Source: Ostreococcus lucimarinus (Eukaryota). Taken from it: a DNA stretch of 64,000 bases. Every line of letters starts with the position of its first letter. Positions within the stretch are counted from its first letter, which is position 1. Below are positions 1 through 64,000 of the stretch, piece after piece. The notes below the pieces were generated by a model. That model did not search any database and was not told where the DNA came from. It saw nothing but the letters and a program-made list of their open reading frames with translations. A program made the position numbers and the translations under genes. The stretch is from NCBI GenBank assembly GCA_000092065.1, contig CP000584.1; one strand, written 5' to 3'.

Positions 1-173
1 CGTCGTGTATCGCGCCATCGCTCGCGCCGTCCATCGTCACCGCGCGCCGTCGCGCGTCGCCCTCTGCGGCCCACTCGCGGACGCGTTTCGACGTCGAGTC
101 GAGTCGTCACGTCGTCACACGCGCGCGACGACGTCGGGCGCGCGTCGCGCCTCGATCGCGCGCGCGCGCGATA

Positions 174-1118
174 ATGGGCGCGTGCAAGCGCGCGCTCGCG
201 CGCGCGTGCGCCGACGCCGAGCGCGCGTGCGACGCTGCGCTGCGCTGCGCCGGACCGCCGTTGTTCGCGTTCGGCGTGGCGTTGGTGCTCGGCATCGCGC
301 GCGAGACCGTGGACGCGACCGCGCGCGAACTGCGCCGACGCGCGCGAGAACGACTGGCGAACGTCGTGGCGGCGTGCGCGACGGCGTGCGCGGTGAACGC
401 GCTGTTTAATCACGCGATGTGCGCGTGGACAAAGCCGGGGACGCCGAAGGATGAACGCGCGAGACGAGCGATGGAACGGCGAGCGAACGAGACGCGACGC
501 GAGGATGGCGGCGAAACGGGGAATGGATTGCGAGAAGCGATCGAACGCGGGAGATTTTGCGAGACGTGCGATACGGTGAAGCCGGATCTGTGTCATCATT
601 GCTCGGTGTGCAAGCGATGCGTGCTGAAGATGGACCATCACTGTCCGTGGGTGATGAACTGCGTGGGGGCGAGGAATTATAGGTACTTTTTTAACTTTAT
701 AGCCTACGCCTGGGTCGGGTGCGCGTTCGCCACGATCGGAGGGGCGTTCGTGCTGTTCGGGGCGAACGAGGTCGGGCCGACGGATGCGGAGACGCTGCGA
801 CGGGTGATTTTCGTCACCGTCATGGCGACGGCGGTGCTGTGCGCGCTGGGATTCATGGTGTATTGGCAAGCGTATCTCGCCCTCACGGGGCAGACGACGA
901 TCGATTATTATAATTGGATGGATTTGAAGCAGGCGATGAAGGCGCGCGGGCTGACGCCGCCGATGAGACCGCCGTTCGATCAGGGCGCGGCGAAGAACTG
1001 GCAAGAGGCGTTCGACGAGCGCGGCAAGTTTTGGTTCCTGACCTGGGCCGCGCCTCGATTTCGCGCGCACTCGGGGTCGGGGGTGTATTACGAAGCCTAC
1101 GGACCCCGTCAGCTTTAG
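174..1118 (+). CDS. DHHC-type zinc-finger protein S-acyl (palmitoyl) transferase
   Basis: ATG at 174. Contains the motif [45 protein letters not shown] (DHHC-CRD). Hydrophobic segments flank the motif. Confidence 0.85.
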
Positions 1119-1186
1119 GTCATAGATAGTCTTGGTTGGTGTATAGTATAACGCAAGCGTGGCAAGGCAAATTTTTTACAAATCGT

Positions 1187-2164
1187 CTACTTTCGCGTCA
1201 GCGTGATGCCGATATTCTCACGCAGTTCCGCTTCGCTGACCTCGTCGTAGTCCGTGGCTTGAATTTCGACCGCAATCCCCGACAATCGCGACTTGAAGAA
1301 GTCTTTCGTCGAGGCGTACAGCATTTTATTCTTCAATCGCGCCGAATCGGGATTCCACACGACGAAGACGAGCTTACTGAACTCGCAGTCGTCCGCGTTC
1401 ACGTACTTATAATCGTAAATCGCGTATCGGCATTCACTCTCCGGTAATGCGGCGATAAAATCGTCGTAATCTCCCGAGACTTCGCCCGTGGCTGCCGTCA
1501 ACACCGAACCTTCGTTCTCCTCGACTCGAAACGTTGCCCATTGCAAACCGTTCGAGCGCATCTTTACTTTGTTAAACACCGACAAGCAATCTTCAGCCAC
1601 GGCGACGCCGCTCATGCTCTTCGCCTCCACCGCCGGCGCGCTCTTCGCCGTCGACGCAGCCGCAGGCGGCGCGGGCGGCGGCGCGGGCGGCGGCGCGGGC
1701 GGCGCCGCCGGAGCTCGAGGCGCGGGCGGCGCCGCCTTGACGCTCGCATCCTCGCCGCTCGCCGACGCGCGTTCCCCGTCCTGTACCTTTAAAGCTCGCT
1801 CCGCGTCCTCAATCTTCGTCATGAACGTCGGTTGCGCCGCCACGCTCGTCTTCACGTTGAACTTTTGCGTCGTCTCTCGCAACACCGTCGCGTCTTCAGC
1901 CGCGTCGAATCCCCGTTCCCCATCTCCGCGCAGTGCCTCGTCCAACAACTTTTGCACGTGCGCGGAAACATCCGCGGTACCGTTCTTGATCGCTTCCAGC
2001 ATCGCTCGTCGCACGCACTCCACGTCGTGCGCGCGCAGAACGCCAGATTGGTTCGCCTGGGCGATCCTGTGGGTGAACAGAAACCATCCTTTCGCGGCGT
2101 CGTAATCGCCCTGCGCGATCAAGCCGCGGTCGAGGGCGGCCTTGACTTGTTCCAACGAGTCCAT
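1187..2164 (-). CDS. ADF-H (cofilin/ADF-like actin-binding) domain protein with N-terminal extension and poly-Pro/Ala linker
   Basis: ATG confirmed at 2164 (cat on the + strand). The C-terminal ~140 aa (CRYAIYDYKY...KLVFVVWNPDSARLKNKMLYASTKDFFKSRL) matches the ADF-H fold. The middle contains a (PPAP)n linker. Confidence 0.7.
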   Translation of the reverse strand: MDSLEQVKAALDRGLIAQGDYDAAKGWFLFTHRIAQANQSGVLRAHDVECVRRAMLEAIKNGTADVSAHVQKLLDEALRGDGERGFDAAEDATVLRETTQKFNVKTSVAAQPTFMTKIEDAERALKVQDGERASASGEDASVKAAPPAPRAPAAPPAPPPAPPPAPPAAASTAKSAPAVEAKSMSGVAVAEDCLSVFNKVKMRSNGLQWATFRVEENEGSVLTAATGEVSGDYDDFIAALPESECRYAIYDYKYVNADDCEFSKLVFVVWNPDSARLKNKMLYASTKDFFKSRLSGIAVEIQATDYDEVSEAELRENIGITLTRK

Positions 2165-2335
2165 GTTCGCGTCTCGTTCGCGGTCGCGGCGCGCGGTCGC
2201 GAACGCGCGACGACGTGTGACGCGCGGATGCGACGTCGTTTGAAAAGACTGTTGGCGTCGGTTGCGCCGAGGACGCGACGCGAAGGACGCGAGCGACGCG
2301 AATCGTCATGATAAATACAACGAACGAATGCGAGA

Positions 2336-3253
2336 CTAATACTGCGCGATACCGACGGCGATGAAATCGGCACACGCGTCTTCTAAGTCGTCTAAGACGG
2401 CGCGCGCGTCGTCGCGCGCGCCGAAATAGCCGCGGAGGTGCGCGGCGAACTCTAAAGCGACGGATTCGCGCGTCTTCGCCGCTTCTTCGCGACGCTTCGC
2501 GGGCGTCGACGGTGCCGCGGGCGTCGTCGAACCCTCGCCCGTCGATGGCGACGCACTCGGTTGTGATTCTAGTTTCATCGCCTTGACGACCGCGGATAAT
2601 TCCTCGCCCCCCCGCGGCGGCGGCTTGGCGACGAAGTTGTGCAATCGCCGCGCGCACATCAATACGCACTCGTTTTCGTACGCCTCGACGAGTGCGCGCG
2701 GGTCCGCGATCGTGCCCACGGCCGCACATCCAGTGCAATCCTCTACTAGCGCTAACAGTGCCGTGGCGTCGATGCGCGTCGCGTCTTGTGCGATTAACTT
2801 ATCGAAATCGATCGACGCTCGCAGCGCCTCGTTCCCGGCGTCCTCGAGCGCGCGCCACTCCGTCACAAATTTCCGACTCAACTGCGCCTCTTCCGCCGTC
2901 AAGTGCGCGCTGAGCGCGCGCATATCTCTCAACAACCCCACTCTCAGCGCTTCGCACCCCTTGACGCATCGCAACACCGCCTCTTTCGCGTCCTCCGCGC
3001 CGTTTCGCTTCGCCGACCGCGCCGCGGCCAGCGCCTTCTCGAGCTGTAATCTCAGCGCCGCGCACTCGCGTTGAAACCTCGCCTGCGTCGACGCCAACCG
3101 CTCCACGGCGTCGCTGCGATCATCGAGCCACGTCTCGACGATCGCGCTCGTCTTATCCGCCACCGCGATCGCCCGCGCGACGAATTCCATTTGCAACGAC
3201 CCCGCGTGTCGTCGCATCGCTCGCGCGCATTCGCGCGCCGCGCGCTCCGTCAT
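2336..3253 (-). CDS. hypothetical helical/coiled-coil protein
   Basis: Continuous ORF with high GC3. The first ATG compatible with the neighbouring + strand ankyrin gene is at 3253. The upstream Arg/Pro/Thr-rich extension of the ORF (to 3739) is probably non-coding. No recognisable domain. Confidence 0.4.
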   Translation of the reverse strand: MTERAARECARAMRRHAGSLQMEFVARAIAVADKTSAIVETWLDDRSDAVERLASTQARFQRECAALRLQLEKALAAARSAKRNGAEDAKEAVLRCVKGCEALRVGLLRDMRALSAHLTAEEAQLSRKFVTEWRALEDAGNEALRASIDFDKLIAQDATRIDATALLALVEDCTGCAAVGTIADPRALVEAYENECVLMCARRLHNFVAKPPPRGGEELSAVVKAMKLESQPSASPSTGEGSTTPAAPSTPAKRREEAAKTRESVALEFAAHLRGYFGARDDARAVLDDLEDACADFIAVGIAQY

Positions 3254-3435
3254 CCACGTCTCTCGCGCGTCCGCGACGCCCGCGCGCGACGCCGAACGGC
3301 GCGCGCGACGACGGCTCCGACGCCGAACGGCGCTGGACGCTGTGGCTCCGCGACGCCGTGTCGAGCGACAACGCGGCGTCGATCGCGTACCTGAGCGCGC
3401 TGAAGACGGCGAACGGACGAGGCGCGGTGTCGTGC

Positions 3436-4134
3436 ATGCGCGCGGCGCGGACGCGCGCGACGTTTGAGGCGCTGTGCGAGTGCCTGGCGGCGTGCGCGAC
3501 GCGCGAGGATAGAGCGACGACGGATTTCGTGGACGAGTACACCGGGTACGACGTCGCGTGTTGGGCGGCGAAACGCGGCGCCGGGGACAGCATTCGCGCG
3601 CTGTGTCGAGGCGCGGCGTCGACGTCGGCGTCGGCGTCGACGTCGGCGTCGGCGGCGATGTGCGCCGTCGTCGGCGCCTCGCAAGCGCTCGCGCCGACGC
3701 AGCTGAGCAAGGCGAGTCTCGGGAACGGAAGTCGTTCACCGGACGACGCGGACGTGATCACGGAAACGCGCGCGCGATATGAGGACGCGTTGTCCGCGGC
3801 GCTATCGCTTCGTCCCGGCGAAATCGATGCGATCGACGCCGTCACGGGTTGGACGCCTCTGACGTTTGCGTCTCGCCGCGCGCCGACGCTCGGCACGACG
3901 TTTATGAGCATATTGCTCGAAGCCGGCGCCGACGTCAACGCGCCAGACGCGCGCGGAATGACGCCTCTCATGCACGCAGCGGCCGGCGATTCGCTCGACG
4001 CCGCGCGTCTGCTCCGCTCGGCGCGTCGAGCCGACGTCTCGCCTCGCGACCGCGACGGCTTCTCCGCCGCCATGCACGCCGCGTACCGCAATCCATCGAA
4101 CGTCGCGTTATTAGCCATTCTAGCCGATTCTTAG
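3436..4134 (+). CDS. ankyrin-repeat protein
   Basis: Two to three ANK repeats (GWTPLTFAS...LLEAGADVNAPDARGMTPLMHAAAGDSLDAARLL...DRDGFSAAMHAA). The track start at 3358 is GTG. The first in-frame ATG is at 3436. Confidence 0.6.
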   Translation: MRAARTRATFEALCECLAACATREDRATTDFVDEYTGYDVACWAAKRGAGDSIRALCRGAASTSASASTSASAAMCAVVGASQALAPTQLSKASLGNGSRSPDDADVITETRARYEDALSAALSLRPGEIDAIDAVTGWTPLTFASRRAPTLGTTFMSILLEAGADVNAPDARGMTPLMHAAAGDSLDAARLLRSARRADVSPRDRDGFSAAMHAAYRNPSNVALLAILADS

Positions 4135-4196
4135 TCCACGTAGTCCGCCGATTTTCGGGCGATTCGCTCGGTCGTCGAAGAGTCGGTCCGCCGCGC

Positions 4197-4240
4197 GCGT
4201 CCCGGGCGCGGGTCCCGGGCGCGTCCCGGGCGGGTCCCAG
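4197..4240. repeat. short tandem repeat (GGTCCCGGGCGC-like, about 3 units) in intergenic spacer
   Basis: The sequence cccgggcgcgggtcccgggcgcgtcccgggcgggtcccagg is seen directly. Confidence 0.5.
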
Positions 4241-4336
4241 GCGTCGTCATCGTCCGATCGCCTCACACCGCGTCGCGTCGACGCGCTCGACGACGCGCGC
4301 TCGATCGTTGAACGCGGTCGACGTCACCGCGATTCG

Positions 4337-5245
4337 ATGGCCGCGAGCGCGTCCCGCGCGCTTCGCGCGGCGCCGCGCGCGCCGCGCGCGTCCCGCGCCC
4401 GCCGTAACCCTGAACGCGGCGCCGCGTCTCGCGCCGTGGCGACGCGCGCGAGCGTGTCCGAGGCGTTCAAGGCGGTGCTGGACGATGGCAAGCGAGCGTT
4501 CATTCCGTTCATCTGCGCGGGCGATCCCGATCTGGAGAGCACGAAGAAGGCGCTGAAGATTTTGGACGACGCGGGCGCGGATGTCATCGAGCTCGGCGTG
4601 CCGTACAGCGACCCGTTGGCGGACGGACCGGTGATTCAGGCGGCGGCGACGCGGGCGTTGGAGAACGGGGCGACGTTGAATAAGGTGATCGATTTAGTGC
4701 GAGAGATGACGCCGCAGATTAAGGCGCCGATCGTGATGTTTACGTATTACAATCCGATTTATCAACGCGGAGTGGATAAATTTTGCGCCGACATCGCCGC
4801 GGCTGGGGCGAAGGGATTGCTCGTGCCGGATATTCCGTTGGAGGAGACGTACGATGTGAGCGAGATCGCGAGTAAGCACGGCATAGAGCTCGTTCTGCTT
4901 TCCACGCCCACGACGCCGGTGGAACGGGCGAAGAAGATTGCGCAGGCGACGAAGGGGTTCGTCTACCTCGTCTCCGTCACGGGCGTCACCGGCGTGCAAT
5001 CGAACGTGGCGACGCGCGTGGAGCAATTGGTGGAGGAGTTGAGAAGCGTGACGGATAAGCCCATCGCGGTCGGGTTCGGGGTGAGCGAGGCAAAGCACGC
5101 GAAGCAAATCGTGGATTGGGGCGCCGACGGCGTCATCGTCGGTTCCGCGCTCGTGCGCGCGCTCGGCGAAGCCAAGACGCCCGAGGAAGGTCTCGCCGCG
5201 CTCAAGGCCAAGGCTGAGGAAATCCGCGGTGGCGCCACGCTCTGA
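4337..5245 (+). CDS. trpA: tryptophan synthase alpha chain, plastid-targeted
   Basis: ATG at 4337. An Arg/Ala-rich presequence precedes a canonical TrpA core (FIPFICAGDPDLEST...IELGVPYSDPLADGPVIQ...GFGVS...VIVGSALV). Confidence 0.9.
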   Translation: MAASASRALRAAPRAPRASRARRNPERGAASRAVATRASVSEAFKAVLDDGKRAFIPFICAGDPDLESTKKALKILDDAGADVIELGVPYSDPLADGPVIQAAATRALENGATLNKVIDLVREMTPQIKAPIVMFTYYNPIYQRGVDKFCADIAAAGAKGLLVPDIPLEETYDVSEIASKHGIELVLLSTPTTPVERAKKIAQATKGFVYLVSVTGVTGVQSNVATRVEQLVEELRSVTDKPIAVGFGVSEAKHAKQIVDWGADGVIVGSALVRALGEAKTPEEGLAALKAKAEEIRGGATL

Positions 5246-5386
5246 GAAAGCGTCTTCACGCGGCGCGAGAGCGACGAACGACCTAGGTAGCGGTGGACAT
5301 TTTAATCTATTAACAACGCTCGAGCGCGCCCGCGAAGCGACCCCGCGAAGCGCGTTCAAAGCTCCGAGCCTCAGACGCGCGTCCGA

Positions 5387-5788
5387 CTAAGAAATCTTCT
5401 CCAGATACGCCGCAATCTTTCTGTCGTTCTCCGACAGCGCGCTCGGATCTCGCAACGCCTTGTCCCCGCTCTCCCACCGCAGGTAATCACCAAAATTTTT
5501 CTTGTAGTAGTCGTCCAACCGCTCTTGCTTTCGTTCCTCGCGCTTCTCCTCGCTCCGCGCCCGCAGGCGCTCGACGAACTCGGAGTTGGTCTCATTCGCC
5601 TCGAGCGCCACGCTCGCGGGCGCGGTCGAGGTGAGCGCGACGACGGTCGCCGCGAGCGCGCCGATCGCGACCCGCGCGGGGTGTCGTCGCTCGCGCGACT
5701 CGGCGCTGGACGCCGCGCGACGCCGCGCGGACGCCGACGTCGCGGGATCGACGCGCGCGGCGCGCGGCGCGCGAACGAGCGCGGGCAT
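5387..5788 (-). CDS. small hypothetical protein with bipartite (RR + hydrophobic + AxA) presequence, possibly thylakoid-lumenal
   Basis: The ORF runs 5387..5872, but the track start is GTG. The first ATG is at 5788. The presequence carries ...RERRHPARVAIGALAATVVALTSTAPASVA/LEA followed by a charged ~70 aa mature part. No family assigned. Confidence 0.35.
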   Translation of the reverse strand: MPALVRAPRAARVDPATSASARRRAASSAESRERRHPARVAIGALAATVVALTSTAPASVALEANETNSEFVERLRARSEEKREERKQERLDDYYKKNFGDYLRWESGDKALRDPSALSENDRKIAAYLEKIS

Positions 5789-5997
5789 CGGCGCGCGAAT
5801 TCGGGCGCTCGAGAATTTCGCGACGGCGCGTGACGCGTTCGAGCGCGGCGCGCGCGCGTCGCGCGACGCCACCAGGGTTTAAAGCGTCTCCGTTCGTCTA
5901 GCCTCGGGGGTTAAAAATTGCAACACCGACGACGAGGCGCGCCTCGTCGTCGTTTCGTTTCGCGTAATCTTCGTCGTCATCGTCGCCCTCGTCGTCG

Positions 5998-6587
5998 TCT
6001 ACGCGCCCATGTTCAGCGACATCAACTCGGCGAGCGTCTTCGTCTCGCGCAGGCGCGTGAGCTCGCCGCGGTGCGCTCGCTCCGTCTTACGAATCGACAC
6101 CGCGCCCCAGAGAAACGACGCGATCTGCGCGCGTTTCGACGCATCGTTCACCGTCAGTCGTCGCGAATGATTCGCCCGATTCGCCCGATTCGCCCCTCGT
6201 CGTCTCCCGTCGCCCCTCGCGTCGTCTCTTCGTAAACCTCGCTCGATCTCGCGCGCGGGGTCGCGTTCGCGTTCGCGTCACGATTCGCCCCGCCCGTCGC
6301 TTTCGTCGTCGCATCGCGCGAATCGCCATTCGTCCTCCCCTTCGCGCGTCTTTCGCGGTCGCGTTTCGATTCGCCCTCGACGCGTCGTTCGTTCGCCTCG
6401 CCCCACGCACCAGACACAGCAAAAACACCGTCGGCCCGTACCCCCACTTGCTCTCTCCCGGCGGCGGGTCCACGGCGTACACGACGCCGTCGATGATGAA
6501 CATCATCAGCGCCCACGCCGTCATGAACCACACGTTCGCGTTGCGTCCGATGAACGTGCTCTTCTCGAGCTCTTCCTTCGTCACCAT
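5998..6587 (-). CDS. small two-TM membrane protein (about 100 aa), two exons: 6411..6587 and 5998..6123
   Basis: ATG at 6587 (MVTKEELEKSTFIGRNANVWFMTAWALMMFIIDGVVYAVDPPPGESKWGYGPTVFLLCL). A GTGCGT donor follows immediately after the Leu codon at 6411. A GACTGACGG branch motif lies 28 nt before a CGCGCAG acceptor at 6124. Exon 2 continues in phase 0 as IASFLWGAVSIRKTERAHRGELTRLRETKTLAELMSLNMGA, with the stop at 5998. Without splicing the ORF runs into a 100-aa Arg-rich tail. Confidence 0.45.
6124..6410 (-). other. spliceosomal intron (287 nt) of the stereotyped GTGCGT...GACTGAC...CGCAG class; contains a 9-bp tandem repeat (CGATTCGCC x3)
   Basis: Donor, branch and acceptor motifs match the other introns found in this window. 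The intron carries a tandem repeat on the + strand at about 6170-6200. Confidence 0.45.
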
Positions 6588-6720
6588 GACGTGCGATGTC
6601 GTCGGCGCGCAGTGCCGGGTCGACGGCGGTCGACCTTTCGCGGCGGTCGGGGGTGAGGTGCGCGATCCGGGACGGGGATTTTTATGAAAACGACAGCCCG
6701 ATCGGTGTTTTGAGAACACC

Positions 6721-6810
6721 GTCGATCGCGACGCCGTCGATCGCGCGACGCCGTCGATCGCGATCGCGTCGATCGAGATCGCGCGATCGCGATCGATCGC
6801 GCGTCGACGC
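6721..6810. repeat. imperfect tandem repeat (CGCGACGCCGTCGAT-like units) in bidirectional promoter
   Basis: Direct repeats of gtcgatcgcgacgcc units are seen between the divergent genes at 6587(-) and 6913(+). Confidence 0.5.
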
Positions 6811-6912
6811 CGGCGTCGACGTCCATCCACGCGGCCGCCCATCCATTCGTCGGCGCGACGATTCGACGAGCGCGCGTCGCACACGTCGACGACGACGTCG
6901 ACGACGACGGCG

Positions 6913-8394
6913 ATGCCGACGGCGACGACGACGACGGCGTCGGCGACGGACGGGACGGCGGCGAAACGACGCGAGGGGGCGAAGACGACGAAGAAGACGA
7001 CGGGGAAGGCGACGACGACGGGGCAGGCGACGACGGCGCGTCGCGACGACGACGCGACGACGACGGCGACGACGACGACGGCGACGGCGACGGCGACGAC
7101 GACGAAGAAGAAGACGCGAAACGGCGCGAAGAGGGACGGTGGCGTCGGTGGGGACGCGGTGAAGACGGATTGGGCGAACGACGCGATGGGCGACGATCCG
7201 CGCGTCGAGGCGAAGGCGAAGGCGAACGCGCCGGCGAAGAACGGGAAGAAGACGCGCGGGAAGACGACGGCGACGGCGGCGACGACGACGCCGAAGAAGA
7301 AGGAGGCGAACGGGACGACGACGACGACGACGACGACGGGGATGGTGAAGAAGGCGCGAACGCCGCGAGCGGAGCGAGGGGCGCCTCGCGCGGCGGCGCC
7401 GGCGGCGAAATCGGCGACGCCGACGCGCGCGCCCGCGGTGGGACCGCCGATGACGATCACGCGGGGGGAGAGCGTGCAGAAGTGGTCGAACTCGACCACG
7501 CGCGCGGCTTTGCGCGTGGAGGCGTCGATTCGGGATTGGATTCGCGCCGACGGCGGGCGCGAGCTCGCGCGCGAGCTGCAAGAGGCGCTCTCCTGCGGCG
7601 ACGGTCACGTGACGATGCAGGTGTGCGAAGAAAGCGGGTCAGGCGCGCTTTTCGTGGGCTTACACTGCGGCGAAGCAAAGTTTGCGCACGCCCTGCAACG
7701 CGTGCACGCTCTGGTGGAAGTGAAGCTCGACGACTGCGTGCGCATTCGTCGACGCACGGGCGTGGCGGATATGCTGGAAAACGAACGAATGAAAATCCAG
7801 GCGGAAATCGACGCCGGACTTCGTTGCGAATTCACGCTCGGGTACAAGGCGATGCAAGACTTGCTGCTCGACGGCGGCGATAAGCTGAATCAAGTCAAGG
7901 AGGTGTGCGACGTCGAGCGCGTCGTCGTCGATCCTCGAAAGCGCACGATTCGCATCGTCGGCGCGGACGCCGCCGAAGTGTCTCGAGCGAGAGACATGCT
8001 CGAAGTCGCGTACGAAAGCATCGAAGACGTGCCAGAGTTGGCGTTGCGCATGATCATCGGTAAAGGTGGCGCCAAAGTGAACGACATTCAGCAGCGTACC
8101 GGAGCAAACATCAAGGTGGACTGGGACAAAAGCGCCGTCTTCATTCGCGGACCGCCGTCGGCGGTCAAGTCGGCGATGATTCTCGTCAAGTCGTGCATCA
8201 AGACGTACGAAGTGGAACATGTCGAAGTGACGTACGACCAACTCGACGAAGTTCGCGGCGAGCTCGCGCGTTTGGACATGGAATGGGGCGGAAGCCCGGT
8301 GCACTACGTCCAAGGCGGTCGCGGCGGCGGTCGCGGCGGCGGTCGCGGCGGCGGTCGCGGTCGTCGAAACGATCGTTCCTCCACGGCGGCGTAA
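6913..8394 (+). CDS. KH-domain RNA-binding protein with C-terminal RGG box and Thr/Lys-rich low-complexity N-terminus
   Basis: ATG at 6913. KH core IIGKGGAKVNDIQQRTGANIKV. C-terminal GGRGGGRGGGRGGGRGRR. The N-terminal ~170 aa are encoded by GAC/GGC/AAG-rich repeats, so the true start is uncertain. Confidence 0.65.
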   Translation: MPTATTTTASATDGTAAKRREGAKTTKKTTGKATTTGQATTARRDDDATTTATTTTATATATTTKKKTRNGAKRDGGVGGDAVKTDWANDAMGDDPRVEAKAKANAPAKNGKKTRGKTTATAATTTPKKKEANGTTTTTTTTGMVKKARTPRAERGAPRAAAPAAKSATPTRAPAVGPPMTITRGESVQKWSNSTTRAALRVEASIRDWIRADGGRELARELQEALSCGDGHVTMQVCEESGSGALFVGLHCGEAKFAHALQRVHALVEVKLDDCVRIRRRTGVADMLENERMKIQAEIDAGLRCEFTLGYKAMQDLLLDGGDKLNQVKEVCDVERVVVDPRKRTIRIVGADAAEVSRARDMLEVAYESIEDVPELALRMIIGKGGAKVNDIQQRTGANIKVDWDKSAVFIRGPPSAVKSAMILVKSCIKTYEVEHVEVTYDQLDEVRGELARLDMEWGGSPVHYVQGGRGGGRGGGRGGGRGRRNDRSSTAA

Positions 8395-8477
8395 CAAATA
8401 TCATTGTGTTACCCTAAACCCTAAATATCCGGTTATTGTGTAATCTATGCCTTATTAATGCCCGCTAAAGTCTAAAT

Positions 8478-9170
8478 CTAAGCCAGAATCGTCGCCCCGA
8501 CACCCTTGCGAAGCCGCAAAGCCGCGCGCCTCTTGCGCTTATAGTCTTCCCGCCACGCGTCTCTCTCTTCGTGCCATCGCTCCAACATCTCCTTTTCCTC
8601 GGGCGCCTTCCACGCGCGCGCGATGGCATCGATACCTGAACTTTCATCGATCCCCAAAACCGCCGCCGCGCTCACCTTTTCGCGCACATCGCGAACGACT
8701 TTCCGACGTTTTTTCCGTCTCGCCGGCGCTTCGTTCGCGGCGTCGCGCTTCGTGACCCCATCTCGGTCCCGCGCGCCATCGCCGCGCCGCGCGGTCTCGT
8801 CTCCCTCCCTCATCATCGTCGTCGTCGTCGTCGTCATCCGTGCGCCATCTTCTCCCTTCCGCGCATCCGAACCGCCGAACAACGACCACGTCGCCGTCTC
8901 CGGCTCGAACCCGCGCGCGAAGTCAAACCCGTCCGCCGTCGTCACGTGTTTGTCGCTTCGCGCGTACGACGCGCGAATCGCGTCGACGTCCACATCGCTC
9001 GCGGCGTCATCGCTCGCGTCCGCGTCGCCGTCCGCGTCTCGATCGCGCGTCCGAACGAGCGCCTTCACGTCGCCGCCGCCGACGAAGTGTTTTCCAATGT
9101 CCACCGCGCGCAGCGGTTTGCTCGTCCTCGCGGGCGCCTTGGACGCGCGCGCGGATTTCGGGGCGCGCAT
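8478..9170 (-). CDS. hypothetical basic/acidic protein (possibly nucleolar)
   Basis: ATG at 9170 and a continuous ORF. A KKRRK basic patch and an acidic D/A-rich tract are present. The C-terminal segment KAPEEKEMLERWHEERDAWREDYKRKRRAALR is helical. No family recognised. Confidence 0.4.
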   Translation of the reverse strand: MRAPKSARASKAPARTSKPLRAVDIGKHFVGGGDVKALVRTRDRDADGDADASDDAASDVDVDAIRASYARSDKHVTTADGFDFARGFEPETATWSLFGGSDARKGEDGARMTTTTTTMMREGDETARRGDGARDRDGVTKRDAANEAPARRKKRRKVVRDVREKVSAAAVLGIDESSGIDAIARAWKAPEEKEMLERWHEERDAWREDYKRKRRAALRLRKGVGATILA

Positions 9171-9304
9171 GACGCGCGCGCGTCGCTCGCGCGCGCGCGC
9201 CGGTCGCCGTCGCGTCGCGTCGCGTCGCTTCGCGTCGCGCGGTTCGGAGTGACGCGGTCGGGCCGCGACGGCGTCACTCGGCGACGCGCGAGCGACGCGC
9301 GAAA

Positions 9305-11485
9305 ATGTCCGAGGCGTCGATCGCGCGCGCGTTTCTCGAGGCGAGCGACGCCGCGGCGGCGCTCGCGGCGCGCGCGCGACGGCGCGTGGACGCGCCCGCG
9401 GGCGGCGCGAGCGACGGTTCGCCCGGCTCGGTCAGCGCGTCGATGGACGCCGAGGTAGACGCGTACGTCGCGCGAGTCAAGGCGCACGCGAAACTCAAGG
9501 CGTGCGTGGACGCGATGACGCACGCGCAGCGGTGGGAAGACGCGAACGAGGCGTTGAAGGCGCTGGAGATTGATTTGGCGAGGCGAATTGAATCGACTTT
9601 TAAAGCGTTGGCGCGGGGGACGCGAGAGCTCGAGGACGCGCTCGTGGACGCCAAGGCGACGCCGGACGTGTTCATTGATTTCACGCCGCGCGGTACGGTC
9701 GAGCGCGGTCGACGCGGGCGGGAGATTTGGAACGAAAATATTCTCGCGGCGACGCGAGAGCCGCGAGACGAAAATAGCGACGAAGCGATGGAGGCGTCGA
9801 GCGACGACGCGATCGAGGCCTTCGGAGGCGATGAAAACGACGGCATGGAACGTAAACTCACAGATGATGAAGCTGTGGAGCATGAACCGTCGCCTAGGTT
9901 GGGTCGTCGGCTCTCGGCCGAGGACGCCGCGATGCGAATCCAAGCCGTTTTTCGTGGGTTCCGCTCTCGTTCCAGGACAAACATCGAAGCCAGGCGTGAA
10001 CTCGAGCATCTCGGGATGATTGCGAGCGCGAAGCACTCACAAAGAAAGTTCAACGATTTTAGCGAGTTAAAGCGGCGGAACGAGTTGCGTTCACGCAGCG
10101 CAAAGCAGCTCGCGGATCTCGAGGCAAACATTCGGCGGGATTTGCTCTCTTCGCGACGCGAGAGCATCAAAGACGAAATTAAAGCGGTGCGAGAGGCGCA
10201 AGCGCTCGATATCATTATCACAGACGATAACGCGCATGCCACAGCGATCACCTCGAACGACGAGGACGTCCCCACGCGATTGTGTCGCGCGGTGGAAAAG
10301 TATCGTCGGCGCTGGGCCGATTGCTCGCAGGTGAGTTTGAACGCCTTCGACATCGATCACGTGCGATCGAGTGTGTTGCAGGAAGTCACGAATGCGCTGA
10401 GAGCTGAAATCGAGGACGAAGCTCGCGCGCTGGAGGCGCAAAATAAAAAGACGAAAGTTGGAAAGAAGAAGAAGGGTTCGGCTGAGGCGCCTGGCGCGAA
10501 AAAGTCATCCTCGACGAAGAGTAAAGCGGCGCCGTCGAAGAAATCCAAAGGCGCAATCAAGCAACAAAGACAGCGAGGGATGGAAACGATCGATCCTGAT
10601 CTCTTAAAAACATTCGCGAGATTGCAGATGGTCGAGCCGACGCCACTCGATGGCCGTCTTGATGACTATCTCGGCACCGGCGGCGAACGGCGTAAAGGAC
10701 ACGAAGATTCCACAATGCTCGAGGTCGCTCAGCTTCGCCATGTTCTCGCGGTGTCGGTGGCGATTCCACTCACATCGCAACGTGTGCATGAGCTCGCGCC
10801 GCACATGAAGTGCGTGCTCTTGGAGGGATTAGCGGCGAGCGGCAAGTCGTACCTCGCGCGTCTGTGCGCCGCCGAATCCGGATGCGCGCTGTTCAATCTC
10901 TCGCCCGATCGACTCGCCCGCGCCGAGGCGAGCGGAGAAAACCCCAAATCACTGATGAAATACGTCTTCCAAGCCGCGAAGACGATCGCCCCGAGCGTGA
11001 TTTTCATTCGAGATGTCGACGCGTACTTTCCCGAGAAGAGCAAAAAAACGAAAGCAACCGACGCGGAGTGCGCTCGCAAGCTTCGAAAAGACTTGATGAA
11101 GGAAATCAAAGCGCTGAAACCAGGCTCGCGCGTCACTGTCGTATGTACGCGAACGATCGCGAACGACGTGGCATCGTCGAGCGACCCAAAAGGTTTCGAA
11201 AAGATGTTCAATCTTCGCCTCGAGGCGCCGCCGCCGGATTACGGCGGTCGTCGGCGAATCCTGGCCAAAGCCTTGGAGGCGATATCGGTCGATCCGGTCG
11301 ATCCAACGCGTCGACGCACGGGCGACGACGCGAGCGCCACGCTTGCGTGCTACGCCACCGCGGGCATGACCACCGGCGCGCTCTTCGCGCTCGTTCAAAA
11401 CGCCCGCGACGACGTGAGATCTTCCCGAGATCCTTGGCGAGCGCTCCTTCGCCGCGTCGAATCCGACGCCGCGTCGAAACATTGA
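9305..11485 (+). CDS. IQ-motif plus AAA-ATPase domain protein (IQCA/DRC11-like)
   Basis: ATG at 9305. IQ motif IQAVFRGFRSRSR. The C-terminal AAA-like domain has Walker A GLAASGKS and Walker B VIFIRDVD. Confidence 0.6.
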   Translation: MSEASIARAFLEASDAAAALAARARRRVDAPAGGASDGSPGSVSASMDAEVDAYVARVKAHAKLKACVDAMTHAQRWEDANEALKALEIDLARRIESTFKALARGTRELEDALVDAKATPDVFIDFTPRGTVERGRRGREIWNENILAATREPRDENSDEAMEASSDDAIEAFGGDENDGMERKLTDDEAVEHEPSPRLGRRLSAEDAAMRIQAVFRGFRSRSRTNIEARRELEHLGMIASAKHSQRKFNDFSELKRRNELRSRSAKQLADLEANIRRDLLSSRRESIKDEIKAVREAQALDIIITDDNAHATAITSNDEDVPTRLCRAVEKYRRRWADCSQVSLNAFDIDHVRSSVLQEVTNALRAEIEDEARALEAQNKKTKVGKKKKGSAEAPGAKKSSSTKSKAAPSKKSKGAIKQQRQRGMETIDPDLLKTFARLQMVEPTPLDGRLDDYLGTGGERRKGHEDSTMLEVAQLRHVLAVSVAIPLTSQRVHELAPHMKCVLLEGLAASGKSYLARLCAAESGCALFNLSPDRLARAEASGENPKSLMKYVFQAAKTIAPSVIFIRDVDAYFPEKSKKTKATDAECARKLRKDLMKEIKALKPGSRVTVVCTRTIANDVASSSDPKGFEKMFNLRLEAPPPDYGGRRRILAKALEAISVDPVDPTRRRTGDDASATLACYATAGMTTGALFALVQNARDDVRSSRDPWRALLRRVESDAASKH

Positions 11486-11671
11486 CAAGTAATGTAGGTA
11501 ATATTGAACAAGCGAGCAATTTCAAGGGTAATGTAATCTAATGTAACGTAACTAAAGTTCCGCCCCCTCGCGGCGATAAAATGTCTAAATTTTTGGCTTC
11601 GCGGCGTCGTCCGCGTCGCGCGTAATCGCGCCGCCGGAACGCCGCCTTCGCCGTCGACGCGCCGTCGCTCC

Positions 11672-11851
11672 TCACACCCACGGCTGATCGCGATCCTCCA
11701 ATAACTCTTCAATCACCACCGACGCGATCGTCGCCACGCACGCCACGCCCAGCGCCGTCCCCACGCTCTGTCCTCGCCAGTGAAAGAACCCCGCGCACAG
11801 CACCGCGCCCGTCCCGCTCGACAACCAATCGTACGACGCCATCTTCCGCAT
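11672..11851 (-). CDS. possible small TM protein (low confidence)
   Basis: The ORF runs 11672..12229, but the track start is GTG and the N-terminal 2/3 is Arg-rich. The first convincing ATG is at 11851 (MRKMASYDWLSSGTGAVLCAGFFHWRGQSVGTALGVACVATIASVVIEELLEDRDQPWV). Confidence 0.2.
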   Translation of the reverse strand: MRKMASYDWLSSGTGAVLCAGFFHWRGQSVGTALGVACVATIASVVIEELLEDRDQPWV

Positions 11852-12270
11852 CGTCGCGTTCGCATCGAACGCCTTCGCCCCGTCGCTCCCGCGCGCGTTC
11901 GCATCGAGCGTCTTCGCTCGATCTTCGCCCTCGCGCGCGTCCCTCTCGCCCGCGCGCGCGTCGTCATCGCGTCGCCGCGCCGAGATACGCATCGTCCCCG
12001 CGCGACGCGATCGCGTCGTCGCGCGCGCCGACGCGACCGCGCGCGGCGCGCGCACCGCGCGCGCGGGCGTCGACAACATCATTCGAGCGCTCGTTCGGCG
12101 CGCGCGTCGTTCGGCGGCTCGCGCGCGCGTTCGGCGTCGCGAAGTGCGCGCGCGATTCGTAACCGTCCGTCCCGAGGTGACTTTTTCGTCGCGACGTCCG
12201 GGGAACGAATCGAAACGCGCGCCGCACACGCGCGCGATCGCGCGATTGCGCGCGTCGCGAGCGGGCGTCG

Positions 12271-13092
12271 ATGACGAAAAATGCGACGCGCCCGGCGACG
12301 ACGCGATCGCGCGACGTGACGCGTCGCGCGACGCGCGCGCGGCGCGCGATGATGACGGTCGCGATGACGGTCGCGGTGGCGGTGATGACGCGCGGCGCGC
12401 GCGGGGACGGCGACGAGGGCGCGAAGAGGGGCGCGATAGAGATGCGAGCGGATGATTTAGAAGACTACCTCGCGCGGGCGCCGATCGAGGTGACGATCGC
12501 GACGAAGTTTTACGCGCCTTGGTGCGGGCACTGCAAGACGCTGGCGCCGCTGTGGGACGACTTCGCCCGACGCGGGGCGAACGAAAACATCATCGCGCTG
12601 TCCGTCGACGCCAGTGGGGCGAACGCGAAGGCACTGAACGCGAAGTTCAACGTTCAGGGGTTCCCGACGCTGTTTTTCTTCAAGGGCGGCGCGGCGTACG
12701 AGTACTCGGGCAAGCGCGCCGTCGACGACCTCGTCGACTTCGCGCGCTCGCCCTCCAAATTCGCCCTCGGTCGCGCCTACGCCGTCGACGACGCCACCAA
12801 CGCCTTGGTTTTCGCCAAACCACCGTTCCGCGTGCTCCTCCGCGACGTCTCTCGCGGCATCGCTCGCGATTACGCCCGCGTCGTCGGCAAACATCCCCAG
12901 CTCCTCGTCGCCGTCTTCGTCCTCGGCGTCTGGCTCGGCGCGTGCGCCGTCGGCGCCGCTTTCTTCTTCACCGGCGACTACGCCGCCGCGAAGCAATGGC
13001 GCGAGTTCATCGCTCGCAACGCCGACGCCATTCGCGCCGCGAACGCCGCCGCCGCCGCCGACGACGCCTCCAAAGGCAAAAAAACCAACTAG
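12271..13092 (+). CDS. thioredoxin-fold protein (PDI/TMX-like, WCGHC active site) with C-terminal TM segment
   Basis: ATG at 12271. The active-site region reads FYAPWCGHCKTLAPLWDDFA. A hydrophobic segment LLVAVFVLGVWLGACAVGAAFFF lies near the C-terminus. Confidence 0.8.
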   Translation: MTKNATRPATTRSRDVTRRATRARRAMMTVAMTVAVAVMTRGARGDGDEGAKRGAIEMRADDLEDYLARAPIEVTIATKFYAPWCGHCKTLAPLWDDFARRGANENIIALSVDASGANAKALNAKFNVQGFPTLFFFKGGAAYEYSGKRAVDDLVDFARSPSKFALGRAYAVDDATNALVFAKPPFRVLLRDVSRGIARDYARVVGKHPQLLVAVFVLGVWLGACAVGAAFFFTGDYAAAKQWREFIARNADAIRAANAAAAADDASKGKKTN

Positions 13093-13924
13093 TCAGCAGT
13101 GCAATCCAATCGCCCCGGGCGAAAATATCTGTTTCGCGCCGGACGTATCTTTTTCCCGGGCGCGGAACGGCGCCGTGAAACCTCTGATGGCGTTCGCGCG
13201 CGCTCGAATATGCGACTATGACCCCCCGATCGCGATAAATGCGCGCCCGCGTAAGCGCGCCTCCGTCGCCCGCGCCCGCGCGGTTGGTCGCGCGCGGCCG
13301 CGTCGACGCGAGCCCGCGACGCGCGCGACGCGACGTCCGCATCGGCGCGAGCGCACGTCCGCGCGACGCCGCGCGAATCGACGCGCGCCGTCGCGTCGGA
13401 CCGCGCGGCGTCGCGACCGCGCGCGCACTCTTCGGCGCCACCGCGGCATCGGTTGAAAACAATTCGCGATACGGCGCGACGACGATCGGCGTCGAATTGC
13501 GAGGTGCGCGAGATGCGAAAGCGCGCGCGCGCGACGACGATCGATGCGACGATATTTATGCGCGCGAACGCGCGGTCGACGGCGCGCGAACGCGCGATGG
13601 GACGATGCGCGGCGCGATCGAATGGGACGGCTCCGGCGCCGCGGATGCGAGCCGGAGGTGACGCGCGATCGCTCGAGGCGGTGCGACGACGGCGCGCGAC
13701 CGCGGGCGCGGGGCGCCGAGGGCGGCGATGGGGGAGGGAATATGCGGGGAACGGCGCGGCGCGCGGGGGGGGGGCGCGCGGACGCTGAGACGCGCGCGGA
13801 CGGCGGCGGGACGCGCGCGCGCGGGACGCGCGGGAGATATCGCGCGCGCGCGACGCGCGGGACGGGGTCCGGAGAGAGCGGGCGTCGCGCGCCGACGCGG
13901 TGCGCGGTGATGGATGGTCGATGA

Positions 13925-14027
13925 GTGCGCTCGCGCGCGCGTCGTGCGTCGCGGGCGGCGATGGCGCGAAGAACGAGGCGAAGAGAGACTGACGAAGGCG
14001 CGACGCGGACAGGGTGGCTCGCCGCAG
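13925..14027 (+). other. candidate 5'-UTR intron (103 nt) of the ANK-CCCH gene, same stereotyped class
   Basis: A GTGCGC donor sits at 13925. The block gcgaagagagactgacgaagg is nearly identical to gcgaacgagagactgacggg in the GSK3 intron. A CCGCAG acceptor ends at 14027, 42 nt before ATG 14069. No in-frame upstream coding exon is possible. Confidence 0.3.
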
Positions 14028-14068
14028 AAGCGAAGTTCGCGGAATTCCGACGGTGAGACGCGCGTGCG

Positions 14069-15739
14069 ATGTCGTTGAGTACGTCTCCCGTGCTCGCGGC
14101 CGCGGCCTCGAACGATCTCGCCCAGGTGCGATGGTTGCTCGAGCGGGAAAACGTGCCGGTTGATTTCATGGGCGACTGGTACGCCGAGCCGCGAAACGGC
14201 GGGAAAGGCTTGGAGCGACAGCGGCGAACGCCGTGCATGGTGGCTGCCTCGCACGGGTCGCTGGAGGTTTTGTTGTATGTGTTACAGATGGGCGCTGACC
14301 CGAATATGCGGAGCGAGGACGATGAGCGGTGCACGGCGATGCACTGCGCAGCGGCGGGGGGGGCGGCGTTGAGCACCGACGCCATCAAGACGCTGCTGTT
14401 GTTCGGGGCGGATAGGAACGCGCGAGACACGTATGGGCGCGTTCCCGCGGATTGTCTCCCCGGAACGACGAGCGAGGCGAATTTTAATGGTTCAGACGCA
14501 GGTGGTTCGAGCTCGGGCGGGAGCGCGAGCACGGGAGGGAACGGGCGAGGGCACGGCGGTCCTGGTTCGGGCGCCGCGGTGAACTCGCAGGGGGTGGTTT
14601 TGCAAGATCCGGACGACGACACGCTGATGAGCGACGAATTCAGAATGTACGAATTTAAGATTCGAAGGTGCTCGCGGACGAGGGCGCACGATTGGACGGA
14701 GTGTCCGTACACGCATCCGGGCGAGAAGGCGCGCCGACGCGATCCGAGGAGGTTCAACTACTGCGGCACGGCGTGTCCGGAATTCCGCAAAGGCTCGTGC
14801 CCGCAAGGCGACGTCTGCGAATACGCGCACGGCGTCTTCGAGTGCTGGCTGCACCCATCGAGATATCGCACGCAATTATGCAAGGATGGCGCGGCGTGCG
14901 ATCGTCGCGCGTGCTTCTTCGCGCACCACACGTCGCAGCTTCGAGTACCGACGGATGCGTACGGGAACCCGACTGGCAACCTGTCGCCGAACACGCCGTC
15001 GCCCACAGGGAGTGGGTCGCCGCAGAATGGCTCGCCGAGACAATCGAGCGCATCGCTCGATTGGTCCATGGCGCGCAATAGCGAGAGCGATAGCACGCAT
15101 AACATGGCTGCGGCGATGCTCAAGGGCAACGCGATGATGGGCGCCGGCGCCGGCGCGTTCGCCGCCAACGGCGCCGTTCCGGGCATGTCGTTCCCACCAC
15201 TTCCTCGTGTGGACTCCATGTTGCTTCAGTCACAGTACGGACAACAACAGTCGCAGCAACAGCACGGACAATCGCCGACGATGCCGCAACAGCAGCTCCA
15301 CCAGCAACAGATGATGGCCAACTACGTGTCGTCAATGTCGGGGATGTCGGGCGTCACCGGCGATCTTCAGGGTGCGATGCAGGGCGCATTCCCGCTCGGT
15401 TACAGCTCGATGATGCAAGGAAATGGAATGTTCAATCAAGCGGATCCATCTTTACAGGCGCATCAGATGTTACCGCAGCAGCAGACTTCCGCGGCGTACA
15501 TGGCGGGCGGAAACGTTGGTGGTGTGGGCGCGGGATTAAAGTCGGTCCAAAGTCAGAGCAGTGGAAGCGGAGGATCCACGATCTCGGAACAACAAGGATT
15601 GTACGCGGGCGCCAAACTATTTACTTTACCACCGAACGGTGTGCGGCAGGCACACATGCGTCGCAACTCTTCCTCGTTTCAGCACCTTGGTATGATCGAA
15701 GGCGTGTTGGACGGGACGGATGGAGAGCTTCGCCAATAA
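14069..15739 (+). CDS. ankyrin-repeat + tandem CCCH zinc-finger protein (plant C3H-ANK type) with Gln-rich C-terminus
   Basis: ATG at 14069. ANK repeats are followed by [76 protein letters not shown] poly-Q/M tail follows. Confidence 0.85.
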
Positions 15740-16158
15740 TCAAGCAAATCAATAATTCAAAGAGCAAAGACGCGCGTCTTACAGCTCTAGCACGCAGATT
15801 AAGTGTATTCTAGCCAAATTGCGTCGGTTTGAACGAAACAGTTCTCACCGAACAGGTTTATCCTTGAAATCGGCCGGCGGTCTCCGGTAATTATTATTCC
15901 AAGCAGCCGGATCAAGCCACTGAAGTATTCTCAATGTGAGCTGGGTACACCATTTGTACTCTCGCACGACAACGGCCGACTTCATGATAAACCTCCTGTA
16001 CTCTTTTATCCGCAGGATATTCGCATTTACAATCACACATACGCACCGCACCGCACATATTCTCTTCGTTAACATTTCATCTTCTTCACATCCATCATGT
16101 AATTGATATCGGAACGAATTGATTGATCAGTATTTCATTTTATTTTACATCGACGCGA
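15740..16158. terminator. AT-richer convergent 3'-UTR/terminator region shared by ANK-CCCH (+) and PFK (-)
   Basis: GC drops to about 45%. Many stop codons occur in all frames. The region lies between two convergent stop codons. Confidence 0.4.
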
Positions 16159-17640
16159 TCAAGTTTTCGAAAACGTAGGTTGACCGATCGCGAAGCGCAG
16201 GCGTTCGAACATTCGCCCTTCGGGATCGACGGTGCGAGCGGCGCTAATCACCGGCGGAATGGGTAGGTACACGTAGTGGCCGGAGCACATACCCACGGTC
16301 ACCGCACTCAAACCCGCAAAAGCGGCGTGCACGGCATTCTGCCCTAAAATAGAACAGTAAACGGCATCCGATGCATTCGTTCGGCACGCGCGAACCATGT
16401 ACGTGGGATCGATGTACTTGATGTCGCATTCGGGTTTCGCGTCCTTGAGCTTTTGCTGCAAGTACTTGGCGAAATTTTGTAAGATTGGATTGCCACTCGC
16501 GTCTGTCTCACCAATCATGCCGAGCTGCTCTTGCCCGGCGCCTTCGGCGACGACGACGACGGCGTGGTTTTGGCGTTCGACGACACGCTTGATGTGCGCC
16601 AACACGCCTCCGTCACCTTCTAGCGGGCAATCGATCTCGGGGATAAGACATACGTCTGTGTTCCCAGAAGCTAATGCCGCGTGCATCGCGATGAAACCCG
16701 ACTGACGACCCATGAGTCGAACCAATCCGACGCCGTTGTCCGCGCTTCGCGCTTCGATGTTCGCCGACCGAATCGCCTTGACGGCTTCGTCGACGGCGGT
16801 TTGGAAACCAAAAGTTCTGTCGAGGAGCAAAATATCGTTGTCGATCGTCTTCGGCACTCCGATCACGCTCGTCGTCAAACCCTTCTCGCGACAGAGCTTA
16901 TCGATGGCTAACGCCCCCGCGTGCGAGCCGTTCCCGCCGATGACAAACAAAAAATCGATACCCATGTCTTCGATTTTTTGCACGATGGCCGGCATATCTG
17001 CCCCGCCTCGACTCGATCCTAGCATGCTCCCACCCGTGATTTGAATGTCTTCCACCATTTCGCTCGTGAGCTTCATGGGCGCCTCCAACGGATTCGCGTC
17101 CGCGGCTTCGTCGCCGAAGAAGCCTCGAAAGCCGTACTTGATGCCCAAAATCTCTTCGCATCCGTAATCCTCCAACGTCGTCGTGATGCTACGTATGACG
17201 TCGTTCAAGCCTGGGCAGAGCCCACCGCACGTCACGATCGCCGCTTTCACGCGTTTCGGGTCGTAATATATCTCCTCTCGCGCCCCCGCTCGAACCGCGC
17301 GTTCGTCGCTAAACGCCGTGTCCTCGCCTCCCACGTAACTCGTCCTCAGCGGGTTCAGCGACACGCTGTCGCGGTTATCGATGAATCTCTGGCCTAAACC
17401 AAACTCCCAAAGCGATCCACCCTCGGCGAACGGGCTCGGACGCTTCTCCAGGCCGTACATCTCACCGACGTGGGTCGGAACGAAATCGCTCATCACCGCG
17501 GGCGAAAACAGCGTCTTCGGGTCGTAATCCGGGCGCGGCGTGGCGCGCGGCGGTCGCGGGACTCGGCGACGGGCGACGCGCGCGCATCGCGGCGACGCGA
17601 TGGCGCGCGCGGTGGGAACGGCGCGAACCCGCGCGGGCAT
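16159..17640 (-). CDS. PFK: ATP-dependent 6-phosphofructokinase (plant/plastid type)
   Basis: ATG at 17640. Presequence then CGGLCPGLNDVIR...GGDGS-like...GVPKTIDNDI...MGRQSGFIAMHAALASG core. Confidence 0.9.
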   Translation of the reverse strand: MPARVRAVPTARAIASPRCARVARRRVPRPPRATPRPDYDPKTLFSPAVMSDFVPTHVGEMYGLEKRPSPFAEGGSLWEFGLGQRFIDNRDSVSLNPLRTSYVGGEDTAFSDERAVRAGAREEIYYDPKRVKAAIVTCGGLCPGLNDVIRSITTTLEDYGCEEILGIKYGFRGFFGDEAADANPLEAPMKLTSEMVEDIQITGGSMLGSSRGGADMPAIVQKIEDMGIDFLFVIGGNGSHAGALAIDKLCREKGLTTSVIGVPKTIDNDILLLDRTFGFQTAVDEAVKAIRSANIEARSADNGVGLVRLMGRQSGFIAMHAALASGNTDVCLIPEIDCPLEGDGGVLAHIKRVVERQNHAVVVVAEGAGQEQLGMIGETDASGNPILQNFAKYLQQKLKDAKPECDIKYIDPTYMVRACRTNASDAVYCSILGQNAVHAAFAGLSAVTVGMCSGHYVYLPIPPVISAARTVDPEGRMFERLRFAIGQPTFSKT

Positions 17641-17859
17641 GCGAAGCGCGCGCTGCTCAGAGTGAAGACGCCGTCGGCGAGGACAAAACGCGCCAACGCA
17701 CGCGTCGGAGTTCGCGCGCGTGGAGACGCGCGAGGGAAAGATGGTTAAGGTTTACGCGCGCTATGTATTTCTGAGCTAGTATTACGTCGATTGTGGCTGA
17801 CTATACGGTGGATCGCGCGAGCGTCGGGCGCGCGCTCGGCCGCTCCGCTCGTCCGAAAC

Positions 17860-18615
17860 TCACACGAGTTCAGCCTTGGGCGGATCGGTGTGGAGGAGAT
17901 CTTTGAACATGGAGTACTTGGCCAAAAGAATCGCGCCGCGCTTCAAGTCGACGGAATCTGTGTTGCCGTCGTCGTCTTCGCCCGTCACGAAATTCACGAC
18001 GTCTTCGCGAAAACGAAAAAACACAAACGAATCCGTCTTCGGCTTGGAAATCATCGCCGACCCCTCCTCCTCGTCCGTGGCGAACTTCGTGGCGAACTCC
18101 TTCACGGCGTCGCGATAACCGTCGGGTAGTTCCTTCAAAACGTTCTCGTAATGTTCCGACACGGCGATCGCGTACTTGCGGACGTACTTTTGCTCCGCCT
18201 CGCTCAACCGCTCGCTCAACCGCTCTTGCCCCTCCTCCGTCCGTAAGAAATAAAACGCGTGCGCCTCAATCTTCCGCAGCCTCGTCCGCGCGTACTCCCT
18301 CAACAAATATTTGATCCGATTCACCTCGACCCACATGACGTTATCCATCAACTTTTCGCTCGCGTCCTCCGCGCCTCCGCCTCGCTCCGCGCGCGTCTCC
18401 GCCCTTCGCGTCAGCGCTCGCTCCTGCGCCTCCACCGCCGTCTTCACCGCCTCCACGAGCGCGTCCTCTCGCGTCATCATCTCCGGCGCCAACCTTTCGC
18501 GCACCCACGCGCGCTTCAGTCGCATCACCGGGCTCGTCACCGGTTCGAACGCCTCGTCCAAGTTTAAATTTCGCATCCGTCGCGCATCCTCCTCCTCGTC
18601 GTCCTCGTCGCTCAT
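17860..18615 (-). CDS. SLD5: GINS complex subunit Sld5 (GINS4)
   Basis: Diagnostic motifs VEVNRIKYLLREYARTRLRKIE and ILLAKYSMFKDLL. ATG at 18615. The track ORF extends to 19392 through repeat-encoded low complexity, so the start could be further upstream. Confidence 0.75.
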   Translation of the reverse strand: MSDEDDEEEDARRMRNLNLDEAFEPVTSPVMRLKRAWVRERLAPEMMTREDALVEAVKTAVEAQERALTRRAETRAERGGGAEDASEKLMDNVMWVEVNRIKYLLREYARTRLRKIEAHAFYFLRTEEGQERLSERLSEAEQKYVRKYAIAVSEHYENVLKELPDGYRDAVKEFATKFATDEEEGSAMISKPKTDSFVFFRFREDVVNFVTGEDDDGNTDSVDLKRGAILLAKYSMFKDLLHTDPPKAELV

Positions 18616-18710
18616 CGTCCGCGGTTCGTCCTCGTCGTCGCTCGCGCGCGTCGGCGCGTGGTCGTACCCATCGTCATCGCTCGCGTCGCGCGACATGTCC
18701 GCCGGTCCGT

Positions 18711-18800
18711 CGCGCGCCGTCGTCTCGCGCGTCCTCGTCCTCGTCCTCGTCCTCGTCGTCGTCGTCGCGATGTCGCGATGTCGCGATGTCGCGCCCGTAA
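18711..18800. repeat. compound microsatellite (GTCCTC)n(GTC)n(GATGTCGC)3
   Basis: Seen directly. Lies in the Sld5 / IleRS 5' region. Confidence 0.6.
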
Positions 18801-18966
18801 GCGCCATCGACGGCGCACCCACGACGGGAATTTCGTCGATTTCGTCGTCGACGATGGCGTTCGCGCGCGTCTCCGTACGACGAAATCGCGCGAGACGCGA
18901 CGAAAGCGGTCGCGCGCGCGCGCCGCGCCGCGCCTCCGCGGCGTCACCTCGCGACGTCGACGCCGC

Positions 18967-21900
18967 ATGCTCGCGACGACGCGCTTCGTCGAGCGCGCGA
19001 TGATGCAGCGGTGCGCGACGCGACGGGCGACGACGACGCGATCGGCGACGCGCGCGCGCGCCGCGACGACGACGCGATGGACGACGACGCGCGCGACGAC
19101 GACGAAGACGACGACGACGACGACGACGACGACGCGATGGACGACGACGACGACGACGACGACGACGCGACGGGGCGCGACGGTCGCGGGACGCGCGCGG
19201 GGCGAAGGCGGTGACGGTAAGGGAAAGAAGGAGAAGAACGCGTACGGCGCGACGGTGCGATTGCCGCAGACGACGTTCGAGATGCGGGCGAACAGCGTGC
19301 AAAAGGAACCTAAAATGCAGGCGTGGTGGGCCGAGCGCGGGGTGTACGAGCGGTTGCGAGCGAGGGAGGACGGGGCGGCGTTCACGCTGCACGATGGACC
19401 GCCGTACGCGAACGGGGATTTACACATCGGACACGCGTTGAATAAGATTTTGAAGGATTTCGTGAATCGGTGGGAGATGATGAACGGGAAGCGCGTGCGA
19501 TACGTGCCGGGATGGGACTGTCACGGGTTACCGATCGAGTTGAAGGTTTTGCAGAACATGGACGCGGAGGCGCGGAAGGCGCTGACGCCGATTAAACTGA
19601 GGTATAAGGCGAAAGCGTTCGCGATGAAAACGGTGGCCAGTCAGCGGGAGCAGTTTAAGAGGTATGGGATTTGGGCGGATTGGGACGAGCCGTACATGAC
19701 GCTGCTGCCCGAGTACGAGGCGGCGCAGTTGGAGGTGTTCGGGAAGATGTTTCTCAACGGGCACATTTATCGCGGGGAAAAACCCGTGCACTGGTCGCCT
19801 TCGAGCATGACGGCGCTCGCGGAGGCGGAGCTGGAGTACCCCGAAGGCCACGTATCGCAGAGTATTTACGTCCAATTTCCGGTGAGCGACGTTCCCGAGT
19901 CGACGCCGAGCGAGCTCAAGGCGCTTCTCGACGGCGCGTCTTTGGCGGTTTGGACCACGACGCCGTGGACCATGCCCGCAAACGCCGCGGTGGCGGTGAA
20001 CGCCAAGCTCGATTACTCCGTCTGTCGAGTGGAATCGACGGGAGCGACGCTCGTCGTCGCCGAAGGTTTACGCGAAGCCGTGGCGAGCAAGTTGGAAACC
20101 ACGCTCACGACGCTGGGCACGTTCAAGGGTCAAGACTTCGAGAACGTGCAATATCAGCACCCGTTCTACGAACGCAAGTCTCCAGTGATTATCGGTGGGG
20201 AGTACATCACCACCGAAGCCGGTACCGGTCTGGTGCACACCGCGCCGGGGCACGGGCAAGACGATTACATCTCCGGCATGAAGTATGGCTTGCCGTTGTA
20301 CTCTCCGGTGGATAACGCCGGTTTGTTCACGGCCGAAGCGGGGAGTGATTTAGAGGGGAAAGATGTTTTAGGCGATGGCAACGTTTTGTGCATCGAAAAG
20401 TTGACCTCTGCTGGGGCGTTGCTCAAGCAAGAGGCGTACAATCACAAGTACCCGTACGACTGGCGCACGAAAAAGCCGACGATTTTCCGCGCCACCGAGC
20501 AGTGGTTCGCTTCTGTTGAGGGCTTCCGTGAGAAGGCTTTGAGCGAGTTAGATAAGTTGGAGTTCATTCCGGAATCTGGTTCGAAGCGCATGCGACCGAT
20601 GGTGAGTGGGCGCGCGGACTGGTGCATCTCGCGCCAGCGCGCGTGGGGTGTGCCGATTCCGGCGTTTTACCACAAGGACACGAATGAGGTTTTGATGGAC
20701 GAATCCATCATCACGCACTTCACTGAAATCGTTCGCACACGAGGGACCGATGCGTGGTGGGAATTAGAAGTCGAGGACTTGTTGCCCGAGCAACACAAGG
20801 CCAAGGCGAATGATTACGTGCGCGGTTCGGACACGATGGACGTGTGGTTTGACTCCGGCAGCTCTTGGGCGGGCGTCGTGCAATCTCGCGGTCTTTCGTT
20901 CCCGGCGGATATGTATTTAGAAGGTAGCGATCAGCACCGAGGATGGTTCCAGTCGAGTTTACTCACCGGTGTCGCGTCCACCGGTCAAGCGCCGTACAAG
21001 AAGATTTTGACACACGGCTTCGTGCTCGACGAAAAAGGATACAAGATGTCAAAGTCCTTGGGGAACGTCATCGACCCGCGAACGGTGATCGAGGGAGGAA
21101 AGAACCAAAAGACAGAGCCTGGATATGGCGCCGATACCTTACGACTGTGGGTGGCGAGCACGGATTACACGGGTGATGTGAGCATCGGTATGAACATCAT
21201 CAAGCAAACGAGCGAGGCGTACCGCAAACTCAGAGGAACGATTCGCTTCTTGATGGGCGTGTTGGACGATTTCAAGCCAACCGAGGGCGTGGCGTACGAG
21301 TCGCTGCCGGCGTTCGAGAAGTACATTCTTAGCCGCCTGGATGCGACGATGCAGGAGATCGAGACGTCGTACAAGTCGCACGAGTACAGCCGCGTCGTCG
21401 CGGCCATCACCTCCTTCACCACGTTCCTGTCCAACGTGTACTTGGACGTGAGCAAGGACAAGTTGTACATTGGCGAACAGAACGACATCAAGCGCCGGGC
21501 GTGTCAAACCGTGGTTTCGGCCATCGTCGAGCGATTGATCGCCGCCATCGCCCCGCTCACCCCGCACATGGCTGAAGAGGCGTTTCAAGCGTTGCCTTAC
21601 GACAAACCCGGCGACGCCATCTCCGTCTTCATCGCCGGATGGCCGTCGAGACCCAGTACCTGGGCCTCGATCGATGCCGATGAGGTCAAGTTCTGGGATT
21701 CCTTCTTGGAGATTCGCGACACGGTGAACAAGGTGCTCGAAGATTCTCGTAACGCCAAACTCCTCGGCGCGTCGCTCGAAGCCAAGATCACCCTGCACTG
21801 CTCCGACGCCGATTTCGTCGCCAGGCTCAACCGCGAAGAAATCGCGCGAGACTTGCGTTACCTTTTCATCGTCAGTCAAGTCGAAGTCGTGACATCAAGT

Positions 21901-22131
21901 GACGCCGCCACCGCGGGATGCGACTTTAAATCCATCGTCGACGTCCCCGGCGCCGGCACCGTCTCCGTCGGCGTCGCGCGCGCCTCCGGAGCCAAGTGCG
22001 CTCGATGCTGGAACTTTTCCAACCTCGTCGGCGTCGACGCCAAGCACGCCACCCTGTGCGAACGATGCGTCCCGATCGTCAACGCCTCGCATCCCGATTT
22101 AGTCGTCGCCGCGCCCGCACCCGCGTCATGA
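18967..22131 (+). CDS. ileS: isoleucyl-tRNA synthetase, bacterial/organellar type with C-terminal zinc-binding motif; N-terminal presequence includes a poly-Thr tract
   Basis: HIGH (HIGHALNKILKDF) and KMSKS (KMSKSLGNV) motifs. WCISRQRAWGVPIP. C-terminal CARCWNF...CERC. The mature N-terminus TVRLPQTTFEMRANS aligns with bacterial IleRS. The in-frame ATG is at 18967 (alt 18778). The (ACG)n repeat translates as TTTTTTTTT inside the presequence. Confidence 0.9.
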   Translation: MLATTRFVERAMMQRCATRRATTTRSATRARAATTTRWTTTRATTTKTTTTTTTTTRWTTTTTTTTTRRGATVAGRARGEGGDGKGKKEKNAYGATVRLPQTTFEMRANSVQKEPKMQAWWAERGVYERLRAREDGAAFTLHDGPPYANGDLHIGHALNKILKDFVNRWEMMNGKRVRYVPGWDCHGLPIELKVLQNMDAEARKALTPIKLRYKAKAFAMKTVASQREQFKRYGIWADWDEPYMTLLPEYEAAQLEVFGKMFLNGHIYRGEKPVHWSPSSMTALAEAELEYPEGHVSQSIYVQFPVSDVPESTPSELKALLDGASLAVWTTTPWTMPANAAVAVNAKLDYSVCRVESTGATLVVAEGLREAVASKLETTLTTLGTFKGQDFENVQYQHPFYERKSPVIIGGEYITTEAGTGLVHTAPGHGQDDYISGMKYGLPLYSPVDNAGLFTAEAGSDLEGKDVLGDGNVLCIEKLTSAGALLKQEAYNHKYPYDWRTKKPTIFRATEQWFASVEGFREKALSELDKLEFIPESGSKRMRPMVSGRADWCISRQRAWGVPIPAFYHKDTNEVLMDESIITHFTEIVRTRGTDAWWELEVEDLLPEQHKAKANDYVRGSDTMDVWFDSGSSWAGVVQSRGLSFPADMYLEGSDQHRGWFQSSLLTGVASTGQAPYKKILTHGFVLDEKGYKMSKSLGNVIDPRTVIEGGKNQKTEPGYGADTLRLWVASTDYTGDVSIGMNIIKQTSEAYRKLRGTIRFLMGVLDDFKPTEGVAYESLPAFEKYILSRLDATMQEIETSYKSHEYSRVVAAITSFTTFLSNVYLDVSKDKLYIGEQNDIKRRACQTVVSAIVERLIAAIAPLTPHMAEEAFQALPYDKPGDAISVFIAGWPSRPSTWASIDADEVKFWDSFLEIRDTVNKVLEDSRNAKLLGASLEAKITLHCSDADFVARLNREEIARDLRYLFIVSQVEVVTSSDAATAGCDFKSIVDVPGAGTVSVGVARASGAKCARCWNFSNLVGVDAKHATLCERCVPIVNASHPDLVVAAPAPAS
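19081..19170. repeat. (GAC)n trinucleotide repeat (about 25 units, near perfect)
   Basis: Seen directly. In the IleRS frame it reads as poly-Thr. Confidence 0.7.
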
Positions 22132-22281
22132 GCGCCTAGCCGTTTCATCCATTCGTAAGCATTCTTTCCCTCGGTCATTCGAGCGCGCTCGCCGCTCGCC
22201 GCTCGCCGCTCGCGGCGCCATCGGTCGCGTCATCGCTCGCATCGCGCGCCGCACACCGCACCGCCGGGTCCCGCGAGCGCG

Positions 22282-23139
22282 ATGCCCCGCCCTCGCGCGT
22301 CTCAAACGCCGTCGTTCGCGCTCGAATTCGCGTCCTCCTTCGTCGTCTGCGCCGCGCTCGCGACGCTCGACGTCCAAGCGACGCTCGCGCGAAAATATCT
22401 CGGCCCGATCCTCGAACGGGTCGGCGCGCGCGCGCTCGCGGACGATGACGCCGCGGTGACGCTGGCGCTGCTGTTCGTGAACCTCGCGATCGTGTTCTCG
22501 CCGTCGTATCAGGCGCTGACGCGAGGGGCGACGAACAATCCGACGGCGTACGCGCTGAAGGGGATGTTGGGCGACACGGGAGCGGCGCGGGCGTGCGCGA
22601 ACGCGTGCGCGGCGGTGCTGGCGCACGTCTGCGCGCTGAAGGCGGTGATGGTGGTGATGCGAACGCACCCAGAGTATCTGCCGGGTAAGGGCGCGATCGC
22701 GCCGATCGTGCCGACGGGGACGACGGCGTCGGCGGCGGCGGCGGAGACAGCCGTGGTCGCGGCTAATTTTTTATTCTTCGGTTTGGCCGAACGCGCGTTC
22801 GCCGCGGCGCTGATCCCGACGCTCGTGAGCGGGTTTTACGTGATGACGATGATGATCGAAGGGTGCAGGTACTCGTGCGGGTACATGAACCCGTCGACGG
22901 TGATCGCCAGTCACGCGTTGGCGGGCGACTTGAAATCGCGAGAAGCCTTTGAAGCCATCGCGCCGTACGTCATCGGCGGTATCGCCGGCTCCGTCATCGT
23001 CGCCATCGCGGCGAAAGTGCTCGTTCCCGAACCAAAGAGCGCGAAGCGCGCGCGCGCGCAATCAAAGGCGGTGGTGCGATCGATTTCAAAGGCGCGAGCG
23101 GGAGGCGCGGCGACGCGCAAAGGCGCAAAGCAAAAGTAG
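22282..23139 (+). CDS. aquaporin-like major intrinsic protein with divergent NPT / NPS motifs (SIP-like)
   Basis: ATG at 22282. About six hydrophobic segments. GATNNPTAYA and CGYMNPSTVIA sit at the positions of the two NPA boxes. Basic C-terminal tail. Confidence 0.5.
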   Translation: MPRPRASQTPSFALEFASSFVVCAALATLDVQATLARKYLGPILERVGARALADDDAAVTLALLFVNLAIVFSPSYQALTRGATNNPTAYALKGMLGDTGAARACANACAAVLAHVCALKAVMVVMRTHPEYLPGKGAIAPIVPTGTTASAAAAETAVVAANFLFFGLAERAFAAALIPTLVSGFYVMTMMIEGCRYSCGYMNPSTVIASHALAGDLKSREAFEAIAPYVIGGIAGSVIVAIAAKVLVPEPKSAKRARAQSKAVVRSISKARAGGAATRKGAKQK

Positions 23140-23330
23140 CGCGCTCATCATTCGAGCGTCCTGAATGTAACAAAAAGCGCGCACGCGAGAGCGTACGAGC
23201 CACCATCGTCGTCATCGTCGTCGTCGTCGCGAGTGTCGATCACGAGGTCTCTTCAACTCATACTGTTTGTTTTAAAAGAAAATTTTACGCGTTCGATGTC
23301 GCGTCGAAGTCGTCGCGAGTCAAAGACTCT

Positions 23331-23972
23331 TTACACGAGTTCCGGCAGGTCCTCCTCGTCGCCCTCTTCCACCGACTCCAGCGTCGACCCCGCCTTGGTA
23401 GTTTCTTCGGCTTTCATGCTCGCGATGAGCTCTTGGAGCTTGGCCATGTCCGGTTCGCCCGCGCCGCCGCCCGCGCCGCCGCCCGCGCCGCCGCCCGCGC
23501 CCCCCCCCATGCCAGCCATGAGTTGCGAGAAATCCATCCCTCCCGGCATCCCACCGCCGCCCACGCCACCCGGCATCCCACCACCGCCGCCCATCATGCT
23601 CTGCATGTCGAATCCGCTCGTATCGATGTCTCCCGCGTCGTCGTCCTCGTCCGCCCAGCGATCGAAATCGACGTGCAGATTCGCCGGTTTCTTCTCCCCC
23701 TCTCGCAGCAACCGCTCCCACCACTTCGCCTCCTCCTTGATCAGCACGCAAAACACCTGTCGCTCCGTCACCGCGTACGTCGACTTCTCCTTCGACACGT
23801 CCGCGAACAGCGCGATGCGTTCCTCGTACGTCGCGCCGGCCGCCGTCGCGCGAAACGTAAACTCCCGCGCCTCGATCGTCACCTCCGCGTCCTTCGCGTC
23901 CGGGAGTTCGATCGTGAGGTACACCTTATCCTCGCGCTCGCACCACTTCATCCGCGGGTGCAGCGTCGCCAT
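23331..23972 (-). CDS. HSP90 co-chaperone p23 (CS domain) with Gly/Met-rich repeats
   Basis: ATG at 23972. MATLHPRMKWCEREDKVYLTIELPDAKDAEV...KWWERLL matches p23/Sba1. A plant-type (MGGG)n tail is present. Confidence 0.85.
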   Translation of the reverse strand: MATLHPRMKWCEREDKVYLTIELPDAKDAEVTIEAREFTFRATAAGATYEERIALFADVSKEKSTYAVTERQVFCVLIKEEAKWWERLLREGEKKPANLHVDFDRWADEDDDAGDIDTSGFDMQSMMGGGGGMPGGVGGGGMPGGMDFSQLMAGMGGGAGGGAGGGAGGGAGEPDMAKLQELIASMKAEETTKAGSTLESVEEGDEEDLPELV

Positions 23973-24369
23973 GGTCGTCGGCGACGCGCGCGCGATGGAA
24001 CGGCGTCCGAGATCGCCGACGCCCGCGGATCGAACCCAGGCGCACACGGACCATCGGAGACGACCACACGAACCACACGGACCGTCGCGTCGTCGACGCG
24101 ACGCGCGGCGCGAATCGTCGCGACGACGAAGACGCGACAGACGGCGACGACGCGCGACGAGCGGCGACGGCGAACGTCCGACGCGCGACGACGCGACGCG
24201 CGACCGCGACGAGGCGCGCGGCGTCGAAGCGACGACGCACGACGCGGAACGAATCGACGAAACGACGCGACGACGCGACCGACGCGCGGGCGAAGGCGAC
24301 GCGCGGGCGAAGGCGACGGCGATGACGACGATCGAGGCGAAGGAGATCGAGGCGCTGACGATCGCGAGC

Positions 24370-25620
24370 ATGGCGACGCGAGACGCGGTGCGCGAGCGAC
24401 GCGATGAGCGAGAGAAACGCGAGCGATGGCGACGGATGACGCGAATGCGAAATCAAGACGTTTAAATTGAACGGGACGCGCGCGGGGCGGCGAGGGAGGG
24501 GGCGAACGAGAGACTGACGGGACGATGGCGATGGAAACAGGTGTACGAGACGCTGCGAATCGATGGTGATCCGAATGAGGTCGGACACGTGATACACACG
24601 GGCGCGTCGGGGGCGTCGAGGGAGATTAGCTACGAGACGGTGCGCGTCGTCGGACACGGGTCCTTCGGCGTGGTGTATCAGGCGAGGTGTCGCGAGAACG
24701 ACGAGGAGGTGGCGATCAAGAAGGTGTTGCAAGATAAGAGGTTTAAAAATCGTGAGTTGCAAATCATGAAGGCGGTCGATCACACGAACGTGGTGAAGTT
24801 GATACATAGCTTTTATCACACGACGGAGGAGGACGAGGTGTATTTGAATTTGGTTTTAGAATTCGTCCCCGATACCGTTTACAGAATCGGTAAGCACTAC
24901 CACAAGAATAACCAGCGCATGCCGGGGTTACTGGTGAAATTGTACACGTATCAAATGGCGCGCGCGTTGGCGAGCGTGCACAAGCTGGGGATTTGTCACC
25001 GCGACATCAAGCCACAAAATTTACTCGTGGATACGAAGACGCACGTGTTGAAAATTTGCGACTTTGGTAGCGCGAAGATTTTAGCACCGACGGAGCCGAA
25101 CATCTCTTACATCTGTTCGAGATACTACCGCGCACCCGAATTGATATTCGGCGCCGTGCACTACACGACGGCGATTGATATTTGGAGCACCGGCTGCGTC
25201 ATGGCGGAGATGTTGCTCGGGTCCCCGTTGTTCCCGGGCGATAGCGGCGTCGATCAGCTCGTGGAAATCATCAAAGTTTTGGGAACTCCCACGAAGGAGC
25301 AAATAATGCACATGAATCCGGGCTACACCGAGTTTACGTTTCCTCAACTCAAGCCCCACTCGTGGTCGAAAGTCTTCTCGAAGAATGTCGACCCGCTGGC
25401 GCTCGATTTGATTTCAAAAATTTTAGTGTACGTACCAGAGAGCCGTTTCGACTGTATGACAATGTGTGCGCATGAATACTTCGACGAGCTTCGCGACGAG
25501 GCGACAACGTTACCGGACGGCAGTCCGCTGCCGCCGTTGTTCAACTTTTCAGACGGCGAACTGGAATCGCTCAGCGACGAGTTGAAGAAGAAACTCGTGC
25601 CGGCGCACTCGCGCAAATAA
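24370..25620 (+). CDS. GSK3: glycogen synthase kinase 3 / shaggy-like kinase; proposed two exons 24370(or 24322)..24387 and 24541..25620
   Basis: Kinase core [13 protein letters not shown]...[10 protein letters not shown]...DFGSAK...SRYYRAPE. The track start at 24541 is GTG, and no in-frame ATG lies upstream before the stop at 24463. AACAG|GTG at 24540/24541 is preceded by GACTGACGG 22 nt upstream. ATG GCG ACG CGA GAC GCG | GTGCGC at 24370-24393 gives a phase-0 first exon (MATRDA). Confidence 0.8.
24388..24540 (+). other. proposed intron (153 nt), GTGCGC donor / GACTGAC branch / CAG acceptor
   Basis: See GSK3. It shares the gcgaacgagagactgacg block with the 13925-14027 element. Confidence 0.4.
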
Positions 25621-25772
25621 ACGACAAGACGATGAATATTTATTTATTGCGTTCGAGTCGCATTGTTGTACACTAACGCACGCCGCGTCGCGCGGCGTGA
25701 AATAGAAATAGTCGTCTTCTGAATAACATCTTCCGCGATTACCTAAAAATTTTACCGTAGCGCGCGCCGTGT

Positions 25773-26582
25773 TTAGACTTCGAACGGGGTGAAATCCGGT
25801 TGGTCGAACAGTTGCGCCTTGTCCACGCAAGACAACACCTTCCCATTCGCCTTTTCCTTCAACACGCACTTGATGACCAAATCCGCGACGTCTTCGCGAT
25901 GAATAGCGCCGCAGATGCTCTTGTCCTCGGTGAGCACCGCCGTCCCCGTCGCCGGTTCGCTCTTCAAGCCACCCGGTCGCACAATCACGTACGCCATCCC
26001 CGTCTTCGCGCTCACCACCTTCAAGTGCTCTTCAGCCTTCGCCTTCTCGATCAACACCGGCTTCAACGCGTCGAACACATTCGGCGGCGGCGCGTCCGCG
26101 CTATCGCCCGTTCCGATGCTCGTCACGAGCACAAACTTCCCGACGCCCTTCGCCGCCGCCGCATCGATCAGCGCGATGTTCGCCTCGCTATCCGCCCGAG
26201 GCTCCGCGGGCGTCCCTCCGATCGTGCTCACGACCGCGTCGTACTCATCGCTCTGGTTCATCGCCTTTTCGACATCCTTCGCGTTCAGCGCGTCGCCCTT
26301 CACCAGAAACCCTCCCACGGATTCGATCTCCTTGCGATTCGTCTCGTGCCTTTGCAGCACCGTGGCCCACGTCCCCTTCTCCGTGAGCTGCCGGAACACG
26401 TCCATGGCGACGCCGTTTCCGCCGCACACCAAGACGGAGATGTTATCGGGCTCGAGATCGCCCGCGCGCGCGACGATCGCGCGACGCGAGGTTTGGATAG
26501 CGATCGGCGCTTTGCGCGCGGATTTCATCGCGCGCGCGCGGACGGCGACGGCGACGACGCTCGAGACGGCGACGGTGGACAT
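25773..26582 (-). CDS. NAD(P)-binding Rossmann-fold protein (NmrA/atypical SDR-like), plastid-targeted
   Basis: ISVLVCGGNGVAMDVF glycine-rich motif and FVLVTSIG. ATG at 26582. A Ser/Val/Arg-rich presequence follows the ATG. The longer track ORF (to 26792) is Arg-rich. Confidence 0.65.
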   Translation of the reverse strand: MSTVAVSSVVAVAVRARAMKSARKAPIAIQTSRRAIVARAGDLEPDNISVLVCGGNGVAMDVFRQLTEKGTWATVLQRHETNRKEIESVGGFLVKGDALNAKDVEKAMNQSDEYDAVVSTIGGTPAEPRADSEANIALIDAAAAKGVGKFVLVTSIGTGDSADAPPPNVFDALKPVLIEKAKAEEHLKVVSAKTGMAYVIVRPGGLKSEPATGTAVLTEDKSICGAIHREDVADLVIKCVLKEKANGKVLSCVDKAQLFDQPDFTPFEV

Positions 26583-26805
26583 CGTGAGCGCTGTGCGCGA
26601 GCGGTGAGCGGTGGCGTCGCGACGACGAGTTGTGCGGCGCGCGCGAGGGCGATGGGCTTTATCCACTCTGAGAGTAACCGCCGCCGACGCGCGAGGAGAT
26701 TTTTTCGAGCCGCGGGTCCGGAGACGATGACGCGTCGAACGACGGGCGCGCGGCGCGACGGGCGAATCGGATGAAAATATCGTGAGTGACACGGCGCGAT
26801 CGAGG

Positions 26806-29189
26806 CTAGTGCATGCGGGTGACGCGACGACCCTCGGCGCGTTCGGCGACGTCGCCGCGTTGCGTCATCACGAGCAAGGCGCGGGTGACGGCCCATTCGT
26901 TGACGCCGATGCGGGACAGATCGTCGATGAGGTGACGCTTGGACATGGTGGCGCCGATAGCGAGCTTTTGACGGATCTGCGTTTCGACGACTTGGAGCTC
27001 TTCGCGCTGTTCGGCGCTGAGGACGACCATATCGGCGACGCCCGAACGCGCGGCGTCGATGGTGGACACTTCGAACAAGCGCAACGCCTCTTGCACGTGC
27101 TCTTCGGTGACGGTGGATTGAAGGCACATCTTAGCCAACGATTCAGAGATTCGCACGATGGCTTCGAGTTGACGGACGGTGATCGGGACCGCGGCGTGGC
27201 CACCCGTGCGCTTGCGCTCGCGCATTTCCTCGCGATACTTGACGTACGAATCCTCTAACATGCGCATCGCCCGCTCACCCACGCGCGGCTTGCACATCGC
27301 TCGAGCGTACTCGATGTAGCGTTTCAAGAACTGACGTTCCTTTTCTTGCTGCGGATCTGCCGCGAGCGCGAGCTCATCGCCACCGCCGGCGTGAATATTC
27401 AACACGTGATCCGCGATTTGCATGTCGCGCTCGTACACTCGTTCGTCTCTGACGATGAAAATCATGTCGAAACGGGATAAAATAGTCGTTTGCAAATCGA
27501 TGTTCTCTTGTGCCGTTTTCAAATCGTCGTACCGCCCACTTGGAGGGTTCGCCGCGGCGAGCACGGCGGTTCGACTGTTGAGCATAGTCGTGATGCCCGC
27601 CTTGGCGATGGAAATCGTTTGCTGCTCCATGGCTTCGTGGATAGCGACACGATCTTCGTCGCGCATCTTATCAAACTCATCAATGCACACGCACCCGCCG
27701 TCTGCGAGTACCATGGCACCCCCCTCGAGATAGAACTCACCATTGCTGTCTCGAATCACCGACGCCGTGAGACCGGCGGCGGACGAACCTTTACCCGACG
27801 TGTACACGCACACTGGCGCCGTTCGTTCGACAAATTTCAAGAACTGCGACTTGGCAGTGGAAGGATCACCGAGCAAAAGCACATTAACATCGCCTCTTCG
27901 CGCTGTGCCATCCGGGTGCTCCTTGCGCGTGCCCGAGAAGAGCAAGCACGTCACCGCCGCTTTGATGTCGTCGCTCCCAAAAATCGCCGGCGCCACGCGA
28001 CTGCGAAGATCTTTCACAACGTCCTTAAACGGGCGATGGGCAAAGGTTTTGAACTCAGTATGCTCGGCATCAGTGAAATGTGCGTCGCCTCTAGCACCTT
28101 CCGTCTCTTCATCGATGCCTACGACTCGCAAATAGGCGTGCTGCACGGCGACTTTCCCTCCGCCGCGGTCGCGCTTGCTACTTCCACCTGCGTTCGTCGT
28201 CTCGTATACGCCCATGAGCTTCACGCGCGTGCCTGGAACGACCGATAAAACCATTGTACGTTCGACTAATACGGTCATGTTCCGCGGCATCTCCCCCGCC
28301 GGCACACACTCTGGGTTCTCTTGCAATTTCATATTCTGTTGGTCGATGAACGAACTCTTCTCCGGAACGATGCGATACGGATCCGTCCCGCACGGATTCG
28401 CCTCCTGCCCAACCTGTGTATCCCTACCAACCTGCGCTGAACAAAACCGAGGAACGTTCGCCCCGCTGTACCCTGCACCAAGATGAACCGAGATCGTGCT
28501 CTTGCACTTCTGACACTCGAGCGCCATATGCTTTGCCTTGGTTCTCGCCTTTGACGTCGCGATGACGATACCGGGTACGTACACCAACGTCCCCACATCG
28601 CTCGAATTCAAAGTCCTCAACGGGCGCGGAATCTCTTTCGACGTAAGTTTCACTTGCACGCTCGCCCGTCCCGGCGCCCGATCTCTCGACGCGCGATCCT
28701 CCTCCTCTAAGTACGCGTCCCCATCCGCCGCCGCCAACGCGTCGCTCGGTCGCAAGCTCTCCAACACGTCCTGCACCGCCTCCTCCAATATCGGCAAGTA
28801 ATCGTTCGGTTCCATTCGCATCGCTCGCGCTAATTCCGCATCGTGCGCGATCAAATCATCAAAGCATATCTTCAAATCCTTCGGCGTCGTCGCGCGATCG
28901 AGTTCATCTCTGTATTTGAGTCGCCCGTCCGGCGCGCTCGCGTCTGGTGCGCTTCGAAAGTTTCGCAAAAAGTCCACAAACTTCGCCCGCGCTTGGCTCG
29001 GCGTCACACCTCGCGCGCGCCGCGCTTCGAGATCGGCGTCGACGACCGGTTCGGCATCGGCGTCGTCGTAGACGTAATCTTCACCTTCGGCTGCGCGCGA
29101 AAATTTTGAAATCGTCAGTCGTCGAGTCGTCGCGCGCGTCGGTAGAGCGCGGTTTCGGGGCGATCGAGCGCGCGCGACGCACCGTCCAT
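26806..29189 (-). CDS. MCM5: DNA replication licensing factor MCM5; two exons 29183..29189 (ATGGACG) and 26806..29090
   Basis: MCM box (Walker A GDPSTAKSQ, IDEFDKM, arginine finger SRFD). The zinc finger/loop DPYRIVPEKSSFIDQQNMKLQENPECVPAGEMPRNM matches MCM5. The track start at 29007 is GTG. Upstream in frame, AAEGEDYVYDDADAEPVV aligns to the MCM5 N-terminus and runs into CGCGCGCAG| with GACTGACGAT 23 nt upstream. ATG GAC G|GTGCGT lies at 29189-29177. Confidence 0.9.
29091..29182 (-). other. intron (92 nt, phase 1) following a 7-nt first exon
   Basis: GTGCGT donor, GACTGACGAT branch motif, TTTTCGCGCGCAG acceptor. Shares tgactgacgat/aaaatt blocks with the SMC2 and CDCA7-like introns. Confidence 0.6.
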
Positions 29190-29380
29190 GCTCGCGCGCG
29201 CGTGCGTGCGCGTGCGCGGCGAGGCGATCGACGCGCGAGGCGCGATGTGGTGCGAAGTGTCTATTTTGAATCAGCGCTTTTGACAGCTGGGAGAGAGATT
29301 CAAAGAGAGCGCGCGCCCGGACGGGCTAGAAATTAAGATATTTTATTCGGTGCTGCGAGACTGATCTAACGGTCGCAGTG

Positions 29381-31918
29381 CTAGTTTTGATTGATGCTCG
29401 CGCCACCGAGGGGCGAGAGCGGTGGACGCGCGGATTTGGCGCCGTCGACGCTCGGTCGACGACTTCGGAGCGCTTCGTCGCGGTTGAAACTAAAGGCGCT
29501 CGGCGTCACGGGCTCGGCGAGTAAAACGCGCGCGGACTCGCGCGCGGGAGTTTGTCCAGTCGGTACGTCCTCTCGAACCGCGGTTGAGAGCTCGGAGCTG
29601 AATTGCTCGCGGATGGACGTCAGGTCGCGAACGTGCTTGGACATGAAGTCGGCGACGCCGCGTTCAGACGTCGCGGCGACGGTGTTCGCCAAGTCTGAGA
29701 AAGCCGCGCGATCGCTCGCGAGGGACTGGTTCAACGAATCCACAGTTTCATCGCAACCGCGTCGAGAAGCGACGACTGCTGCCACTGCGTGCTCAGCGGT
29801 CGCTTCGGCCCCAGTGCGCAGCTCGTTTGCGGCTTCCATCAACATGTCTGCCTGCTTCAACATGCTCGCGCGCGCGTACTCGCTCGCCTTGCGCGCAGAC
29901 TGCTCGACGGAGCGTTGCATGTTCGCCACAGATTCCTTCAGTGCGTTCACTTCGTTTTCTTTGCGAACCATAAAATCATCTAAAACCGTCTTCATGTGTG
30001 ATCGCGACTCGCGTTCGACTTCCTGAATTCCCGCCAAGTTTCTCTCGAGCGCCTCCAACCTATCGCACATGGACGTACTCAACTCGCGAATCGCGTCCGC
30101 GTTCGAGTGCATCACACTTTCCTTGCGATTAATCTTCTCAAACAATGCCGTGGCTTCGTCTTTCGCCGCGAGTAAATCCTTCGCCATGGCGCTCGTCGCC
30201 GTGGACAAGTCGTCGTGAGTTTTTTCAAACGCGTCGAGCAAGTACTCCTTCTCGCGCACGTTCTTTTTCGCCCCACTCAACTCCACCGACGTGGTGCGCA
30301 AGTTGTCTTTAGTCTCCCCGAGCTCGACTTCAGTCTCCGCGTGTTGTTCTTTAAGCTGTAAGAAGTTCTTCTTCGTCTTGTCAAACATACGCGTCATCTT
30401 GTCGTGCTCAGCTTTCATCGACGCCAACTCGCGTTCGAGCTCCTCTGCGCGACGCCTCGTCGTCGTATGTTCGCTCTGCTCGGCGTCGTAGTTTGCCTTT
30501 GACATATAGACCCCGTTTTTCTCTCGCGTCGCCAACAAGTCGGCCTGCAAATGCTCAATGCAGCGTTGCATCTCGTTCAAAAAGTCACTCTTCGACTTCT
30601 TGCCATTCACTACGGGAGAGTTTTTAATGTTCTTCGCCCGATGCGCATACTCGAGCGTACTCAACGTTTCCTCCACCGAGTGCGAAGCCGGGGACACGGT
30701 GGCGATGATGCACGTGCGCGATTTTCCGCCCAACGCGTCACGCAGTAATCTCGTGAGCTTACTGTCCCGATACGGTATGTGCACCGACTTGTCGACCAGC
30801 GCCGTGATGACACGTCCGAGCGCGACGAGCGACGTGTTAATCGCCCCAGCCTCCTTCGCACGCTTGTCCTTGGCACCAGATCGCGAAATGTTTTCGCTTC
30901 CGGCCAAATCTACTAGATTCAGCTTGCCAGTACGCACGAACTCTTCGCCATCGGGCGACACATCGGTCCAGTGAACTGTGACGCTGAATACGCTGTGCGA
31001 CCGACTCGAGTGCGCGTTTATATCCGTCGCCTCGGTTTTTCGAAGCGCGTTCCCACGATTCAGCACCGCAAACGCCTCCTCCGTGGAACCGACGTAGACT
31101 TCTTCTAGACCTTTCACGACGACACCATTCTTACCATCCTCCATCAACGCGTGCTCGGTCGCATTCGTCCCGTCCGTCGACGCGCCGAGCAAGTCGGTGA
31201 TTTTCTCGTTGTACAGCTCGAGGTACGTCACCTTGACGCTGTGTTCCAATTCCTTACTCTTGAGATGTTCGAATATGTGCGACATCGCCCGCGGAATCAC
31301 CCCCGCTTCGCTGCTCAAGACATCGCACTCCGCATCGTGCGCCCCGCTCATCGTGTGCGTCTTCCCCGTCCCCGTCTGCCCGTACGCGAACACGGTGCAG
31401 TTCATCCCCTCGAGCACGTCCTTCACCATCGGTCTCACCGCGGAATCATACACCCGTTCCTGCGTCGACTGCGTCCCAAAAACGTCATCAAACGCAAATT
31501 CCTTACTCTCTGACGTCTCTCGCTTCCCTCCGTTCGTCGTCGACGTCCCCGCGCCGCCCCGCGCCACCGCCATCGTGCGCGCGTGCTCGTCCACCGTAAT
31601 CACTTCCGGCACTTTCTCCGCGCGTTCGTTCGCGTTCAGCGGCCTGCGCGCGTCGTTTATCGCGTCGTCAGTCTCATCATCGCTCGTCTCGATCGATCGC
31701 GATCGCGCGCGCGTCCTCCGCGCCTCCTTCGCTCGCGTTCGCGCGTCGCGCGTCGCCGTCGCTCAACGACTGCATTTGAAATTCGCGTCGACATCTTCCT
31801 CGCGCGCGTCGCATCGCGTTCGTCACCGCGCGCACCTGCATCGCAGAACGACGCTGACGCGCACGGTCGAGCCCGGTCGCCGCGCGCGATCGCCCGCGTC
31901 GGGCCGTCGCGACGCCAT
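29381..31918 (-). CDS. kinesin-5 (BimC/Eg5-like) motor protein; two exons 31836..31918 and 29381..31643
   Basis: Motor motifs GQTGTGKTHTM, NLVDLAGSENISRSGA, SLVALGRVITAL, HIPYRDSKLTRLL. Long coiled-coil tail. The track start at 31612 is GTG. Exon 1 (ATG at 31918) encodes MASRRPDAGDRARRPGSTVRVSVVLRC + AG. Joining it to G|CCGCTGAAC recreates the conserved beta1/P-loop-proximal motif VRVSVVLRCRRPLNANER. Donor GTGCGC, branch GACTGACGAC, acceptor CGCGCGCAG. Confidence 0.85.
31644..31835 (-). other. intron (192 nt, phase 2) in kinesin-5
   Basis: See above. Removing it restores the canonical kinesin N-terminal motif. Confidence 0.65.
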
Positions 31919-32116
31919 TCGCGTCGTCGTGTGCGGCGCGACTCCTTCCCCCGCGCGATAAAAGAGAGTTCGGACATTCGGCGTCGTAGAGCGTACGAAA
32001 TGATAGACTGGATAACACAATGTCACTGAATACACATAGGAGTGCGAACACACGCGACGCCGCGACGCCGCGCCGCGACGCGCGGCGCGCGGCACACGCC
32101 GGCGAGCGCGGGCGGG

Positions 32117-34447
32117 ATGCCGGTCCATCGCGACAGCGACCGCGGCGATGCCTCCATCTCGATCGCGTCGCCGTCCGCGAGCGCGCGCGCGCGGAAAGAC
32201 GTCGCGCCGCGTCGAAGGACGACGCCGCGGGCGACGCCGACGACGCGACGACCGACGACGACGACGCGCGCGCTGACGATTAAACCGTTCAAGCGCGCGC
32301 CGGCGGTGCCGGAGGAGTTCGCGAGCGATGCGCGCGCGATGCTGCGCGACGCGATCGCGGCGGTGCAAGAGAAACGACAGACGAGGGAGAGCCACGAGAC
32401 GCTGTACAGGGCGGTGGAGAATTTGTGCGTGCACAAGCGCGGCGACGACGCGTTTGAGGATTTTCGCGCGGGTGGGGACGCGCGGAGCGAAAAGGTGCTC
32501 GTAGAGCTGGAAAAGAAGAAGATAGGTGACTCCATGGTGTTTCTGAGGACGTTTGATGAGGTTTGGGGAGAGTACTGCGCGCAGGCGTTGACGCTGCGGT
32601 CAATTTTTTTGTATTTGGACCGCGCGCGCGCGAACGGGGGTGGGAAGGCGAGCACGCTTTGGGACGTTTCGTTGCGGTTGTTTCACGAACATTTAGAGAA
32701 TTCGGCGAAGAGCGTGAAGGGGAAAGTCGTCCGCGGATTGCTCGATCTCATCGAGCGCGAGAGGATGGGTGAGAAGATTGATAGAGCGCTCGCCAAGCGC
32801 GTGTTGCGCGCGCTGAGCGCGTTGGGCGTGTACGGCGAGGCGTTTGACACCGTCTTCATAGAGGCGAGCCAGGAATTTTACCGTAAAGAAGGGAACGAGT
32901 ACGGGGCACAGACGGATGTTTCTGACTATTTGAAGCACTGCGAGCGACGATTGGAGGAGGAGGCGGAGCGCTGCACGAATTACTTGGACGCCAGCACGGC
33001 GCGAGGGTTGATGCGCGTGTGTGAGCAAGGTTTAATAGAGGCACACATCGGGGATATCCTCGATAAGGGGTTCGTCGATCTCATGCGTCAGCATCGAATA
33101 GACGACTTGAAGCGATTGCACTCACTCTTGGCGCGCATGGACGGATTAGATCGCCTGAGTGCGGCTTTCGTGACGTACCTCAAGCAGCAAGGCACCGCCA
33201 TCGTCAAGGACGACGCGAACGATAAAGAAATGGTCGAACGCTTGCTGGCGATGAAAAGCGCCGTCGACGAAGTGTTGAATAAATCGTTCGGCCGCTCCGC
33301 CGCGGATGGATCGAACGATATTTTCATCAACGGCGTCAAGGAGTCGTTTGAGTCGTTCATAAACTGTCGTCAAAACGTCCCCGCAGAGCTCATAGCCAAG
33401 TACATCGATTCCAAGCTCAAGAGCGGCAACAAAGGCGCGAGCGAGGAGGAATTGGAGACAACATTAGACAAAGCGTTGACGCTGTTTAGGTACATCGTCG
33501 GTAAAGATGTGTTTGAAGGCTTTTACAAGAAGGAGCTCGCCAAGCGTTTGTTACACGCGAAGAGTGCGAGCATCGACGCAGAGAAGAGCATGATTAGCAA
33601 GTTGAAGGCGGAGTGCGGGAGCCAGTTCACGCAGCATCTCGAGGGTATGTTCAAGGATATCGATCTTAGTCGCGAGATCATGCAATCGTTCCGACAGACG
33701 TTTGACGACGAGGCGTTGACAAAGGGTATAGAGATGAACGTAAACGTCATCACGCAAGGATGCTGGCCATCGTATCCAGTTATCGACGTCAATATTCCCG
33801 AGCAACTCGCTGTTTTACAGGAAAAGTTTCAAGACTTTTACCTCGGAAAGCACTCTGGGCGACAGTTGACGTGGCAAAACTCACAAGGCCACTGCGTGCT
33901 GAAGGCGCGATTCGGTAGCGGCATGAAGGAGCTCAGCGTGTCGCTCTTTCAATGCGTCGTACTCATGTTGTTCAATGACGCCGAAAAACTTTCCTACGAG
34001 GACATAGCGTCGAAGAGTGGGCTAGAGGAGAAAGAATTAAAGCGTGCGCTGCAGTCCCTTGCATGTGCCAAGGTCCGTATCTTGAACAAAGAGCCGAAAT
34101 CTCGCGACGTCAACGCGGGCGACGTCTTCGAGGTCAACGCCGCGCTCAACGAGCGCCTGTTCCGCATCAAGGTCAATTCGATTCAAATCAAAGAAACCAC
34201 GGAGGAAAATAAGCAAACCATGGAGCGCGTGTTCCAAGACCGTCAACAGCAAGTTGACGCCGCGATCGTTCGCGTGATGAAGACCCGAAAGTCGCTCACC
34301 CACGCCTTGCTCATCTCCGAGCTCATGGCGCAGCTGAAATTTCCGACAAAGGCGAGCGATTTAAAGAAGCGCATCGAGAGTCTCATCGAGCGCGAGTACA
34401 TCGAGCGCGACCGCGAGGACGCTCAAAAGTACAACTACCTCGCGTAA
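32117..34447 (+). CDS. CUL4: cullin-4
   Basis: Cullin homology region and C-terminal winged-helix/neddylation segment IVRVMKTRKSLTHALLISELMAQLKFP...YIERDREDAQKYNYLA. The N-terminal LTIKPFKRAPAVPEEF...LYRAVENLC matches the CUL4 N-terminus. The track start at 32042 is GTG. The first ATG is at 32117. Confidence 0.85.
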   Translation: MPVHRDSDRGDASISIASPSASARARKDVAPRRRTTPRATPTTRRPTTTTRALTIKPFKRAPAVPEEFASDARAMLRDAIAAVQEKRQTRESHETLYRAVENLCVHKRGDDAFEDFRAGGDARSEKVLVELEKKKIGDSMVFLRTFDEVWGEYCAQALTLRSIFLYLDRARANGGGKASTLWDVSLRLFHEHLENSAKSVKGKVVRGLLDLIERERMGEKIDRALAKRVLRALSALGVYGEAFDTVFIEASQEFYRKEGNEYGAQTDVSDYLKHCERRLEEEAERCTNYLDASTARGLMRVCEQGLIEAHIGDILDKGFVDLMRQHRIDDLKRLHSLLARMDGLDRLSAAFVTYLKQQGTAIVKDDANDKEMVERLLAMKSAVDEVLNKSFGRSAADGSNDIFINGVKESFESFINCRQNVPAELIAKYIDSKLKSGNKGASEEELETTLDKALTLFRYIVGKDVFEGFYKKELAKRLLHAKSASIDAEKSMISKLKAECGSQFTQHLEGMFKDIDLSREIMQSFRQTFDDEALTKGIEMNVNVITQGCWPSYPVIDVNIPEQLAVLQEKFQDFYLGKHSGRQLTWQNSQGHCVLKARFGSGMKELSVSLFQCVVLMLFNDAEKLSYEDIASKSGLEEKELKRALQSLACAKVRILNKEPKSRDVNAGDVFEVNAALNERLFRIKVNSIQIKETTEENKQTMERVFQDRQQQVDAAIVRVMKTRKSLTHALLISELMAQLKFPTKASDLKKRIESLIEREYIERDREDAQKYNYLA

Positions 34448-34608
34448 CGATCGACGCTTAGATAATCGTTTAGACTCGCGCGCACCGCGCATTTGTTTCA
34501 ATACAGTTCCCTCTCGCCGTGGACGCCTCGACGGCGCGACGAAAAATTCAAAAACAGTCAGCCACAGACAGTCACAGTCACCGCACTCGTCGCCGCTTCG
34601 CGTCACCG

Positions 34609-37305
34609 ATGACGCTCGACGCCCTCGACGTTCTCGATGACGACGCCCTGAACGCGCTCGACGTCGACGGCATCGCGCGCGCGGCGGCAAATAAACGCGC
34701 GCGCGTCGACGTCGGATGCGCGCGCGTCGAGACGAATGAGAACGTGGCACCATCGGCTGACGTGCGCGCGACGCTCAAAGCGCGGTTCGGCCTCGATGCG
34801 TTTCGCCCCGGTCAGCGCGAAGTCGTCGAGGCGGTGCTCGCCGGGCGGGACGCGTGCGTGTTCTGGAGCACGGGCTCGGGGAAGTCGTTGCCGTATCAAC
34901 TCGCGGCGTTTGCGAGCGGAAAGAGCGCGGTGGTGGTGTCTCCGTTGATTTCGTTGATGCAGGATCAGGTGACGGCGTTGAACAACACGGTCGGACGCGG
35001 TGATGGGAAAGATGGTGACGTGGCGGTGTTTTTGGGGTCGGCACAGATGGATCACGGCGCGGAGGCGCGCGTGTTTGAGGGGGCGTATGAAATAGTGTAC
35101 TGCACGCCGGAAAAGTTGACGGCGAGCGATTCGTTTTTGAATGGGTTGAAAAGTCTCGCGGCGCGAGGGCGGTTGGGGTTGATCGCGATCGATGAGGCGC
35201 ATTGTATTTCTGCGTGGGGGCACGATTTTCGTCCGTCGTACACGCAGTTACACATGCTTCGCGACGCGATCCCAAATGTTCCGATCATGGCGCTCACGGC
35301 GACGGCGGTGCGTCACGTGCGCGACGATATTTCAAAGATTCTGCGTCTGCGCGATCCGTACGTGAGCGTGAACTCCGTCGATCGCACCAACTTACACATC
35401 AACGTCGTGCGCCGGACGGATTTTTCAAGAGACTTGGATTACATCGTCGAGCGCGTTCGCGCGGGTGCGCGCGTGTCGCCCGCCATCGTTTATTGTCCGA
35501 CGATTGCGGAAGTCGTCAAAGTCGCCGGTGCGCTGAAACAGCGCTTAGGCGACGATGTCGTTCGGATGTATCACGGCCAAATGTCACCGCCGGAGCGACA
35601 CGATGCGCACATGGATTTTTTGACGAGTAGAAGTCCCGTCATCGTGGCGACGACGGCGTTCGGGATGGGTATTGACAAGCCCGACGTGCGAGCGATTACG
35701 TTATTAGGCGCGTCGAAGACGATGGAAGAGTTTTATCAGCAAATCGGTCGAGCCGGCCGCGATGGACTGGCGTCCGAAGTTTCGATGCTGTTCACGGACG
35801 GCGATTTCACGCGCTACGCTTCAGACTTTTACACGAAAGATCTCACGCCTCAAGCTCGCGACGCTCAAGCAAAATCGACGAATGCGCTCAAAGAGTTTGC
35901 GCTTAATCGCGAAACGTGCAGACGGGTGATGATAATGAAACATTTCGGGGAAACTGCGCCCTTCGTCAGGTGTGGCGGTACTTGCGACAATTGTGCGCGA
36001 AGTGAGCGCGGAGACGAACGAAGAAATTTTGCAAAGGAGGCGCTGCCCGTTCTCTTTGCGCTTCGTTACGCCGGGAGTCAGCCGAGTTCGCGCTTGTTGG
36101 ATACCATCATGGGTACTACGAAGAACGCAGCGAGCTTGCAACCTTGGCAGCGACAAGCGATCGATAACGCCCGCCGACTCGATGATTTACAACCAGGATG
36201 CTCTTCGCGCGAGTTCTACAAGGAAATGCTCAGCTTGTTGTCTCAAGTTGGTTTGGTGCGCGCGAGAACCGTCAAAGGCGCTCACTCAACGTATCCAGTT
36301 TACGATCTCGACCCACAAGCACAGGACTTCTTGCAGCAGCAAAATTCAAACCAATTACCGCCGTTGATGCTCATCTGCCCCGAAAGTGTCCTCGCTGCCG
36401 AGCGCGAGATGGCCAAGAAGGCGGATGAAATCAAAGCTAGATTGGTGGGCAGCGGTGTCGACGTCGCGCGCATTCCAGCGCACGAGCTCGCGTCAGGTCG
36501 CGGCGAGCAAATCGATGCCGAATTGGAGTGGATCAATCGACTGGAGTATTACAGGGGCACACCACGCGCCGAGGCCCTCGTTGATCTATTGTCGCAAATT
36601 GAGCAGTGGCGAGACTCTCGCGCGCGCGAACTCGGTATGGCGCCTGCAGCGGTATTGAGCGCGCACTTGTGCAAAAAGATTGCGTACACCGCGCCGCGTT
36701 CGGTCGAAGCATTGCGCGCTGTTGGTGTTCGCGTCACTGGTGTCGAAAGTCTGAGTAAGTTGATTAACGATGCGATGCCAAAGGTTGATGTCGAAACTAC
36801 GAGCAATGGAGCGCTGGAGCTTTCGCTCGGCACCATCGCGCCCAACGCGCGATGGCATCTCGCCGAGTACAAACCAAAGAAAGGACCGGGCGGGACGATG
36901 GTGAAACCGAATTGGGAGGTGAGTTACGAGCGCTTCACGAGCGGCGAACACGTCGAAACGATCGCGCTCACGACGCAGCCAAAGGCGGTTCAACCGGCGA
37001 CGGTATTCAACCACCTGCTCGAGGCTCTCCTGCACGCCAAACCGCTGGATTACGATCGCGCCGCGTCTTACCTCCCCGCGTCGCAACGCTTAACCAAAAG
37101 CGACTGCGCCATGTTCGCCGACGTTCAACTCAGCAAGCGCGTCGACGTCGTCGCTGAGCGCGCGCCGAGCACGCGAGCGTTTCTCGCCGACGTAATTCGC
37201 GACGTTCCCTCCGCGTCCAAGTTCGACGCCGAGCGTCAGCGCGACGCCGTGTGGTACACCAAGCTCCGCACGTGGATCGCCTTGAGACGCGCAGGCGCCG
37301 TCTGA
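34609..37305 (+). CDS. RecQ-family ATP-dependent DNA helicase (helicase + RQC + HRDC-like)
   Basis: GKSLPYQL Walker A. The DEAH box reads DEAHCISAWGHDFRPSY. Helicase C motifs are present. A C-terminal HRDC-like segment is present. The in-frame ATG is at 34609 (the track start at 34519 is GTG). Confidence 0.85.
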   Translation: MTLDALDVLDDDALNALDVDGIARAAANKRARVDVGCARVETNENVAPSADVRATLKARFGLDAFRPGQREVVEAVLAGRDACVFWSTGSGKSLPYQLAAFASGKSAVVVSPLISLMQDQVTALNNTVGRGDGKDGDVAVFLGSAQMDHGAEARVFEGAYEIVYCTPEKLTASDSFLNGLKSLAARGRLGLIAIDEAHCISAWGHDFRPSYTQLHMLRDAIPNVPIMALTATAVRHVRDDISKILRLRDPYVSVNSVDRTNLHINVVRRTDFSRDLDYIVERVRAGARVSPAIVYCPTIAEVVKVAGALKQRLGDDVVRMYHGQMSPPERHDAHMDFLTSRSPVIVATTAFGMGIDKPDVRAITLLGASKTMEEFYQQIGRAGRDGLASEVSMLFTDGDFTRYASDFYTKDLTPQARDAQAKSTNALKEFALNRETCRRVMIMKHFGETAPFVRCGGTCDNCARSERGDERRNFAKEALPVLFALRYAGSQPSSRLLDTIMGTTKNAASLQPWQRQAIDNARRLDDLQPGCSSREFYKEMLSLLSQVGLVRARTVKGAHSTYPVYDLDPQAQDFLQQQNSNQLPPLMLICPESVLAAEREMAKKADEIKARLVGSGVDVARIPAHELASGRGEQIDAELEWINRLEYYRGTPRAEALVDLLSQIEQWRDSRARELGMAPAAVLSAHLCKKIAYTAPRSVEALRAVGVRVTGVESLSKLINDAMPKVDVETTSNGALELSLGTIAPNARWHLAEYKPKKGPGGTMVKPNWEVSYERFTSGEHVETIALTTQPKAVQPATVFNHLLEALLHAKPLDYDRAASYLPASQRLTKSDCAMFADVQLSKRVDVVAERAPSTRAFLADVIRDVPSASKFDAERQRDAVWYTKLRTWIALRRAGAV

Positions 37306-37452
37306 CCGCGTCGCCCCTGGACATCAGAAGACGCAACCGCGGCGTCGCCAATCGCGAATTGTATCACTGAAGAAATCACGTTTGTTTTCCCGCGCATTTT
37401 AAGTTTTCGCGCCAAAACCGATTCGACACTTCACGCCGCATTGTCCTCCGCC

Positions 37453-38805
37453 ATGCTCTCCGAATTCGAGCTCGCCCGCCTCGAACGCATCGAGCAGAAC
37501 AAGAAACGCATGCTCGAGATGGGCATCACCGGCATGGCGCGCGATCTCGCCGCGCGCGCGTCGCCGCAAAAGGTGCGTTCGGCGACGATGAAGACGCGCG
37601 CTGATTTCGTTGCCGATGGCGAAAGACGACGCGGTGGTGGCGTCGATCGACGCTCGATGGCGTCGCACGCGCGATGAAACGATGACTGACGATATAATGC
37701 GCGGATGATGACGCTCGCGACGACGCAGACGCCGCGAAAGCTGAGCATGAAGTACACGCGTAGACCGATCACGCCGGAGAGCGAACGCCGACGGTCGTCG
37801 CGCGAGCGAACGAAGATTTCGTACGTTGGAATGGATGACGGGGCGCAGGATAAGAGCGATCGTGGGTACACGAAACCGGCTCGGGCGCCGACGCGGGCGC
37901 CGCGGGCGGTGTTTTCGGTCGGGGGACGGGTTTACGATAGCGAACGAGGGGTGACGTGTCACTGGTGTCGACAAAAGACGGTGGAGACGCACGTGGCGTG
38001 CACGGGGGAGGCGTGCCAGGGTGCGCGGTTGCCGTTGTCGTTCTGTGGGATGTGTTTGAGAAATCGTCACGGGGAGGACATCGACGACGCCGTCGCGTCG
38101 GGGTGCTGGCAGTGCCCGCGATGCCGCGGATCCTGCGGCGAAGGGTGCGTGACGTGCTGCAACTGCGGACCGTGCCGGAAAAAGGCTGGTCTGGCGCCGA
38201 CGCACCAAGTCATCCAGCTCGCGCGCGCGAGTGGATTCGATAACGTGCACGATTACTTGGTGTCTCAGACCACGCGCGAAGGCCCGAAAGAAATCGCCGC
38301 GCGCAAGCTTTCGTTCCCATGGGGAAAATGGTTGCGCGACGATTTCTGCGCCCCGTGCGCGGCGGATCCCGAGTCCGAATCAGAGGAGCGACAAGTGGAC
38401 GTCGCCGCCGGTTCCTCCGCAGACGATGAAAGCGCGCAAGACGTCCCGTCACCTTTTGACTCCGACGACGATTCGAGCGGATCTGACGACGATCAGTTCA
38501 TGGTCGTCCGCCGCACTCCGACAAAGCGTCCCGCCGCGTCGCCGCGCGCGTCCGCGTCGCCGAAGAAAAAGGCTCGCCCTTCGATCAAAACGCCGGTCAA
38601 GAAACCGATCGAGTCGATCAAGTCGAAGACCGCGCCACCGACGCCCGAACCCATCGCGCACCTCGGCGAAGACGTCTACGAGTTTGAGCGCGTCTTGGCT
38701 CGCCGCAAGCGCGGTCGCGGCGAGCAGCTTCTCATCAAGTGGCGCGGGTTCGGCGAAGACGAAGCGACGTGGGAACCGGCGAGAAACATCATCACGCACG
38801 CGTGA
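37453..38805 (+). CDS. CDCA7-like zf-4CXXC_R1 protein with N-terminal leucine-zipper-like exon and C-terminal chromo domain; proposed exons 37453..37572 and 37729..38805
   Basis: Zn-finger block GVTCHWCRQKT...FCGMCLRNRHGEDIDDAVASGCWQCPRCRGSCG...NCGPCRKK...GFDNVHDYL matches the CDCA7/JPO1 4CXXC domain. The C-terminal EDVYEFERVLARRKRGRGEQLLIKWRGFGEDEATWEP is a chromo domain. The upstream small ORF (MLSEFELARLERIEQNKKRMLEMGI...SPQK) ends at AAG|GTGCGT. A CGCAG|ACG acceptor at 37728/37729 has TGACTGACGAT 38 nt upstream, and the join is phase-0. Confidence 0.7.
37573..37728 (+). other. proposed intron (156 nt) joining the leucine-zipper exon to the 4CXXC exon
   Basis: GTGCGT donor. The tgactgacgat block is identical to the one in the SMC2 intron. 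Acceptor GACGCAG. Confidence 0.5.
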
Positions 38806-39001
38806 GCGCGGCGAGCGCGTCACGACGACGAGCGATGCGATACTATTACTATATACTACACGACGACGCGATATTCGATATTTACGAAGTCAGCAACCAC
38901 CTACAGACGCCAACAGCACAATCCAGCGAATCAAATCTTTCTTTCTTCACTCTTCAGCGGTAATCGCCCTCGCGCTCGCGCTCGAACGGCGACGCGCGAC
39001 G

Positions 39002-42000
39002 ATGTCATCGACGACGACGATGACGACGACGCCGCCGGCGGGACGTTCGAGCGCGAGCGCGACGTCGTCCGCGAAGACCAATTCAGCGAAACCACTCGGG
39101 ACGTTCGATTGCGTGTATCGCGACCCCGACGCGCGCGCGCCCGTGCCTGGGAAGCTCAGCGTGTTCGAAACCGCGCTGTCGTTCACGTCGAACATCCTCG
39201 GGATGAATTTCGGAGGAACGAACGTCAAGATGAAGCTGCGGGACGTCAGCGAGGTGGACGGGACGACGCGGTTGGCGTTGAAGATTACGGGGAGGAACGA
39301 TAAGGTGCTGTTGCTGAGTTTTACGAATAGTGCGCCGGCGTTTGATTGCTTAGCGACGAGTTGGAAGCTGGTCCGCGCGGATGCCGACGTGCGAATCGCC
39401 ACCGGTCCGGGATTGCATCGGAAGAAGAAGTCCGGCGGCGCCGAGGCGAAGAATTTGATAGAGTACGGCAAGGACTTGTTTGAGGAGTATAAAGAGACGA
39501 TGGAGATCAAGGCGAGGAGTTTCGTAGAGGAGGCGAGTAAACTTGGGGCTAAACCGCGGCCGACGCCGAAAATGCCGATGGTCGATGTCGAGGATGAGGT
39601 GTCGAGGGCGCTGTTTATTCGCTTGGTCCGGGCGACGAATGTCGTGGCGATGGATTCGGGTGGGACGTCGGACCCGTTCGCGTCGGTGCGCTACCGTGGG
39701 CTCGAGTCGACGTCAAAAACGATCTGGAAAACGCTCGACCCGGAATGGGATGAGGTGTTCACGTTCAGAGTACCCCCCAACAAGACGACGTTGGACGAAA
39801 CAGATTTCGTAGAGATGCACATCTTTGATCGAGACGTCGCGCTCCATGATTTCATAGGTTATGTTAAACTCGATCTCACCGGTACGCGCGTGTACAGCTC
39901 AAAGCGCACGAAGATGACTCTCGAGTTGAAAAATCTTCCCGCCGACCAGCAGCCAGACTTTTTCGACGTCAATCACTTGAAGGAGAAGCTCATGTTTTGG
40001 GAGGGTGAGCGCCAAATCACGGGTACGGTGGAGATTGAATACTGGCTCGGGAATCGTCACGACGCGGACTACAGGATTGCGGGTGTGCCGTTATTGAGAA
40101 AACCTGATCCACGAGCCGGGGAAGCGATGAATCACTTCTGCGATCCGGTATCGGCACTTTTGCGCGTCGAGGTGAAGTGTGGCAGAAACATAATCAACCT
40201 AGACGACGACGACGGAAGCGATCCATACGTTGAAGTGGCTGTAGTTCAGCCAGATGGGACAGAGGAGAAACATCAAACACACTACATCGACGACGCGACC
40301 GATCCCGAATGGAACAGCACCTTCAACTTTATCGCCGCAAAGCCGTACAAGGCAGATTTAGTATTTCGCATGTACGATTACGATGGCGTGACAAGTTATG
40401 ACGATTTGATCGGCATGGTACGCATACCGATCAGTGAACTACAAACGCACAAAGGAATCACAAAGTTTCCAGACTCGCAGTGGTACACCCTGCTCGACGC
40501 TGAGGGCAAAGACTGCGACAAGGAAGGCACAAAGTACGGCGATATTGAAATCAGGGCCTACCTCGACGAAGAATATTTCGAGCACTTGCACGGTGGTAAC
40601 ACAAGTAAGGCCGTAGGTAAGCTTACATTGGACGTTTTGGAGGCAAAAGACTTAGAAGGCGCGCCGGACACGTACGTCATGGTCAAAACCGGGCCATATT
40701 GGTCGAGATTATCCGATCAAAAGGCGCAAAGCAATCCGCAGTGGAACGTGCGTTTGAGATACCCAATCATAGAACCGAGCGAACCGGTGACGGTCGGGGT
40801 GTTCAATTTATCTGATGGCTCTATGATTGGAAAGATAAGATGTGTTCTCTCTGGTTTAGACGATGGTTTGCGCTACGAGGATGATTTTCCGCTCAAGACG
40901 GTGAACAGGAGCGGTGTCGTCGTGACGAATGGCACGCTGCGCTGTTCGTTTACGTTCAAGCACAAATCGACTGCATCTTTCGCGAGTCGTTACATGCAGC
41001 CAGTACTTCCCGATAAGTGGTATATACAGCCGCTTTCGGATACCGAACGACGGCGCATGCTCAGGGCGCATTCCATGATGATGATGAAGCGACTTTACAA
41101 CTCGAATCCATCCATCCCGGAAGTTGTCTCCAAGGAACTCCTCGACTTTTCCAAGCAAGATGTCAGCATCAAGAGTATCAAGAGCTCAATCGCACGGATG
41201 GAGCGCGTCGTAACGAATTTGACATCGATCGGCGATAATCTTTCGTACGCGCTGAGCTGGGAGTCTATCCCGCTCACTATTTTCGTGCAACTGGTCATGG
41301 TGTACGTCATTCATCATCCGCACATGTTCTTTCCCATGTTCTTCTTGAGCATCGCGTTCCAGTCGCTGATGCGGTTTCCATCGCGTTACCAGCGCACGCT
41401 CGACCGCTGCGTACCTGACGATTGGCTCACCGTCGGCTTGGCGTTTCCACCGGATTCCGAAGAAGAGCTCGAGAAGAAGAAAGCGAGCGAAGCCGAGGCA
41501 AAGAAAAAACTTGAAGAGGCGAAGAAACTCGCGTTGGAGGAAGAAAAGCGTAAGGAAGCGGAAAAGAAAGAAGAAGAGAAGGAATCTGAAATTCAGAAGC
41601 CTCGCGAAGTGTTTTCGTTCGAAAGCCTAAATCCGCTCGCGGCGTTGCAGCGCCAAATGGATGAAATCACACAGATGATTACTGACGCCCAAGTCGTTTT
41701 GGATGACGCCGCCGGTATTCTCGAGCGCGTCGTGGGCATACTAGACTGGGACGAGCCTCGCGTGACCGCGTGCGTCGTCGTCGGTCTTTTCCTCATCGCT
41801 TGGGCTTTCATCTTCATCGACGCCGTCATTCGATTCATAACAACCGTCGTCGTCGGCGTCTTCGTCAAAACATTCTTCACCATCTTCTCCCCGGTCGCCA
41901 TCAAATGGGGCGTTTCATTCGCCACCCTCTTCGCTCTACGCCATCCCGCAATCTTACCCGACGCCGCCACCGCCGCGATCGAGGAAGAAAAGCGTCTTCG

Positions 42001-42169
42001 CCGCGCCGCCGCCCAAGCCGCCGCCCAAGCCTCCAGCGCCGGCGCCAAGGTCGAGAGCAAGGACAAGGCCGAAATCTTCGAGCCCAAATCCGCGGTTTTC
42101 GACCCGAGGCCGCTCGCTCCAGTGAACGTCTTCTACCGAATTCCGACCCAGGCCACGCGCGTGTTGTAA
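39002..42169 (+). CDS. multiple C2 domain and transmembrane region protein (MCTP/QUIRKY-like) with N-terminal GRAM/PH-like segment
   Basis: ATG at 39002 (the track ORF starts earlier, at 38231, and its first 575 nt overlap the CDCA7-like gene). About three C2 domains (e.g. VRATNVVAMDSGGTSDPFASVRY...). C-terminal hydrophobic hairpins (PRT_C-like). A lysine/glutamate-rich coiled segment is present. Confidence 0.8.
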   Translation: MSSTTTMTTTPPAGRSSASATSSAKTNSAKPLGTFDCVYRDPDARAPVPGKLSVFETALSFTSNILGMNFGGTNVKMKLRDVSEVDGTTRLALKITGRNDKVLLLSFTNSAPAFDCLATSWKLVRADADVRIATGPGLHRKKKSGGAEAKNLIEYGKDLFEEYKETMEIKARSFVEEASKLGAKPRPTPKMPMVDVEDEVSRALFIRLVRATNVVAMDSGGTSDPFASVRYRGLESTSKTIWKTLDPEWDEVFTFRVPPNKTTLDETDFVEMHIFDRDVALHDFIGYVKLDLTGTRVYSSKRTKMTLELKNLPADQQPDFFDVNHLKEKLMFWEGERQITGTVEIEYWLGNRHDADYRIAGVPLLRKPDPRAGEAMNHFCDPVSALLRVEVKCGRNIINLDDDDGSDPYVEVAVVQPDGTEEKHQTHYIDDATDPEWNSTFNFIAAKPYKADLVFRMYDYDGVTSYDDLIGMVRIPISELQTHKGITKFPDSQWYTLLDAEGKDCDKEGTKYGDIEIRAYLDEEYFEHLHGGNTSKAVGKLTLDVLEAKDLEGAPDTYVMVKTGPYWSRLSDQKAQSNPQWNVRLRYPIIEPSEPVTVGVFNLSDGSMIGKIRCVLSGLDDGLRYEDDFPLKTVNRSGVVVTNGTLRCSFTFKHKSTASFASRYMQPVLPDKWYIQPLSDTERRRMLRAHSMMMMKRLYNSNPSIPEVVSKELLDFSKQDVSIKSIKSSIARMERVVTNLTSIGDNLSYALSWESIPLTIFVQLVMVYVIHHPHMFFPMFFLSIAFQSLMRFPSRYQRTLDRCVPDDWLTVGLAFPPDSEEELEKKKASEAEAKKKLEEAKKLALEEEKRKEAEKKEEEKESEIQKPREVFSFESLNPLAALQRQMDEITQMITDAQVVLDDAAGILERVVGILDWDEPRVTACVVVGLFLIAWAFIFIDAVIRFITTVVVGVFVKTFFTIFSPVAIKWGVSFATLFALRHPAILPDAATAAIEEEKRLRRAAAQAAAQASSAGAKVESKDKAEIFEPKSAVFDPRPLAPVNVFYRIPTQATRVL

Positions 42170-42501
42170 TTTAACCAAGAGCTCCTCGCGCTTCGTTTGA
42201 CACCGAATGATGTCTCGTCACTGTTCGCCCGTGTCCCGAGCGCAGTCTCGGTGAGAGACCGCACAGTGCGGCGCGCCCCTCACTCGCGCCACGCGAGCGC
42301 GCGGAAACGACGCGAAAGGCGTCCAACCGCGCGTTCGATCCGCCTCGCGCGCTCGGGCGGGTGCGATCGCGCGCGGTCGGCGAAGATCCGTCGAGTGGCG
42401 GCGGCGGCGGCTCGAGTTTGAAGATTTACGCCTCACGCGCGCGCACGACTTCGCGAGGACGACGGAGGTCGCGCTGAGAAGTCCGTGGTAACTTTTAGCG
42501 C

Positions 42502-44043
42502 ATGCCTCGCTCGAGCGCGGCGAGCATGGAGGCGACGATGACGCCCGGTCAGCTCGGATGGGACTTTTCCCAGGTTTTCGGCGAACGCGCGCCGGGGGAG
42601 GAGGTGCAGGACGCGGATGTCATATCGGCGGTAGAGTTTAACGCCGATGGAGAAAAACTGGCGACAGGTGATCGCGGTGGGCGTGTCGTGCTGTTTGAAC
42701 GCGTGTACCAGAGTAAGAGCGCGATGGAGGAGTTACGTTCGAGGTTCGACGAGAGCGGCGTGGCGAGCGACGTCGACGGCGGCGAGAAAGGGACGGACGC
42801 GGCGTTTAGTGGACGCAAGGAACCGGTGGAATATCGTTACTTGACCGAGTTTCAATCGCACGAGCCGGAGTTTGATTATCTCAAGTCGCTGGAGATTGAG
42901 GAGAAGATCAATACGTTGAAGTGGTGTCACCAAGGGGCGAACGACGCGAATTTCTTGTTGTCCACAAACGACAAGACGATCAAGCTCTGGAAGGTATATG
43001 AGAAGCACTTAGAGTGCGTGAGTGGGTTCAACGTCCATAGAGAAGAAGATAGATTCGGGTTTAGACGGACGAATGGTGGGAAGGCCGCCACGACGAGCGC
43101 GACGGGCATTGGCGCTTTGGCGAATGAGCAACACGCGGGCGCGCTGAAGATTCCCTCCGTCGTGCGTGGGGAGAGCGTGTTCACGGCGAGAAACCGGCGA
43201 ATGTATGCGAACGCGCACGCGTATCACATCAACTCGCTGAGCGTGAATAGCGATGGAGAGACGTTTATTAGTGCGGATGATTTGCGGATAAACTTGTGGC
43301 ACTTGGAGAGTACGCAGCAAAGTTTCAACATCGTGGACATCAAACCTACGAACATGGAAGACTTGAGCGAGGTGATCACCGCCGCGGAATTTCACCCGGT
43401 GCACTGTAACTATTTGGCGTTCTCGTCGAGCAAAGGAACCATACGTTTGACGGATTTACGTCAACACTCGGTGTGCGATTCGCACTGTAAGCTGTTTGAA
43501 CTCCCGGAGCCGGCGGAGAAGAGAAGTTTCTTTTCGGAAATCATAGCCAGCATCAGCGACATCAAGTTCAGTCGAGACGGTCGATACATATTATCGCGAG
43601 ATTATCTCACCATGAAACTTTGGGACGTCAACATGGACAGCAAACCTGTGGCGACGGTGAACGTGCACGAGCACCTTCGTCCCAAACTGTGCGACTTGTA
43701 CGAGAACGATTCTATTTTCGACAAGTTTCAATGCTGCGTCAACCACGACGGTTCTCAAGTCGCCACAGGTTCATACGGGAACGTGTTCAAGAGCTTTAAC
43801 ACCGCTATCGGCGACGAGGGTGAATCGGGAGGCCAATTTGAAGTGTCCAAGGATCCGCGGGGCAGATTGACTCCGAAGACGCGCGGCAACGGATATCACG
43901 GCGGCGCCGGTGACATCTTCAACCTTCCTCCGGCTGATTTCCGCGCGAACAAAATCCTCCACATGGCCTGGCACCCGAAAGAAGACATCATCGCCACTGC
44001 CGCCGCCAACTCCCTGTACTTCTTCTCCGGCGGCTCTCCGTGA
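42502..44043 (+). CDS. protein phosphatase 2A regulatory subunit B (B55/PR55, WD40)
   Basis: ATG at 42502. ISAVEFNADGEKLATGDRGGRVVLFE, EFDYLKSLEIEEKINTLKW, NDKTIKLWKV and YHINSLSVNSDGETFISADDLRINLW are typical B55 blocks. Confidence 0.9.
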   Translation: MPRSSAASMEATMTPGQLGWDFSQVFGERAPGEEVQDADVISAVEFNADGEKLATGDRGGRVVLFERVYQSKSAMEELRSRFDESGVASDVDGGEKGTDAAFSGRKEPVEYRYLTEFQSHEPEFDYLKSLEIEEKINTLKWCHQGANDANFLLSTNDKTIKLWKVYEKHLECVSGFNVHREEDRFGFRRTNGGKAATTSATGIGALANEQHAGALKIPSVVRGESVFTARNRRMYANAHAYHINSLSVNSDGETFISADDLRINLWHLESTQQSFNIVDIKPTNMEDLSEVITAAEFHPVHCNYLAFSSSKGTIRLTDLRQHSVCDSHCKLFELPEPAEKRSFFSEIIASISDIKFSRDGRYILSRDYLTMKLWDVNMDSKPVATVNVHEHLRPKLCDLYENDSIFDKFQCCVNHDGSQVATGSYGNVFKSFNTAIGDEGESGGQFEVSKDPRGRLTPKTRGNGYHGGAGDIFNLPPADFRANKILHMAWHPKEDIIATAAANSLYFFSGGSP

Positions 44044-44234
44044 GCCGCCCGAGGCGAGAAAGCACCGCGCGGGTCCTGCCCGCGCTCATAGAACCAACAG
44101 CGCCAACGCGCAGCCGCTCGATTTTAATCACGCAAATTAGCGCCGATCGCGTTTCCGCTTCCATCGCGTCGATTTTCGCACCCGCCTTCGCGCGTCGACA
44201 CCGCACTGCGCGCAGCGGCGACGCGCTCGCCGGC

Positions 44235-44762
44235 ATGGACGCGTCCACCTTCCGAGCGTTCCGCGACCGCGGCGCCTTCGCCCCGCACGAACAGACGAAA
44301 ACGACCACCGACGACCCATCGCGCCGTCCTTCGTTTCACGACGCCGAGCGCGCGACGCGCAGCACCGCCGACCAAGCGTCGCATTCGGTCCCAGTCGGTC
44401 GGTCCCAGTCGCCGCGTCGACTCGACGGCTGGCCCGAGGAAACTCGACACATCAATATCGGCGCTCGCACCGTTCACTGGCGCCGATCCCACACGCGCGC
44501 GACGCTGCAGGCGTTGATGTGGTCGGGCGTCGTCGCGACGTCGTGCTGGTGCTACCTGCGCGTCAGCTCCGTCAGCGGCGCGCTGCTCCTCGGCGCGTGC
44601 GTGTTCGCCAAGGCGAGCTTCGACATGCTGGTCGCGCTCAGATCGTCGAAGAGCGAGACCACCGCGAATTGGTACGTCGAGGACGCGAACGAGGCCGTCC
44701 ACACGGGACCATTCGTGACGCCGCGGTACGGCGCCGAGGACGGCCGAGCCGAAGCCGCGTAG
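44235..44762 (+). CDS. possible small membrane protein (low confidence)
   Basis: The ORF runs 44040..44762. The first ATG is at 44235. A hydrophobic stretch LQALMWSGVVATSCWCYLRVSSVSGALLLGACVFA is present. It could instead be 3' UTR of the B55 gene. Confidence 0.2.
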   Translation: MDASTFRAFRDRGAFAPHEQTKTTTDDPSRRPSFHDAERATRSTADQASHSVPVGRSQSPRRLDGWPEETRHINIGARTVHWRRSHTRATLQALMWSGVVATSCWCYLRVSSVSGALLLGACVFAKASFDMLVALRSSKSETTANWYVEDANEAVHTGPFVTPRYGAEDGRAEAA

Positions 44763-44983
44763 CGCGTCGCGATATCGCGAACTGTAGATCTATCTAGCCC
44801 TGAACGCCGATCGACCGCCGGTCGACGCGTCGTTCGCGCACATAGCCGTCGCTTTCTTTGTATTCACTCGTGCCGCGCACGTTTGCGATCGATCTTCGAT
44901 CGCGCTCGCGAGTCCTCGCGTCCCGCTCGACGACCCCGCGCGCGATCTTGTCCGCACTTTGAGACTCCCGAAGCGCGCGCGCC

Positions 44984-45320
44984 ATGCTTCGAGAGATCGC
45001 TAAGCGAGTGATTCCGCGAAAGCAGTGGGCGGCCACATACGTCGATACCATGCCCGTGCGTGCGCGGTGACCGGTGACGCGCGCGCGCGACGTTTTAATT
45101 CGCTCGGGACACGGCTCGGGTGAGCTTCGTTTTATCGACAGAAAAGACTGACGACGACGCGCTTCGTGCGCTGAACCGCGCGCAGAGCATGCGACACGCG
45201 AGAGGCGCCGCGCGATGGGGCGGAGTGGCGGTGTTTGGGTTGTTTTGGTTGATCGGGGACGAGTCGTTCGCGTGGGCGAAGAGCGTCGTCGTCGGCGGAG
45301 CCTCGGAGGAGGAGGAATAG
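44984..45320 (+). CDS. candidate unannotated 68-aa single-TM protein with acidic tail; exons 44984..45055 and 45186..45320
   Basis: ATG at 44984 (MLREIAKRVIPRKQWAATYVDTMP). A GTGCGT donor sits at 45056. GACTGACGAC lies 33 nt before a CGCGCGCAG acceptor at 45185. Exon 2 reads SMRHARGAARWGGVAVFGLFWLIGDESFAWAKSVVVGGASEEEE in phase 0. Confidence 0.35.
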
Positions 45321-45412
45321 GTTGTGCGGTGCGAGATTTCGCGCATGTGATATTAAAAAAGACGTGATCGAATGCTTTTACGCTCGCGCGCGATGCGACG
45401 AATCGAGAGGCG

Positions 45413-47950
45413 TCATCGTCCCACGGTTTCGCGCGGTTTCGCGCGTTGCCGGACGCCCTGCGACGTGATATCCCCGCTCGCGTGCGCGAATTGAGAGTTT
45501 GGATCGGTCCCGGCGTGGGCGACGGTGCCACCGACCGGGGCGGCGGGGATCGGAGTGGACTCGGGCGACCAACTGCGCGCGCCCTCGTCGGCGAGTTTTT
45601 TCAGTATGCCCACGCCAACTGGGACGATTTTCGCCGCGAGGACGGTCAAGCCCGGGACCATGCCGAGCTGCATCGCGGATGTGACGTCGAGTTGATTAAA
45701 GATCGCGCGAGCGTATAAGCCCAGAGCGACGATGATGAATAGCGTCAAAGGATGCGTGAGCAACCATTTGATTTCATTCATGCCCAAGATTATCAACAGA
45801 ACAATCATCCAAATTGGCGCGCCTCCGGTGAGGGCTCGTCGCGCGGCTTCTTTCGCCGCCATGGCTTGCGAGACGGCGTAGAGAGTATCGGATTCGAACT
45901 GAAGCCAAATCGTTCGACATTCGGCAGGAGTCAAGATGACGGCGTCATCGGCGGCGTCTTCCCATTCCGTCGGCAGCGACACGGCGACTGGTTCTGCCGT
46001 CGACGGCGTTTCCGTCGCATCGTCGCCGTCTTCAACGCCCGATGTCAGCGGCGCATCCGATGGAATCAGGCCGTAAAGCGCAGTTTCGATCGATTTAATT
46101 GCCGCGTCGTCGCCCTTCTTATCTGCACGGTCGTCCAGACGCGTCACCGCGAGGAGCGATAACACCCGCAGAGCTTCTCGCTGTGCTTTTCTATTTATCG
46201 CCGCCACGTCATCCAGCGGACGCCAAATTCTCGGTAAACCCTTGGAATCTTTCGAAAACACTCGAGCAAACGCTTGTTTCATGTGTGCCAACGCAGCGGT
46301 GGCGGCGTCGCGCGATTTCCCGTCGACTACCTCGGTGATTCTATTGCGCATGTTCTGGTGCACGCGCTCTACTTCCTCATCGCTGGGCTCAAACTCACTC
46401 ACAGCATCCGCCACTTCCGAATTCCACTTTTCCGCAGCGCTCGAGCGCATTTGGCGCAGCTTGTACCACATGTCACGCGGTGCTTCCTCCAACAGTCCGA
46501 TGGCTTGCGCGCTGACGCCGCGCTCCATCGCACGTTCGCACGCGTGAATGGTCAAGTTCATGCGTTCCTTACGCAACGAGTCCACGATCGCATCGATGGT
46601 CTTGTGGAAATTTTTTGTTTCCTCCACGACAAAATCCGCCCACGCGAGATCATCGGTCGGTAAAGACTCGTCGAGTCTTTCTTCCCACTGCGCGTCGAGC
46701 TTGGTAAACGTCTCCTTCAAAAACGTCGCGAATCCAACTCTATCTTCACTTCGCTTTTTCCCCGGCACGTACGCCGCCGCGGCGTCACCAAGTGTCGCGT
46801 TCACTTCGTGCACGAGCGACTCGACAATATCTTGACGCACGTGTTCTAAATGCATCGATGCGACCTCGCCGAGCGTCTTGGCGACGCGCGCTTTCAAATC
46901 CAAGCGCTTCGCTTCGCGCACCTCCTTCACGAAGTACTTGGCTTCGTCGTCGTAAGGTGTCAAGGCTTTGTTCGTCAACTTTTCAATTTTGGACACAAGA
47001 TGCGACACCTTGGCGCTTTTGGCTTCCTTCAGTAGATTCGCCAGTTCGTCGCACTCGGTAATTTGCGCGAGCGCGGCGTCGGCGATTTCCTCGCATCGCA
47101 CTGTAGCTACCATAATCTTGTGCGCAGGCAGATCTAAGTCTTTATTCGCCTTGACCGTGTTCCACACTTCACGCAATGAAACCCCCAAACCGGAAATGGG
47201 TACCGCTGCGGCGGTGTCGCGTAAACTGTCCGCAGCGTTCGCCGGCGCGTCAAAGCGCGCGCGCAGCGCCTTCGCTTCTGCGACAAACAACTCGTGCTCA
47301 TGCTCGTAATGCGGCAGCGAAGTGAATTTCAACTCAAACAAGTCCGTAATCGCACTGTTCGCGTACCTCTCCGGCTTCGTGATGCCGCGCCAGATCGATT
47401 CTAAATCTCCGCGCAAATTCTCCACAAGCCGCTCAAACGGCGTCTTCGACCTATCCCGAATCACAAACAACAACACCGTCTTCTTCTCCGGCGAAAACAC
47501 CTTCAAGTTCACCTCAAATATCGTCCTCAACAACGGTTTCCCGCTCGCTTGTTCCCGACCGATATCGTTGCACCACATATTCACCAACAGCACGTCCGCG
47601 CTCGCCATCGCGAAGAGCGCCGTCTGCTTCTCGAACGCCGTGTCCTCCTCCCCTCGTTCGCGTCCATCCGTCCCCTCCAGATCCATCACCAGCGTCGGCG
47701 TCGTTTCACACGTTTCCGCTCGCGACAGCCACACTCCTTGCGTCGTTTGCGACCGTCCGAGGCTATCATCCATCTCCCGGAACGCCGTCCCGAACGCGTG
47801 GTTCAGCAGCGTCGACTTCCCCGAGCTCTGCGGTCCCATGATGGCGACGATTTGATACTTCGACTCCCACCCGCTCGCGTTCGCCGGCAGCGCCGCGCGC
47901 AGACTTTCATCGACGTACTCTCCGTCGAACGTCACGATCTGCGTCGCCAT
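45413..47950 (-). CDS. RHD3: RHD3/Sey1 (atlastin-like) dynamin-family GTPase
   Basis: ATG at 47950. GTPase domain IVAIMGPQSSGKSTLLNHAFGT ... DLEGTDGRERGE. Long helical middle region and C-terminal TM hairpin (IWMIVLLIILGMNEI...). Confidence 0.9.
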   Translation of the reverse strand: MATQIVTFDGEYVDESLRAALPANASGWESKYQIVAIMGPQSSGKSTLLNHAFGTAFREMDDSLGRSQTTQGVWLSRAETCETTPTLVMDLEGTDGRERGEEDTAFEKQTALFAMASADVLLVNMWCNDIGREQASGKPLLRTIFEVNLKVFSPEKKTVLLFVIRDRSKTPFERLVENLRGDLESIWRGITKPERYANSAITDLFELKFTSLPHYEHEHELFVAEAKALRARFDAPANAADSLRDTAAAVPISGLGVSLREVWNTVKANKDLDLPAHKIMVATVRCEEIADAALAQITECDELANLLKEAKSAKVSHLVSKIEKLTNKALTPYDDEAKYFVKEVREAKRLDLKARVAKTLGEVASMHLEHVRQDIVESLVHEVNATLGDAAAAYVPGKKRSEDRVGFATFLKETFTKLDAQWEERLDESLPTDDLAWADFVVEETKNFHKTIDAIVDSLRKERMNLTIHACERAMERGVSAQAIGLLEEAPRDMWYKLRQMRSSAAEKWNSEVADAVSEFEPSDEEVERVHQNMRNRITEVVDGKSRDAATAALAHMKQAFARVFSKDSKGLPRIWRPLDDVAAINRKAQREALRVLSLLAVTRLDDRADKKGDDAAIKSIETALYGLIPSDAPLTSGVEDGDDATETPSTAEPVAVSLPTEWEDAADDAVILTPAECRTIWLQFESDTLYAVSQAMAAKEAARRALTGGAPIWMIVLLIILGMNEIKWLLTHPLTLFIIVALGLYARAIFNQLDVTSAMQLGMVPGLTVLAAKIVPVGVGILKKLADEGARSWSPESTPIPAAPVGGTVAHAGTDPNSQFAHASGDITSQGVRQRAKPRETVGR

Positions 47951-48293
47951 CGTCGTCGCGCCGAGCCGTCGAGACGCGCAATCCAGTCAACCAACGGTGA
48001 ATTCGCTCGATCGTTCGTTCGCTCGCTCGCGCGCGCGCGCGCGCGTCCGTCGCTCGCGCGCGTCCGTCGGCGTCGATCGTCGCGTCGTCGGTCGATCGAT
48101 CGCTCGGCGCGCGTCGCGACGATCGCGACGAACGATTCGCGGCGAGATGTGCCGTCGCCGCGCTGTCGTCGCGCTGTCGCACTCGACGACGCGCGCGACC
48201 GAGCGAGGACGCGCGCATCGTCGCCGACGACGGCCGAGCGGCGCGAGAGAGACGCGCGCGCGCGTCGGGAGCGCGCGTCGGGGCGAACGGCGC

Positions 48294-48348
48294 GACGACG
48301 ACGACGATGACGATGACGACGATGACGACGACGACGACGATGACGATT
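48294..48348. repeat. (GACGAT/GAC)n microsatellite spanning the start codon of the downstream gene
   Basis: The sequence gacgacgacgacgatgacgatgacgacgatgacgacgacgacgacgatgacg is seen directly. Confidence 0.6.
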
Positions 48349-49152
48349 CGGACGGACCGCGCGACGACGGACCGCGCGCGACGAATGCGCGCGATGACGG
48401 CGCGCGGCGCGCGACGATGCGCGACGACGCGCCGAGCGTCGACGCCGGAGGCGCGGGAGGCGAGCGATGGGAGCTTTGAGTGGTATCGCGAGCCGCAACG
48501 CGTGGCGACGGCGTGCGCGTGGGTGGCGCTCGGGTCGTTCGCGACCTTCGGGGCGCCGAGCGGGACGTCGGCGTTCGATTTAGAGCTCGTGAAATCGCTC
48601 GTGAGCGCACCGTTCACGGGGGCGGTGAACCCGTTGTTCGAGGCGTTGTTCAATTCGCTGGGCGTCGTTCCGGCGACGTACGCGTGCTTGATGATGCCCG
48701 GCGCGAAGGGGAATAAGTCGCCGTTTCCCGCGGCGCTGTGCGTCGGCGCGAGCTTTGCCCTCGGCTTTTTCGCGCTCGGACCGTATTTGGTGACTCGCGA
48801 GCCGCGAACGAGGGTGAAGAGGAGCGAATTAGGATTCGTGACGAGAAATATTTGGGAGAGCAAGCTCAACGCGGCGGCGTTGTTAGGATTCGCGGCGTAT
48901 CTGGCCTTTTACGGCGCCTCGAACGTGACGCCTGACACGCTCGCCGGTTTCGCCACGCTTTTCAAAGAGCAATCCATGCTCGCGTGCGTGAGCACGTGCG
49001 ACTTGATCGTCCTCTCGCTGTGCGTGGCGCCCGCCATCGCCGAGGACATGCGTCGCAGAGACGTCGACGACGCCAACGCCCTCGCGTTCGCCAGCGTCCC
49101 CGTCCTCGGTCCGGCGTGCTGGCTTCTCGTGCGTCCATCGTTAGAGGATTAA
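48307..49152 (+). CDS. hypothetical multi-TM membrane protein with Thr/Arg-rich presequence
   Basis: ATG at 48307. Four to five hydrophobic segments. No family assigned. Confidence 0.5.
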   Translation: MTMTTMTTTTTMTIRTDRATTDRARRMRAMTARGARRCATTRRASTPEAREASDGSFEWYREPQRVATACAWVALGSFATFGAPSGTSAFDLELVKSLVSAPFTGAVNPLFEALFNSLGVVPATYACLMMPGAKGNKSPFPAALCVGASFALGFFALGPYLVTREPRTRVKRSELGFVTRNIWESKLNAAALLGFAAYLAFYGASNVTPDTLAGFATLFKEQSMLACVSTCDLIVLSLCVAPAIAEDMRRRDVDDANALAFASVPVLGPACWLLVRPSLED

Positions 49153-49293
49153 ATTCACTTATCGCGGTATTCTTTCGTCCATCGTTCGTCCGCGTCGACG
49201 CGCCCGTCGAGATTTTTCTAGATTTTTTCCTCCACTGGGCAAACAGTCACGCGACGTGAACGTCGACCTCCCTCTGGCGCTCGTCCTCAGAGC

Positions 49294-50335
49294 ATGTCTC
49301 GCGCCGCCGCCCGCCTCCTCGCCCGCGCCGCCGCCGCGCCCGCGCCCGCGCCCGCGCCGCCCGCGTCCGCGCGCGCGATCGCGAGCGCGGCGAACGACGC
49401 GACGTTTTCTTTCGGAAAAGCGCAAGCCCAGTTTTACGATGACGTCCTCGTCGATGGCGTCTTCAAGCCCTGGACGGAGAGCGTGTTCGCGACGTCGCGA
49501 CCGGTGACCGGTGACGCGGTCTTAGACGTCGCGTGCGGCACGGGCGTGGTGGCGCGCGAGTGCGCGGCGTTGGTGGGAGAATCGGTGGGTGACGGTCGAG
49601 CGCGGACGTCCCGAAGCGCCGCGAAGACGCGTCCCGAAGCGAAGAAGCGAAACGAAACGGCGACTGACCGCGGACGCGCGCGTTCGGTGGACGCAGGGTA
49701 AAGTGACGGCGATCGATAACTCGCCCGGGATGCTGGCGCGCGCGAAAGCGAATCCGGCGTCGAGAGGTATCGAGTATTTGGAATTCGACGCGTGCGCGCC
49801 GACGCTCCCGCGGCGCGCGTTCGATCGAGCGTACTGTCAGCAAGGCTTACAGTTCATGGCGGACCCCACGGCGGCGATGAAAGCGGTGCTGTCGAGTTTG
49901 AAACGAGGTGGACATTTCACGTGCGCGGTCTGGGCGCCCGCGAATTCGAGCGAGAATCAAATCATCTACCACCTCGGCGAGGCGCTCAGAGACGTCGGGC
50001 GCGAAGACTGGGTCGACGTCGCCGTGAAACCGATGAGCTGGTCCAACACCGACAGTCGCGGAGTGTCGAAATTAGAAGATTGCTTGATCGAAGCGGGGTT
50101 CATCAATCCCGACGTCGCGTGCGAGGACGGCACGTTCGCTTTCGATGACTTGACCCAAGCCGTGGACATTGCCAAAGTCGGCCCCTACGGCGAAGAGTTG
50201 GCGTCGGACGACGCCTTGTGGAGGGAATTTTCCGAAAACTTCCGCGCGCGTTTGAAGATGTACGTGCAAGAAGACGGCCGCGTCGTCGTTCCCGCGCGCT
50301 CTTTCATCGGTCACGGCGTCGCGCCGTGGAATTAG
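49294..50335 (+). CDS. class I SAM-dependent methyltransferase (Methyltransf_11-like), organelle-targeted; exons 49294..49584 and 49697..50335
   Basis: Motif I VLDVACGTGVVARECAALVGES is interrupted by a frame shift between two track ORFs. Splicing the GTGGGT donor at 49585 to the GACGCAG acceptor at 49696 gives ...ALVGES|GKVTAIDNSPGMLARAK (post-I motif) in phase 0. Confidence 0.75.
49585..49696 (+). other. intron (112 nt)
   Basis: GTGGGT donor. CGACTGACCG lies 28 nt before the acceptor. The 3' block GCGCGCGTTCGGTGGACGCAG is near-identical to the SMC2 intron 3' end GCGCGCGTTCGGTCGAACGCAG. Confidence 0.7.
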
Positions 50336-50455
50336 TTAATTTATTGCGCAGTCCAACGTGTTCAGAGCTCAAAAGTCCGTTTGGCGAATCCAACCGTCAT
50401 CACCGCACACATCGCCGCGTTCGTCGGCGCGCGCGACCCGCACGCCGCCCGCGCG

Positions 50456-53400
50456 ATGTACATCGAGGAAGTATGCATCGATGGCTTCAAGTCGTACGCC
50501 AAACGCACCGTCGTTCCGGGATTTGATCCGTTATTCAACGCGATCACCGGGTTGAACGGCTCGGGCAAGTCGAACATCTTGGATTCGATTTGTTTCGTGC
50601 TCGGGATTTCGAATCTCACGCACGTACGTCCGCGACGACGCGTCGGTGCTCGCGCACGTTGGATGGAGTTTCGTGCGCTCGGCGGCCGCGATGGATGACG
50701 ACGCGCGCGACGCGTGGGGGGGGAGATGATGACGACGCGCGCGGGGGGAACGAGCGCGCGCGAGGCGCGGTCGACGCGCGAGGGGATCGATCGCTGACGC
50801 GCGGCTCGATGCGGTAGCGATGAGAGCAGACGCGCGTAAAATTGATTGACTGACGATGTGCGCGCGTTCGGTCGAACGCAGGTGCGCGCGGCGAGCTTGC
50901 AAGAGCTCGTGTATAAGCAAGGCCAAGCGGGCGTCACCAAGGCGTCGGTGAGCGTGACGTTTAACAACGAGGATCGGACGCGGTCACCGGTCGGATACGA
51001 GCATTGCGATCGCATCACGGTGACGAGACAGATCGTGATTGGTGGGAAGAATAAGTACATGATCAATGGCGCGACGGCGCAGCCGACGCGGGTGCAGAAT
51101 TTGTTTCACTCGGTGCAGTTAAACGTGAACAATCCGCACTTTTTAATCATGCAAGGACGAATCACAAAGGTGTTGAACATGAAACCGCCGGAGATTTTGG
51201 GGATGCTCGAAGAGGCGGCGGGAACGCGGATGTACGAAAACAAAAAGGAAGGCGCGCTGAAGACGCTGGATAAGAAGCAGACCAAGGTTGATGAGATTGA
51301 CAGGTTGCTCGAGGAGGAAATCTTGCCGACGATTGAAAAGCTACGCAAAGAACGTGGCGACTACATGAAGTGGGCGGCGGCGAACGATAATCTCGAGCGC
51401 TTGCGCCGATTCTGCATCGCGTACGATTTCGTGATGGCGCAAGAAGCGGTCGAGAAGGCAAACGCGGGAACATCGAGCATCGTCGAAAAGATTGAAGAGC
51501 ACAAGAGCGCCATCGACGACGCCAATCGCGAGCAAACGGAGCTCGAGCTCCACGCGCAACGTTTGCAAACCGAAAAGGAAGAGCGCATGGGTTCAGAGAT
51601 GAAAGACCTGGTCGTTCGTACCGACACGATGTCCAAGGAGTTGGTGAAGGAAACCACCGCCTTGACGAACAAGCAAAACGAAGTGAAGAGCGAGCAAAAA
51701 GCCAAGGACAAGTTGTTGAAGGATGCTTCGGAAATGGAAGCCGCCGAGTCCAAGCGCGCCGAAAAAGTTGCTGCGCTCGAAGCCGAAGCCGCCGCCGAGC
51801 AAGCGTCGCTCGATGAGAAAGTGGCCGCCGCAGACATGGCTGAGCGCACGCTCCAAGGCGTGCAATCTGGCAAGGGAACGGGCGCAGACAAATCGTTGCA
51901 AGCGCAACTCGCCGACGCCGTCGCCGCGCAATCCTCCTGCGATGCTGAAGTGAAGTCTGCGGCACTCAAAATCAAGCACGTCGAGAAAGAGCTCGCGGTC
52001 GCGCAAAAGTCACTGAGTACGAAGCAAAAGGAAGGCGACAAGCTCACGAAGGAACTTCAATCCGCCGAGTCCGCGGTGGAGACGGCGCGCGCCAATCTCG
52101 CCAACTTTGGTGGATGCACGAGTGACAAGGCGGCCGAGCTCGAAGCGGCGTGCGACAAGGCAAACTTGGAAGTTCAAGAATTACAGCAAGAAGTTGATGT
52201 ATTGAACTCTAAGCTTGGTGACTGCGACTTTCAATTCCGCGATCCCGAGGCGAAGTTTGACCGCAAACGCGTTAAAGGCGTCGTCGCTAAGCTCATGCAA
52301 GTGAAGGACCCTGCCTCGGTCACCGCGCTCGAAGTCGTCGCCGGAGGTAAGCTGCACCAAGTTGTCGTTGATACAGACGTCACCGGTAAAGCACTTTTGG
52401 CTAAGGGTCAACTCAAGAAGCGTGTGACGATAATTCCGTTGAACAAAATCGACAGCCGAACGGCTACGGATCGTCAAATTGCCGCGGCGTCGAGCGTAAG
52501 CAAGGGCGAAGCCTCTCTCGCTCTCAGCCTCGTGACGTATGACGACGACGTGCAAAACGTGATGAAGTATGTTTTTGGTAAGGCTTTCGTCTGCAAAGAT
52601 CAGACCACGGCAAAGGCTGTCGCGTATGACAGAGATGTCATGTTGAACTGCGTCACCGTCGAGGGCGACATGTTCAACCCCAGCGGTGTCATCAGTGGAG
52701 GCTCTCGTAACACCGGCAGCGCGGTGCTGACTAAGCTTCACGCGTTGTACAAGGCTGAAGATGCATTGGCCAAAGCTAAGACTCGCGCCGAGTCCGCGTT
52801 GGAAACCGCCAAGGTGGCAGCCAAGGAGGCGAAAGAGGCGCAAAAGTTGGAAGACGAGTTGGATCGTCACGAACACGCGCTCGGTTTGTTGAAGGAGAAA
52901 GTCAGCGGTTCAGAAGTGCATCAACTCGCCGAAAAAGTTCGCAAATTCGAACAAGATCTAGCTGACGCCAAAAACACGACGGAGGAGGCCAAGGCGAAGA
53001 AGGTTGAGGCTGCACAGACAGCTGCGGCGCTTGAGAAAGAAATCAAGAGCTTTGAAAAGGAGCGCGATTCACGTTTGAAAGAAGCTGAAAAGGCTTTGAA
53101 AGAGGCGAGAAACGCAGTCACCAAAGCTCGAGCGCAAATTAAAGAGAAAGAAGAGTTTGTCACTAGCGCGCGGATCGAGAAAGAAGCTGCGGTTTCGGAA
53201 CGCGCGGCGCTCGATGAGCAAATCAACGAACGCGCCGCCGCCGTCGCGGAGTTGCGAGCCGAAGTCGAGACTATGCAAGCGGCCGTGTCGGAGAAGCAAC
53301 GTGAATACGACGTCGTCGCAGCTGAGCTTGAAGACCGGCGCGCGCGTGTCGCTGCGTGCGATGTCGAAATCTCTAAGCTGCTTAAGCGCAAGGAGAAACT

Positions 53401-54328
53401 CGAAGCCGCAGCGCAGGAACACGGGTTGGAAATGAAGAAGCTCGAGTATCAAATCACGCGCCATGAAAACGAAGCGAAGGATGCCGAGGCGCATCTCGAT
53501 AATCTTAAGAAAGAACATCAGTGGGTCGCGAGCGAGAGCGCGCTGTTTGGTCAGTCCGGAGGTGATTATGATTTCAAGAAGCGTTCCCCTTCGCAAGCGC
53601 AAGCGGAACTTGCAGAGTGCGAAGAAGCGCAGGCGACGCTCGGGAAGCGCGTGAACAAGAAGGTCATCGCCATGTTTGATAAGGCTGAAGCCGAGTTCAA
53701 AGAATTGCAAGAAAAGCGTCGCATCGTGTTGAACGATAGATCGAAGATTCAAAAGGTGATCACCGAGTTGGACGAGAAGAAGCGTGAGGCTTTGCAGCTG
53801 ACTTGGGAAAAGGTCACCAAGGACTTTGGTTCCATCTTTTCCACTTTGCTCCCAGGGACGAGCGCCAAGCTCCAACCTCCCGAAGGATGCACCGTGATGG
53901 ATGGTTTGGAAGTCAAGGTCGCTTTCGGGGAAGTTTGGAAGGAATCGCTCACCGAACTTTCGGGCGGTCAGCGATCGTTGCTCGCGTTGTCTTTAATTCT
54001 CGCGCTTTTGCTCTTCAAGCCTGCGCCGATTTACATTTTGGACGAGGTCGATGCTGCGCTGGATCTTTCGCACACGCAAAATATCGGACGCATGATCAAG
54101 CAGCACTTCCCGTTCTCCCAATTCCTCGTCGTTTCGCTGAAGGAAGGCATGTTCAACAACGCAAATGTTATTTTCCGCACCAAGTTTGTGGATGGCTTAT
54201 CGACTGTGACGCGATCGGTGCCCGCTTTGAAGGACAAGGAAGACAATACTCGTCCAGATGCGCCAAACGCACTCGCAGCGGCCGCGGCAAAACGTCGCGC
54301 GCCGACCAAACAGGGCAAAGAAAATTAA
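50456..54328 (+). CDS. SMC2: structural maintenance of chromosomes protein 2 (condensin SMC2); exons 50456..50623 and 50882..54328
   Basis: Exon 1 [56 protein letters not shown] ends at a GTACGT donor. Exon 2 starts [17 protein letters not shown]..., as in human SMC2 (NLSQVRASNLQDLVYK). Hinge, coiled coils and C-terminal [36 protein letters not shown] are present. Confidence 0.9.
50624..50881 (+). other. intron (258 nt) in SMC2
   Basis: GTACGT donor. TTGACTGACGAT lies 27 nt before the GAACGCAG acceptor. Contains a G9 homopolymer. Confidence 0.75.
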
Positions 54329-54355
54329 TCTCGCGTAGACGCTCCGTGTAAGAAT

Positions 54356-54892
54356 ATGAATCCTTTTTCGTTTACGAGTCACACTAAAAATAGAATGCAG
54401 GTCAAGGAGCTTCGAGCCATGAAAAAAGTTCCAACGCAGTTCCTCCCTCTATTTGAGGTGGGTGAATCGTTCGAAGATGCCCCTGAGAAGAACGTCGCCG
54501 TCCTCCAAGACGAACCGGTGGCGCGCGAGGCTATTTTCATCACTGAAACGCCAGAGGAGAGCGCGGAGTATGATTTCGACTACGATCGATTCCATCCAAA
54601 CGCGCGAGCAGCTTTGTGTGCACTAAAGTTTGCGCTTAAACATCCACCATGCGCACCGCATTCTGACAAGCTCATCTCCGAGCTACATTACCTGAAACTC
54701 ACGGTTTCTGCGGGTAATCGAAGAGTCGCGCCGAACGAGTTAGCCGCGCAGCCGCGCGCCATCAGACGCAACGATGAATTATCCGCCGAGGAGAGTCGTA
54801 AAGTACTCGAGCTCGAGCGCACGCTTGAAGTACTGAGGCTCCGAGTGGCCCAACTAGCGTCCATGGAAGATGATCAAAGAATTAGCGATTGA
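54356..54892 (+). CDS. orphan ORF (178 aa) with atypical lower GC3, filling the convergent SMC2/PPR spacer
   Basis: ATG at 54356, only 28 nt after the SMC2 stop. The ORF ends 14 nt before the PPR stop on the opposite strand. An open frame of this length in a ~52% GC region is unlikely by chance. No homology recognised. Confidence 0.3.
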   Translation: MNPFSFTSHTKNRMQVKELRAMKKVPTQFLPLFEVGESFEDAPEKNVAVLQDEPVAREAIFITETPEESAEYDFDYDRFHPNARAALCALKFALKHPPCAPHSDKLISELHYLKLTVSAGNRRVAPNELAAQPRAIRRNDELSAEESRKVLELERTLEVLRLRVAQLASMEDDQRISD

Positions 54893-54905
54893 CTTACTAC
54901 AATGG

Positions 54906-56825
54906 TTATGCTTTCGCCGTCGAGGTTGAAGCGCCAGACAAATCTTGAATGAGTTGTCCAGCGTTCGCGAGCGAGGCGCGCATGCCTTCTAAACCTTCCG
55001 CGCGTTTGTGTAGCGCACTTTCCTGGCATGCGCGAATAAGCACGGCGAATGTGATTTCGGTGGGCATAAGTCCATCGATGCGTTGCATATCGTCGAGCAC
55101 GCTGAGTCCTCGCGTGACTTCGCCGCTTCGCACGTGCGCCCCGATGAGAGCATTGTACACCGCAGCGTTCCGTGGAACATCCCAATAGTTGCGCATTTTC
55201 TCCATCACGGCCTCCGCTTCGAGGTCTCGACCTTGGCATCCCAAGCAGTGAATGTACGCTCCGCACATGACGGTGTGCGGGATGATTCGGTTGCGCAACA
55301 TCTCCGTCCAAACGCCGTCCGCCGCGATGTACTCTCCGCTTCGCTCGGCAGCAGATATGAGCTGCGTGAAAGTGTACGAGTCTGGCTGGATTTTCGAGCG
55401 TTTCATCTCGTCATACACTTCAGTGCATCCTTCCCAGTCCCCGTACCTCGCGTATCCGCCCAAGAGCGCGTTGAAGGTGTACGTCGTGACGATCATCGTT
55501 GAGTTGCGCATAGCGTCGAAAACTTCGTTCGCGTGCGCCATGTCGCCGGCACGTCCTGCCATGGTGATGATGGCATGCATCAACGTCGCGTCCGGACGCA
55601 CGTCGTACTTTTTAATACGTTTTGCGACCGCGTTACCTTCGATCCAGCGTCGACAATTATCGAACGCCGTCAGCGTCAACGAAAACGCTAAGCTCGTCGG
55701 TTGAACTCCAGGCTCACGCGCCATCTCGTTGAGTACGGCCAACGCCTCGTCCGGCTTCGCCTCATCTCTCAACGCCGTGAGCACGGCTGTGTAAGTGTAC
55801 AAATTTCTCGGTTTGCCCTTGTCGCCCATGTCCCGAAACACTTGATACGCCCCGCTCCAATCACTCACGCGATTGAGTGCGGCGATCACCGCAGACGCGA
55901 TCTCGTTACAAATCAAGCTCTCATCATTCTCCGCGATACCGCGCTGCCACAAGTTTTGCACCGTTCGCGTTTGCGTCAGCGTCTTCGCCGCGCTGGCGAG
56001 CGACACGTACGTAAACTCATTCGGCGCGTACCGCCCTTGCTTGCGCGACATCCACAAATACAGCGCGTGCGCGCGATCGAAGCTCCCACGCTCACCGAGC
56101 TCCTTAATGGCAAAGTTAAGCGTCGACGTGGTGAATTTAAACTTCCCACCCTCGGGATTCACCGCGCTCGCGACGACGTCCCACGCGATGCGTTCGCCCT
56201 GCGCCGGCGCGTCGATAGATTCCATCGCCCGCACGATCCGTTCCCCCGCGCGCAACGGCGGCCTCCCGCTTCCACTCGCCGCGCCATCCCCGCGTCCACC
56301 GCCTCTCGTCTCCCTTTTTTGCGCGTGCGTCGGTTCCCTCTTACTCGCGTTCACGTGCCTCTGCAGCGCCCCGTGCGACGACTTCGTCACCCTCAGATCC
56401 ACCTCCGTCGTCGCCTTCCCTCGTCCTCCCTCCCTCGCGCGCGCGTCGTTCACCGTCCGTCCTCGCGCCGGCGCGTACCTCTGCCCTCGACGCGTCCCCG
56501 TCCCTCGCGCTCGCGCGTCGCTCGCGCGTCGCGTCGTCCCGACCCCGCCGCCGCGCGTCTCGTCTCGCGTCTCCTCCCCCACCCCGCGCGCGCTCGTCCC
56601 GTCGTCCCGTCGCATCGCGCGCGCGTCCCGCGTCGTCGCGTTCGCTCGCGCGCGTCCATCGCGGTCGTCGCGCGTCGCGTCGTCGTCGCGCGTCCCGTCG
56701 GTGCCGCCGCCGGCGCGCGCGCGCGCGCGCGCGATTCGTCGCGCGCCGTCGCGTCGCGCCGTCGTCGGCGCCCGCGCGACGCGCGATGGCGCGACGCGCG
56801 TCGCCGTCGTCGCCGCCGGCGCCAT
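54906..56825 (-). CDS. pentatricopeptide-repeat (PPR) protein, organelle-targeted
   Basis: ATG at 56825. About 230 aa of Arg/Ala/Thr-rich N-terminus are followed by tandem 35-aa helical repeats (e.g. TYTAVLTALRDEAKPDEALAVLNEM, TFNALLGGYARYGDWEGCTEVYDEM). Confidence 0.75.
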   Translation of the reverse strand: MAPAATTATRVAPSRVARAPTTARRDGARRIARARARAGGGTDGTRDDDATRDDRDGRARANATTRDARAMRRDDGTSARGVGEETRDETRGGGVGTTRRASDARARGTGTRRGQRYAPARGRTVNDARAREGGRGKATTEVDLRVTKSSHGALQRHVNASKREPTHAQKRETRGGGRGDGAASGSGRPPLRAGERIVRAMESIDAPAQGERIAWDVVASAVNPEGGKFKFTTSTLNFAIKELGERGSFDRAHALYLWMSRKQGRYAPNEFTYVSLASAAKTLTQTRTVQNLWQRGIAENDESLICNEIASAVIAALNRVSDWSGAYQVFRDMGDKGKPRNLYTYTAVLTALRDEAKPDEALAVLNEMAREPGVQPTSLAFSLTLTAFDNCRRWIEGNAVAKRIKKYDVRPDATLMHAIITMAGRAGDMAHANEVFDAMRNSTMIVTTYTFNALLGGYARYGDWEGCTEVYDEMKRSKIQPDSYTFTQLISAAERSGEYIAADGVWTEMLRNRIIPHTVMCGAYIHCLGCQGRDLEAEAVMEKMRNYWDVPRNAAVYNALIGAHVRSGEVTRGLSVLDDMQRIDGLMPTEITFAVLIRACQESALHKRAEGLEGMRASLANAGQLIQDLSGASTSTAKA

Positions 56826-57385
56826 GACGTCGGCGTCGCGGCGTCGCGCGCGCGCGTCCGCGGCGACGCGCGCGCGCGCGATTCGGATAGCGCGAGTCCC
56901 CTGACCGTTGAGTCGTGATCCGTCGGTATGCGCAAACAGTCACACACGTGTCGGCGACCGACCGCGGCTCTGTTGACATTTTTTATAGAGCGTCATTGGA
57001 GGTATTCTAGTACCTCAGCGTTCATATAAGGACGGTGCGTATACCTATTTACCAGAGAAATGGCAAAGGCCCTTTCGTCAGCACGCGTCAGCACCACGCG
57101 GCAGCACGCGTTTGGTGTTACGCACGCACTGGCACTGATTGCCGCGACGCGCGCGCGTCGCCACTCGCGCGCGCGATCGACCTCGTTCGACGCGACGACG
57201 CGACGGTGAAAGACGCGCGCGACGCGCGAGACCGGCGACGCGCGAAACCGGCGACGCGATCCGCGCGCGGCGTGAGAACGTTCCGCGAACGACGCGTGCG
57301 AACTTTCGACGCGTGCGAACGACGCGAGCGAACTTTCGACGCGTGAGAGTCGCGAGCGAGGACGAAAGCGCGCGGGAAAAGCGGC

Positions 57386-60300
57386 ATGACGTCGTCTTCG
57401 AAGGGCTCGCGCGATGGTGGCGTCGCGCGGCGCGTCGCGGTGTTCGCCGCGACGGCGATCGTGGCGTACGCGGTGGCGGGCGTGGCGACGACCAGAGAGG
57501 GACTGGCGCGAGTGGTGCTCTCGACGACGAAGACGAACGATGGACGCGCGCCGATGTGGGCGAAGGAAGGACACGCGCCGCTGAAGGCGTTCTTCAACGA
57601 TGCGATGGCTGACGCGCCGACGGGATTGACGCGCGACGAGCGCCGCGCTGCGCGGGCGCTGCGCGCCGCGCGCAAAGCGGCGCGCGCCGGCAACGGGCAA
57701 TCGGAGACGACGTTCACTCTTTCAAAGTCGTGGAAGTTGCATCGCTTGGCCAAGCTCGGGATCACGGAGGTATTGACGGATGATGACGAAGAGCCGAACG
57801 CGCTCTCCGATGTGTCGTTCACGAGCGCGCAGACCAAGGGCGCGCAGACGGCGTTTGATTTCTCGGAGGAGGAAGCAGAAGCCGCACCACAAAATCAAAC
57901 TGAAGATTTTCTCGCGGACAATTACGACGCTGAAGAAAAGATCGAGACTAGCGTTGATTCGGTGATTACCTCGTCGCCGGATGCGGTGTTTGCGGCACAG
58001 TTTGGGAATCACACATGTGTACAACAGTGCGCCGACGACGCCGACGTCGCGCAAATCATCGGCGGTTCCGGCTGCACTGCGCTTCAAGCGAACGACAACG
58101 TTTTCAAGTGCTTGAACGAAAAGTGTTCATGCGAGGAAGCCGTGGCTTTACACGAAACTTTGCTCTACGTTTGTGACGCGAATGAGGTTGGGAAGAACTT
58201 TTCATTCGTTCGACTCAACCAATTCTACGTCGACACTTTGGATGACGCGATCGACGAGTGCCAGGTCACCGATCTTCTTGACTCAGTCGTTTCTTCTCAG
58301 AACACGTACTGCGACAGTAACGAAGATCAAGACTCGACTATCTCGAATGTCACCGCCGCTGCGCTGGGTCAAGGATGCCACCGCGGCGGCGACCGCCCAA
58401 AGGTGGCCAATTGCATAGTCCACAAGTACTACTTTGCACGCTGCGACTACTGGGCCGGTTGCAGACGCGGATGCAACTCCTGGGATTATCCCATCCGTTG
58501 GAAGCATTGCGGCTGGTGCTGTCATCGATGTGTAAACTTCCCGTGCGGGGTGCATTGCCGTTGTAGATGTCGGCGCTGGCGCTGTCGCTGCAGCTGCCAC
58601 ACGAGATGGTGCCGTCGTTGCTGGCATTTACCAACGTATCGACCGAGGTGCCGCAAGGATAGATATTATCGGCAAAATAAATGCGATATTTGCTCGCCCG
58701 GCTACCGCGTAACACGCAATGGACGATGTCAACTTTACGGATGGATTCAAGCCATAGTCGACGGCATCAACGCCGTGAAGCAAGGGATCAAATACATCAA
58801 AAATGTCATCCCGAACACAATTGACAACATTAAGAACATGTTCACGAACGTCAAGACGCAAGCGAATACGGCGGTTACGAAACTGACAGAGCTCGCCGAT
58901 CAAATCGCGCAGAAAGTGACGGATCTCGCCGATGAAGTGGTTTCCAGTGTCATCTTCATCAAGCCGGCGACTTTCTTGCAAGCAATCGAGAGCGCCCTCC
59001 TTTCGTGTGACAACGCTCAATCCGCGCTCGGCTCCACCAAAATCAGCGCACATGAAGCAACGTCCCTTGGATTGCTCGATCCGGCGAATTCACACGTGCT
59101 TGAGGAAAAGCTTGGTGATATTTTTGGCAAATCCCGTAGCGGAGTTTCTCCCATCCAAGAATGGCGGTCTGATGATACGTCTTCGCTCGGAGTCGGACAG
59201 TGTGTGGCTCATTGCGGCGCTGGGATGTGTCTGCCCACGACAATACCGGCAATGACATACGAAACGCCTGATCACGGTATGCCCTTTCCGGATTCTATCC
59301 ATTTGGTCAAATATAAGCCGGACGCGGTGATCGTCAACGTGGCGGCGAACCCCGTCTCAGTATGCGTCAAGATGACGGAATTCAGCATCCCTACGACCGC
59401 CGCCGAATCAATCGTCAATGCTCTGGTTGATCAAATCAAACCAATCCTACTCGCTGGCGTCGATGAAGTCAAACAGTGGGGGAAGAACGCCGCAAAAGGC
59501 ATGAAAAACGCAGCCGTCGCCGTCGAAGACGGCGCAAACGACATGGCTGGATTTGTCCAAGGGATCCCGGATAAGCTCAACAATCTGGTAGGTCGACGTC
59601 GGTTACTCGCCGATGCCACGCCGTCAGACCAAGATCTCATCGACGTCTCGTTCGCGCTCGGTCGTCTGATGGCTCAGCAAAACAGGCTTCGTGAAAAAAC
59701 CGAAGCAGACGTCAGGCTCTCCTTGGATGAGCTCCGAGCGAGGCTCCAAGCGCTTCCGCACTTTTCGCACGCTCATCCGACGCACAAGGGCGCGGCAAAT
59801 CACGCAACGGCCAATCTTGGTGGTAATTTTCTCAGTGACGCGAGCGACGGACTCGTGAACGCGATGAAGCTCGCCTTCCAAGACATGAAGAACATGAAGA
59901 TGATTGCTCGCTCGACACTGGTCTTGGATTTGAACGTCGAGTTCAACACCGATGCGACTGCCTATCGTTTCGACGATCTCTTGAACAACGGTGAAGGGTA
60001 CACGATGATGATCGATCAAAGCATCCCGATCGGTCTGGGGTTCACCATCGCCATCACCGGTCGGCTTGATGTTAAGATGCCTTACTACTTCATCGCAGAA
60101 AGTGCCGGTAACTTTGCCTACAACGTGGCGTCGAACGATTTCTGGGTCGAGTTCGGCTCCGACGAAGGTAGCGGCGTGCTGAGACTTAACGACAACCCGC
60201 AGGTGACTATCACGCCGTCTGGCACTGGGCAAAGCTCGGTATCGTTTAAGGTATCGACTACTCTTCGTGCGAGTGATTTCAAGGTTTCCGTGTGCTTTGG

Positions 60301-60751
60301 CGACATCATTTGCTCTGGCATCGAGGCGCAGTTCTTCCAAAGTGTCAGCGCTGGCGCGGACAGTCTATCGGCTACGACGGATGAGGAATGTTTCAATGGC
60401 GCGACGGAATTCAAAGCCATGTTCGCCGACACCTTCACCGGGTATTACGACGAAAACAGCGGCGAGTGCCGACTGCGCCAACGCGGCAGCATCAACGCCG
60501 CCGGTCAATACGTCGAAATCCCCAAACCCGATGTTAACGTTGCCTTCACCACCGTCGTGCTCGGTGACAAGGATTGTGTCAGTCCCGTCTCGCTCTACGA
60601 ATACTCCGCCCGCGAGTCTTGGCTCTCGGACGCACAGATGGCTACTTTAACCAGCAAAACGTGCGCGGCGCCGGCTGACGGCGACGGCGACTTTGTCACG
60701 TCGTCGTGTTCGGCATGCGACACCGCCCGCGCGCAGGGCTGCCACTCATAG
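57386..60751 (+). CDS. large secreted/type-II Cys-rich protein of unknown function (paralog A)
   Basis: ATG at 57386. N-terminal hydrophobic signal/anchor VAVFAATAIVAYAVAGVA. The architecture continues: acidic region, Cys-rich modules, a Cys/Arg/Trp-rich block (CRCRCRRWRCRCSCHTRWCRRCW), a long D/N/K/I-rich helical region and a C-terminal beta-rich domain. Domain-by-domain similarity to the convergent gene at 60890..64000. Confidence 0.7.
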   Translation: MTSSSKGSRDGGVARRVAVFAATAIVAYAVAGVATTREGLARVVLSTTKTNDGRAPMWAKEGHAPLKAFFNDAMADAPTGLTRDERRAARALRAARKAARAGNGQSETTFTLSKSWKLHRLAKLGITEVLTDDDEEPNALSDVSFTSAQTKGAQTAFDFSEEEAEAAPQNQTEDFLADNYDAEEKIETSVDSVITSSPDAVFAAQFGNHTCVQQCADDADVAQIIGGSGCTALQANDNVFKCLNEKCSCEEAVALHETLLYVCDANEVGKNFSFVRLNQFYVDTLDDAIDECQVTDLLDSVVSSQNTYCDSNEDQDSTISNVTAAALGQGCHRGGDRPKVANCIVHKYYFARCDYWAGCRRGCNSWDYPIRWKHCGWCCHRCVNFPCGVHCRCRCRRWRCRCSCHTRWCRRCWHLPTYRPRCRKDRYYRQNKCDICSPGYRVTRNGRCQLYGWIQAIVDGINAVKQGIKYIKNVIPNTIDNIKNMFTNVKTQANTAVTKLTELADQIAQKVTDLADEVVSSVIFIKPATFLQAIESALLSCDNAQSALGSTKISAHEATSLGLLDPANSHVLEEKLGDIFGKSRSGVSPIQEWRSDDTSSLGVGQCVAHCGAGMCLPTTIPAMTYETPDHGMPFPDSIHLVKYKPDAVIVNVAANPVSVCVKMTEFSIPTTAAESIVNALVDQIKPILLAGVDEVKQWGKNAAKGMKNAAVAVEDGANDMAGFVQGIPDKLNNLVGRRRLLADATPSDQDLIDVSFALGRLMAQQNRLREKTEADVRLSLDELRARLQALPHFSHAHPTHKGAANHATANLGGNFLSDASDGLVNAMKLAFQDMKNMKMIARSTLVLDLNVEFNTDATAYRFDDLLNNGEGYTMMIDQSIPIGLGFTIAITGRLDVKMPYYFIAESAGNFAYNVASNDFWVEFGSDEGSGVLRLNDNPQVTITPSGTGQSSVSFKVSTTLRASDFKVSVCFGDIICSGIEAQFFQSVSAGADSLSATTDEECFNGATEFKAMFADTFTGYYDENSGECRLRQRGSINAAGQYVEIPKPDVNVAFTTVVLGDKDCVSPVSLYEYSARESWLSDAQMATLTSKTCAAPADGDGDFVTSSCSACDTARAQGCHS

Positions 60752-60889
60752 CGTTGTGACGCACAATTTTCACACGCGCAAAGATCTCGATTGCGCTTTT
60801 CATTTCGTCTATCCTACGGTGTAATGAAATATTCAGTAGTGCACACTTTTGATTAAAACGTGAAAATTGGCCCTGCGCGCACGAAACGG

Positions 60890-63800
60890 CTAGGCGTAGA
60901 TCGGGCAGTCGGTCGGACACGCGTCGACAGCGGCGCCACAATCCTCCACAGGATCTGTGCTGGCAGCGCACGACGTCGAATGGCTGGATCTATACTGTGC
61001 GCGGCTCGTCATGTCCAAGAGCGACAGAGGCTGGACGCACTCGGTGTCGCCGCGTACTTCGGTGATAATATCGGTAGTCACGAACGGTTTGGGATACTCG
61101 ACGTACAAGCCGGCGCCGACGACGTTGGCACTTGCGCTGCATTGGTTTGAAGTTGTCGGGTAGGACGTGAGGAATTCGCCAAAGACGGGAGACAAACCGG
61201 TGCGTCCGTTGTAACAAGAGGAGTCCGTGGACGCGCCGACCCCGTCGTTTAGAACGGAATCCGCGCCGAATTGAATCCCTTGTTTGATTGTGACTTCGGG
61301 GCCGATGCAGATGATGCCGCCCCAGCAGAGTTTGATGTGGAATTCTTCGAGCGCTGCCACGACGCCGACCTTGAGGCTCGAGGAAATCGTGCCGTCGATC
61401 GTCGGCGTGATGTCCAAGCTTGCCGAAGACTTAGGCGCGACGGTGGCGACGCCGTCGGAGATGCTCACCGTGTAACCAACATTTTTACCCTTGATCTTGT
61501 ACCCGAGCTTTCCGCTGCCTTCTGCGAGCAAGAAATATGGGAGTTGAACTTTCGCGACGCCTCCGACGACCAAAACGAATCCAGTCGGGCCGATGGGTGT
61601 GATCTTGAACAATTCCTGATTGGCTTGGCCGTCAAGGAGATCACCTTCTTGAAAGAGAGCTCCTTTGGCGTCGAATTCCAATGTTTGCTCAAAATCGACG
61701 TCGAAAGAAACGCCAGTGGAGATCGTATTCAAGGCGCCTCGAAGAACTGATATGATACCGTCCTCGATGACGCTGAAGTCGAGCTTGAATCCGCCGAGGT
61801 GGGCGATGTCTCGGCGCGCTCTAGATTTGGGATCCGCCATAGGTTTCATGTTGTGCATGTGCGGATCATTCGAAACCAAGTTATGAATTTCGGCAATAGC
61901 GCTCAACGCCTTCTTCTGCATCAAGTTGACGCGTTGGATGTACTCCTCGACGATGTGTCCAAGCACCAGCGCTCGTTCGTGTTTGGTTAGTTGCTCGAAT
62001 TCTTGCGTGTCACCAGACAAGAGCTTACGTCCAAAGCCCGGGACGTTAATGTTTGCGACGGTCGATTTCACCGACGAAAAGATGTCCGTGAGCGATTCGC
62101 CGATTTCGTTCACGAAGTCGGTGATTCCATCGGCCCAACCCGTGATGGCTTTGACTGCGTCATCGACGATCGGCTCGACAACTTTGACGAACTCAAGTGC
62201 GACGTCGTTCAACACACTCATGTCCAACCCAAAATGCGTTACCCCGGCGCATGCTTTGATGTTGCCATCGACAAATGCCTTGACGTAATCGGGTTGGAAA
62301 CGCTCAAACCGAGGCTCGTCCGGGACAGAGCTCGTTTTGGTGAGTGAGAAAACGCCATCTGAGTAATCTGGGTGCTTTTTTAGGATGTCCTTGACGTCGA
62401 GCTGGTAGCACAGCGCGCCTGCGCAAAGATTGTGACTGCACGAACCTCCGAGTGGAGCGCTTTCAGAAGGTGCGGCGTAGTGCGATGCGATTTCCACACC
62501 GTATACTGCCTCCAACACGCGCTTGCGCACGTCGTGGTGCCGCCTCGACTTCACTGTTTTTCGATCGGCGCCCAAAGACGCGCTGTCGTCGTTGTTGCAT
62601 CCCGCAGCCTGACTGAGTCCGTTCATGAGGGCGTTGGCATTCGGCACAACGGCTGACACTTCGTCATAAACCAAATCGGCGAGTTTTGAGCCGAGATCTG
62701 CGAGGTCACCCGCGAGAGACGCGATCGCGTTCCCGATGCCGTGTATGTCTTCGATGAGATCATTCTTGAAATCGTTTATGGTATCCAAACCATCGTCGAT
62801 CTTGTTCTTCAAAGAGTCCAGCTCTGACGCCCAGTCGTCCCAGAATGCTCCGAGTGCAGCTACGCGAAGCTTAGCTCCGAGCTCAGGGTCCGACGTATCG
62901 ATCGACGCTTTGAACATCTCTTCAGCTTGCTTCAAGTCCTCATCCGTCATGTTGAAGTCTTTCTTCAAAGCTTCAGTATCCTCGACGCACGCCCCGGAGC
63001 TGTCCATCTTGAAATATTGATCGCACGAGTCGCACTCACGCGTCTCGCTGTTCATCAACCAGCCGTACTCGCACTCGATGCACTCACCTTTGCGGGTTCC
63101 TTCGTACGCGCACGGCATGGAGTATGCTTCATGCGTGCTCGTGCAAATCCTACGTGTCCAAGTGCAGCGAGAACACGTATCACCATCGCACGTATCGCAG
63201 GTGTATGCCGGGCAGCTCCATTTCTCTGTCGTGCTGCCGTGTACACGAAGAATACCCGTGCGCGACGAGTTGGCGCCGCACATTGGTGCCTCATATGAGC
63301 AAGTAGAGATGACGTTAGCTTGAGCGACGCAGTGCGCCGGCGCCGGATCATCCGCTGGCAACGAGCAGGGCGCGGCCTTAATATTGCCAGAGTCGTCCGT
63401 GTCTCGGATAGGGGTCAGAATGCTGAGCACACTGTGAGCCTTTCCACAGTGCGCTTCGACCGCCGAGACGGTTTCGTCCAGAAAATTGGCGTATTCGGGG
63501 CCGTTAAACTTTCCGTCCGCCTTCATCGGCGCGTCGCAAATGTAAAACAACGCCTCGATGAGTTGATACGATTCGTGACAACCGCACGCGTCGTGAATGC
63601 ACGAGATGAGCTCGTCATTGTCACTACTCACGGCGTGATCGCACGTCGACTCGACGTCAATGTCGCCGCCGCACGTCGCCGCGCACGGGAACGTCAACTT
63701 TAAATCGGAAAATATCCTACCCGGCGACGTCGCATCGTACGAATTCACCTGATTGTACATAATATCCGTTTCCGTATCGTCGGACGGATCGCCCACGACG

Positions 63801-64000
63801 TTCCCAGAGCCCTCGGTTGAGATTACCAGCGCGTCCGCGTCGACGTTCGCGCTCGCCGTCGTCCCCAAGCTCGGCGCGCTCGGCGTCGACCACGCCGTCG
63901 TCTCCGGCCTCGCCGCTGTCGTCGTCGTTGGAATCCATCGTCCCACGCTCATCTTCCACGTCGTTTCCCCGCCGTCGAGCGCGAGCGCGACGCCCACGGT
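60890..64000 (-). CDS. large secreted Cys-rich protein of unknown function (paralog B), N-terminus truncated by window end
   Basis: The ORF is open to the window edge (no start inside the window). It is colinear with paralog A (e.g. AKVQLPYFLLAEGSGKLGYKI vs LDVKMPYYFIAESAGNFAYNV; LCWGGIICIGPEV vs VCFGDIICSGIEA; YVEYPKPFVTTDII vs YVEIPKPDVNVAFT). Confidence 0.7.
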   Translation of the reverse strand, partial: TVGVALALDGGETTWKMSVGRWIPTTTTAARPETTAWSTPSAPSLGTTASANVDADALVISTEGSGNVVGDPSDDTETDIMYNQVNSYDATSPGRIFSDLKLTFPCAATCGGDIDVESTCDHAVSSDNDELISCIHDACGCHESYQLIEALFYICDAPMKADGKFNGPEYANFLDETVSAVEAHCGKAHSVLSILTPIRDTDDSGNIKAAPCSLPADDPAPAHCVAQANVISTCSYEAPMCGANSSRTGILRVHGSTTEKWSCPAYTCDTCDGDTCSRCTWTRRICTSTHEAYSMPCAYEGTRKGECIECEYGWLMNSETRECDSCDQYFKMDSSGACVEDTEALKKDFNMTDEDLKQAEEMFKASIDTSDPELGAKLRVAALGAFWDDWASELDSLKNKIDDGLDTINDFKNDLIEDIHGIGNAIASLAGDLADLGSKLADLVYDEVSAVVPNANALMNGLSQAAGCNNDDSASLGADRKTVKSRRHHDVRKRVLEAVYGVEIASHYAAPSESAPLGGSCSHNLCAGALCYQLDVKDILKKHPDYSDGVFSLTKTSSVPDEPRFERFQPDYVKAFVDGNIKACAGVTHFGLDMSVLNDVALEFVKVVEPIVDDAVKAITGWADGITDFVNEIGESLTDIFSSVKSTVANINVPGFGRKLLSGDTQEFEQLTKHERALVLGHIVEEYIQRVNLMQKKALSAIAEIHNLVSNDPHMHNMKPMADPKSRARRDIAHLGGFKLDFSVIEDGIISVLRGALNTISTGVSFDVDFEQTLEFDAKGALFQEGDLLDGQANQELFKITPIGPTGFVLVVGGVAKVQLPYFLLAEGSGKLGYKIKGKNVGYTVSISDGVATVAPKSSASLDITPTIDGTISSSLKVGVVAALEEFHIKLCWGGIICIGPEVTIKQGIQFGADSVLNDGVGASTDSSCYNGRTGLSPVFGEFLTSYPTTSNQCSASANVVGAGLYVEYPKPFVTTDIITEVRGDTECVQPLSLLDMTSRAQYRSSHSTSCAASTDPVEDCGAAVDACPTDCPIYA

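What the first reader, a model, noticed from the sequence alone, without database searches (positions are those of the whole stretch)
5998..6587. A small two-TM protein gene is hidden behind a 100-aa Arg-rich pseudo-tail that is really an intron
The track ORF (6087..7499-) ends in a long Arg/Thr-rich tail. A GTGCGT donor immediately follows the first hydrophobic helix. A GACTGACGG...CGCGCGCAG acceptor lies 287 nt downstream. The downstream exon continues in phase 0 with a second hydrophobic helix plus an amphipathic C-terminus, giving a protein of about 100 aa. I could not place it in a family (DPM2/DPM3, SPCS1, PIG-P and RAMP4 were considered and are not convincing). The intron also carries a 9-bp tandem triplicate.
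Basis: partly seen in the sequence, partly recalled or inferred. Interest (0 to 1): 0.5.

Follow-up and report, generated by a model that had tools for sequence, protein, structure and literature searches.

The report
Ordinary annotated intron in small membrane-protein gene

Summary
On the minus strand, exon 1 is 6587..6411 (59 codons). A 286-nt GT-AG intron follows at 6410..6125. Exon 2 is 6124..5999 (41 codons plus TAG). Spliced in phase 0, they give a 100-aa protein.

That protein is 100% identical to XP_001417413.1 of Ostreococcus lucimarinus CCE9901, so the model is already annotated. The donor GTGCGTG and the branch motif GACTGACG (branch A 29 nt before CAG) match the published consensus for this species' introns outside chromosome 2.

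Four orthologous Ostreococcus loci have an intron at the same codon boundary with the same signals. Their exons are conserved, but their introns differ in length, sequence and reading frame. Metatranscriptome-derived sequences read straight across the junction.

Two corrections: the intron cuts the second transmembrane helix, not the end of the first, and it is 286 nt, not 287.

The protein belongs to a narrow family seen only in Mamiellophyceae-type algae. The gene is unsplit in a Bathycoccus-like genome. UniProt's name 'YiaAB two helix domain' could not be reproduced with Pfam. A profile-profile comparison gives only a weak signal above the null. Function remains unknown; a hairpin membrane protein with a cytosolic basic C-terminal helix is inferred.

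The parts
6588..6613 (-). Inferred 26-nt 5' UTR, with the mRNA 5' end at A6613
   Evidence: Two metatranscriptome-derived sequences (P0002, P0007) begin ...YQRRVHGD-CAPTTSHV-M. Joining the SMART template-switch oligo (sequence from my memory), one non-templated G and the genome from 6613 translates to exactly that string. This is an inference, not direct mapping.
6411..6587 (-). Exon 1 coding sequence, 59 codons: N-terminus, TM1 (about residues 19-39), the DPPPGESKWGYGP loop and the first half of TM2
   Evidence: GC3 is 0.92. It is 100% identical in L002 and 92% identical in L003 without indels.
6125..6410 (-). Spliceosomal GT-AG intron, 286 nt, phase 0. It is purine-rich (G 0.42, A 0.25, T 0.08) and has no polypyrimidine tract
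   Evidence: It is absent from transcript-derived and annotated proteins. Orthologous introns of 246, 286, 280 and 235 nt sit at the same position. They are 40-57% identical between clades, with 36-51 gap columns.
6404..6410 (-). 5' splice site GTGCGTG
   Evidence: It is identical to the published consensus for O. lucimarinus introns outside chromosome 2 (PMC2483917). GTGCGT is present in all five orthologous loci.
6152..6159 (-). Branch-point motif GACTGACG, with the branch A at 6154, 29 nt before the 3' splice site
   Evidence: ACTGAC is found in 87% of EST-confirmed non-chromosome-2 introns and GACTGACG in 66.5% (PMC2483917). ACTGACGG is conserved in all five loci, 23-30 nt from the acceptor.
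6125..6127 (-). 3' splice site CAG
   Evidence: The orthologues have CAG or TAG.
6169..6195 (-). 9-bp x3 perfect tandem repeat (GGGCGAATC on the gene strand) inside the intron
   Evidence: It is present in the near-identical strain L002 but absent from L001, L003 and L004, so it looks like recent slippage rather than a conserved element.
6261..6278 (-). 6-bp x3 tandem repeat inside the intron. The intron also has an imperfect ~54-nt internal direct repeat (6401..6352 against 6317..6266, about 80% identical)
5999..6124 (-). Exon 2 coding sequence, 41 codons plus TAG (6001..5999): second half of TM2, the basic RKTE..H..EL.RLRETK helix and the invariant C-terminus TLAELMS.NMGA
   Evidence: GC3 is 0.90. 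No indels in any orthologue. The C-terminal 15 residues are nearly invariant across the family.
6087..7499 (-). Mechanical 470-aa ORF (the 'track ORF'), which is not a gene. It joins the antisense of the neighbouring gene, intergenic DNA, exon 1 and the intron read in frame
   Evidence: The KH-domain gene lies at 6913..8394 on the + strand.

Best explanation
This is an ordinary two-exon nuclear gene of Ostreococcus lucimarinus CCE9901, already annotated as XP_001417413.1 / ABO95706.1 (UniProt A4RVF1).

The primary transcript starts about 26 nt upstream of ATG 6587. The U2-type spliceosome removes a 286-nt intron (6410..6125), which carries the species' consensus signals: 5' GTGCGTG, branch GACTGACG 29 nt upstream, and 3' CAG. 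Splicing joins codon 59 to codon 60 in phase 0, in the middle of the second transmembrane helix.

The 100-aa product is a helical-hairpin membrane protein. It has a short acidic or neutral N-terminus, TM1, an 11-13-residue loop rich in Pro and Gly, and TM2. TM2 continues without a break into a basic helix of about 30 residues that ends in the invariant ...ETKTLAELMS(L/I)NMGA.

By the positive-inside rule, both termini face the cytosol and the short loop faces the lumen or the outside. The invariant C-terminal helix is the most likely partner-binding or self-association surface.

The gene structure, the splicing and the conservation are shown. The topology is inferred from sequence. The biochemical role is unknown.

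The Arg-rich 'tail' is what an ORF finder reports when it reads a G/A-rich, T-poor intron that happens to lack in-frame stops.
For: Identity
- The spliced product is 100/100 identical to XP_001417413.1.
- No contiguous ORF in the window encodes it.

Splice signals
- GTGCGTG and GACTGACG match the published O. lucimarinus non-chromosome-2 consensus (PMC2483917).
- The composite signal is enriched in the window, 6 observed against 1.46 expected.

Comparative evidence
- O. tauri L001 and three uncultured Ostreococcus loci (L002-L004) share the gene order (AAA gene, a large gene, this gene, a small ORF, TrpA). All carry an intron at the identical codon boundary with GTGCGT, ACTGACGG and YAG.
- Intron lengths are 246, 286, 280 and 235 nt, with length mod 3 of 0, 1, 1 and 1.
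- Between clades the introns are 40-57% identical with 36-51 gap columns, while the exons are 68-97% identical and exon 2 has no indels.
- Read-through tails differ in frame and length: they stop after 7, 44, 105 or 107 residues. Near-identical strains already differ in frame (P0008, P0010, P0013, P0015).

RNA evidence
- P0002 and P0007 come from MERC, which was assembled from 775 Tara eukaryotic metatranscriptomes. Both read LCL|IASFLW and keep a template-switch-oligo remnant at the 5' end.
- P0001 (UniRef A0A7R9XP36, O. 'lucimarinus') and the Crustomastix MMETSP0803 peptide P0053 are continuous across the junction.

Coding signal
- GC3 is 0.92 and 0.90 in the exons against 0.63 in the intron.

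Protein
- AlphaFold2 with 12 sequences gives mean pLDDT 78.7, with helix 17-36, a loop, and one helix 52-99 running through the junction.
- Net charge is 0 at the N-terminus, -1 in the loop and +3 at the C-terminus, which has 7 K+R.
Against: - I could not retrieve the reference record's CDS coordinates. The look-up of encoding contigs has no entry for P0070. That the annotated model uses exactly this intron therefore follows from protein identity, not from reading the join statement.
- No RNA-seq from strain CCE9901 itself was examined. The transcript evidence comes from environmental near-identical populations and from a related culture.
- P0002 has assembly irregularities: it lacks R71 and reads past the stop.
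- The counts of synonymous and non-synonymous codon changes between close clades are small and not strongly skewed (5 syn / 7 non-syn in exon 1 against L003). Purifying selection is therefore shown mainly by deep conservation (53% identity to the Bathycoccus-like sequence, 32% to Crustomastix).
- Nothing tested here shows what the protein does or which membrane it sits in.
Confidence: 0.93

Rival explanations
1. There is no intron. The real product is the read-through protein, either exon 1 plus a 107-aa Arg/Thr-rich tail (166 aa from ATG 6587) or the full 470-aa ORF.
For: An uninterrupted ORF exists. Prokaryote-style gene callers report such products on many metagenome contigs (P0008-P0028).
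Against: - The tail is not conserved. Its frame, length and sequence change between near-identical strains, and it stops after 7 residues in L004.
- In-frame GC3 falls from 0.9 to 0.63.
- Exon 2 is conserved down to Crustomastix only when spliced.
- The transcript-derived sequences are spliced.
- All read-through variants come from DNA assemblies.
Confidence: 0.01
2. The intron is real, but intron retention is regulated and yields a second, functional isoform or an NMD-type switch.
For: In the window and in L002 the retained intron has no in-frame stop, so a 166-aa product is possible. Intron retention is the commonest type of alternative splicing in plants and algae (general knowledge).
Against: - The open frame is not conserved in O. 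tauri or L004, which each have 2 in-frame stops.
- No transcript-derived read-through sequence was found among 74 family hits.
- The intron has no conserved internal block apart from the splice signals. It has no excess RNA structure (z = +0.54) and no Rfam match.
Confidence: 0.04
3. The protein is a true, very divergent eukaryotic member of the bacterial YiaA/YiaB two-helix domain family (PF05360), as UniProt's automatic name for A4RVF1 says.
For: - UniProt names it so.
- hhalign of the algal family against a profile of YiaA/YiaB repeats gives probability 54%, P = 1.2e-4 and score 26.5. The alignment is in register (TM1, loop, TM2, then the basic (R/Q)KT.R motif).
- Controls score lower: 200 segment-preserving column shuffles give mean 13.5, SD 3.1 and maximum 23.3, and the reversed alignment gives 13.9.
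- The architecture is the same: two TM helices with a short loop.
Against: - Pfam's own PF05360 model hits none of 9 family members even at E <= 10, while it hits E. coli YiaA at 7e-40.
- Unfiltered hmmsearch gives at most 10 bits.
- One-to-one hhalign against YiaA gives probability 0.5%.
- An exhaustive HMMER search of 1.84 billion representatives and a second profile search found no bridging sequence and no hit carrying PF05360.
- The YiaAB hallmark GLWNA...EKG(Y/F)Y is not present.
- My YiaAB profile was built from enterobacterial sequences only.
Confidence: 0.3
4. The intron is a copy of a mobile, repeated intron family (an introner element), as in Micromonas.
For: Related Mamiellophyceae carry introner elements (PMC4540971, listed). 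The intron is absent from the Bathycoccus-like orthologue. It contains internal repeats.
Against: - blastn of the intron against the 64-kb window finds no other copy, only short low-complexity matches.
- The intron is present at the same site in all Ostreococcus clades examined and has diverged to 40-57% identity, so it is old, and there is no sign of recent invasion.
- Only this window was searched, not the whole genome.
Confidence: 0.02

Closest known systems
XP_001417413.1 / ABO95706.1 / UniProt A4RVF1, predicted protein of Ostreococcus lucimarinus CCE9901
   Same: 100% identical over all 100 residues to the spliced product of 6587..6411 plus 6124..5999. It is the same gene.
   Different: Nothing at the protein level. 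The reference gives no function. The UniProt name 'YiaAB two helix domain-containing protein' is automatic.
Canonical non-chromosome-2 spliceosomal introns of O. lucimarinus (Irimia & Roy 2008, PMC2483917)
   Same: 5' GTGCGTG, the extended branch motif GACTGACG near the 3' end, a YAG acceptor, G+C-rich sequence and no polypyrimidine tract.
   Different: At 286 nt it is longer than the species median of 111 nt and mean of 168 nt reported there. Otherwise it is typical.
O. tauri hypothetical protein BE221DRAFT_87053 (P0004) and its locus L001
   Same: 78% identical, 102 aa, the same neighbours, and an intron at the same codon boundary with GTGCGT, ACTGACGG and CAG.
   Different: The intron is 246 nt and only about 40% alignable. 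The N-terminus is two residues longer.
YiaA/YiaB two-helix domain (Pfam PF05360), inner-membrane proteins of E. coli with unknown function
   Same: A two-TM hairpin with a short loop, followed by a basic motif just after TM2. There is a weak profile-profile signal above the null.
   Different: - No Pfam hit, no bridging sequences, and the GLWNA/EKGYY motifs are missing.
- The bacterial proteins carry two tandem copies and lack the long conserved C-terminal helix.
   Same: Similar size and hairpin architecture. DPM3 also has a C-terminal helix after two TMs (from general knowledge).
   Different: None of their Pfam models matches any family member at E <= 1-10. No sequence relative outside the algal family was found in 1.84 billion representatives.

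Membership tests
U2-type GT-AG spliceosomal intron (O. lucimarinus non-chromosome-2 class) | GT...AG boundaries with the species' 5' consensus GTGCGTG | tested here: met
   GTGCGTG at 6410..6404 and CAG at 6127..6125. Consensus from PMC2483917.
U2-type GT-AG spliceosomal intron (O. lucimarinus non-chromosome-2 class) | ACTGAC / GACTGACG branch-point motif near the 3' end | tested here: met
   GACTGACG at 6159..6152, with the A 29 nt from the 3' splice site. It is conserved in all five orthologous loci at 23-30 nt. Motif frequencies of 87% and 66.5% are reported.
U2-type GT-AG spliceosomal intron (O. lucimarinus non-chromosome-2 class) | Absent from mature mRNA | tested here: met
   The metatranscriptome-derived P0002 and P0007 and the culture-derived P0001 read across the junction. 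RNA-seq from CCE9901 itself was not examined.
U2-type GT-AG spliceosomal intron (O. lucimarinus non-chromosome-2 class) | Evolves without coding constraint while the flanking exons are conserved, and its position is shared by orthologues | tested here: met
   Introns are 40-57% identical with 36-51 gap columns and varying length mod 3. Exons are 68-97% identical. The phase-0 position is the same in L001-L004.
Introner elements (repeated intron families of Mamiellophyceae) | Many near-identical copies of the intron sequence elsewhere in the genome | tested here: not met
   There is no second copy in the 64-kb window. The whole genome could not be searched.
YiaAB two-helix domain, Pfam PF05360 | Score at or above Pfam's gathering threshold (26.6 bits) against PF05360 | tested here: not met
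   No PF05360 hit for 9 family members at E <= 1-10. The positive control, E. coli YiaA, scores 135.5 bits. My own repeat HMM run without filters gives at most 10 bits.
YiaAB two-helix domain, Pfam PF05360 | Significant profile-profile similarity, or bridging sequences linking the two families | tested here: inconclusive
   hhalign gives probability 54% and P = 1.2e-4, with score 26.5 against a null maximum of 23.3 in 200 shuffles. No bridging sequences turned up in two large profile searches.
YiaAB two-helix domain, Pfam PF05360 | Two TM helices joined by a short conserved linker | tested here: met
   TM1 at 17-36, a loop at 37-51 and TM2 from residue 52. This architecture is generic, and the linker motifs differ (GLWNA..EKGYY against DPPPGESKWGYGP).
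   The window protein has zero Pfam families at E <= 1. None of these families appears for 8 relatives at E <= 10.
2TM domain, Pfam PF13239 | Score at or above the gathering threshold (24.8 bits) | tested here: not met
   Only one member (P0005) matches, at 16.1 bits and E = 0.012. The window protein does not match.

The most novel reading that the evidence does not exclude
Two mildly novel readings remain open.

(a) The family is a highly diverged eukaryotic offshoot of the bacterial YiaAB two-helix domain. That would give this uncharacterised bacterial inner-membrane family a conserved algal branch with an added, invariant cytosolic helix.

(b) The intron was gained in the Ostreococcus stem lineage, in the middle of a transmembrane-helix codon run. 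The Bathycoccus-like and one other lineage have uninterrupted genes. The Bathycoccus-like gene carries GTGCGTC just 4 nt from the equivalent site, which hints at a proto-splice site.

Neither reading is excluded, and neither is demonstrated.
Probability: 0.25. Interest if true: 0.25.

Novelty: already known. Interest (0 to 1): 0.08.

Why it matters
It matters little beyond quality control. The case shows that a reader with no tools can recover a correct eukaryotic gene model from splice signals alone. It also shows that prokaryote-style ORF calling on picoeukaryote DNA produces families of spurious Arg-rich 'proteins': dozens of such read-through entries are in the metagenome protein databases (P0008-P0033).

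The protein is a conserved small membrane protein of unknown function, restricted to Mamiellophyceae. It could be worth a localisation or knock-out experiment in O. tauri, but nothing here suggests an unusual mechanism.

Tried and rejected
- Pfam scans of the product and 8 relatives gave no family. The only sub-threshold matches are generic membrane hits.
- A PDB sequence search with the family profile gave nothing below E = 5.
- The first AlphaFold run, with 6 sequences, was poor (pLDDT 64).
- Intron as host of a snoRNA or other RNA: no Rfam match inside the intron, and folding energy no better than shuffles. Rejected.
- Intron as a dispersed repeat or introner: no other copy in the window. 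Rejected within the limits of the window.
- PQQ-like beta-propeller repeat proteins (P0055-P0069) matched the profile at E = 1e-7 to 1e-3 through a short VYAVDxxxGxxKW-like motif. I judged these spurious, because they are repeats in soluble proteins matching a TM-loop stretch.
- The reference locus could not be retrieved by exact protein look-up.
- A literature search for the accessions and for 'YiaAB' found nothing relevant.

Full report
**1. The observation**

Reading the minus strand of 5700..7700 and assembling the pieces gives the following.
- An ATG at 6587 opens exon 1, 177 nt (6587..6411, 59 codons).
- GTGCGTG follows immediately at 6410..6404.
- GACTGACG lies at 6159..6152, and CAG at 6127..6125.
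- Exon 2 is 126 nt (6124..5999) and ends in TAG (6001..5999).

The intron is 286 nt (6410..6125, length mod 3 = 1) and the junction is phase 0. The spliced product is exactly 100 aa:
MVTKEELEKSTFIGRNANVWFMTAWALMMFIIDGVVYAVDPPPGESKWGYGPTVFLLCL|IASFLWGAVSIRKTERAHRGELTRLRETKTLAELMSLNMGA

The mechanical ORF 6087..7499(-) of 470 aa exists. The 9-bp x3 tandem repeat is at 6169..6195.

Third-position G+C is 0.92 and 0.90 in the two exons, against 0.63 for the intron read in the same frame.

Three details need correcting.
- The intron is 286 nt, not 287.
- The feature ends at 5999, not 5998.
- The donor is not at the end of the first hydrophobic helix. Hydropathy puts TM1 at about residues 19-39 and TM2 at about 50-70, so the intron interrupts TM2 between residues 59 and 60.

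The part of the 470-aa ORF upstream of 6587 is intergenic DNA plus the antisense of the low-complexity 5' end of a KH-domain gene at 6913..8394(+).

**2. What it is**

A search with the spliced product returned full-length relatives.
- A UniRef entry from Ostreococcus 'lucimarinus': 98% identical, 100 aa.
- An annotated O. tauri protein, BE221DRAFT_87053: 78% identical, 102 aa.
- Environmental sequences of 100 aa, 75-77% identical.

All of these read ...FLLCL-IA(S/A)F... straight across the proposed junction.

The cluster look-up showed that the same 90% cluster contains XP_001417413.1 / ABO95706.1, 'predicted protein [Ostreococcus lucimarinus CCE9901]'. BLASTP shows it is 100/100 identical to the spliced product. 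The window is therefore O. lucimarinus CCE9901 DNA, and the two-exon model is already in the reference annotation. No contiguous ORF in the window can encode that protein.

**3. Evidence that the intron is real and spliced**

*(a) Signals.* Irimia & Roy 2008 (PMC2483917) analysed EST-confirmed O. lucimarinus introns outside chromosome 2. They report that 87.2% contain ACTGAC, that 66.5% contain the extended GACTGACG, and that the 5' boundary has 'the atypical consensus GTGCGTG'. The intron here has all three, base for base. The composite pattern occurs 6 times in the window against 1.46 +/- 1.37 expected from a first-order Markov model.

*(b) Comparative anatomy.* I fetched four orthologous loci: O. 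tauri RCC1115 (L001) and three metagenome contigs of 46-67 kb (L002-L004). They share the gene order AAA-ATPase, a large gene, this gene, a small ORF, tryptophan synthase alpha. All have an intron at the identical codon boundary. Each begins GTGCGT, carries ACTGACGG with the A 23-30 nt before the acceptor, and ends CAG or TAG.
- Intron lengths are 246, 286, 280 and 235 nt.
- Between clades the introns align at only 40-57% identity, with 36-51 gap columns.
- The exons are 68-97% identical, and exon 2 has no indels.
- Apart from the splice signals there is no block conserved in all five.
- Reading through the donor gives tails that stop after 7 residues (L004), 44 (O. tauri), 105 (L003) or 107 (window and L002).
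- Even near-identical strains differ in tail frame (P0008, P0010, P0013, P0015).

*(c) RNA.* P0002 and P0007 come from MERC, which was assembled from 775 Tara Oceans eukaryotic metatranscriptomes (bioRxiv 10.1101/386110). Both read LCL|IASFLW. Both also start with ...YQRRVHGD followed by CAPTTSHV-M. The second string is the window sequence just upstream of the ATG. The first is the translation of the SMART template-switch oligo (oligo sequence from my memory). Oligo plus one non-templated G plus the genome from A6613 reproduces the string exactly. These sequences are therefore cDNA-derived, and they place the mRNA 5' end about 26 nt upstream of the ATG.

Every read-through variant among the 74 family hits comes from DNA assemblies.

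*(d) Nothing else lives in the intron.*
- No Rfam match lies inside it.
- Its folding energy is no better than that of shuffles (z = +0.54).
- There is no second copy in the window.
- The 9-bp triplication is shared only with the near-identical strain L002. It is recent slippage in a purine-rich (67% A+G, 8% T), low-complexity intron.

**4. The protein and its family**

An exhaustive HMMER profile search of 1.84 billion cluster representatives found about 25 genuine relatives, all of the same small family. A second profile search with a broader alignment found 74, again all from the same family and none with a Pfam domain.

Members outside Ostreococcus are:
- a 103-aa protein on contigs with about 50% G+C, including one of 948 kb, which looks Bathycoccus-like (L007, L008);
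- 98-100-aa proteins from other environmental lineages;
- a 93-aa peptide from the Crustomastix stigmatica transcriptome MMETSP0803.

In L007/L008 and in L009 the gene is a single uninterrupted ORF of 312 and 297 nt. Among the lineages sampled, the intron is therefore confined to Ostreococcus. Whether that reflects a gain or losses cannot be settled here. L009 is a Logan assembly of unknown library type.

Conserved features are:
- F.GRN before TM1;
- W25 and L27;
- D/G at 33-34 inside TM1;
- the loop PPGE..W.YG;
- W65;
- the SIRKTE motif;
- the nearly invariant C-terminus ETKTLAELMS(I/L)NMGA.

AlphaFold2 with 12 sequences gives mean pLDDT 78.7, with helix 17-36, a loop, and one continuous helix from 52 to 99. 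Charge distribution is 0 at the N-terminus, -1 in the loop and +3 at the C-terminus, with seven K+R. By the positive-inside rule this suggests that both termini are cytosolic. There is no N-terminal extension that could serve as a transit peptide, because conservation starts at about residue 4. This topology is inferred, not shown.

**5. Family placement**

Pfam gives no hit for the product or for eight relatives, even at E <= 10. The PDB sequence search and the structure searches were uninformative.

UniProt's automatic name, 'YiaAB two helix domain-containing protein', is the only lead. I tested it as follows.
- E. coli YiaA scores 135.5 bits against PF05360, but no algal member scores at all.
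- hhalign of the family against YiaA alone gives probability 0.5%.
- Against a profile of 32 YiaA/YiaB repeat segments, hhalign gives probability 54%, P = 1.2e-4 and score 26.5, in the expected register.
- 200 column shuffles that preserve the TM/loop/TM layout give mean 13.5, SD 3.1 and maximum 23.3. The reversed alignment gives 13.9.
- Unfiltered hmmsearch gives at most 10 bits.

There is therefore a signal beyond generic hairpin similarity. It falls well short of membership, and no bridging sequences exist in the databases searched. I rate true YiaAB homology at about 0.3. Even if true, it says little about function, because YiaA and YiaB are themselves uncharacterised.

**6. Verdict**

What they describe is a canonical, previously annotated intron in a previously annotated gene.

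The novelty class is 'already known' and interest is low. The residual open points are modest:
- the function of a conserved, Mamiellophyceae-restricted hairpin membrane protein;
- whether it is a remote YiaAB relative;
- whether the Ostreococcus intron was gained.

Noticed in passing
window 13944..14012 (+), 45056..45185 (+; alternative donor at 44597), 49129..49696 (+), 29182..29091 (-): Four other places carry the full O. lucimarinus intron signature (GTGCGT, then ACTGAC 12-30 nt before YAG). Each has one open reading frame across the hypothetical junction. With the finding's intron this makes 6 sites, against 1.46 expected. They are probably real introns of neighbouring genes.
   Followed up: partly
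L007/L008 3001..3312 (Bathycoccus-like intronless orthologue), around codons 58-61: The uninterrupted gene reads ...ATG GTG TGC GTC GTC.... It therefore contains GTGCGTC starting 4 nt upstream of the position equivalent to the Ostreococcus splice junction. O. tauri's intron begins GTGCGTCG. This could be coincidence in a Val/Cys-rich helix, or a proto-splice-site hint for intron gain.
   Followed up: no
window 6588..6613 (-): Two metatranscriptome protein assemblies keep the translated template-switch oligo (YQRRVHG) fused to the genome sequence starting at A6613. This implies a 26-nt 5' UTR. The oligo sequence is recalled from memory.
   Followed up: yes
window 6719..6801: CGATCG-rich tandem repeats (periods 15-17 and 38) fill much of the 325-nt divergent intergenic region between this gene (ATG 6587, -) and the KH-domain gene (ATG 6913, +). 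Weak sub-threshold Rfam matches here are most likely low-complexity artefacts.
   Followed up: no
window 6883..7338: Long trinucleotide-periodic repeats (ACG/GAC type, 80 and 25 copies) encode the Thr/Lys/Ala-rich low-complexity N-terminus of the KH-domain protein (6913..8394 +). Several other reading frames across this stretch, on both strands, also stay open, which is why the spurious 470-aa ORF extends so far upstream.
   Followed up: partly
window 5387..5872 (-): A small ORF (161 aa from a GTG start, probably shorter from an ATG) lies just downstream of the gene. A small gene is called at the same position in every Ostreococcus locus (133, 133, 127 and 86 aa). It has no Pfam family. It looks like another conserved orphan.
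   Followed up: no
intron: window about 6238..6229; L001 about 4306..4315; also L003: A 10-mer, GCGAGGTTTA, is shared by the introns of O. lucimarinus, clade L003 and O. tauri, although the introns are otherwise barely alignable and very T-poor. It is absent from L004. This could be residual common ancestry or a small intronic element.
   Followed up: no
database entries P0008-P0033 and P0039 (ENA/JGI metagenome gene calls): Dozens of clusters in the public metagenome protein collections are artefacts of this one locus. They are exon 1 fused to translated intron, translated intron fused to exon 2, or both exons bridged by a stop-free intron (P0039, 195 aa). They illustrate how prokaryotic gene callers mis-annotate picoeukaryote DNA.
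   Followed up: partly
P0002 (MERC, ERR1712216_872145): This metatranscriptome assembly lacks Arg71 (SIKTE instead of SIRKTE). It also continues past the stop codon into translated 3' UTR with one residue missing. These are probably protein-level assembly artefacts.
   Followed up: no
whole window: G+C per 2 kb ranges from 0.52 to 0.72. The first 14 kb is the richest, and several later stretches are near 0.52-0.55. I did not determine whether this reflects gene density, low-complexity coding repeats or proximity to an atypical chromosome region.
   Followed up: no

What the first reader, a model, noticed from the sequence alone, without database searches (positions are those of the whole stretch)
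29091..29189. MCM5 begins with a 7-nt micro-exon (ATGGACG) followed by a 92-nt intron
The continuous ORF starts at a GTG (29007). In-frame sequence upstream (AAEGEDYVYDDADAEPVV) aligns with the conserved MCM5 N-terminus but has no ATG before it. On the minus strand the sequence reads gcgagcATGGACG|GTGCGT...GACTGACGATTTCAAAATTTTCGCGCGCAG|CCGAAGGTGAAGAT. Splicing gives MDAEGEDYVYDDADAEP... in frame (phase 1, G+CC = Ala). Micro-exons of this kind are usually missed by automated annotation.
Basis: seen in the sequence. Interest (0 to 1): 0.6.

Follow-up and report, generated by a model that had tools for sequence, protein, structure and literature searches.

The report
MCM5 start codon split by intron
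The replication-helicase gene MCM5 of the tiny green alga Ostreococcus lucimarinus really does begin with seven coding bases (ATGGACG) followed by a standard 92-base intron; this is correct but ordinary, and the same structure is already annotated in the sister species O. tauri.

Summary
On the minus strand, ATGGACG (29189..29183) is followed by a GT...AG intron of 92 nt (29182..29091). Splicing joins it in phase 1 to the 733-codon MCM5 ORF, giving a 763-aa protein that starts MDAEGEDYVYDD.

- This is the only ATG between the upstream kinesin gene and exon 2.
- The intron carries the published O. lucimarinus signals: GTGCGT donor, GACTGACG branch site and CAG acceptor. Its branch-to-acceptor spacing matches that of a transcript-verified intron in the neighbouring gene.
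- The same architecture recurs in O. tauri (annotated model XP_022838680.1), in four other Ostreococcus lineages and in Bathycoccus. Intron lengths and sequences differ, but the join is always in frame.
- The spliced N-terminus aligns with the canonical MCM5 start MSGWDEG.

The window is O. lucimarinus CCE9901.

Two caveats apply. No spliced MCM5 transcript was recovered, and the species' own RefSeq model could not be retrieved. The term "micro-exon" is also loose: only the coding part of exon 1 is 7 nt, and the exon also carries the 5' UTR.

Verdict: a real, ordinary start-proximal spliceosomal intron. Interest is low.

The parts
29183..29189 (-). Coding part of MCM5 exon 1: ATG GAC G (Met, Asp, first base of codon 3). 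Kozak-like context: A at -3 (29192), G at +4 (29186).
   Evidence: Only ATG in 29450..29090 on this strand. The identical ATGGACG occurs in O. tauri, three metagenome Ostreococcus clades and Bathycoccus.
29091..29182 (-). Phase-1 GT-AG spliceosomal intron, 92 nt, 65% G+C.
   Evidence: Unspliced read-through from the ATG stops after 24 codons. No Rfam match and no unusual fold. Not a repeated element within the window.
29176..29182 (-). 5' splice site GTGCGTC. The species consensus is GTGCGTG, so 6 of 7 bases match.
   Evidence: Consensus from Irimia & Roy 2008 (PMC2483917). GACGGT.CG is the main run of invariant columns (8 of 21) in the six-species alignment A1.
29113..29120 (-). Branch-site motif GACTGACG, an exact match to the species' extended consensus. 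The branch A at 29115 lies 24 nt from the last intron base.
   Evidence: The same motif and the same 24-nt spacing occur in the transcript-verified kinesin intron 31835..31644.
29091..29093 (-). 3' splice site CAG, the first AG downstream of the branch site.
26806..29090 (-). MCM5 exon 2: the rest of the CDS including the stop codon (26806..26808). It starts CC GAA GGT... Together with exon 1 it encodes 763 aa.
   Evidence: 100% identical to P0001 over the 733-aa ORF.
29005..29007 (-). GTG at which the mechanical ORF call starts. In the spliced protein it is internal, Val31, not a start codon.
   Evidence: The upstream residues 3-30 are conserved as protein in the orthologues.
29190..29326 (-). 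The interval that must hold the MCM5 core promoter and 5' UTR, i.e. the non-coding part of exon 1. Its upstream limit is set by the 3' end of the kinesin RNA contig at 29326. It contains the conserved CAGCTG (29289..29284) and TTCAAAA (29270..29264).
   Evidence: The transcription start site was not determined.

Best explanation
This is the 5' end of the nuclear MCM5 gene of Ostreococcus lucimarinus CCE9901. Transcription starts somewhere in the roughly 137 nt between the end of the upstream kinesin mRNA and the ATG (inferred). Exon 1 consists of the 5' UTR plus seven coding bases, ATG GAC G. A canonical U2-type intron of 92 nt (GTGCGT...GACTGACG-N16-CAG) is removed (inferred from signals and comparative data, not observed). 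The G is then joined to CC to form codon 3 (Ala), and translation of the spliced mRNA from the only available AUG gives a 763-aa MCM5 beginning MDAEGEDYVYDD. Unspliced RNA would yield only a 24-residue peptide. The intron position and phase are ancestral to Ostreococcus plus Bathycoccus. The 7-mer is conserved probably because it serves at once as start codon with its +4 G, as the first two residues, and as the exonic half of the 5' splice site (this last point is inference).
For: The sequence and frame are exact. 29189 is the only ATG in the 29450..29090 interval. The next in-frame ATG (28821) would delete residues 1-92, which includes more than half of Pfam MCM_N (residues 38-127).

Splice signals match the EST-derived O. 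lucimarinus non-chromosome-2 consensus, 5'ss GTGCGTG and branch site GACTGACG. Of the confirmed introns in that set, 87% contain ACTGAC and 66.5% contain GACTGACG (PMC2483917).

The neighbouring kinesin intron is proven spliced by a Logan RNA contig that is 100% identical to the window. It has the same GACTGACG motif, the same 24-nt spacing and the same CGCGCAG acceptor. The composite motif is about 13-fold enriched over simulation.

The O. tauri orthologue CEF97422.1 / XP_022838680.1 on CAID01000004.2, in the same kinesin-MCM5-NAD-binding-kinase synteny, is annotated as ATGGACG|GTACGC...(125 nt)...CACAG|ATGACGG, giving MDDDGEQYVYDE. In that annotation 89% of introns were validated by RNA-seq and the models were manually curated (PMC4378021).

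Four other Ostreococcus lineages and Bathycoccus show ATGGACG (one shows ATGGATGACG) followed by GTRCG. Their intron lengths are 101, 126, 111, 121 and about 332 nt. Every unspliced read-through hits a stop, and every spliced product is in frame with MCM5. In alignment A1, GACGGT.CG is the main block of invariant columns amid 52% mean column identity. The spliced N-termini align with the canonical MCM5 start MSGWDEG.V.Y.
Against: There is no direct transcript evidence for this junction. Two junction-pattern scans of JGI metagenome contigs returned nothing. The exact 763-aa product, and the spliced models of five relatives, are absent from the 15-billion-protein collection. The one short Logan contig spanning the region (L016) is colinear with the genome, that is, unspliced or genomic. 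The MCM frame happens to stay open through the intron in this species, so read-through is not excluded by a stop in that frame. The O. lucimarinus RefSeq model, expected to be XP_001417420.1, could not be retrieved for comparison.
Confidence: 0.93

Rival explanations
1. There is no intron. MCM5 is translated from the continuous ORF, either from a non-AUG codon (for example GTG 29007 or an upstream near-cognate codon) or from the first in-frame AUG at 28821.
For: The MCM frame is open from about 29325 through the putative intron in this species. Prokaryote-style gene callers produce such models: 733, 723, 671 and 669 aa. No spliced transcript was recovered.
Against: Nuclear eukaryotic genes rarely start at GTG. 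The AUG at 28821 removes 92 residues, including the conserved FLRNFR helix region and more than half of Pfam MCM_N (residues 38-127). The supposed coding extension through the intron is not conserved as protein in any relative. In the orthologues, unspliced read-through from the ATG ends in a stop codon in every lineage, while the ATGGACG|GT island is invariant. The curated O. tauri model uses the intron.
Confidence: 0.03
2. The same first exon and donor are used, but the acceptor is the next AG, 6 nt downstream (CCGAAG|GTGAAG, exon 2 starting at 29084). This gives MDGEDYVYDD, also in frame, as the major or an alternative isoform.
For: The sequence allows it: ATGGACG + GTGAAGAT stays in frame (direct reading).
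Against: CAG at 29093..29091 is the first AG after the branch site. It sits at exactly the 24-nt spacing seen in the verified kinesin intron. In every orthologue the residues at this position (A/D/E/G, then E/D/G, then G) are retained after the first acceptor.
Confidence: 0.03
3. The true start lies in a further upstream exon, and ATGGACG is internal or untranslated.
For: None positive. The transcription start site is unmapped.
Against: The kinesin stop codon is at 29381..29383 and its RNA contig runs to 29326. There is no other ATG on this strand up to 29450. The spliced N-terminus already has the full canonical length relative to MSGWDEG.
Confidence: 0.01

Closest known systems
Ostreococcus tauri MCM5 gene model (CEF97422.1 / XP_022838680.1, CAID01000004.2; also OUS49245.1)
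   Same: Orthologue in the same synteny. It has the identical 7-nt coding first exon ATGGACG, a phase-1 intron at the same codon, a CTGAC branch site, a CAG acceptor and an N-terminus MD-x-x-G-E-x-YVYD.
   Different: Its intron is 125 nt rather than 92 and is unalignable apart from the splice signals. The donor is GTACGC rather than GTGCGT, and codon 3 is Asp rather than Ala. The proteins are about 85% identical overall.
Canonical non-chromosome-2 introns of O. lucimarinus (Irimia & Roy 2008, PMC2483917)
   Same: GTGCGT(G) 5' splice site, extended GACTGACG branch site and a short, fixed branch-to-AG distance. The length of 92 nt is within the normal range. It lies on the chromosome homologous to O. 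tauri chromosome 4, not chromosome 2.
   Different: It sits immediately after codon 2, so only 7 coding nt precede it. Position +7 of the donor is C, not G.
Start-codon-proximal introns of intron-poor genomes, for example many yeast ribosomal-protein genes, and the 5'-biased intron distribution (own knowledge, not tested here)
   Same: An intron within the first few codons of a gene in a genome that has lost most of its introns. The first exon is the 5' UTR plus a handful of coding bases.
   Different: Different lineage and different splice consensus. No evidence here for a regulatory role.
Classical internal micro-exons (about 30 nt or less, flanked by two introns)
   Same: A very short coding segment that ORF-based or similarity-based gene finders miss.
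   Different: This is a first exon whose real length includes the 5' UTR, at most about 137+7 nt. There is no upstream intron, so the exon-definition problem of true micro-exons does not arise.
Micromonas introner elements (PMC4540971)
   Same: Introns in a Mamiellales genome.
   Different: The intron is not repeated in the window. It is old and positionally conserved across genera, and Micromonas commoda MCM5 lacks an intron at this site.

Membership tests
U2-type GT-AG spliceosomal intron (O. lucimarinus non-chromosome-2 class) | GT at the 5' end and AG at the 3' end | tested here: met
   GT at 29182-29181 and AG at 29092-29091.
U2-type GT-AG spliceosomal intron (O. lucimarinus non-chromosome-2 class) | 5' splice site close to GTGCGTG | tested here: met
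   GTGCGTC, 6 of 7 bases. Consensus from PMC2483917.
U2-type GT-AG spliceosomal intron (O. lucimarinus non-chromosome-2 class) | Branch site ACTGAC, extended form GACTGACG, at a short fixed distance from the AG | tested here: met
   GACTGACG at 29120..29113, with the branch A 24 nt from the intron end. This is identical to the verified kinesin intron.
U2-type GT-AG spliceosomal intron (O. lucimarinus non-chromosome-2 class) | Removal restores a continuous, homologous reading frame | tested here: met
   The spliced product MDAEGEDYVYDD... is in frame with MCM5 and aligns to other MCM5 N-termini.
U2-type GT-AG spliceosomal intron (O. lucimarinus non-chromosome-2 class) | Position and phase conserved in orthologues while length and sequence drift | tested here: met
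   Seven further lineages or variants, with introns of 92 to about 332 nt, all phase 1.
U2-type GT-AG spliceosomal intron (O. lucimarinus non-chromosome-2 class) | Spliced junction observed in RNA | tested here: inconclusive
   Junction scans gave 0 hits. Spliced proteins are absent from the collection. The only short contig found is unspliced or genomic. An RNA-seq run that would decide it exists (SRR17229566) but cannot be searched by DNA here.
MCM5 (DNA replication licensing factor, MCM2-7 family) | MCM_N, OB, AAA+ P-loop and lid domains plus the MCM5-specific C-terminal domain | tested here: met
   PF14551, PF17207, PF00493, PF17855 and PF21933 all score above their curated cut-offs. The best named hits are MCM5.
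Classical internal micro-exon | The whole exon is about 30 nt or less and is flanked by introns on both sides | tested here: not met
   It is the first exon, and no intron or coding sequence lies upstream. Up to about 137 nt of 5' UTR and promoter lie between the kinesin RNA end at 29326 and the ATG. The exact exon length is unknown because the transcription start is unmapped.
Chromosome-2-type short Ostreococcus introns | 40-65 nt long, with weak splice and branch signals, in the low-GC half of chromosome 2 | tested here: not met
   The intron is 92 nt, 65% G+C and has strong consensus signals. The orthologous O. tauri locus is on chromosome 4.
Introner elements | Many near-identical intron copies in the genome | tested here: not met
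   There are no other full-length copies in the 64-kb window; the only matches are short CG-rich stretches. A genome-wide test was not possible.

The most novel reading that the evidence does not exclude
The start-adjacent intron may be more than a leftover. On this reading it has been kept since the Ostreococcus/Bathycoccus ancestor because MCM5 expression depends on it. Either splicing next to the cap promotes export and translation, or regulated intron retention (unspliced RNA encodes only a 24-residue peptide) gates MCM5 synthesis to the S-phase or diel window. The invariant ATGGACG|GT would then be a multi-purpose control element.
Probability: 0.08. Interest if true: 0.4.

Novelty: new member of a known kind. 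Interest (0 to 1): 0.15.

Why it matters
The main value is for annotation quality. ORF-based and prokaryote-style gene calls on Ostreococcus DNA, which dominate metagenome protein catalogues, truncate MCM5 by 30 to 94 residues. The exact full-length product is absent from a 15-billion-sequence protein collection. A simple rule recovers such starts in Bathycoccaceae: a lone ATG followed within a few bases by GTGCGT, then GACTGACG, then CAG about 24 nt later. The strict conservation of the 7-mer across two genera is a tidy example of overlapping constraints from the start context, the N-terminal residues and the exonic part of the splice site. It changes no concept.

Tried and rejected
- **Junction scans.** Two scans of JGI metagenome contigs, one exact 25-mer and one degenerate pattern that also covers O. 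tauri, gave 0 hits. They are uninformative because this collection yielded no spliced Ostreococcus cDNA.
- **N-terminal protein search.** A search with the first 100 residues found only 15 candidates and one unrelated fragment.
- **Exact look-ups of spliced models.** The models for the window, a population variant, four clades and Bathycoccus are all absent from the collection.
- **Retrieving the O. lucimarinus RefSeq MCM5 model.** This was attempted through its neighbours. The 210-aa NAD-binding model is not in the gene index. The kinesin model led only to an RNA contig, which nevertheless proved useful.
- **Contigs carrying the 671-aa call.** All are genomic or unspliced.
- **Selaginella MCM5 locus.** This was meant to test whether the intron position is older than Bathycoccaceae, but the locus is not on record.
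- **E2F-like TTTCGCGC inside the intron (29103..29096).** It is not conserved in the orthologous introns, so it was dropped as an explanation.
- **Structured RNA or snoRNA in the intron.** There is no Rfam hit, and the fold z-score of 0.64 is unremarkable.
- **Introner or repeat origin.** No other copies occur in the window.
- **Other ATG-adjacent introns in the window.** The candidates at 45056 and 50673 turned out to have longer first exons, so MCM5 is the only such case in the window.

Full report
**1. The observation**

On the minus strand the window reads gcgagcATGGACG | GTGCGTCGCG...CGACGACTGACGATTTCAAAATTTTCGCGCGCAG | CCGAAGGTGAAGATTAC. ATGGACG occupies 29189..29183, the GT...AG interval occupies 29182..29091 (92 nt), and exon 2 starts at 29090.

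The mechanical ORF list gives a 733-codon ORF from GTG 29007 to the stop at 26806. In that frame the upstream sequence is ...RLTISKFSRAAEGEDYVYDDADAEPVV, with no ATG back to an in-frame stop near 29326. Joining the two pieces gives MDAEGEDYVYDDADAEPVVDADLEARRARGVTPSQ..., a 763-aa protein.

**2. What organism and what gene**

Two intronless ORFs of the window are letter-for-letter identical to RefSeq proteins of Ostreococcus lucimarinus CCE9901: XP_001417135.1 and XP_001417127.1. RefSeq models XP_001417419.1 (NAD-binding protein) and XP_001417421.1 (kinesin) flank this gene.

The protein carries Pfam MCM_N (residues 38-127), MCM_OB, MCM, MCM_lid and the MCM5-specific C-terminal domain. Its named relatives are MCM5.

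**3. Why the ATG and intron model is the right one**

(a) 29189 is the only ATG on this strand anywhere between 29450 and exon 2. The upstream kinesin gene ends at 29381, and an RNA contig of it runs to 29326. That leaves at most about 137 nt for the promoter and 5' UTR, and no room for another coding exon.

(b) The next in-frame ATG (28821) would delete 92 residues, including more than half of MCM_N.

(c) The splice signals are those of this species. Irimia & Roy (PMC2483917) derived them from 319 EST-confirmed introns outside chromosome 2. They report the atypical 5' consensus GTGCGTG, with ACTGAC in 87% and GACTGACG in 66.5% of those introns. This intron has GTGCGTC and an exact GACTGACG.

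(d) There is an internal control. The Logan contig SRR17229566_83868 (L013) is 100% identical to the window but lacks 31835..31644, which proves that the kinesin's first intron is spliced. That intron reads CAG|GTGCGC...GAGACTGACG...CGCGCAG, with its branch A 24 nt from the intron end. This is exactly the spacing in the MCM5 intron.

(e) The composite signal is rare by chance: 6 occurrences in the window against 0.46 expected.

**4. Comparative evidence**

The O. tauri orthologue lies in the same kinesin-MCM5-NAD-binding-kinase order. It is annotated in GenBank/RefSeq (CEF97422.1 / XP_022838680.1) with a gene span 125 nt longer than its CDS. The DNA shows ATGGACG|GTACGC...GAGACTGAC...CACAG|ATGACGG, giving MDDDGEQYVYDE. 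That annotation was RNA-seq-informed, with 89% of introns validated, and it was manually curated (PMC4378021).

Four further Ostreococcus lineages from metagenomes (L004, L005, L007, L009) and a Bathycoccus contig (L012) show the same design:

| Locus | Coding exon 1 | Intron length (nt) |
|---|---|---|
| Window (O. lucimarinus) | ATGGACG | 92 |
| L001 (O. tauri) | ATGGACG | 125 |
| L004 | ATGGACG | 101 |
| L005 | ATGGACG | 126 |
| L007 | ATGGACG | 111 |
| L009 | ATGGATGACG | 121 |
| L012 (Bathycoccus) | ATGGACG | about 332 (contains an N gap) |

In each of these, exon 1 is followed by GTRCG, a CTGAC/CTGAT motif and a CAG acceptor. In every case the unspliced read-through from the ATG meets a stop, and the spliced product is in frame with MCM5.

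In a six-species DNA alignment, GACGGT.CG is the main run of invariant columns (8 of the 21), amid 52% mean column identity. All the start codons have a purine at -3 and G at +4.

The spliced N-termini (M-D-[ADEG]-[EDG]-G...) align with the canonical MSGWDEG.V.Y of Micromonas, other prasinophytes and land plants. Micromonas commoda encodes MAGWDEGNVYY without an intron at this site. The intron is therefore at least as old as the Ostreococcus/Bathycoccus ancestor. Whether it was gained there or lost in Micromonas was not resolved (one search failed).

**5. Mechanism**

- Shown: the sequence anatomy, the frame, the signal match, the positional conservation and the orthologue's annotation.
- Inferred: that the pre-mRNA is spliced here by the major spliceosome, and that the ribosome starts at this AUG.
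- Consequence of not splicing: unspliced RNA would give only MDGASRALDRPETALYRRARRLDD*.
- Inferred: the perfect conservation of the 7-mer is most simply explained by overlapping constraints, namely the start codon with its +4 G, the residues Met-Asp, and the exonic half of the 5' splice site.
- The intron holds no recognisable RNA family and no unusual structure. It is not a repeated element in the window.

**6. What is missing**

I could not find a spliced MCM5 transcript. Two junction scans and several exact-protein look-ups were negative, and the short contigs found are genomic or unspliced.

I also could not retrieve the species' own RefSeq model, presumably XP_001417420.1. The exact 763-aa product has no entry in the protein collection although the neighbours' RefSeq proteins do. 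This suggests, but does not prove, that the 2007 model differs from the one proposed here.

**7. Comparison and verdict**

This is a standard start-proximal spliceosomal intron of the well-described O. lucimarinus type. It is identical in design to the annotated O. tauri orthologue.

"Micro-exon" is a loose label. Only the coding part of exon 1 is 7 nt, and the exon includes the 5' UTR and has no upstream intron.

It is useful for annotation, since prokaryote-style calls give 733-, 723-, 671- and 669-aa truncations, but it is biologically ordinary. Interest is 0.15. For novelty I file it as a new member of a known kind, and it would be "already known" if XP_001417420.1 turns out to start MDAEGE.

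Noticed in passing
window 29289..29264 (minus strand); L001 about 2913..2945; L004, L005, L007 at equivalent positions: A motif CAGCTG(T) followed by TTCAAA(A) lies about 75-105 nt upstream of the MCM5 ATG. It recurs in O. tauri (ACAGCTGAGGATTTTCAAAAAAGCG) and in three other Ostreococcus clades, in otherwise unalignable intergenic DNA. It is a candidate promoter or cell-cycle element.
   Followed up: partly
window 29096..29103 (minus strand, inside the intron): TTTCGCGC, a perfect match to the E2F-site consensus TTTSSCGC (own knowledge), sits between the branch site and the acceptor. It is not conserved in the orthologous introns, so it is probably a by-product of the CG-rich sequence.
   Followed up: partly
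window 31644..31835 (minus strand); L013: The first intron of the kinesin-5-like gene (192 nt) is verified by a spliced Logan RNA contig (SRR17229566_83868) that is 100% identical to the window. The contig ends at 29326, only 137 nt from the MCM5 ATG. It encodes the 781-aa RefSeq model XP_001417421.1.
   Followed up: yes
window 50624..50881 (+) and 45056..45185 (+): There are two more canonical GACTGACG-type introns. One follows the first about 56 codons of an SMC2-like gene ([14 protein letters not shown]...). The other lies in a small ORF of about 70 aa starting at 44984 (MLREIAKRVIPRK...) that has a hydrophobic stretch.
   Followed up: partly
P0131 (ENA metagenome variant of this locus): A natural variant has ACG changed to ATG inside the intron, in the MCM frame. 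A prokaryote-style caller therefore produced a 777-aa 'MRATTRRLTISKFSRAAEGEDY...' protein that reads through the intron. This illustrates how such artefacts enter protein catalogues.
   Followed up: no
L012 485..816 (Bathycoccus contig): The orthologous Bathycoccus intron is about 3.5 times longer, 37% G+C and CT-rich. It contains a thrice-repeated CTCTCTCTTTTAATAAACAA unit and an assembly gap, yet keeps ATGGACG|GTACGC and a CACAG acceptor.
   Followed up: no
L005 1321..1344: One Ostreococcus clade carries an (ATGG)n microsatellite about 80-100 nt upstream of the MCM5 start. If it is transcribed, it would place several upstream ATGs in the 5' UTR.
   Followed up: no

What the first reader, a model, noticed from the sequence alone, without database searches (positions are those of the whole stretch)
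31644..31918. Kinesin-5 first exon recovered: splicing restores the conserved N-terminal motor motif
The motor ORF lacks an in-frame ATG. On the minus strand ATG(31918)...GTGCGCGTCAGCGTCGTTCTGCGATGCAG|GTGCGC is followed 192 nt later by GAGACTGACGACGCGATAAACGACGCGCGCAG|GCCGCTGAAC. The splice product reads MASRRPDAGDRARRPGSTVRVSVVLRCRRPLNANERAEKVPEVITVD, which recreates the canonical kinesin beta1 strand and RxRP motif. This independent protein-level consistency supports the intron rules used for the other genes.
Basis: partly seen in the sequence, partly recalled or inferred. Interest (0 to 1): 0.55.

Follow-up and report, generated by a model that had tools for sequence, protein, structure and literature searches.

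The report
Kinesin-5 first exon, already annotated

Summary
On the minus strand, ATG 31918 opens an 83-nt exon (31918..31836). A 192-nt GT..AG intron follows (31835..31644), then one long exon (31643..29381).

Splicing gives ...VRVSVVLRCRPLNANERAEK....

The 781-aa product is identical to XP_001417421.1 / ABO95714.1 of Ostreococcus lucimarinus CCE9901, so the model is already public.

Independent support is strong:
- The junction ranks first of 463 alternative N-termini against a kinesin-5 profile (113.5 bits, against 80.2 for the first in-frame ATG).
- Exon-1 residues V19, V23, R26 and C27 are invariant in 32 kinesin-5 proteins and form strand beta1 in an AlphaFold model.
- The intron carries the published O. 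lucimarinus signals (GTGCGCG against consensus GTGCGTG, and an exact GACTGACG).
- The same intron position and phase occur in 7 Ostreococcus lineages, two more distant relatives, Marchantia and Chlamydomonas.
- An environmental variant has identical exons but 7 substitutions and a 1-nt indel in the intron.

No transcript evidence could be obtained. The splice motifs alone are no commoner than chance in this window. Novelty: already known. Interest: low.

The parts
31916..31918 (-). Start codon ATG of the kinesin-5 gene, as in the public model
   Evidence: An in-frame ATG further upstream at 32128 would lie inside the start of the divergent cullin coding sequence. It has no conserved counterpart in relatives.
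31836..31918 (-). Exon 1, 83 nt. It encodes MASRRPDAGDRARRPGSTVRVSVVLRC plus the first two bases (AG) of Arg28: a variable N-terminal extension followed by strand beta1.
   Evidence: V19, V23, R26, C27 invariant in 32 kinesin-5 proteins; strand at residues 19-27; pLDDT about 90 for residues 21-30.
31829..31835 (-). 5' splice site GTGCGCG
   Evidence: It matches 6 of 7 positions of the published O. lucimarinus consensus GTGCGTG for introns outside chromosome 2 (PMC2483917).
31644..31835 (-). Spliceosomal intron, 192 nt, phase 2 inside the Arg codon of RCRP. It contains two in-frame stops.
   Evidence: The same position and phase occur in all relatives examined. Environmental contigs L009/L010 carry 7 substitutions and a 1-nt indel here, while the exons are identical.
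31666..31673 (-). Branch-point motif GACTGACG. The putative branch A is at 31668, 24 nt from the 3' splice site.
   Evidence: It matches the extended consensus GACTGACG exactly. That consensus is present in 66.5% of EST-confirmed introns outside chromosome 2.
31644..31646 (-). 3' splice site CAG
29381..31643 (-). Exon 2, 2263 nt including the stop codon. It encodes the last base of Arg28 and then PLNANERAEK... to the C-terminus (residues 28-781).
30626..31843 (-). Kinesin motor domain (Pfam PF00225, residues 26-367), interrupted by the intron after residue 27
   Evidence: E 4e-116, profile positions 1-327 of 327; Eg5/KIF11, E about 1e-110; Foldseek best hit 3HQD
29540..29563 (-). BimC-box-like tail motif PTGQTPAR (residues 722-729), containing a TP site of the Cdk1 type
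   Evidence: The role of the BimC box in kinesin-5 is described in PMC8232732.

Best explanation
This is the 5' end of the single kinesin-5 (Eg5/BimC/KIF11-type) gene of Ostreococcus lucimarinus CCE9901.

The gene has two coding exons separated by one ordinary U2-type GT-AG intron of 192 nt. The intron sits in phase 2 inside the Arg codon of the conserved RCRP (RxRP) motif. Exon 1 supplies the start codon, a short variable N-terminal extension and strand beta1 of the motor core. Exon 2 supplies the rest of the motor, the stalk and a tail with a BimC-box-like Cdk site.

Splicing is needed to make a functional motor. The unspliced message hits stop codons, and the next in-frame ATG would yield a motor without beta1 and RxRP.

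The intron is old. The same position and phase occur in other Ostreococcus lineages, in more distant relatives, in Chlamydomonas and in the liverwort Marchantia. It is the only ancestral intron this streamlined gene has kept.

Shown here: the sequence anatomy, identity to the public model, the protein-level fit, and conservation of position. Inferred: that the intron is actually removed in mRNA, and where transcription starts.
For: - **Identity to the public model.** The spliced product is identical to XP_001417421.1 / ABO95714.1.
- **Best junction.** It ranks first of 463 candidates at 113.5 bits. The next distinct junction scores 104.7, constructs with exon 2 only about 95, and the first in-frame ATG 80.2.
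- **Conserved residues.** V19, V23, R26, C27, R28 and P29 are invariant across 32 kinesin-5 proteins. HMMER aligns VRVSVVLRCRPLNANER to Eg5 NIQVVVRCRPFNLAER.
- **Structure.** AlphaFold places residues 19-27 in a strand, with pLDDT about 90 for residues 21-30. The best structural match is the Eg5 motor 3HQD.
- **Splice signals.** GTGCGCG and GACTGACG, with the branch A 24 nt from the CAG, match the published O. lucimarinus consensus.
- **Ostreococcus relatives.** All 7 lineages keep ...VSVVLRC plus a split Arg codon (AG|G, AG|A or CG|A), a GT donor, a CTGAC/CTGAT/TTGAC branch 24-38 nt from the acceptor, and [CT]AG. Intron lengths run from 142 to 216 nt. Lengths are not a multiple of 3 in 4 of the 7 lineages (L001, L006, L007, L008) and in variant contigs L009/L010 of the window's own lineage. 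Read-through is blocked by stops or a shifted frame in every lineage except L002.
- **More distant relatives.** The position and phase are the same in two loci at 50% identity, in Marchantia and in Chlamydomonas schloesseri.
- **Population variant.** The 2346 nt of exons are identical, while the intron has 7 substitutions and a 1-nt indel.
- **Synteny.** The order cullin, kinesin, MCM5 is conserved in the Ostreococcus loci whose flanks were read. The two more distant loci keep only the cullin neighbour.
Against: - No transcript or junction read was seen. Exact and degenerate junction probes found nothing in the JGI metagenome contigs. That collection may hold little or no RNA.
- The splice-signal pattern alone is no more frequent than chance in the window.
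- The donor differs from the consensus at position +6 (C instead of T).
- The choice of ATG 31918 over the in-frame ATG at 32128 is inferred, because the transcription start is unknown.
- In one relative (L002) the intron is 165 nt with no stop, so read-through is not formally blocked there.
Confidence: 0.95

Rival explanations
1. There is no intron. Translation starts inside the long ORF, either at the first in-frame ATG (31573, MAVARGG...) or at a non-ATG codon such as GTG 31612. Prokaryote-style gene callers assume the latter for metagenome copies.
For: An uninterrupted 743-aa ORF runs from 31612 to 29381. All close database representatives, P0001 to P0014, were called in this way.
Against: - Such products lack beta1 and the RxRP motif, which are invariant in kinesin-5.
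- They score 80-89 bits against 113.5 for the spliced form.
- The upstream VSVVLRC coding segment is conserved in every relative despite a diverged intron. A non-coding stretch would not show that.
- Those gene calls come from tools that do not model introns.
Confidence: 0.02
2. The intron is real but a different donor or acceptor is used. One example is the GT at 31826, which would insert Cys-Ala (RCRCARPLN). Others are internal AG acceptors at 31683 or 31716.
For: These alternatives keep the reading frame and were enumerated. GT and AG dinucleotides are abundant in the region.
Against: - They score 9-18 bits lower.
- They break the invariant RCRP spacing.
- They lack a consensus donor or a branch motif at the right distance.
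- They are not conserved in relatives, whose boundaries all fall at the same codon position.
Confidence: 0.02
3. The junction is as proposed, but translation starts further upstream at the in-frame ATG 32128. That would add about 70 residues to the N-terminus.
For: The frame is open from 32128 to the donor. The product scores almost the same (112.2 bits).
Against: - ATG 32128 lies beyond the ATG of the divergently transcribed cullin gene (32117 on the plus strand), so the transcript would have to start inside that gene.
- The extension is Arg-rich, low-complexity sequence with no counterpart in relatives. Their N-terminal extensions ahead of the conserved VSVVLRC segment are short, about 8 to 27 residues counted from the nearest ATG, and unrelated in sequence.
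- The public model uses 31918.
Confidence: 0.03

Closest known systems
XP_001417421.1 / ABO95714.1 / UniRef100_A4RVG6, 'predicted protein' or 'Kinesin-like protein', Ostreococcus lucimarinus CCE9901
   Same: The finding therefore reproduces the existing annotation.
   Different: Nothing differs at the protein level.
Kinesin-5 family: human Eg5/KIF11, Drosophila Klp61F, Aspergillus BimC, plant KIN-5/KRP125
   Same: - An N-terminal motor domain whose best sequence and fold matches are Eg5.
- The beta1/RxRP motif V.V.V.LRCRP.
- An insertion aligned to Eg5 loop L5.
- A C-terminal PTGxTPx[RK] BimC-box-like motif.
   Different: The protein is only 781 aa, against roughly 1000-1100 aa for most homologues, so the stalk and tail are shorter. 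Bipolar tetramer formation and mitotic function were not tested.
Typical O. lucimarinus spliceosomal introns outside chromosome 2 (Irimia and Roy 2008, PMC2483917)
   Same: The donor GTGCGCG is close to the consensus GTGCGTG. The extended branch motif GACTGACG is an exact match, lies near the 3' splice site, and is followed by a CAG acceptor.
   Different: Position +6 of the donor is C, not T. Which chromosome the window comes from was not established.
First intron of kinesin-5 genes in Marchantia polymorpha and Chlamydomonas schloesseri (public gene models)
   Same: The intron position and phase are identical...LLRCR with the codon split AG|G before P. These look like orthologous introns inherited from an early green-lineage ancestor.
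   Different: Those genes have further introns, for example after FDK/FDR, which Ostreococcus has lost. The intron sequences themselves are unrelated. The Chloropicon primus gene has no introns at all.

Membership tests
Kinesin-5 (Eg5/BimC/KIF11) | An N-terminal kinesin motor domain that is closest to kinesin-5 among the kinesin families | tested here: met
   - Pfam Kinesin covers the full profile at E 4e-116.
- The best PDB sequence hits are KIF11/Eg5 at 373 bits, against 316 bits for KIF3B, the best hit outside kinesin-5.
- The best fold match is Eg5 3HQD.
- The named database hits are KIN-5 and KIF11 proteins.
- No formal phylogeny was made.
Kinesin-5 (Eg5/BimC/KIF11) | A complete motor N-terminus: strand beta1 followed by RxRP (V.V.V..RCRP) | tested here: met
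   This holds only after splicing. V19, V23, R26, C27, R28 and P29 are invariant in 32 sequences. Residues 19-27 are a strand in the AlphaFold model. The alignment to Eg5 starts at query residue 10.
Kinesin-5 (Eg5/BimC/KIF11) | A BimC box with a Cdk1 TP site in the C-terminal tail | tested here: met
   PTGQTPAR occupies residues 722-729. The same PTGxTPx[RK]-type motif lies in the last quarter of 87 of 144 homologues scanned. The definition comes from PMC8232732. Phosphorylation itself was not tested.
Kinesin-5 (Eg5/BimC/KIF11) | A central coiled-coil stalk with a bipolar assembly (BASS) region that forms a homotetramer | not tested
   The region between the motor and the tail aligns with homologues over 70-90% of the query, but no coiled-coil or oligomer analysis was run. 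The protein is about 25% shorter than usual.
U2-type GT-AG spliceosomal intron (O. lucimarinus type outside chromosome 2) | GT...AG termini with the lineage-specific 5' consensus GTGCGTG | tested here: met
   GTGCGCG...CAG matches 6 of the 7 donor positions.
U2-type GT-AG spliceosomal intron (O. lucimarinus type outside chromosome 2) | A branch-point motif ACTGAC/GACTGACG a short distance upstream of the 3' splice site | tested here: met
   An exact GACTGACG lies at 31673..31666, with the branch A 24 nt from the acceptor.
U2-type GT-AG spliceosomal intron (O. lucimarinus type outside chromosome 2) | The intron is absent from mature mRNA | not testable with these tools
   No transcript data are held. 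Junction probes found 0 matches in the metagenome contigs. The exact 781-aa protein is on record for one contig only, of 930,724 bases.
U2-type GT-AG spliceosomal intron (O. lucimarinus type outside chromosome 2) | Non-coding behaviour: the position is conserved while sequence and length are free to change | tested here: met
   - Intron lengths run from 142 to 216 nt in the Ostreococcus lineages and are about 162-165 nt in L011/L012, read.
- Lengths are not a multiple of 3 in 4 of the 7 lineages and in variant contigs L009/L010; stops or a shifted frame block read-through in 6 of 7.
- Intron identity to the window is 55-65% with 37-58 gapped columns. The last 26 bases of exon 1 align to the window without gaps at 65-92% identity.
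- Within the population, the intron shows 8 differences against 0 in 2346 nt of exon.

The most novel reading that the evidence does not exclude
The intron that splits the Arg codon of RCRP appears to be an ancestral green-lineage intron, shared with Chlamydomonas and Marchantia. Ostreococcus has kept it as the only intron of an otherwise streamlined kinesin-5 gene. It may therefore be retained for a function, such as intron-dependent expression or regulated intron retention that gates production of the mitotic motor during the cell cycle, and not by mere chance. My evidence shows the shared position but says nothing about function.
Probability: 0.12. Interest if true: 0.35.

Novelty: already known. 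Interest (0 to 1): 0.08.

Why it matters
For the gene itself it matters little, because the model was already public.

It has some use as a calibration point.

It also shows the limits of that reasoning. The signals occur at chance frequency in the window, so they need coding or comparative support before being applied to other genes.

Two by-products may help annotators:
- Metagenome protein catalogues systematically truncate or mis-extend this kinesin, because their gene callers ignore the intron.
- The intron position appears conserved across green algae and land plants.

Tried and rejected
- **Junction probes.** I searched the JGI metagenome contigs with an exact 30-mer and a degenerate 29-mer across the spliced junction. 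Both returned 0 matches. This is uninformative, because the collection is probably DNA only.
- **Spliced transcripts in the protein collection.** All close cluster representatives, and the longer members P0130, P0131 and P0159, are unspliced prokaryote-style calls that start in the intron or read through it. None is a transcript.
- **Contig L001.** This 3.5-kb Logan contig looked like a possible mRNA, but it contains the intron, so it is genomic.
- **Splice motifs as evidence.** I tested whether the motifs alone are statistically enriched. They are not: 14 observed against 13.4 expected. I did not use them as evidence on their own.
- **Alternative models.** Unspliced starts, alternative GT/AG pairs and an upstream ATG were enumerated, scored and rejected.
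- **Literature.** Searches for a description of the Ostreococcus kinesin-5 found nothing specific. One kinesin-5 review (PMC4034379) is not held.
- **Whether the intron is universal in green algae.** It is not. The Chloropicon primus gene has no introns.
Full report
**What is there.**
I read the region on the minus strand and rebuilt the proposed model.
- The ATG is at 31918.
- Exon 1 is 31918..31836 (83 nt) and ends ...CTGCGATGCAG.
- The intron is 31835..31644, exactly 192 nt. It starts GTGCGCGCGG and ends ...GAGACTGACGACGCGATAAACGACGCGCGCAG.
- Exon 2 starts GCCGCTGAAC at 31643 and runs as one open frame to the stop at 29381.

Exon 1 and exon 2 happen to be in the same frame, but the unspliced frame meets two stop codons inside the intron. 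After the second stop, the first in-frame ATG is at 31573, 24 codons into exon 2.

The one error is in the peptide.

**Identity of the gene and of the window.**
The 781-aa spliced product is already in the public collection as an exact sequence: ABO95714.1 / XP_001417421.1 / UniRef100_A4RVG6, 'predicted protein' or 'Kinesin-like protein' of Ostreococcus lucimarinus CCE9901, on a 930,724-base contig.

Evidence that this is a kinesin-5:
- Pfam places a complete kinesin motor domain at residues 26-367 (E 4e-116, profile positions 1-327 of 327).
- The best solved relatives by sequence are human Eg5/KIF11 (about 373 bits, E about 1e-110), then Drosophila Klp61F. The best match outside kinesin-5, KIF3B, scores 316 bits.
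- Named database relatives are plant KIN-5A/C/D and KIF11 proteins at 40-55% identity.
- The tail carries PTGQTPAR at residues 722-729 (29563..29540). The same PTGxTPx[RK] pattern lies near the C-terminus of 87 of the 144 homologues of 700 aa or more that I scanned. It corresponds to the BimC box with its Cdk1 site described for kinesin-5 (PMC8232732).
- The protein is about a quarter shorter than most homologues.

**Does the splice restore a proper motor N-terminus?**
I built an HMM from the N-terminal region (beta1 to the P-loop) of 33 kinesin-5 proteins from plants and other green algae, none of them from the Ostreococcus/Micromonas group. I then scored every possible N-terminus: 456 frame-preserving combinations of ATG, GT and AG, plus 7 unspliced ATG/GTG/CTG starts.

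| Candidate N-terminus | Score (bits) |
|---|---|
| Proposed junction with ATG 31918 | 113.5 |
| Same junction with upstream ATG 32128 | 112.2 |
| Best different junction (donor 31826, inserts Cys-Ala) | 104.7 |
| Constructs with exon 2 sequence only | about 95 |
| First in-frame ATG (31573) | 80.2 |

Further support:
- In a 32-sequence alignment, exon-1 residues V19, V23, R26 and C27, the split Arg28, and P29 are invariant.
- HMMER aligns VRVSVVLRCRPLNANER with Eg5 NIQVVVRCRPFNLAER at high posterior probability.
- An AlphaFold2 model of residues 1-405 (mean pLDDT 73, pTM 0.76) puts residues 19-27 in a beta strand, with mean pLDDT 90 for residues 21-30. Residues 1-12 are disordered.
- Foldseek's best PDB match is the Eg5 motor 3HQD (E 2e-36).

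From general knowledge of kinesin structure, beta1 is part of the central sheet, and the RxRP motif lies next to the nucleotide pocket. A product starting at 31573 would therefore lack core elements.

**The intron as an intron.**
Irimia and Roy (PMC2483917) report the signals of EST-confirmed O. lucimarinus introns outside chromosome 2. The consensus donor is the unusual GTGCGTG. ACTGAC is present in 87% of these introns, and the extended GACTGACG in 66.5%.

This intron has GTGCGCG (6 of 7 positions) and an exact GACTGACG at 31673..31666. The branch A lies 24 nt from the CAG acceptor.

These signals are weak evidence on their own. The combined pattern occurs 14 times in the 64-kb window, against 13.4 +/- 4.3 in first-order Markov simulations. 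GACTGACG is only modestly enriched, 10 occurrences against 4.3 expected.

**Comparative evidence.**
I fetched the DNA of relatives found by the protein search.

Seven distinct Ostreococcus-type lineages (the window, with L009/L010 as variants of the same lineage, L001, L002, L003-5, L006, L007 and L008) have products 68-99% identical to the window protein. All share the following:
- an upstream segment encoding ...(R/G)VSVVLRC;
- two bases of an Arg codon, then a GT donor (GTGCG in six lineages, GTACG in one);
- an intron of 142-216 nt;
- a CTGAC, CTGAT or TTGAC motif 24-38 nt before a [CT]AG acceptor;
- the third base of the Arg codon, followed by CCN-YTN-AAY/AGC.

The split Arg codon itself varies (AG|G, AG|A, CG|A), so the boundary is conserved while synonymous change occurs across it. 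Intron lengths are not a multiple of three in four of the seven lineages (L001, L006, L007, L008), nor in L009/L010. Read-through is blocked by stops or a shifted frame in every lineage except L002.

The last 26 bases of exon 1 align to the window without gaps at 65-92% identity. The introns align at 55-65% identity with 37-58 gapped columns.

The gene order cullin (divergent), kinesin, MCM5 is kept in the Ostreococcus loci whose flanks were read.

Two more distant loci, L011 and L012, have products 44-50% identical to the window protein. They keep the cullin neighbour but not MCM5, and are probably other members of the same algal order, though I did not identify them. Both have ...VKVILRC, then CG|GTGCGTC...CAG|A or |T, then CCC ATG AAC. 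That is the same position and phase.

In the public gene models of more distant green organisms:
- Marchantia polymorpha has ...VLLRCR split AG|GTTTGT...TTTACAG|G before PFSEDE.
- Chlamydomonas schloesseri has ...VLLRCR split AG|GTCGGC...GCACAG|G before PLSDKE.
- Both also share a second intron after FDK/FDR, which Ostreococcus lacks.
- The Chloropicon primus gene is a continuous 3192-nt coding sequence with no introns.

The simplest reading is one ancestral intron of the green lineage. Ostreococcus kept it while losing the others, and Chloropicon lost it too.

**Population evidence.**
Environmental contigs L009 and L010 come from two JGI metagenomes. Over 83 + 2263 nt of exon they are identical to the window. 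Inside the intron they differ by 7 substitutions and a 1-nt insertion, all in its 5' half, which makes it 193 nt and shifts the frame.

If differences fell uniformly over the 2538 nt compared, the chance that all would land in the intron is about 1e-9 for 8 independent events. It is about 3e-5 if the clustered changes are counted as 4 events (my arithmetic). This is how non-coding DNA flanked by constrained exons behaves.

**What is not shown.**
I found no transcript. An exact 30-mer and a degenerate 29-mer spanning the spliced junction gave no match in the JGI metagenome contigs, and that collection may contain no RNA.

All close protein representatives in the metagenome catalogues were called without introns:
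- they start at GTG or ATG codons inside the intron or in exon 2 (MPEVITVD..., MCRPLN..., MWCFASTRRPLN...);
- or they read through the intron (P0009, 858 aa);
- or they come from variant alleles with indels (P0130, P0131).

The start codon is also inferred. An in-frame ATG at 32128 would add about 70 Arg-rich residues, but it lies beyond the ATG of the divergent cullin gene (32117 on the plus strand). It has no conserved counterpart in relatives.

**Verdict.**

It is already known, because the public annotation of O. lucimarinus contains exactly this model. The rules still need coding or comparative evidence, because the motifs occur at chance frequency here.

Interest is low. The deep conservation of the intron position, and the systematic mis-calling of this gene in metagenome catalogues, are minor by-products.

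Noticed in passing
window 29091..29189, minus strand (upstream of the MCM5 ORF 29007..26806): The neighbouring MCM5 gene seems to begin with a 7-nt coding mini-exon, ATGGACG (29189..29183). A 92-nt intron follows (GTGCGTCG...GACTGACG...CGCAG, 29182..29091), in frame with the MCM ORF, giving MDAEGEDYVYDD.... The same ATGGA[CA]G mini-exon plus intron is present in the relatives checked (L002, L003, L006, L007, L008) and in variant contig L009. The exact 763-aa spliced protein is not in the public collection, so the public model may differ at its N-terminus.
   Followed up: partly
P0001-P0014, P0130, P0131, P0159 (database proteins); loci L001-L010: Metagenome and Logan protein catalogues mis-call this kinesin throughout. 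Some start at GTG or ATG codons inside the intron or in exon 2. Others read through the intron, for example P0009 at 858 aa with a 55-residue insertion between RCR and RPLN.
   Followed up: yes
L009 and L010 positions 2142..2334, against window 31835..31644: Environmental O. lucimarinus-like contigs are identical to the window over all 2346 coding bases. Within the 5' half of the intron they carry 7 substitutions and a 1-nt indel. The 3' 117 nt, including the branch motif, are identical.
   Followed up: yes
window 31919..32116: Only about 198 bp separate the kinesin ATG (31918, minus strand) from the first ATG of the divergently oriented cullin gene (32117, plus strand). The stretch includes a patch of lower G+C around 31950..32040, which could be a shared bidirectional promoter. 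An in-frame minus-strand ATG at 32128 overlaps the start of the cullin gene.
   Followed up: partly
L014 (Marchantia) about 860..1045 and L015 (Chlamydomonas schloesseri) about 590..740: Both genes share a second intron position, phase 0 after FDK/FDR and before VFGP/VFSP. It is absent from the Ostreococcus gene. The Chlamydomonas copy appears to use a GC donor (AGG|GCGAGT).
   Followed up: no
window 29381..31918 (whole gene): The Ostreococcus-type kinesin-5 proteins are about 735-790 aa, against roughly 1000-1100 aa for plant and other green-algal homologues. They nonetheless keep the motor and the BimC-like tail motif, so the stalk must be much shorter.
   Followed up: no
whole window, both strands: The pattern GTGCG...ACTGAC...AG occurs 14 times, against 13.4 expected by chance. 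GACTGACG occurs 10 times against 4.3 expected. Candidate sites not examined lie at about 13988, 16701, 24513, 27330, 37685, 45147, 49663, 50849 and 58882 on the plus strand, and at 60583, 21876 and 6158 on the minus strand.
   Followed up: no

What the first reader, a model, noticed from the sequence alone, without database searches (positions are those of the whole stretch)
37453..38805. CDCA7-like 4CXXC zinc-finger protein fused to a chromo domain, with a separate leucine-zipper-like first exon
The zinc-finger block is a clear zf-4CXXC_R1 (CDCA7/JPO1) domain. In animals this domain recognises hemimethylated DNA and recruits HELLS/LSH (the DDM1 family) through an N-terminal leucine zipper. 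Here a 40-aa upstream exon (MLSEFELARLERIEQNKKRMLEMGI...) with exactly that character is joined by a GTGCGT / TGACTGACGAT / CGCAG intron. The protein ends in a canonical chromo domain (YEFERVLARRKRGRGEQLLIKWRGFGEDEATWEP). That C-terminal chromo domain is not part of canonical CDCA7. It suggests direct coupling of histone-methyl-lysine reading to maintenance of DNA methylation.
Basis: partly seen in the sequence, partly recalled or inferred. Interest (0 to 1): 0.65.

Follow-up and report, generated by a model that had tools for sequence, protein, structure and literature searches.

The report
Ostreococcus CDCA7-like chromodomain protein gene
This is a real two-exon gene of the green alga Ostreococcus lucimarinus for a chromatin protein that joins a CDCA7-type methyl-DNA zinc finger to a shortened chromodomain; it is a paralogue of CDCA7, not its orthologue, and both the protein and this kind of fusion are already on record.

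Summary
The window is Ostreococcus lucimarinus CCE9901. The ORF at 37705-38805 is RefSeq XP_001417133 (UniProt A4RVG9, 'Chromo domain-containing protein').

- **Domains:** Pfam gives zf-4CXXC_R1 (E 6e-31) and Chromo (E 1e-10).
- **Splice:** the proposed 40-codon first exon and 156-nt GT..AG intron are supported. One public contig lacks exactly those 156 bases. The curated O. tauri orthologue has the same two-exon form. The exon-1 peptide is conserved in every orthologous locus examined.
- **RefSeq error:** the O. lucimarinus RefSeq model starts inside the intron and misses exon 1.

The interpretation needs correction.

- The zinc finger is 'class II': the ICF glycine G294 is replaced, and there are two insertions.
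- Funabiki et al. 2023 list this protein as class II and a different gene (XP_001421158) as the CDCA7 orthologue.
- They find no DNMT1 or UHRF1 in this genome. DNMT5 and HELLS are present.
- The chromodomain keeps its aromatic cage but ends before the C-terminal helix.
- Exon 1 matches the CDCA7 HELLS-binding helix but is not a heptad leucine zipper.

Class II finger plus chromodomain is already described in Acanthamoeba and Taphrina, and I found more in Amoebozoa. This is a new member of a known kind. The function is inferred, not shown.

The parts
37453..37572 (+). Exon 1: 40 codons, starting at the ATG. It is missing from RefSeq model XP_001417133.
   Evidence: It is joined to exon 2 in contig L007. 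The peptide is conserved in O. tauri and in loci L008-L010.
37462..37557 (+). N-terminal amphipathic helix, residues 4-35, of the CDCA7 HELLS-binding-helix type (LSE[FY]E..R..RI..N...[ML]..[LM]G).
   Evidence: AlphaFold2 predicts helices 4-23 and 25-35 with pLDDT above 90. The motif is shared with core chlorophyte, amoebozoan and class I animal proteins.
37573..37728 (+). Intron of 156 nt, GTGCGT...CGCAG. A CTGAC lies at 37686-37690, with its A 39 nt before the acceptor. The ATG of the RefSeq model (37705) lies inside this intron.
   Evidence: It is absent, to the base, from contig L007. It has in-frame stops. The orthologous introns are 148, 157 and 191 nt with the same GTGCG donor.
37729..38805 (+). 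Exon 2: residues 41-398 plus the TGA stop at 38803-38805.
   Evidence: L007 runs colinear with the genome through the stop codon to 38911, so there is no further intron.
37774..37809 (+). Conserved basic motif PESERRRSSRER (residues 56-67), between the helix and the zinc finger.
   Evidence: R61 and R62 are nearly invariant in alignment A1. The function was not tested.
37933..38259 (+). zf-4CXXC_R1 zinc finger, class II. Pfam covers residues 109-217. The confidently folded domain in the model is residues 101-245 (37909-38343).
   Evidence: Pfam E 6.3e-31. Sequence match to human CDCA7 chains at E about 2e-23. The model matches CDCA7 on a nucleosome (8yv8_K) with TM 0.86 and rmsd 2.3 A. All 11 signature Cys are present. 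R121, Q122 and R153 are equivalent to human R274, Q275 and R304. Leu143 stands in place of G294.
38128..38151 (+). Eight-residue Cys-rich insertion (GSCGEGCV) specific to the chlorophyte class II finger. It and its flank add the invariant cysteines C176, C180 and C183.
   Evidence: Seen in the alignment to human CDCA7. Invariant across 29 and 95 homologues. It co-occurs with His at the position of human Y305.
38344..38664 (+). Low-complexity linker, residues 246-352, rich in Ser, Pro, Ala, Asp and Lys. It contains a basic SPKKKARPSIK... stretch at 38557-38628.
   Evidence: pLDDT is below 50 over residues 256-346.
38473..38532 (+). Conserved acidic-then-hydrophobic motif SSGSDDDQFMVVRRTPTKRP (residues 289-308) inside the linker.
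   Evidence: Conserved in all chromodomain-bearing orthologues (SESDDDxFM[VI]VxRTPKKR). AlphaFold2 places a short strand at 299-301, but with low confidence.
38677..38793 (+). Chromodomain of the HP1/CDY type, truncated. It has three strands and the aromatic cage Y357, W378, F381. The protein ends five residues after the strand that holds the WEP motif.
   Evidence: Pfam E 1e-10, profile positions 1-40 of 53. PDB sequence hits to CDYL2, HP1 and LHP1. The model superposes on the CDYL2 chromodomain at rmsd 1.2 A over 45 columns. Strands are at 356-368, 371-378 and 387-390, with no C-terminal helix.

Best explanation
The locus is one two-exon gene of Ostreococcus lucimarinus encoding a 398-aa nuclear chromatin adaptor. 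It belongs to the chlorophyte 'class II' branch of the zf-4CXXC_R1 (CDCA7) superfamily.

**Shown here**
- The gene structure.
- The three folded modules and their order: an N-terminal helix of the type that binds HELLS in CDCA7; a CDCA7-fold zinc finger; and, after a disordered linker, an HP1/CDY-like chromodomain.
- The finger keeps the residues that read a hemimethylated CpG in human CDCA7 (R274, Q275) and a DNA-backbone contact (R304).
- The chromodomain keeps its aromatic cage but lacks the C-terminal helix.

**Inferred**
- The finger binds (hemi)methylated CpG.
- The chromodomain binds a methylated H3 lysine (K9 or K27) on a neighbouring nucleosome.
- The N-terminal helix recruits the HELLS/DDM1-type remodeller. 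This would help DNMT5, the only maintenance methyltransferase reported for this lineage, restore CG methylation after replication.
- The protein would act alongside, not instead of, the class I CDCA7 orthologue encoded elsewhere in the genome.
For: **Identity**
- The ORF is identical to XP_001417133 / A4RVG9 of O. lucimarinus CCE9901.

**Gene model**
-.

**Domains and fold**
- Pfam, PDB sequence search, the AlphaFold2 model and Foldseek (8yv8_K TM 0.86; CDYL2 rmsd 1.2 A).
- R121, Q122 and R153 align with human R274, Q275 and R304. Their roles in 5mC and hemimethylation reading are described in PMC11343034.
- The aromatic cage residues Y357, W378 and F381 align with the cage residues of CDYL2 and HP1.

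**N-terminal helix**
- It is conserved from Ostreococcus to Chlorella, Tetradesmus, Chlamydomonas eustigma and Balamuthia.
- A profile built from it detects the N-helix of class I CDCA7 proteins.
- That helix is the experimentally defined HELLS-binding helix of CDCA7 (PMC11343034).

**Partner**
- Ostreococcus-type HELLS ORFs carry KLDDKKFKQLDALLDQTTIYSQFLSEQMD. This matches the segment LNDSQFSKLDDLLTQTQLYSEFLLEKMD of a plant protein that its source names DDM1, which I take to be the DDM1 CC2 helix.

**Genome context (Funabiki 2023)**
- 5mC, DNMT5, HELLS, EZH and EED are present. DNMT1 and UHRF1 were not detected.

**Recurrence**
- Histone-reader domains are repeatedly fused to this finger. Of 98 cluster representatives, 9 match Chromo (one of them, P0266, is the lone representative with no finger match), 2 match PHD and 3 match Tudor-type domains. 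This argues that such fusions are functional.
Against: - No binding or genetic data exist for any class II finger of this clade.
- The G294-equivalent residue and the spacing around two zinc ligands differ from CDCA7. S330, a backbone contact in human CDCA7, is Gly here. Hemimethyl specificity may therefore differ.
- The chromodomain lacks the helix that packs on the sheet in HP1-type domains, so it may be unstable or need a partner. Its pLDDT is only 71-87.
- The chromodomain is dispensable in relatives. The Bathycoccus-like orthologue has none. A Micromonas pusilla homologue has a PHD finger instead, and most chlorophyte homologues have neither.
- A class I CDCA7 is listed for the same genome and may be the real HELLS partner.
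- Similarity of the N-helix to class I proteins is strong for one sequence and weak for the others (E 0.06-0.8 against a small set).
- I could not establish whether contig L007 comes from RNA or DNA.
Confidence: 0.55

Rival explanations
1. Same protein and architecture, but it is not part of the DNA-methylation maintenance machinery. It would be a repressive-chromatin reader or transcriptional co-repressor, as CDCA7L/R1 was first described. It would use the finger for general DNA or nucleosome binding and the chromodomain for H3K27me3 or H3K9me. The N-helix would bind some partner other than HELLS.
For: - It is class II, not class I.
- Arabidopsis class II proteins (DDR1-3) work with ISWI, not DDM1.
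- A separate class I CDCA7 is listed in the genome.
- PRC2 subunits are present.
- The ZF insertion and the replaced G294 could change DNA specificity.
Against: - R274-, Q275- and R304-equivalent residues are invariant across the clade.
- The N-helix resembles the HELLS-binding helix.
- Ostreococcus HELLS keeps a segment that matches what I take to be the CC2 helix.
- The protein has no DDT or WHIM domain.
- According to Funabiki 2023, zf-4CXXC_R1 proteins occur only in lineages with HELLS and DNMTs.
Confidence: 0.25
2. The C-terminal chromodomain is a decaying remnant that no longer reads methyl-lysine. The protein would work like the many chlorophyte class II homologues that have only the helix and the finger.
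For: - The domain stops at profile position 40 of 53 and lacks the C-terminal helix.
- The Bathycoccus-like orthologue has lost it.
- Most chlorophyte homologues have no reader domain.
- A metagenomic relative with the same finger type (P0199) still has the full-length chromodomain. This fits progressive truncation.
Against: - The truncated domain is strongly conserved across all Ostreococcus-like lineages and one Micromonas-like lineage. They share YEFE..L.RRKRGRGEQLLIKWRGF....ATWEP..NI, with the aromatic cage intact and stop codons at nearly the same place.
- That conservation indicates purifying selection on the short form.
- AlphaFold2 still folds it as a three-stranded chromo sheet.
Confidence: 0.15
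3. The RefSeq model is right. The protein would be the 366-aa ORF starting at ATG 37705, and the upstream 40-codon ORF would be a separate small gene, a uORF or chance.
For: - The RefSeq and UniProt models start at 37705.
- A continuous ATG-to-stop ORF exists there.
Against: - The contig with the intron removed encodes the fused protein.
- The O. tauri curated model is spliced.
- The exon-1 peptide is conserved across species, whereas the ORF's first eight residues (MMTLATTQ; seven of their codons lie in the intron) have no counterpart in the orthologues.
- The same N-helix is contiguous with the finger in intron-free homologues such as Chlorella, Tetradesmus and Balamuthia.
Confidence: 0.03

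Closest known systems
Ostreococcus tauri XP_022838683.1 / CEF97425.1 ('Zinc-finger domain of monoamine-oxidase A repressor R1'), also OUS49249.1 ('cell division cycle associated 7'); 408 aa
   Same: Direct orthologue, in the same 50%-identity cluster. It has the same N-helix, class II finger with insertion, linker motifs and truncated chromodomain. Its model already has the two-exon structure.
   Different: It is a different species. The annotated exon-1/exon-2 junction lies a few codons further on. The O. lucimarinus RefSeq model lacks exon 1.
Class II zf-4CXXC_R1 + CHROMO proteins: Acanthamoeba castellanii XP_004340890 and Taphrina deformans CCG81269 (Funabiki et al. 2023); Balamuthia mandrillaris KAL6077673.1; Protostelium and Clastostelium transcripts
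   Same: They combine a G294-substituted 4CXXC_R1 finger with a chromodomain. Balamuthia also has the same N-terminal helix and the same domain order, and it aligns with residues 3-395 of the query in one stretch.
   Different: - Their fingers lack the chlorophyte Cys-rich insertion (CRGICNCSFC).
- Their chromodomains mostly match nearly the full Pfam profile (51-53 of 53). Protostelium, like this protein, matches only positions 1-40.
- In Protostelium and an unnamed relative (P0233) the chromodomain is N-terminal.
- Whether the fusions share an origin or arose independently is open.
CDCA7 / CDCA7L / CDCA7e (class I; human NP_665809, Xenopus CDCA7e; Arabidopsis CDCA7 alpha and beta)
   Same: - They share the zinc-finger fold (TM 0.86 to 8yv8_K).
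- All 11 signature cysteines and R274, Q275 and R304 are present.
- The N-terminal helix is of the HELLS-binding type.
- The order is helix, then finger.
   Different: - G294 is replaced by Leu.
- Spacing changes from CX7C to CX9C and from CX3C to CX11C.
- S330 becomes Gly.
- A C-terminal chromodomain is added.
- Class I proteins have proven hemimethyl-CpG binding and HELLS activation. This protein has neither shown.
- A separate class I gene is listed for this genome.
Arabidopsis DDR1-3 (class II zf-4CXXC_R1 + DDT + WHIM1; ISWI partners)
   Same: They share the class II definition, substitution of the ICF glycine.
   Different: This protein has no DDT or WHIM1 domain. In Funabiki's tree the DDR fingers form a clade separate from the Micromonas/Bathycoccus/Physcomitrium class II clade. 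DDR proteins partner ISWI.
HP1 / Polycomb / CDY-family chromodomains (e.g. CDYL2 5jjz, HP1 1kna, LHP1 7vyw)
   Same: They share the three-stranded sheet, the aromatic cage Y/W/F and the KW[KR]G[FY]....TWEP signature. Sequence E-values are about 5e-7, and rmsd is about 1 A over 37-45 residues.
   Different: This domain lacks the C-terminal alpha-helix. Its K9 or K27 specificity cannot be read from the sequence.

Membership tests
Pfam PF10497 zf-4CXXC_R1 | Full-length match to the profile above the gathering score | tested here: met
   106.9 bits against 22.7, profile 1-99/99, residues 109-217.
Pfam PF10497 zf-4CXXC_R1 | Eleven signature cysteines in the order CXXC-X10-C-X4-C-X7-CXXC-X19-CXXC-X3-CXCXXC | tested here: met
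   C117, C120, C131, C136, C146, C149, C169, C172, C184, C186 and C189 are all present. Two spacings differ: X7 becomes X9 and X3 becomes X11 (pattern).
CDCA7 orthologue (class I zf-4CXXC_R1, Funabiki 2023) | ICF residue R274 conserved | tested here: met
   R121 lies in CHWCRQKT and aligns with human CHQCRQKT.
CDCA7 orthologue (class I zf-4CXXC_R1, Funabiki 2023) | ICF residue G294 conserved (Gly three residues before the fifth Cys) | tested here: not met
   The sequence is GARLPLSFC against human GVRG--QFC, with Leu143 at position -3. The source paper lists XP_001417133 as class II and XP_001421158 as CDCA7.
CDCA7 orthologue (class I zf-4CXXC_R1, Funabiki 2023) | ICF residue R304 conserved | tested here: met
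   R153 lies in CLRNRHGE and aligns with human CLRNRYGE.
CDCA7 orthologue (functional definition) | [quoted passage not shown] | not testable with these tools
   Only the residues can be assessed. R121 and Q122 (equivalent to R274 and Q275) are present. The S330-equivalent residue is Gly187.
CDCA7 orthologue (functional definition) | N-terminal HELLS-binding helix (HLBH) | tested here: inconclusive
   - The helix is predicted at residues 4-35 with pLDDT above 90.
- The profile of algal helices hits class I P0277 at E 1e-6, but P0260, P0270 and P0267 only at 0.06-0.8.
- Binding to HELLS was not tested.
- Ostreococcus-type HELLS ORFs have a segment resembling the DDM1 CC2 helix.
Class II zf-4CXXC_R1 (Funabiki 2023) | zf-4CXXC_R1 with a substitution at the G294 position | tested here: met
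   Leu143. The protein is listed as class II in Figure 1-source data 1.
DDR1-3 type class II proteins | DDT and WHIM1 domains | tested here: not met
   No DDT or WHIM hit at E up to 1.
Pfam PF00385 Chromo (HP1/Pc/CDY type) | Profile match above the gathering score | tested here: met
   41.8 bits against 25.1, E 1e-10. PDB chromodomain hits at E about 5e-7.
Pfam PF00385 Chromo (HP1/Pc/CDY type) | Aromatic cage of three residues | tested here: met
   Y357, W378 and F381 align with the Y, W and Y/F of CDYL2 and HP1.
Pfam PF00385 Chromo (HP1/Pc/CDY type) | C-terminal alpha-helix packing on the sheet (profile positions about 41-53) | tested here: not met
   - The match ends at profile position 40 of 53, and the stop codon follows three residues after the match ends.
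- The model has no C-terminal helix.
- No downstream exon exists, because L007 is colinear through the stop.
- Nearly all orthologues stop within a few residues of the same point; the longest tail adds about ten residues and no helix.
Pfam PF00385 Chromo (HP1/Pc/CDY type) | Binding of methyl-lysine histone peptides | not testable with these tools
   Needs peptide binding assays.

The most novel reading that the evidence does not exclude
In Mamiellales, which lack DNMT1 and UHRF1 and keep dense CG methylation with DNMT5 alone, this class II CDCA7 paralogue would be the missing link between histone methylation and DNA-methylation inheritance.

- Its finger would sense hemimethylated CpG.
- Its helix-less chromodomain would read H3K9me or H3K27me on the adjacent nucleosome.
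- Its N-helix would bring in HELLS.

By extension, all class II proteins that keep the N-helix would be alternative HELLS adaptors with interchangeable reader modules (chromo, PHD, Tudor).
Probability: 0.15. Interest if true: 0.6.

Novelty: new member of a known kind. Interest (0 to 1): 0.35.

Why it matters
- **Annotation.** The O. lucimarinus RefSeq and UniProt model (XP_001417133 / A4RVG9) lacks its first exon. That exon carries the one motif suggesting a link to HELLS. The HELLS model of the same genome also looks N-terminally truncated. Comparative studies that rely on these models will miss both interaction helices.
- **Biology.** CDCA7 research has concentrated on class I proteins. A class II clade that keeps the HELLS-binding-type helix and the 5mC-reading residues, and that repeatedly acquires histone readers, gives a testable hypothesis. 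It could explain how HELLS/DDM1 is targeted beyond CDCA7. An Arabidopsis study raises this question: it suggests class II/III homologues may partly compensate in recruiting DDM1 (PMC12718391).
- **Tractability.** O. tauri would be a natural place to test the idea. It has a compact genome and, to my knowledge, can be transformed (not checked here). As a Mamiellophyceae relative it presumably also relies on DNMT5, but Funabiki's panel covers O. lucimarinus, Bathycoccus and Micromonas, not O. tauri.
- **Limit.** None of this is a new kind of system.

Tried and rejected
1. **A hidden 3' exon supplying the missing chromodomain helix.** I considered a GTGAGC donor overlapping the stop codon. I rejected it because L007 is colinear with the genome through the stop to 38911. 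Orthologues also stop at nearly the same place, and the next gene starts at 39002.
2. **Nucleotide identity of exon 1 against the intron between species.** This was uninformative. Global alignments of GC-rich DNA gave 0.59-0.71 for everything, against 0.56-0.58 for shuffled controls. I used peptide conservation and frame changes instead.
3. **Retrieving the O. lucimarinus class I CDCA7 (XP_001421158) to test it directly.** I queried with the Micromonas class I finger taken from the paper's alignment. Only 30 short candidates came back, none attributable to Ostreococcus. The existence of the class I paralogue rests on Funabiki's table.
4. **A chromodomain exon downstream of the Bathycoccus-like orthologue.** None was found in the roughly 500 nt before the contig ends.
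5. **A literature search for CDCA7 + zf-4CXXC_R1 + 'chromodomain'.** It returned nothing because the key paper writes 'CHROMO domain'.
6. **phmmer with the 40-residue exon-1 peptide alone.** It did not reach class I proteins. A profile of 30 algal helices was needed.
7. **The antisense ORF at 37399-38250.** I treated it as a by-product of high GC content and did not pursue it.
Full report
**What is in the sequence**

The window has about 60% G+C. The ORF at 37705-38805 is identical to XP_001417133.1 / ABO95426.1 / UniProt A4RVG9 of Ostreococcus lucimarinus CCE9901, which UniProt names 'Chromo domain-containing protein'.
- ATG at 37453.
- A 120-nt first exon encoding MLSEFELARLERIEQNKKRMLEMGITGMARDLAARASPQK.
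- GTGCGT at 37573.
- TGACTGACGAT at 37683-37693.
- CGCAG ending at 37728.
- A second exon in phase, running to the TGA at 38803-38805.

Reading through the intron in frame meets two stop codons. The start codon of the RefSeq model lies inside the intron. The ORF's first eight residues (MMTLATTQ; the ATG and the next six codons lie in the intron) have no counterpart in any orthologue.

**Is the splice real?**

Four lines of evidence agree.
1. An exact-sequence look-up found the 398-aa spliced protein in one public contig, Logan assembly of run SRR28369019.
   - That contig (L007) matches window 34918-37572 and 37727-38911 at 99.8% identity.
   - It lacks exactly the 156 bases, with junction CAAAAG|ACGCCG.
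   - I could not learn whether that run is RNA or DNA. Its first 80 bases are unrelated to the window. Even so, base-exact removal of a GT..AG segment is the signature of splicing.
2. The curated O. tauri orthologue (XP_022838683.1, 408 aa) begins MTCAFELERQARIDSNRKRMLEMGIVGMARDLAKTATPVK..., joined to ...RRIERRPVTPESERRRS.
3. Three further Ostreococcus-like metagenomic loci share the same neighbours, RecQ helicase upstream and a C2-domain gene downstream.
   - In each, a conserved exon-1 peptide (FELERARRIESNRKRMAEMGL, FELERAARIEANKARMAAMGI or FEAARAARIEENKRRMAEMGI) lies upstream of a GTGCG[T/C]...AG intron.
   - The introns are 148, 157 and 191 nt and shift the reading frame.
4. In homologues without an intron at this position, the same helix is contiguous with the finger. 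Examples are Chlorella vulgaris, Tetradesmus, Chlamydomonas eustigma, Symbiochloris and Balamuthia.

The 'two separate genes' alternative is effectively excluded.

**Domains**

- Pfam on the spliced protein gives zf-4CXXC_R1 at E 6.3e-31, full profile, residues 109-217. Chromo scores E 1e-10 at residues 357-395, covering profile positions 1-40 of 53.
- Against PDB sequences, the best hits are the CDCA7 finger chains 8tlk, 8tle and 8yv8 (E about 2e-23). The CDYL2, CDYL, HP1, MPP8 and LHP1 chromodomains follow.
- I made an AlphaFold2 model from a 95-sequence alignment. Its features are:
  - N-terminal helices at 4-23 and 25-35, pLDDT above 90.
  - A folded finger domain at 101-245, pLDDT above 90.
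  - A disordered linker, pLDDT below 50 over 256-346.
  - Three strands at 356-368, 371-378 and 387-390, pLDDT 71-87, with no C-terminal helix.
- Foldseek places the finger on CDCA7 bound to a hemimethylated nucleosome (8yv8_K; TM 0.86, rmsd 2.3 A). It places the C-terminus on CDYL2 (rmsd 1.2 A over 45 columns).

**Which kind of 4CXXC finger?**

Funabiki et al. 2023 (PMC10538959) define class I, the CDCA7 orthologues, by eleven signature cysteines plus the three ICF residues R274, G294 and R304. Class II is defined by substitution of G294.
- All eleven cysteines are present here.
- R121, Q122 and R153 correspond to R274, Q275 and R304.
- The G294 position is Leu143, inside a two-residue insertion (GARLPLSFC against human GVRG--QFC).
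- S330 is Gly187.
- An eight-residue Cys-rich insertion (GSCGEGCV) sits between the eighth and ninth signature cysteines.

This finger type is invariant across the chlorophyte family. The paper's source table lists the following for O. lucimarinus:

| Category | Entry |
|---|---|
| Class II zf-4CXXC_R1 | XP_001417133 (this gene) |
| CDCA7 | XP_001421158 |
| Other zf-4CXXC_R1 | XP_001420168 |
| HELLS | XP_001422035 |
| DNMT5 | XP_001417393 |
| DNMT1, DNMT3, UHRF1 | not detected |
| EZH and EED | present |
| 5mC | present |

So the protein is a paralogue of CDCA7, not its orthologue. I could not retrieve XP_001421158 to test it myself.

**The first exon**

It is not a heptad leucine zipper: the positions seven residues on from L7 are E14, L21, M28 and R35. 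It does belong to the motif LSE[FY]E..R..RI..N...[ML]..[LM]G. That motif heads the class II proteins of chlorophytes and Amoebozoa. It also resembles the N-terminal helix of class I animal-type CDCA7 proteins, for example:
- P0277: ELSEYEIKRLERIKRNKAMLDSLF.
- Homarus americanus CDCA7-like: LSDYELLREKNIQDRQQLIAALM.

A profile built from 30 algal helices finds P0277 at E 1e-6. It finds P0260, P0270 and P0267 at 0.06, 0.4 and 0.8, within a set of about 310 proteins. This region of CDCA7 is the 'leucine zipper' of the older literature. It is the experimentally defined HELLS-binding helix (PMC11343034).

The partner side also fits. Ostreococcus-type HELLS ORFs (P0314, 796 aa, 95% identical to the O. 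lucimarinus SNF2 region) carry KLDDKKFKQLDALLDQTTIYSQFLSEQMD. This matches the segment LNDSQFSKLDDLLTQTQLYSEFLLEKMD of a plant protein that its source names DDM1; from memory of DDM1 I take that segment to be its CC2 helix. The RefSeq HELLS model starts its SNF2 domain at residue 22, against 229 in Bathycoccus and 165 in Micromonas. It is therefore probably truncated at the N-terminus, as this gene's model is.

**The chromodomain**

The aromatic cage (Y357, W378, F381) and the KWRGF....ATWEP signature are intact. The protein ends NIITHA, five residues after the strand that holds the WEP motif (387-390). Nearly all orthologues end within a few residues of the same point (the longest tail adds about ten residues and no helix), including those in all Ostreococcus-like lineages and a Micromonas-like lineage (P0283). 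No downstream exon exists. The short form is therefore conserved, not an annotation artefact. I cannot tell whether it folds alone or needs a partner. I also cannot tell whether it prefers K9 or K27.

**Distribution**

A search of 1.84 billion cluster representatives gave 1701 hits at E up to 1e-3. At 50% identity, the whole Ostreococcus clade collapses into one representative.

I scanned the 98 listed representatives of at least 260 aa against Pfam:

| Pfam family | Representatives matching |
|---|---|
| zf-4CXXC_R1 | 97 |
| Chromo | 9 |
| WHIM1 | 5 |
| PHD | 2 |
| PTM/DIR17 Tudor | 2 |
| Tudor-knot | 1 |

One of the nine Chromo matches is P0266, a multi-chromodomain protein; since 97 of 98 match the finger, it is presumably the one without it.

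Other finger-plus-chromodomain proteins include:
- Balamuthia mandrillaris KAL6077673.1, which has the same helix-finger-chromo order and aligns with the query in one stretch.
- Clastostelium.
- Protostelium, with the chromodomain at the N-terminus.
- Several unnamed metagenomic proteins. One of them (P0199) has the chlorophyte-type finger and a full-length chromodomain.

Funabiki et al. had already noted class II finger plus CHROMO in Acanthamoeba and Taphrina.

Within Mamiellales the reader module varies:
- Ostreococcus has the chromodomain.
- The Bathycoccus-like orthologue has none.
- A Micromonas pusilla homologue (A0A7S0PT87) has a PHD finger.
- Other Micromonas-like proteins have neither.

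**How it most likely works**

*Shown:* the gene structure, the three modules and their order, the conservation of the 5mC-reading residues and the aromatic cage, and a HELLS gene in Ostreococcus-type contigs that carries a CC2-like helix.

*Inferred:*
- The finger binds (hemi)methylated CpG.
- The chromodomain binds methylated H3.
- The N-helix recruits HELLS.
- The complex assists DNMT5-based maintenance methylation.

I put about 0.95 on the architecture and about 0.4 on this mechanism. The combined statement is scored 0.55.

*Rivals:*
- A methylation-independent repressive reader or co-repressor (0.25).
- A decaying, non-functional chromodomain (0.15).
- The RefSeq one-exon model (0.03).

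**Comparison and novelty**

- The protein works like CDCA7 in layout but fails the class I test at G294.
- It meets the minimal definition of class II.
- It is unlike the DDR class II proteins, having no DDT or WHIM domain.
- Its closest described relatives in architecture are the amoebozoan and Taphrina class II-CHROMO proteins.
- The protein, both its domains and its class are already in public records.

What this analysis adds:
- A corrected O. lucimarinus gene model.
- The observation that class II proteins keep the HELLS-binding-type helix.
- The conserved truncation of the chromodomain.
- The variation in the reader module among Mamiellales.

Verdict: a correct and careful observation of a new member of a known kind. 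Interest 0.35.

Noticed in passing
window 38128-38151 (residues 174-181) and residue H154 (38068-38070): The chlorophyte class II finger has three extra invariant cysteines (C176, C180, C183) in and next to an 8-residue insertion. It has His where human CDCA7 has Y305. The long spacer (11-12 residues, with at least 3 Cys) goes with His in 121 of 132 distinct sequences. The short spacer goes with Tyr in 26 of 27. This suggests a fourth, CCCH zinc site, but the pattern is confounded by phylogeny and I could not inspect model geometry.
   Followed up: partly
not in the window: O. lucimarinus HELLS XP_001422035 against protein P0314: In the published alignment the RefSeq HELLS model starts its SNF2 domain at residue 22, against 229 in Bathycoccus and 165 in Micromonas. 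Ostreococcus-type ORFs extend about 200 residues further upstream and contain an acidic stretch and a CC2-like helix. The RefSeq HELLS model is therefore probably N-terminally truncated.
   Followed up: partly
window 38473-38532 (residues 289-308): The motif SSGSDDDQFMVVRRTPTKRP, a Ser/Asp run followed by a hydrophobic FMVV core, is conserved in all chromodomain-bearing orthologues. It looks like a phospho-regulated SUMO-interaction motif, or a strand that could dock on the helix-less chromodomain. AlphaFold2 draws a strand at 299-301, but with low confidence.
   Followed up: no
homologues P0062, P0079, P0102, P0103, P0105, P0110, P0113 (alignment A1, last block): Core-chlorophyte homologues have no chromodomain. 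They end instead in a conserved motif, LSRKQR[IM]..R[ML]GL. It resembles the end of the N-terminal helix (NKKRMLEMGI). One such protein (P0095) gave a weak second match to the N-helix query near its C-terminus.
   Followed up: no
homologue P0045 (Micromonas pusilla A0A7S0PT87), also P0063, P0089, P0115: Micromonas homologues with a near-identical class II finger carry a PHD finger in the C-terminal tail, where Ostreococcus has the chromodomain. Different histone-reader modules therefore occupy the same place in related proteins.
   Followed up: partly
window 26806-54328: The neighbouring genes are ordinary nuclear housekeeping genes:
- MCM5-like, 26806-29007 (-)
- kinesin, 29381-31612 (-)
- cullin, 32042-34447 (+)
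- RecQ-type helicase, 34519-37305 (+)
- a protein with three C2 domains, 39002-42169 (+)
- WD40 protein, 42502-44043 (+)
- RHD3/Sey1 GTPase, 45413-47950 (-)
- SMC protein, 50846-54328 (+)

The order RecQ, this gene, then the downstream C2-type gene recurs in the Ostreococcus-like contigs that extend that far. No HELLS or DNMT gene lies in the window.
   Followed up: partly
window 57386-60751 (+) and 60890-63997 (-): Two long ORFs, of 1121 and 1035 aa, have no Pfam match at E up to 1e-5.
   Followed up: no
locus L007, bases 1-80: The first 80 bases of the spliced contig match nothing in the window and look lower in G+C. The contig is probably chimeric at that end, so its provenance should be checked before it is cited as transcript evidence.
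   Followed up: partly
window 37399-38250 (-): A 283-aa antisense ORF overlaps exon 1, the intron and the finger region. It is typical of GC-rich coding DNA and is probably not a gene.
   Followed up: no
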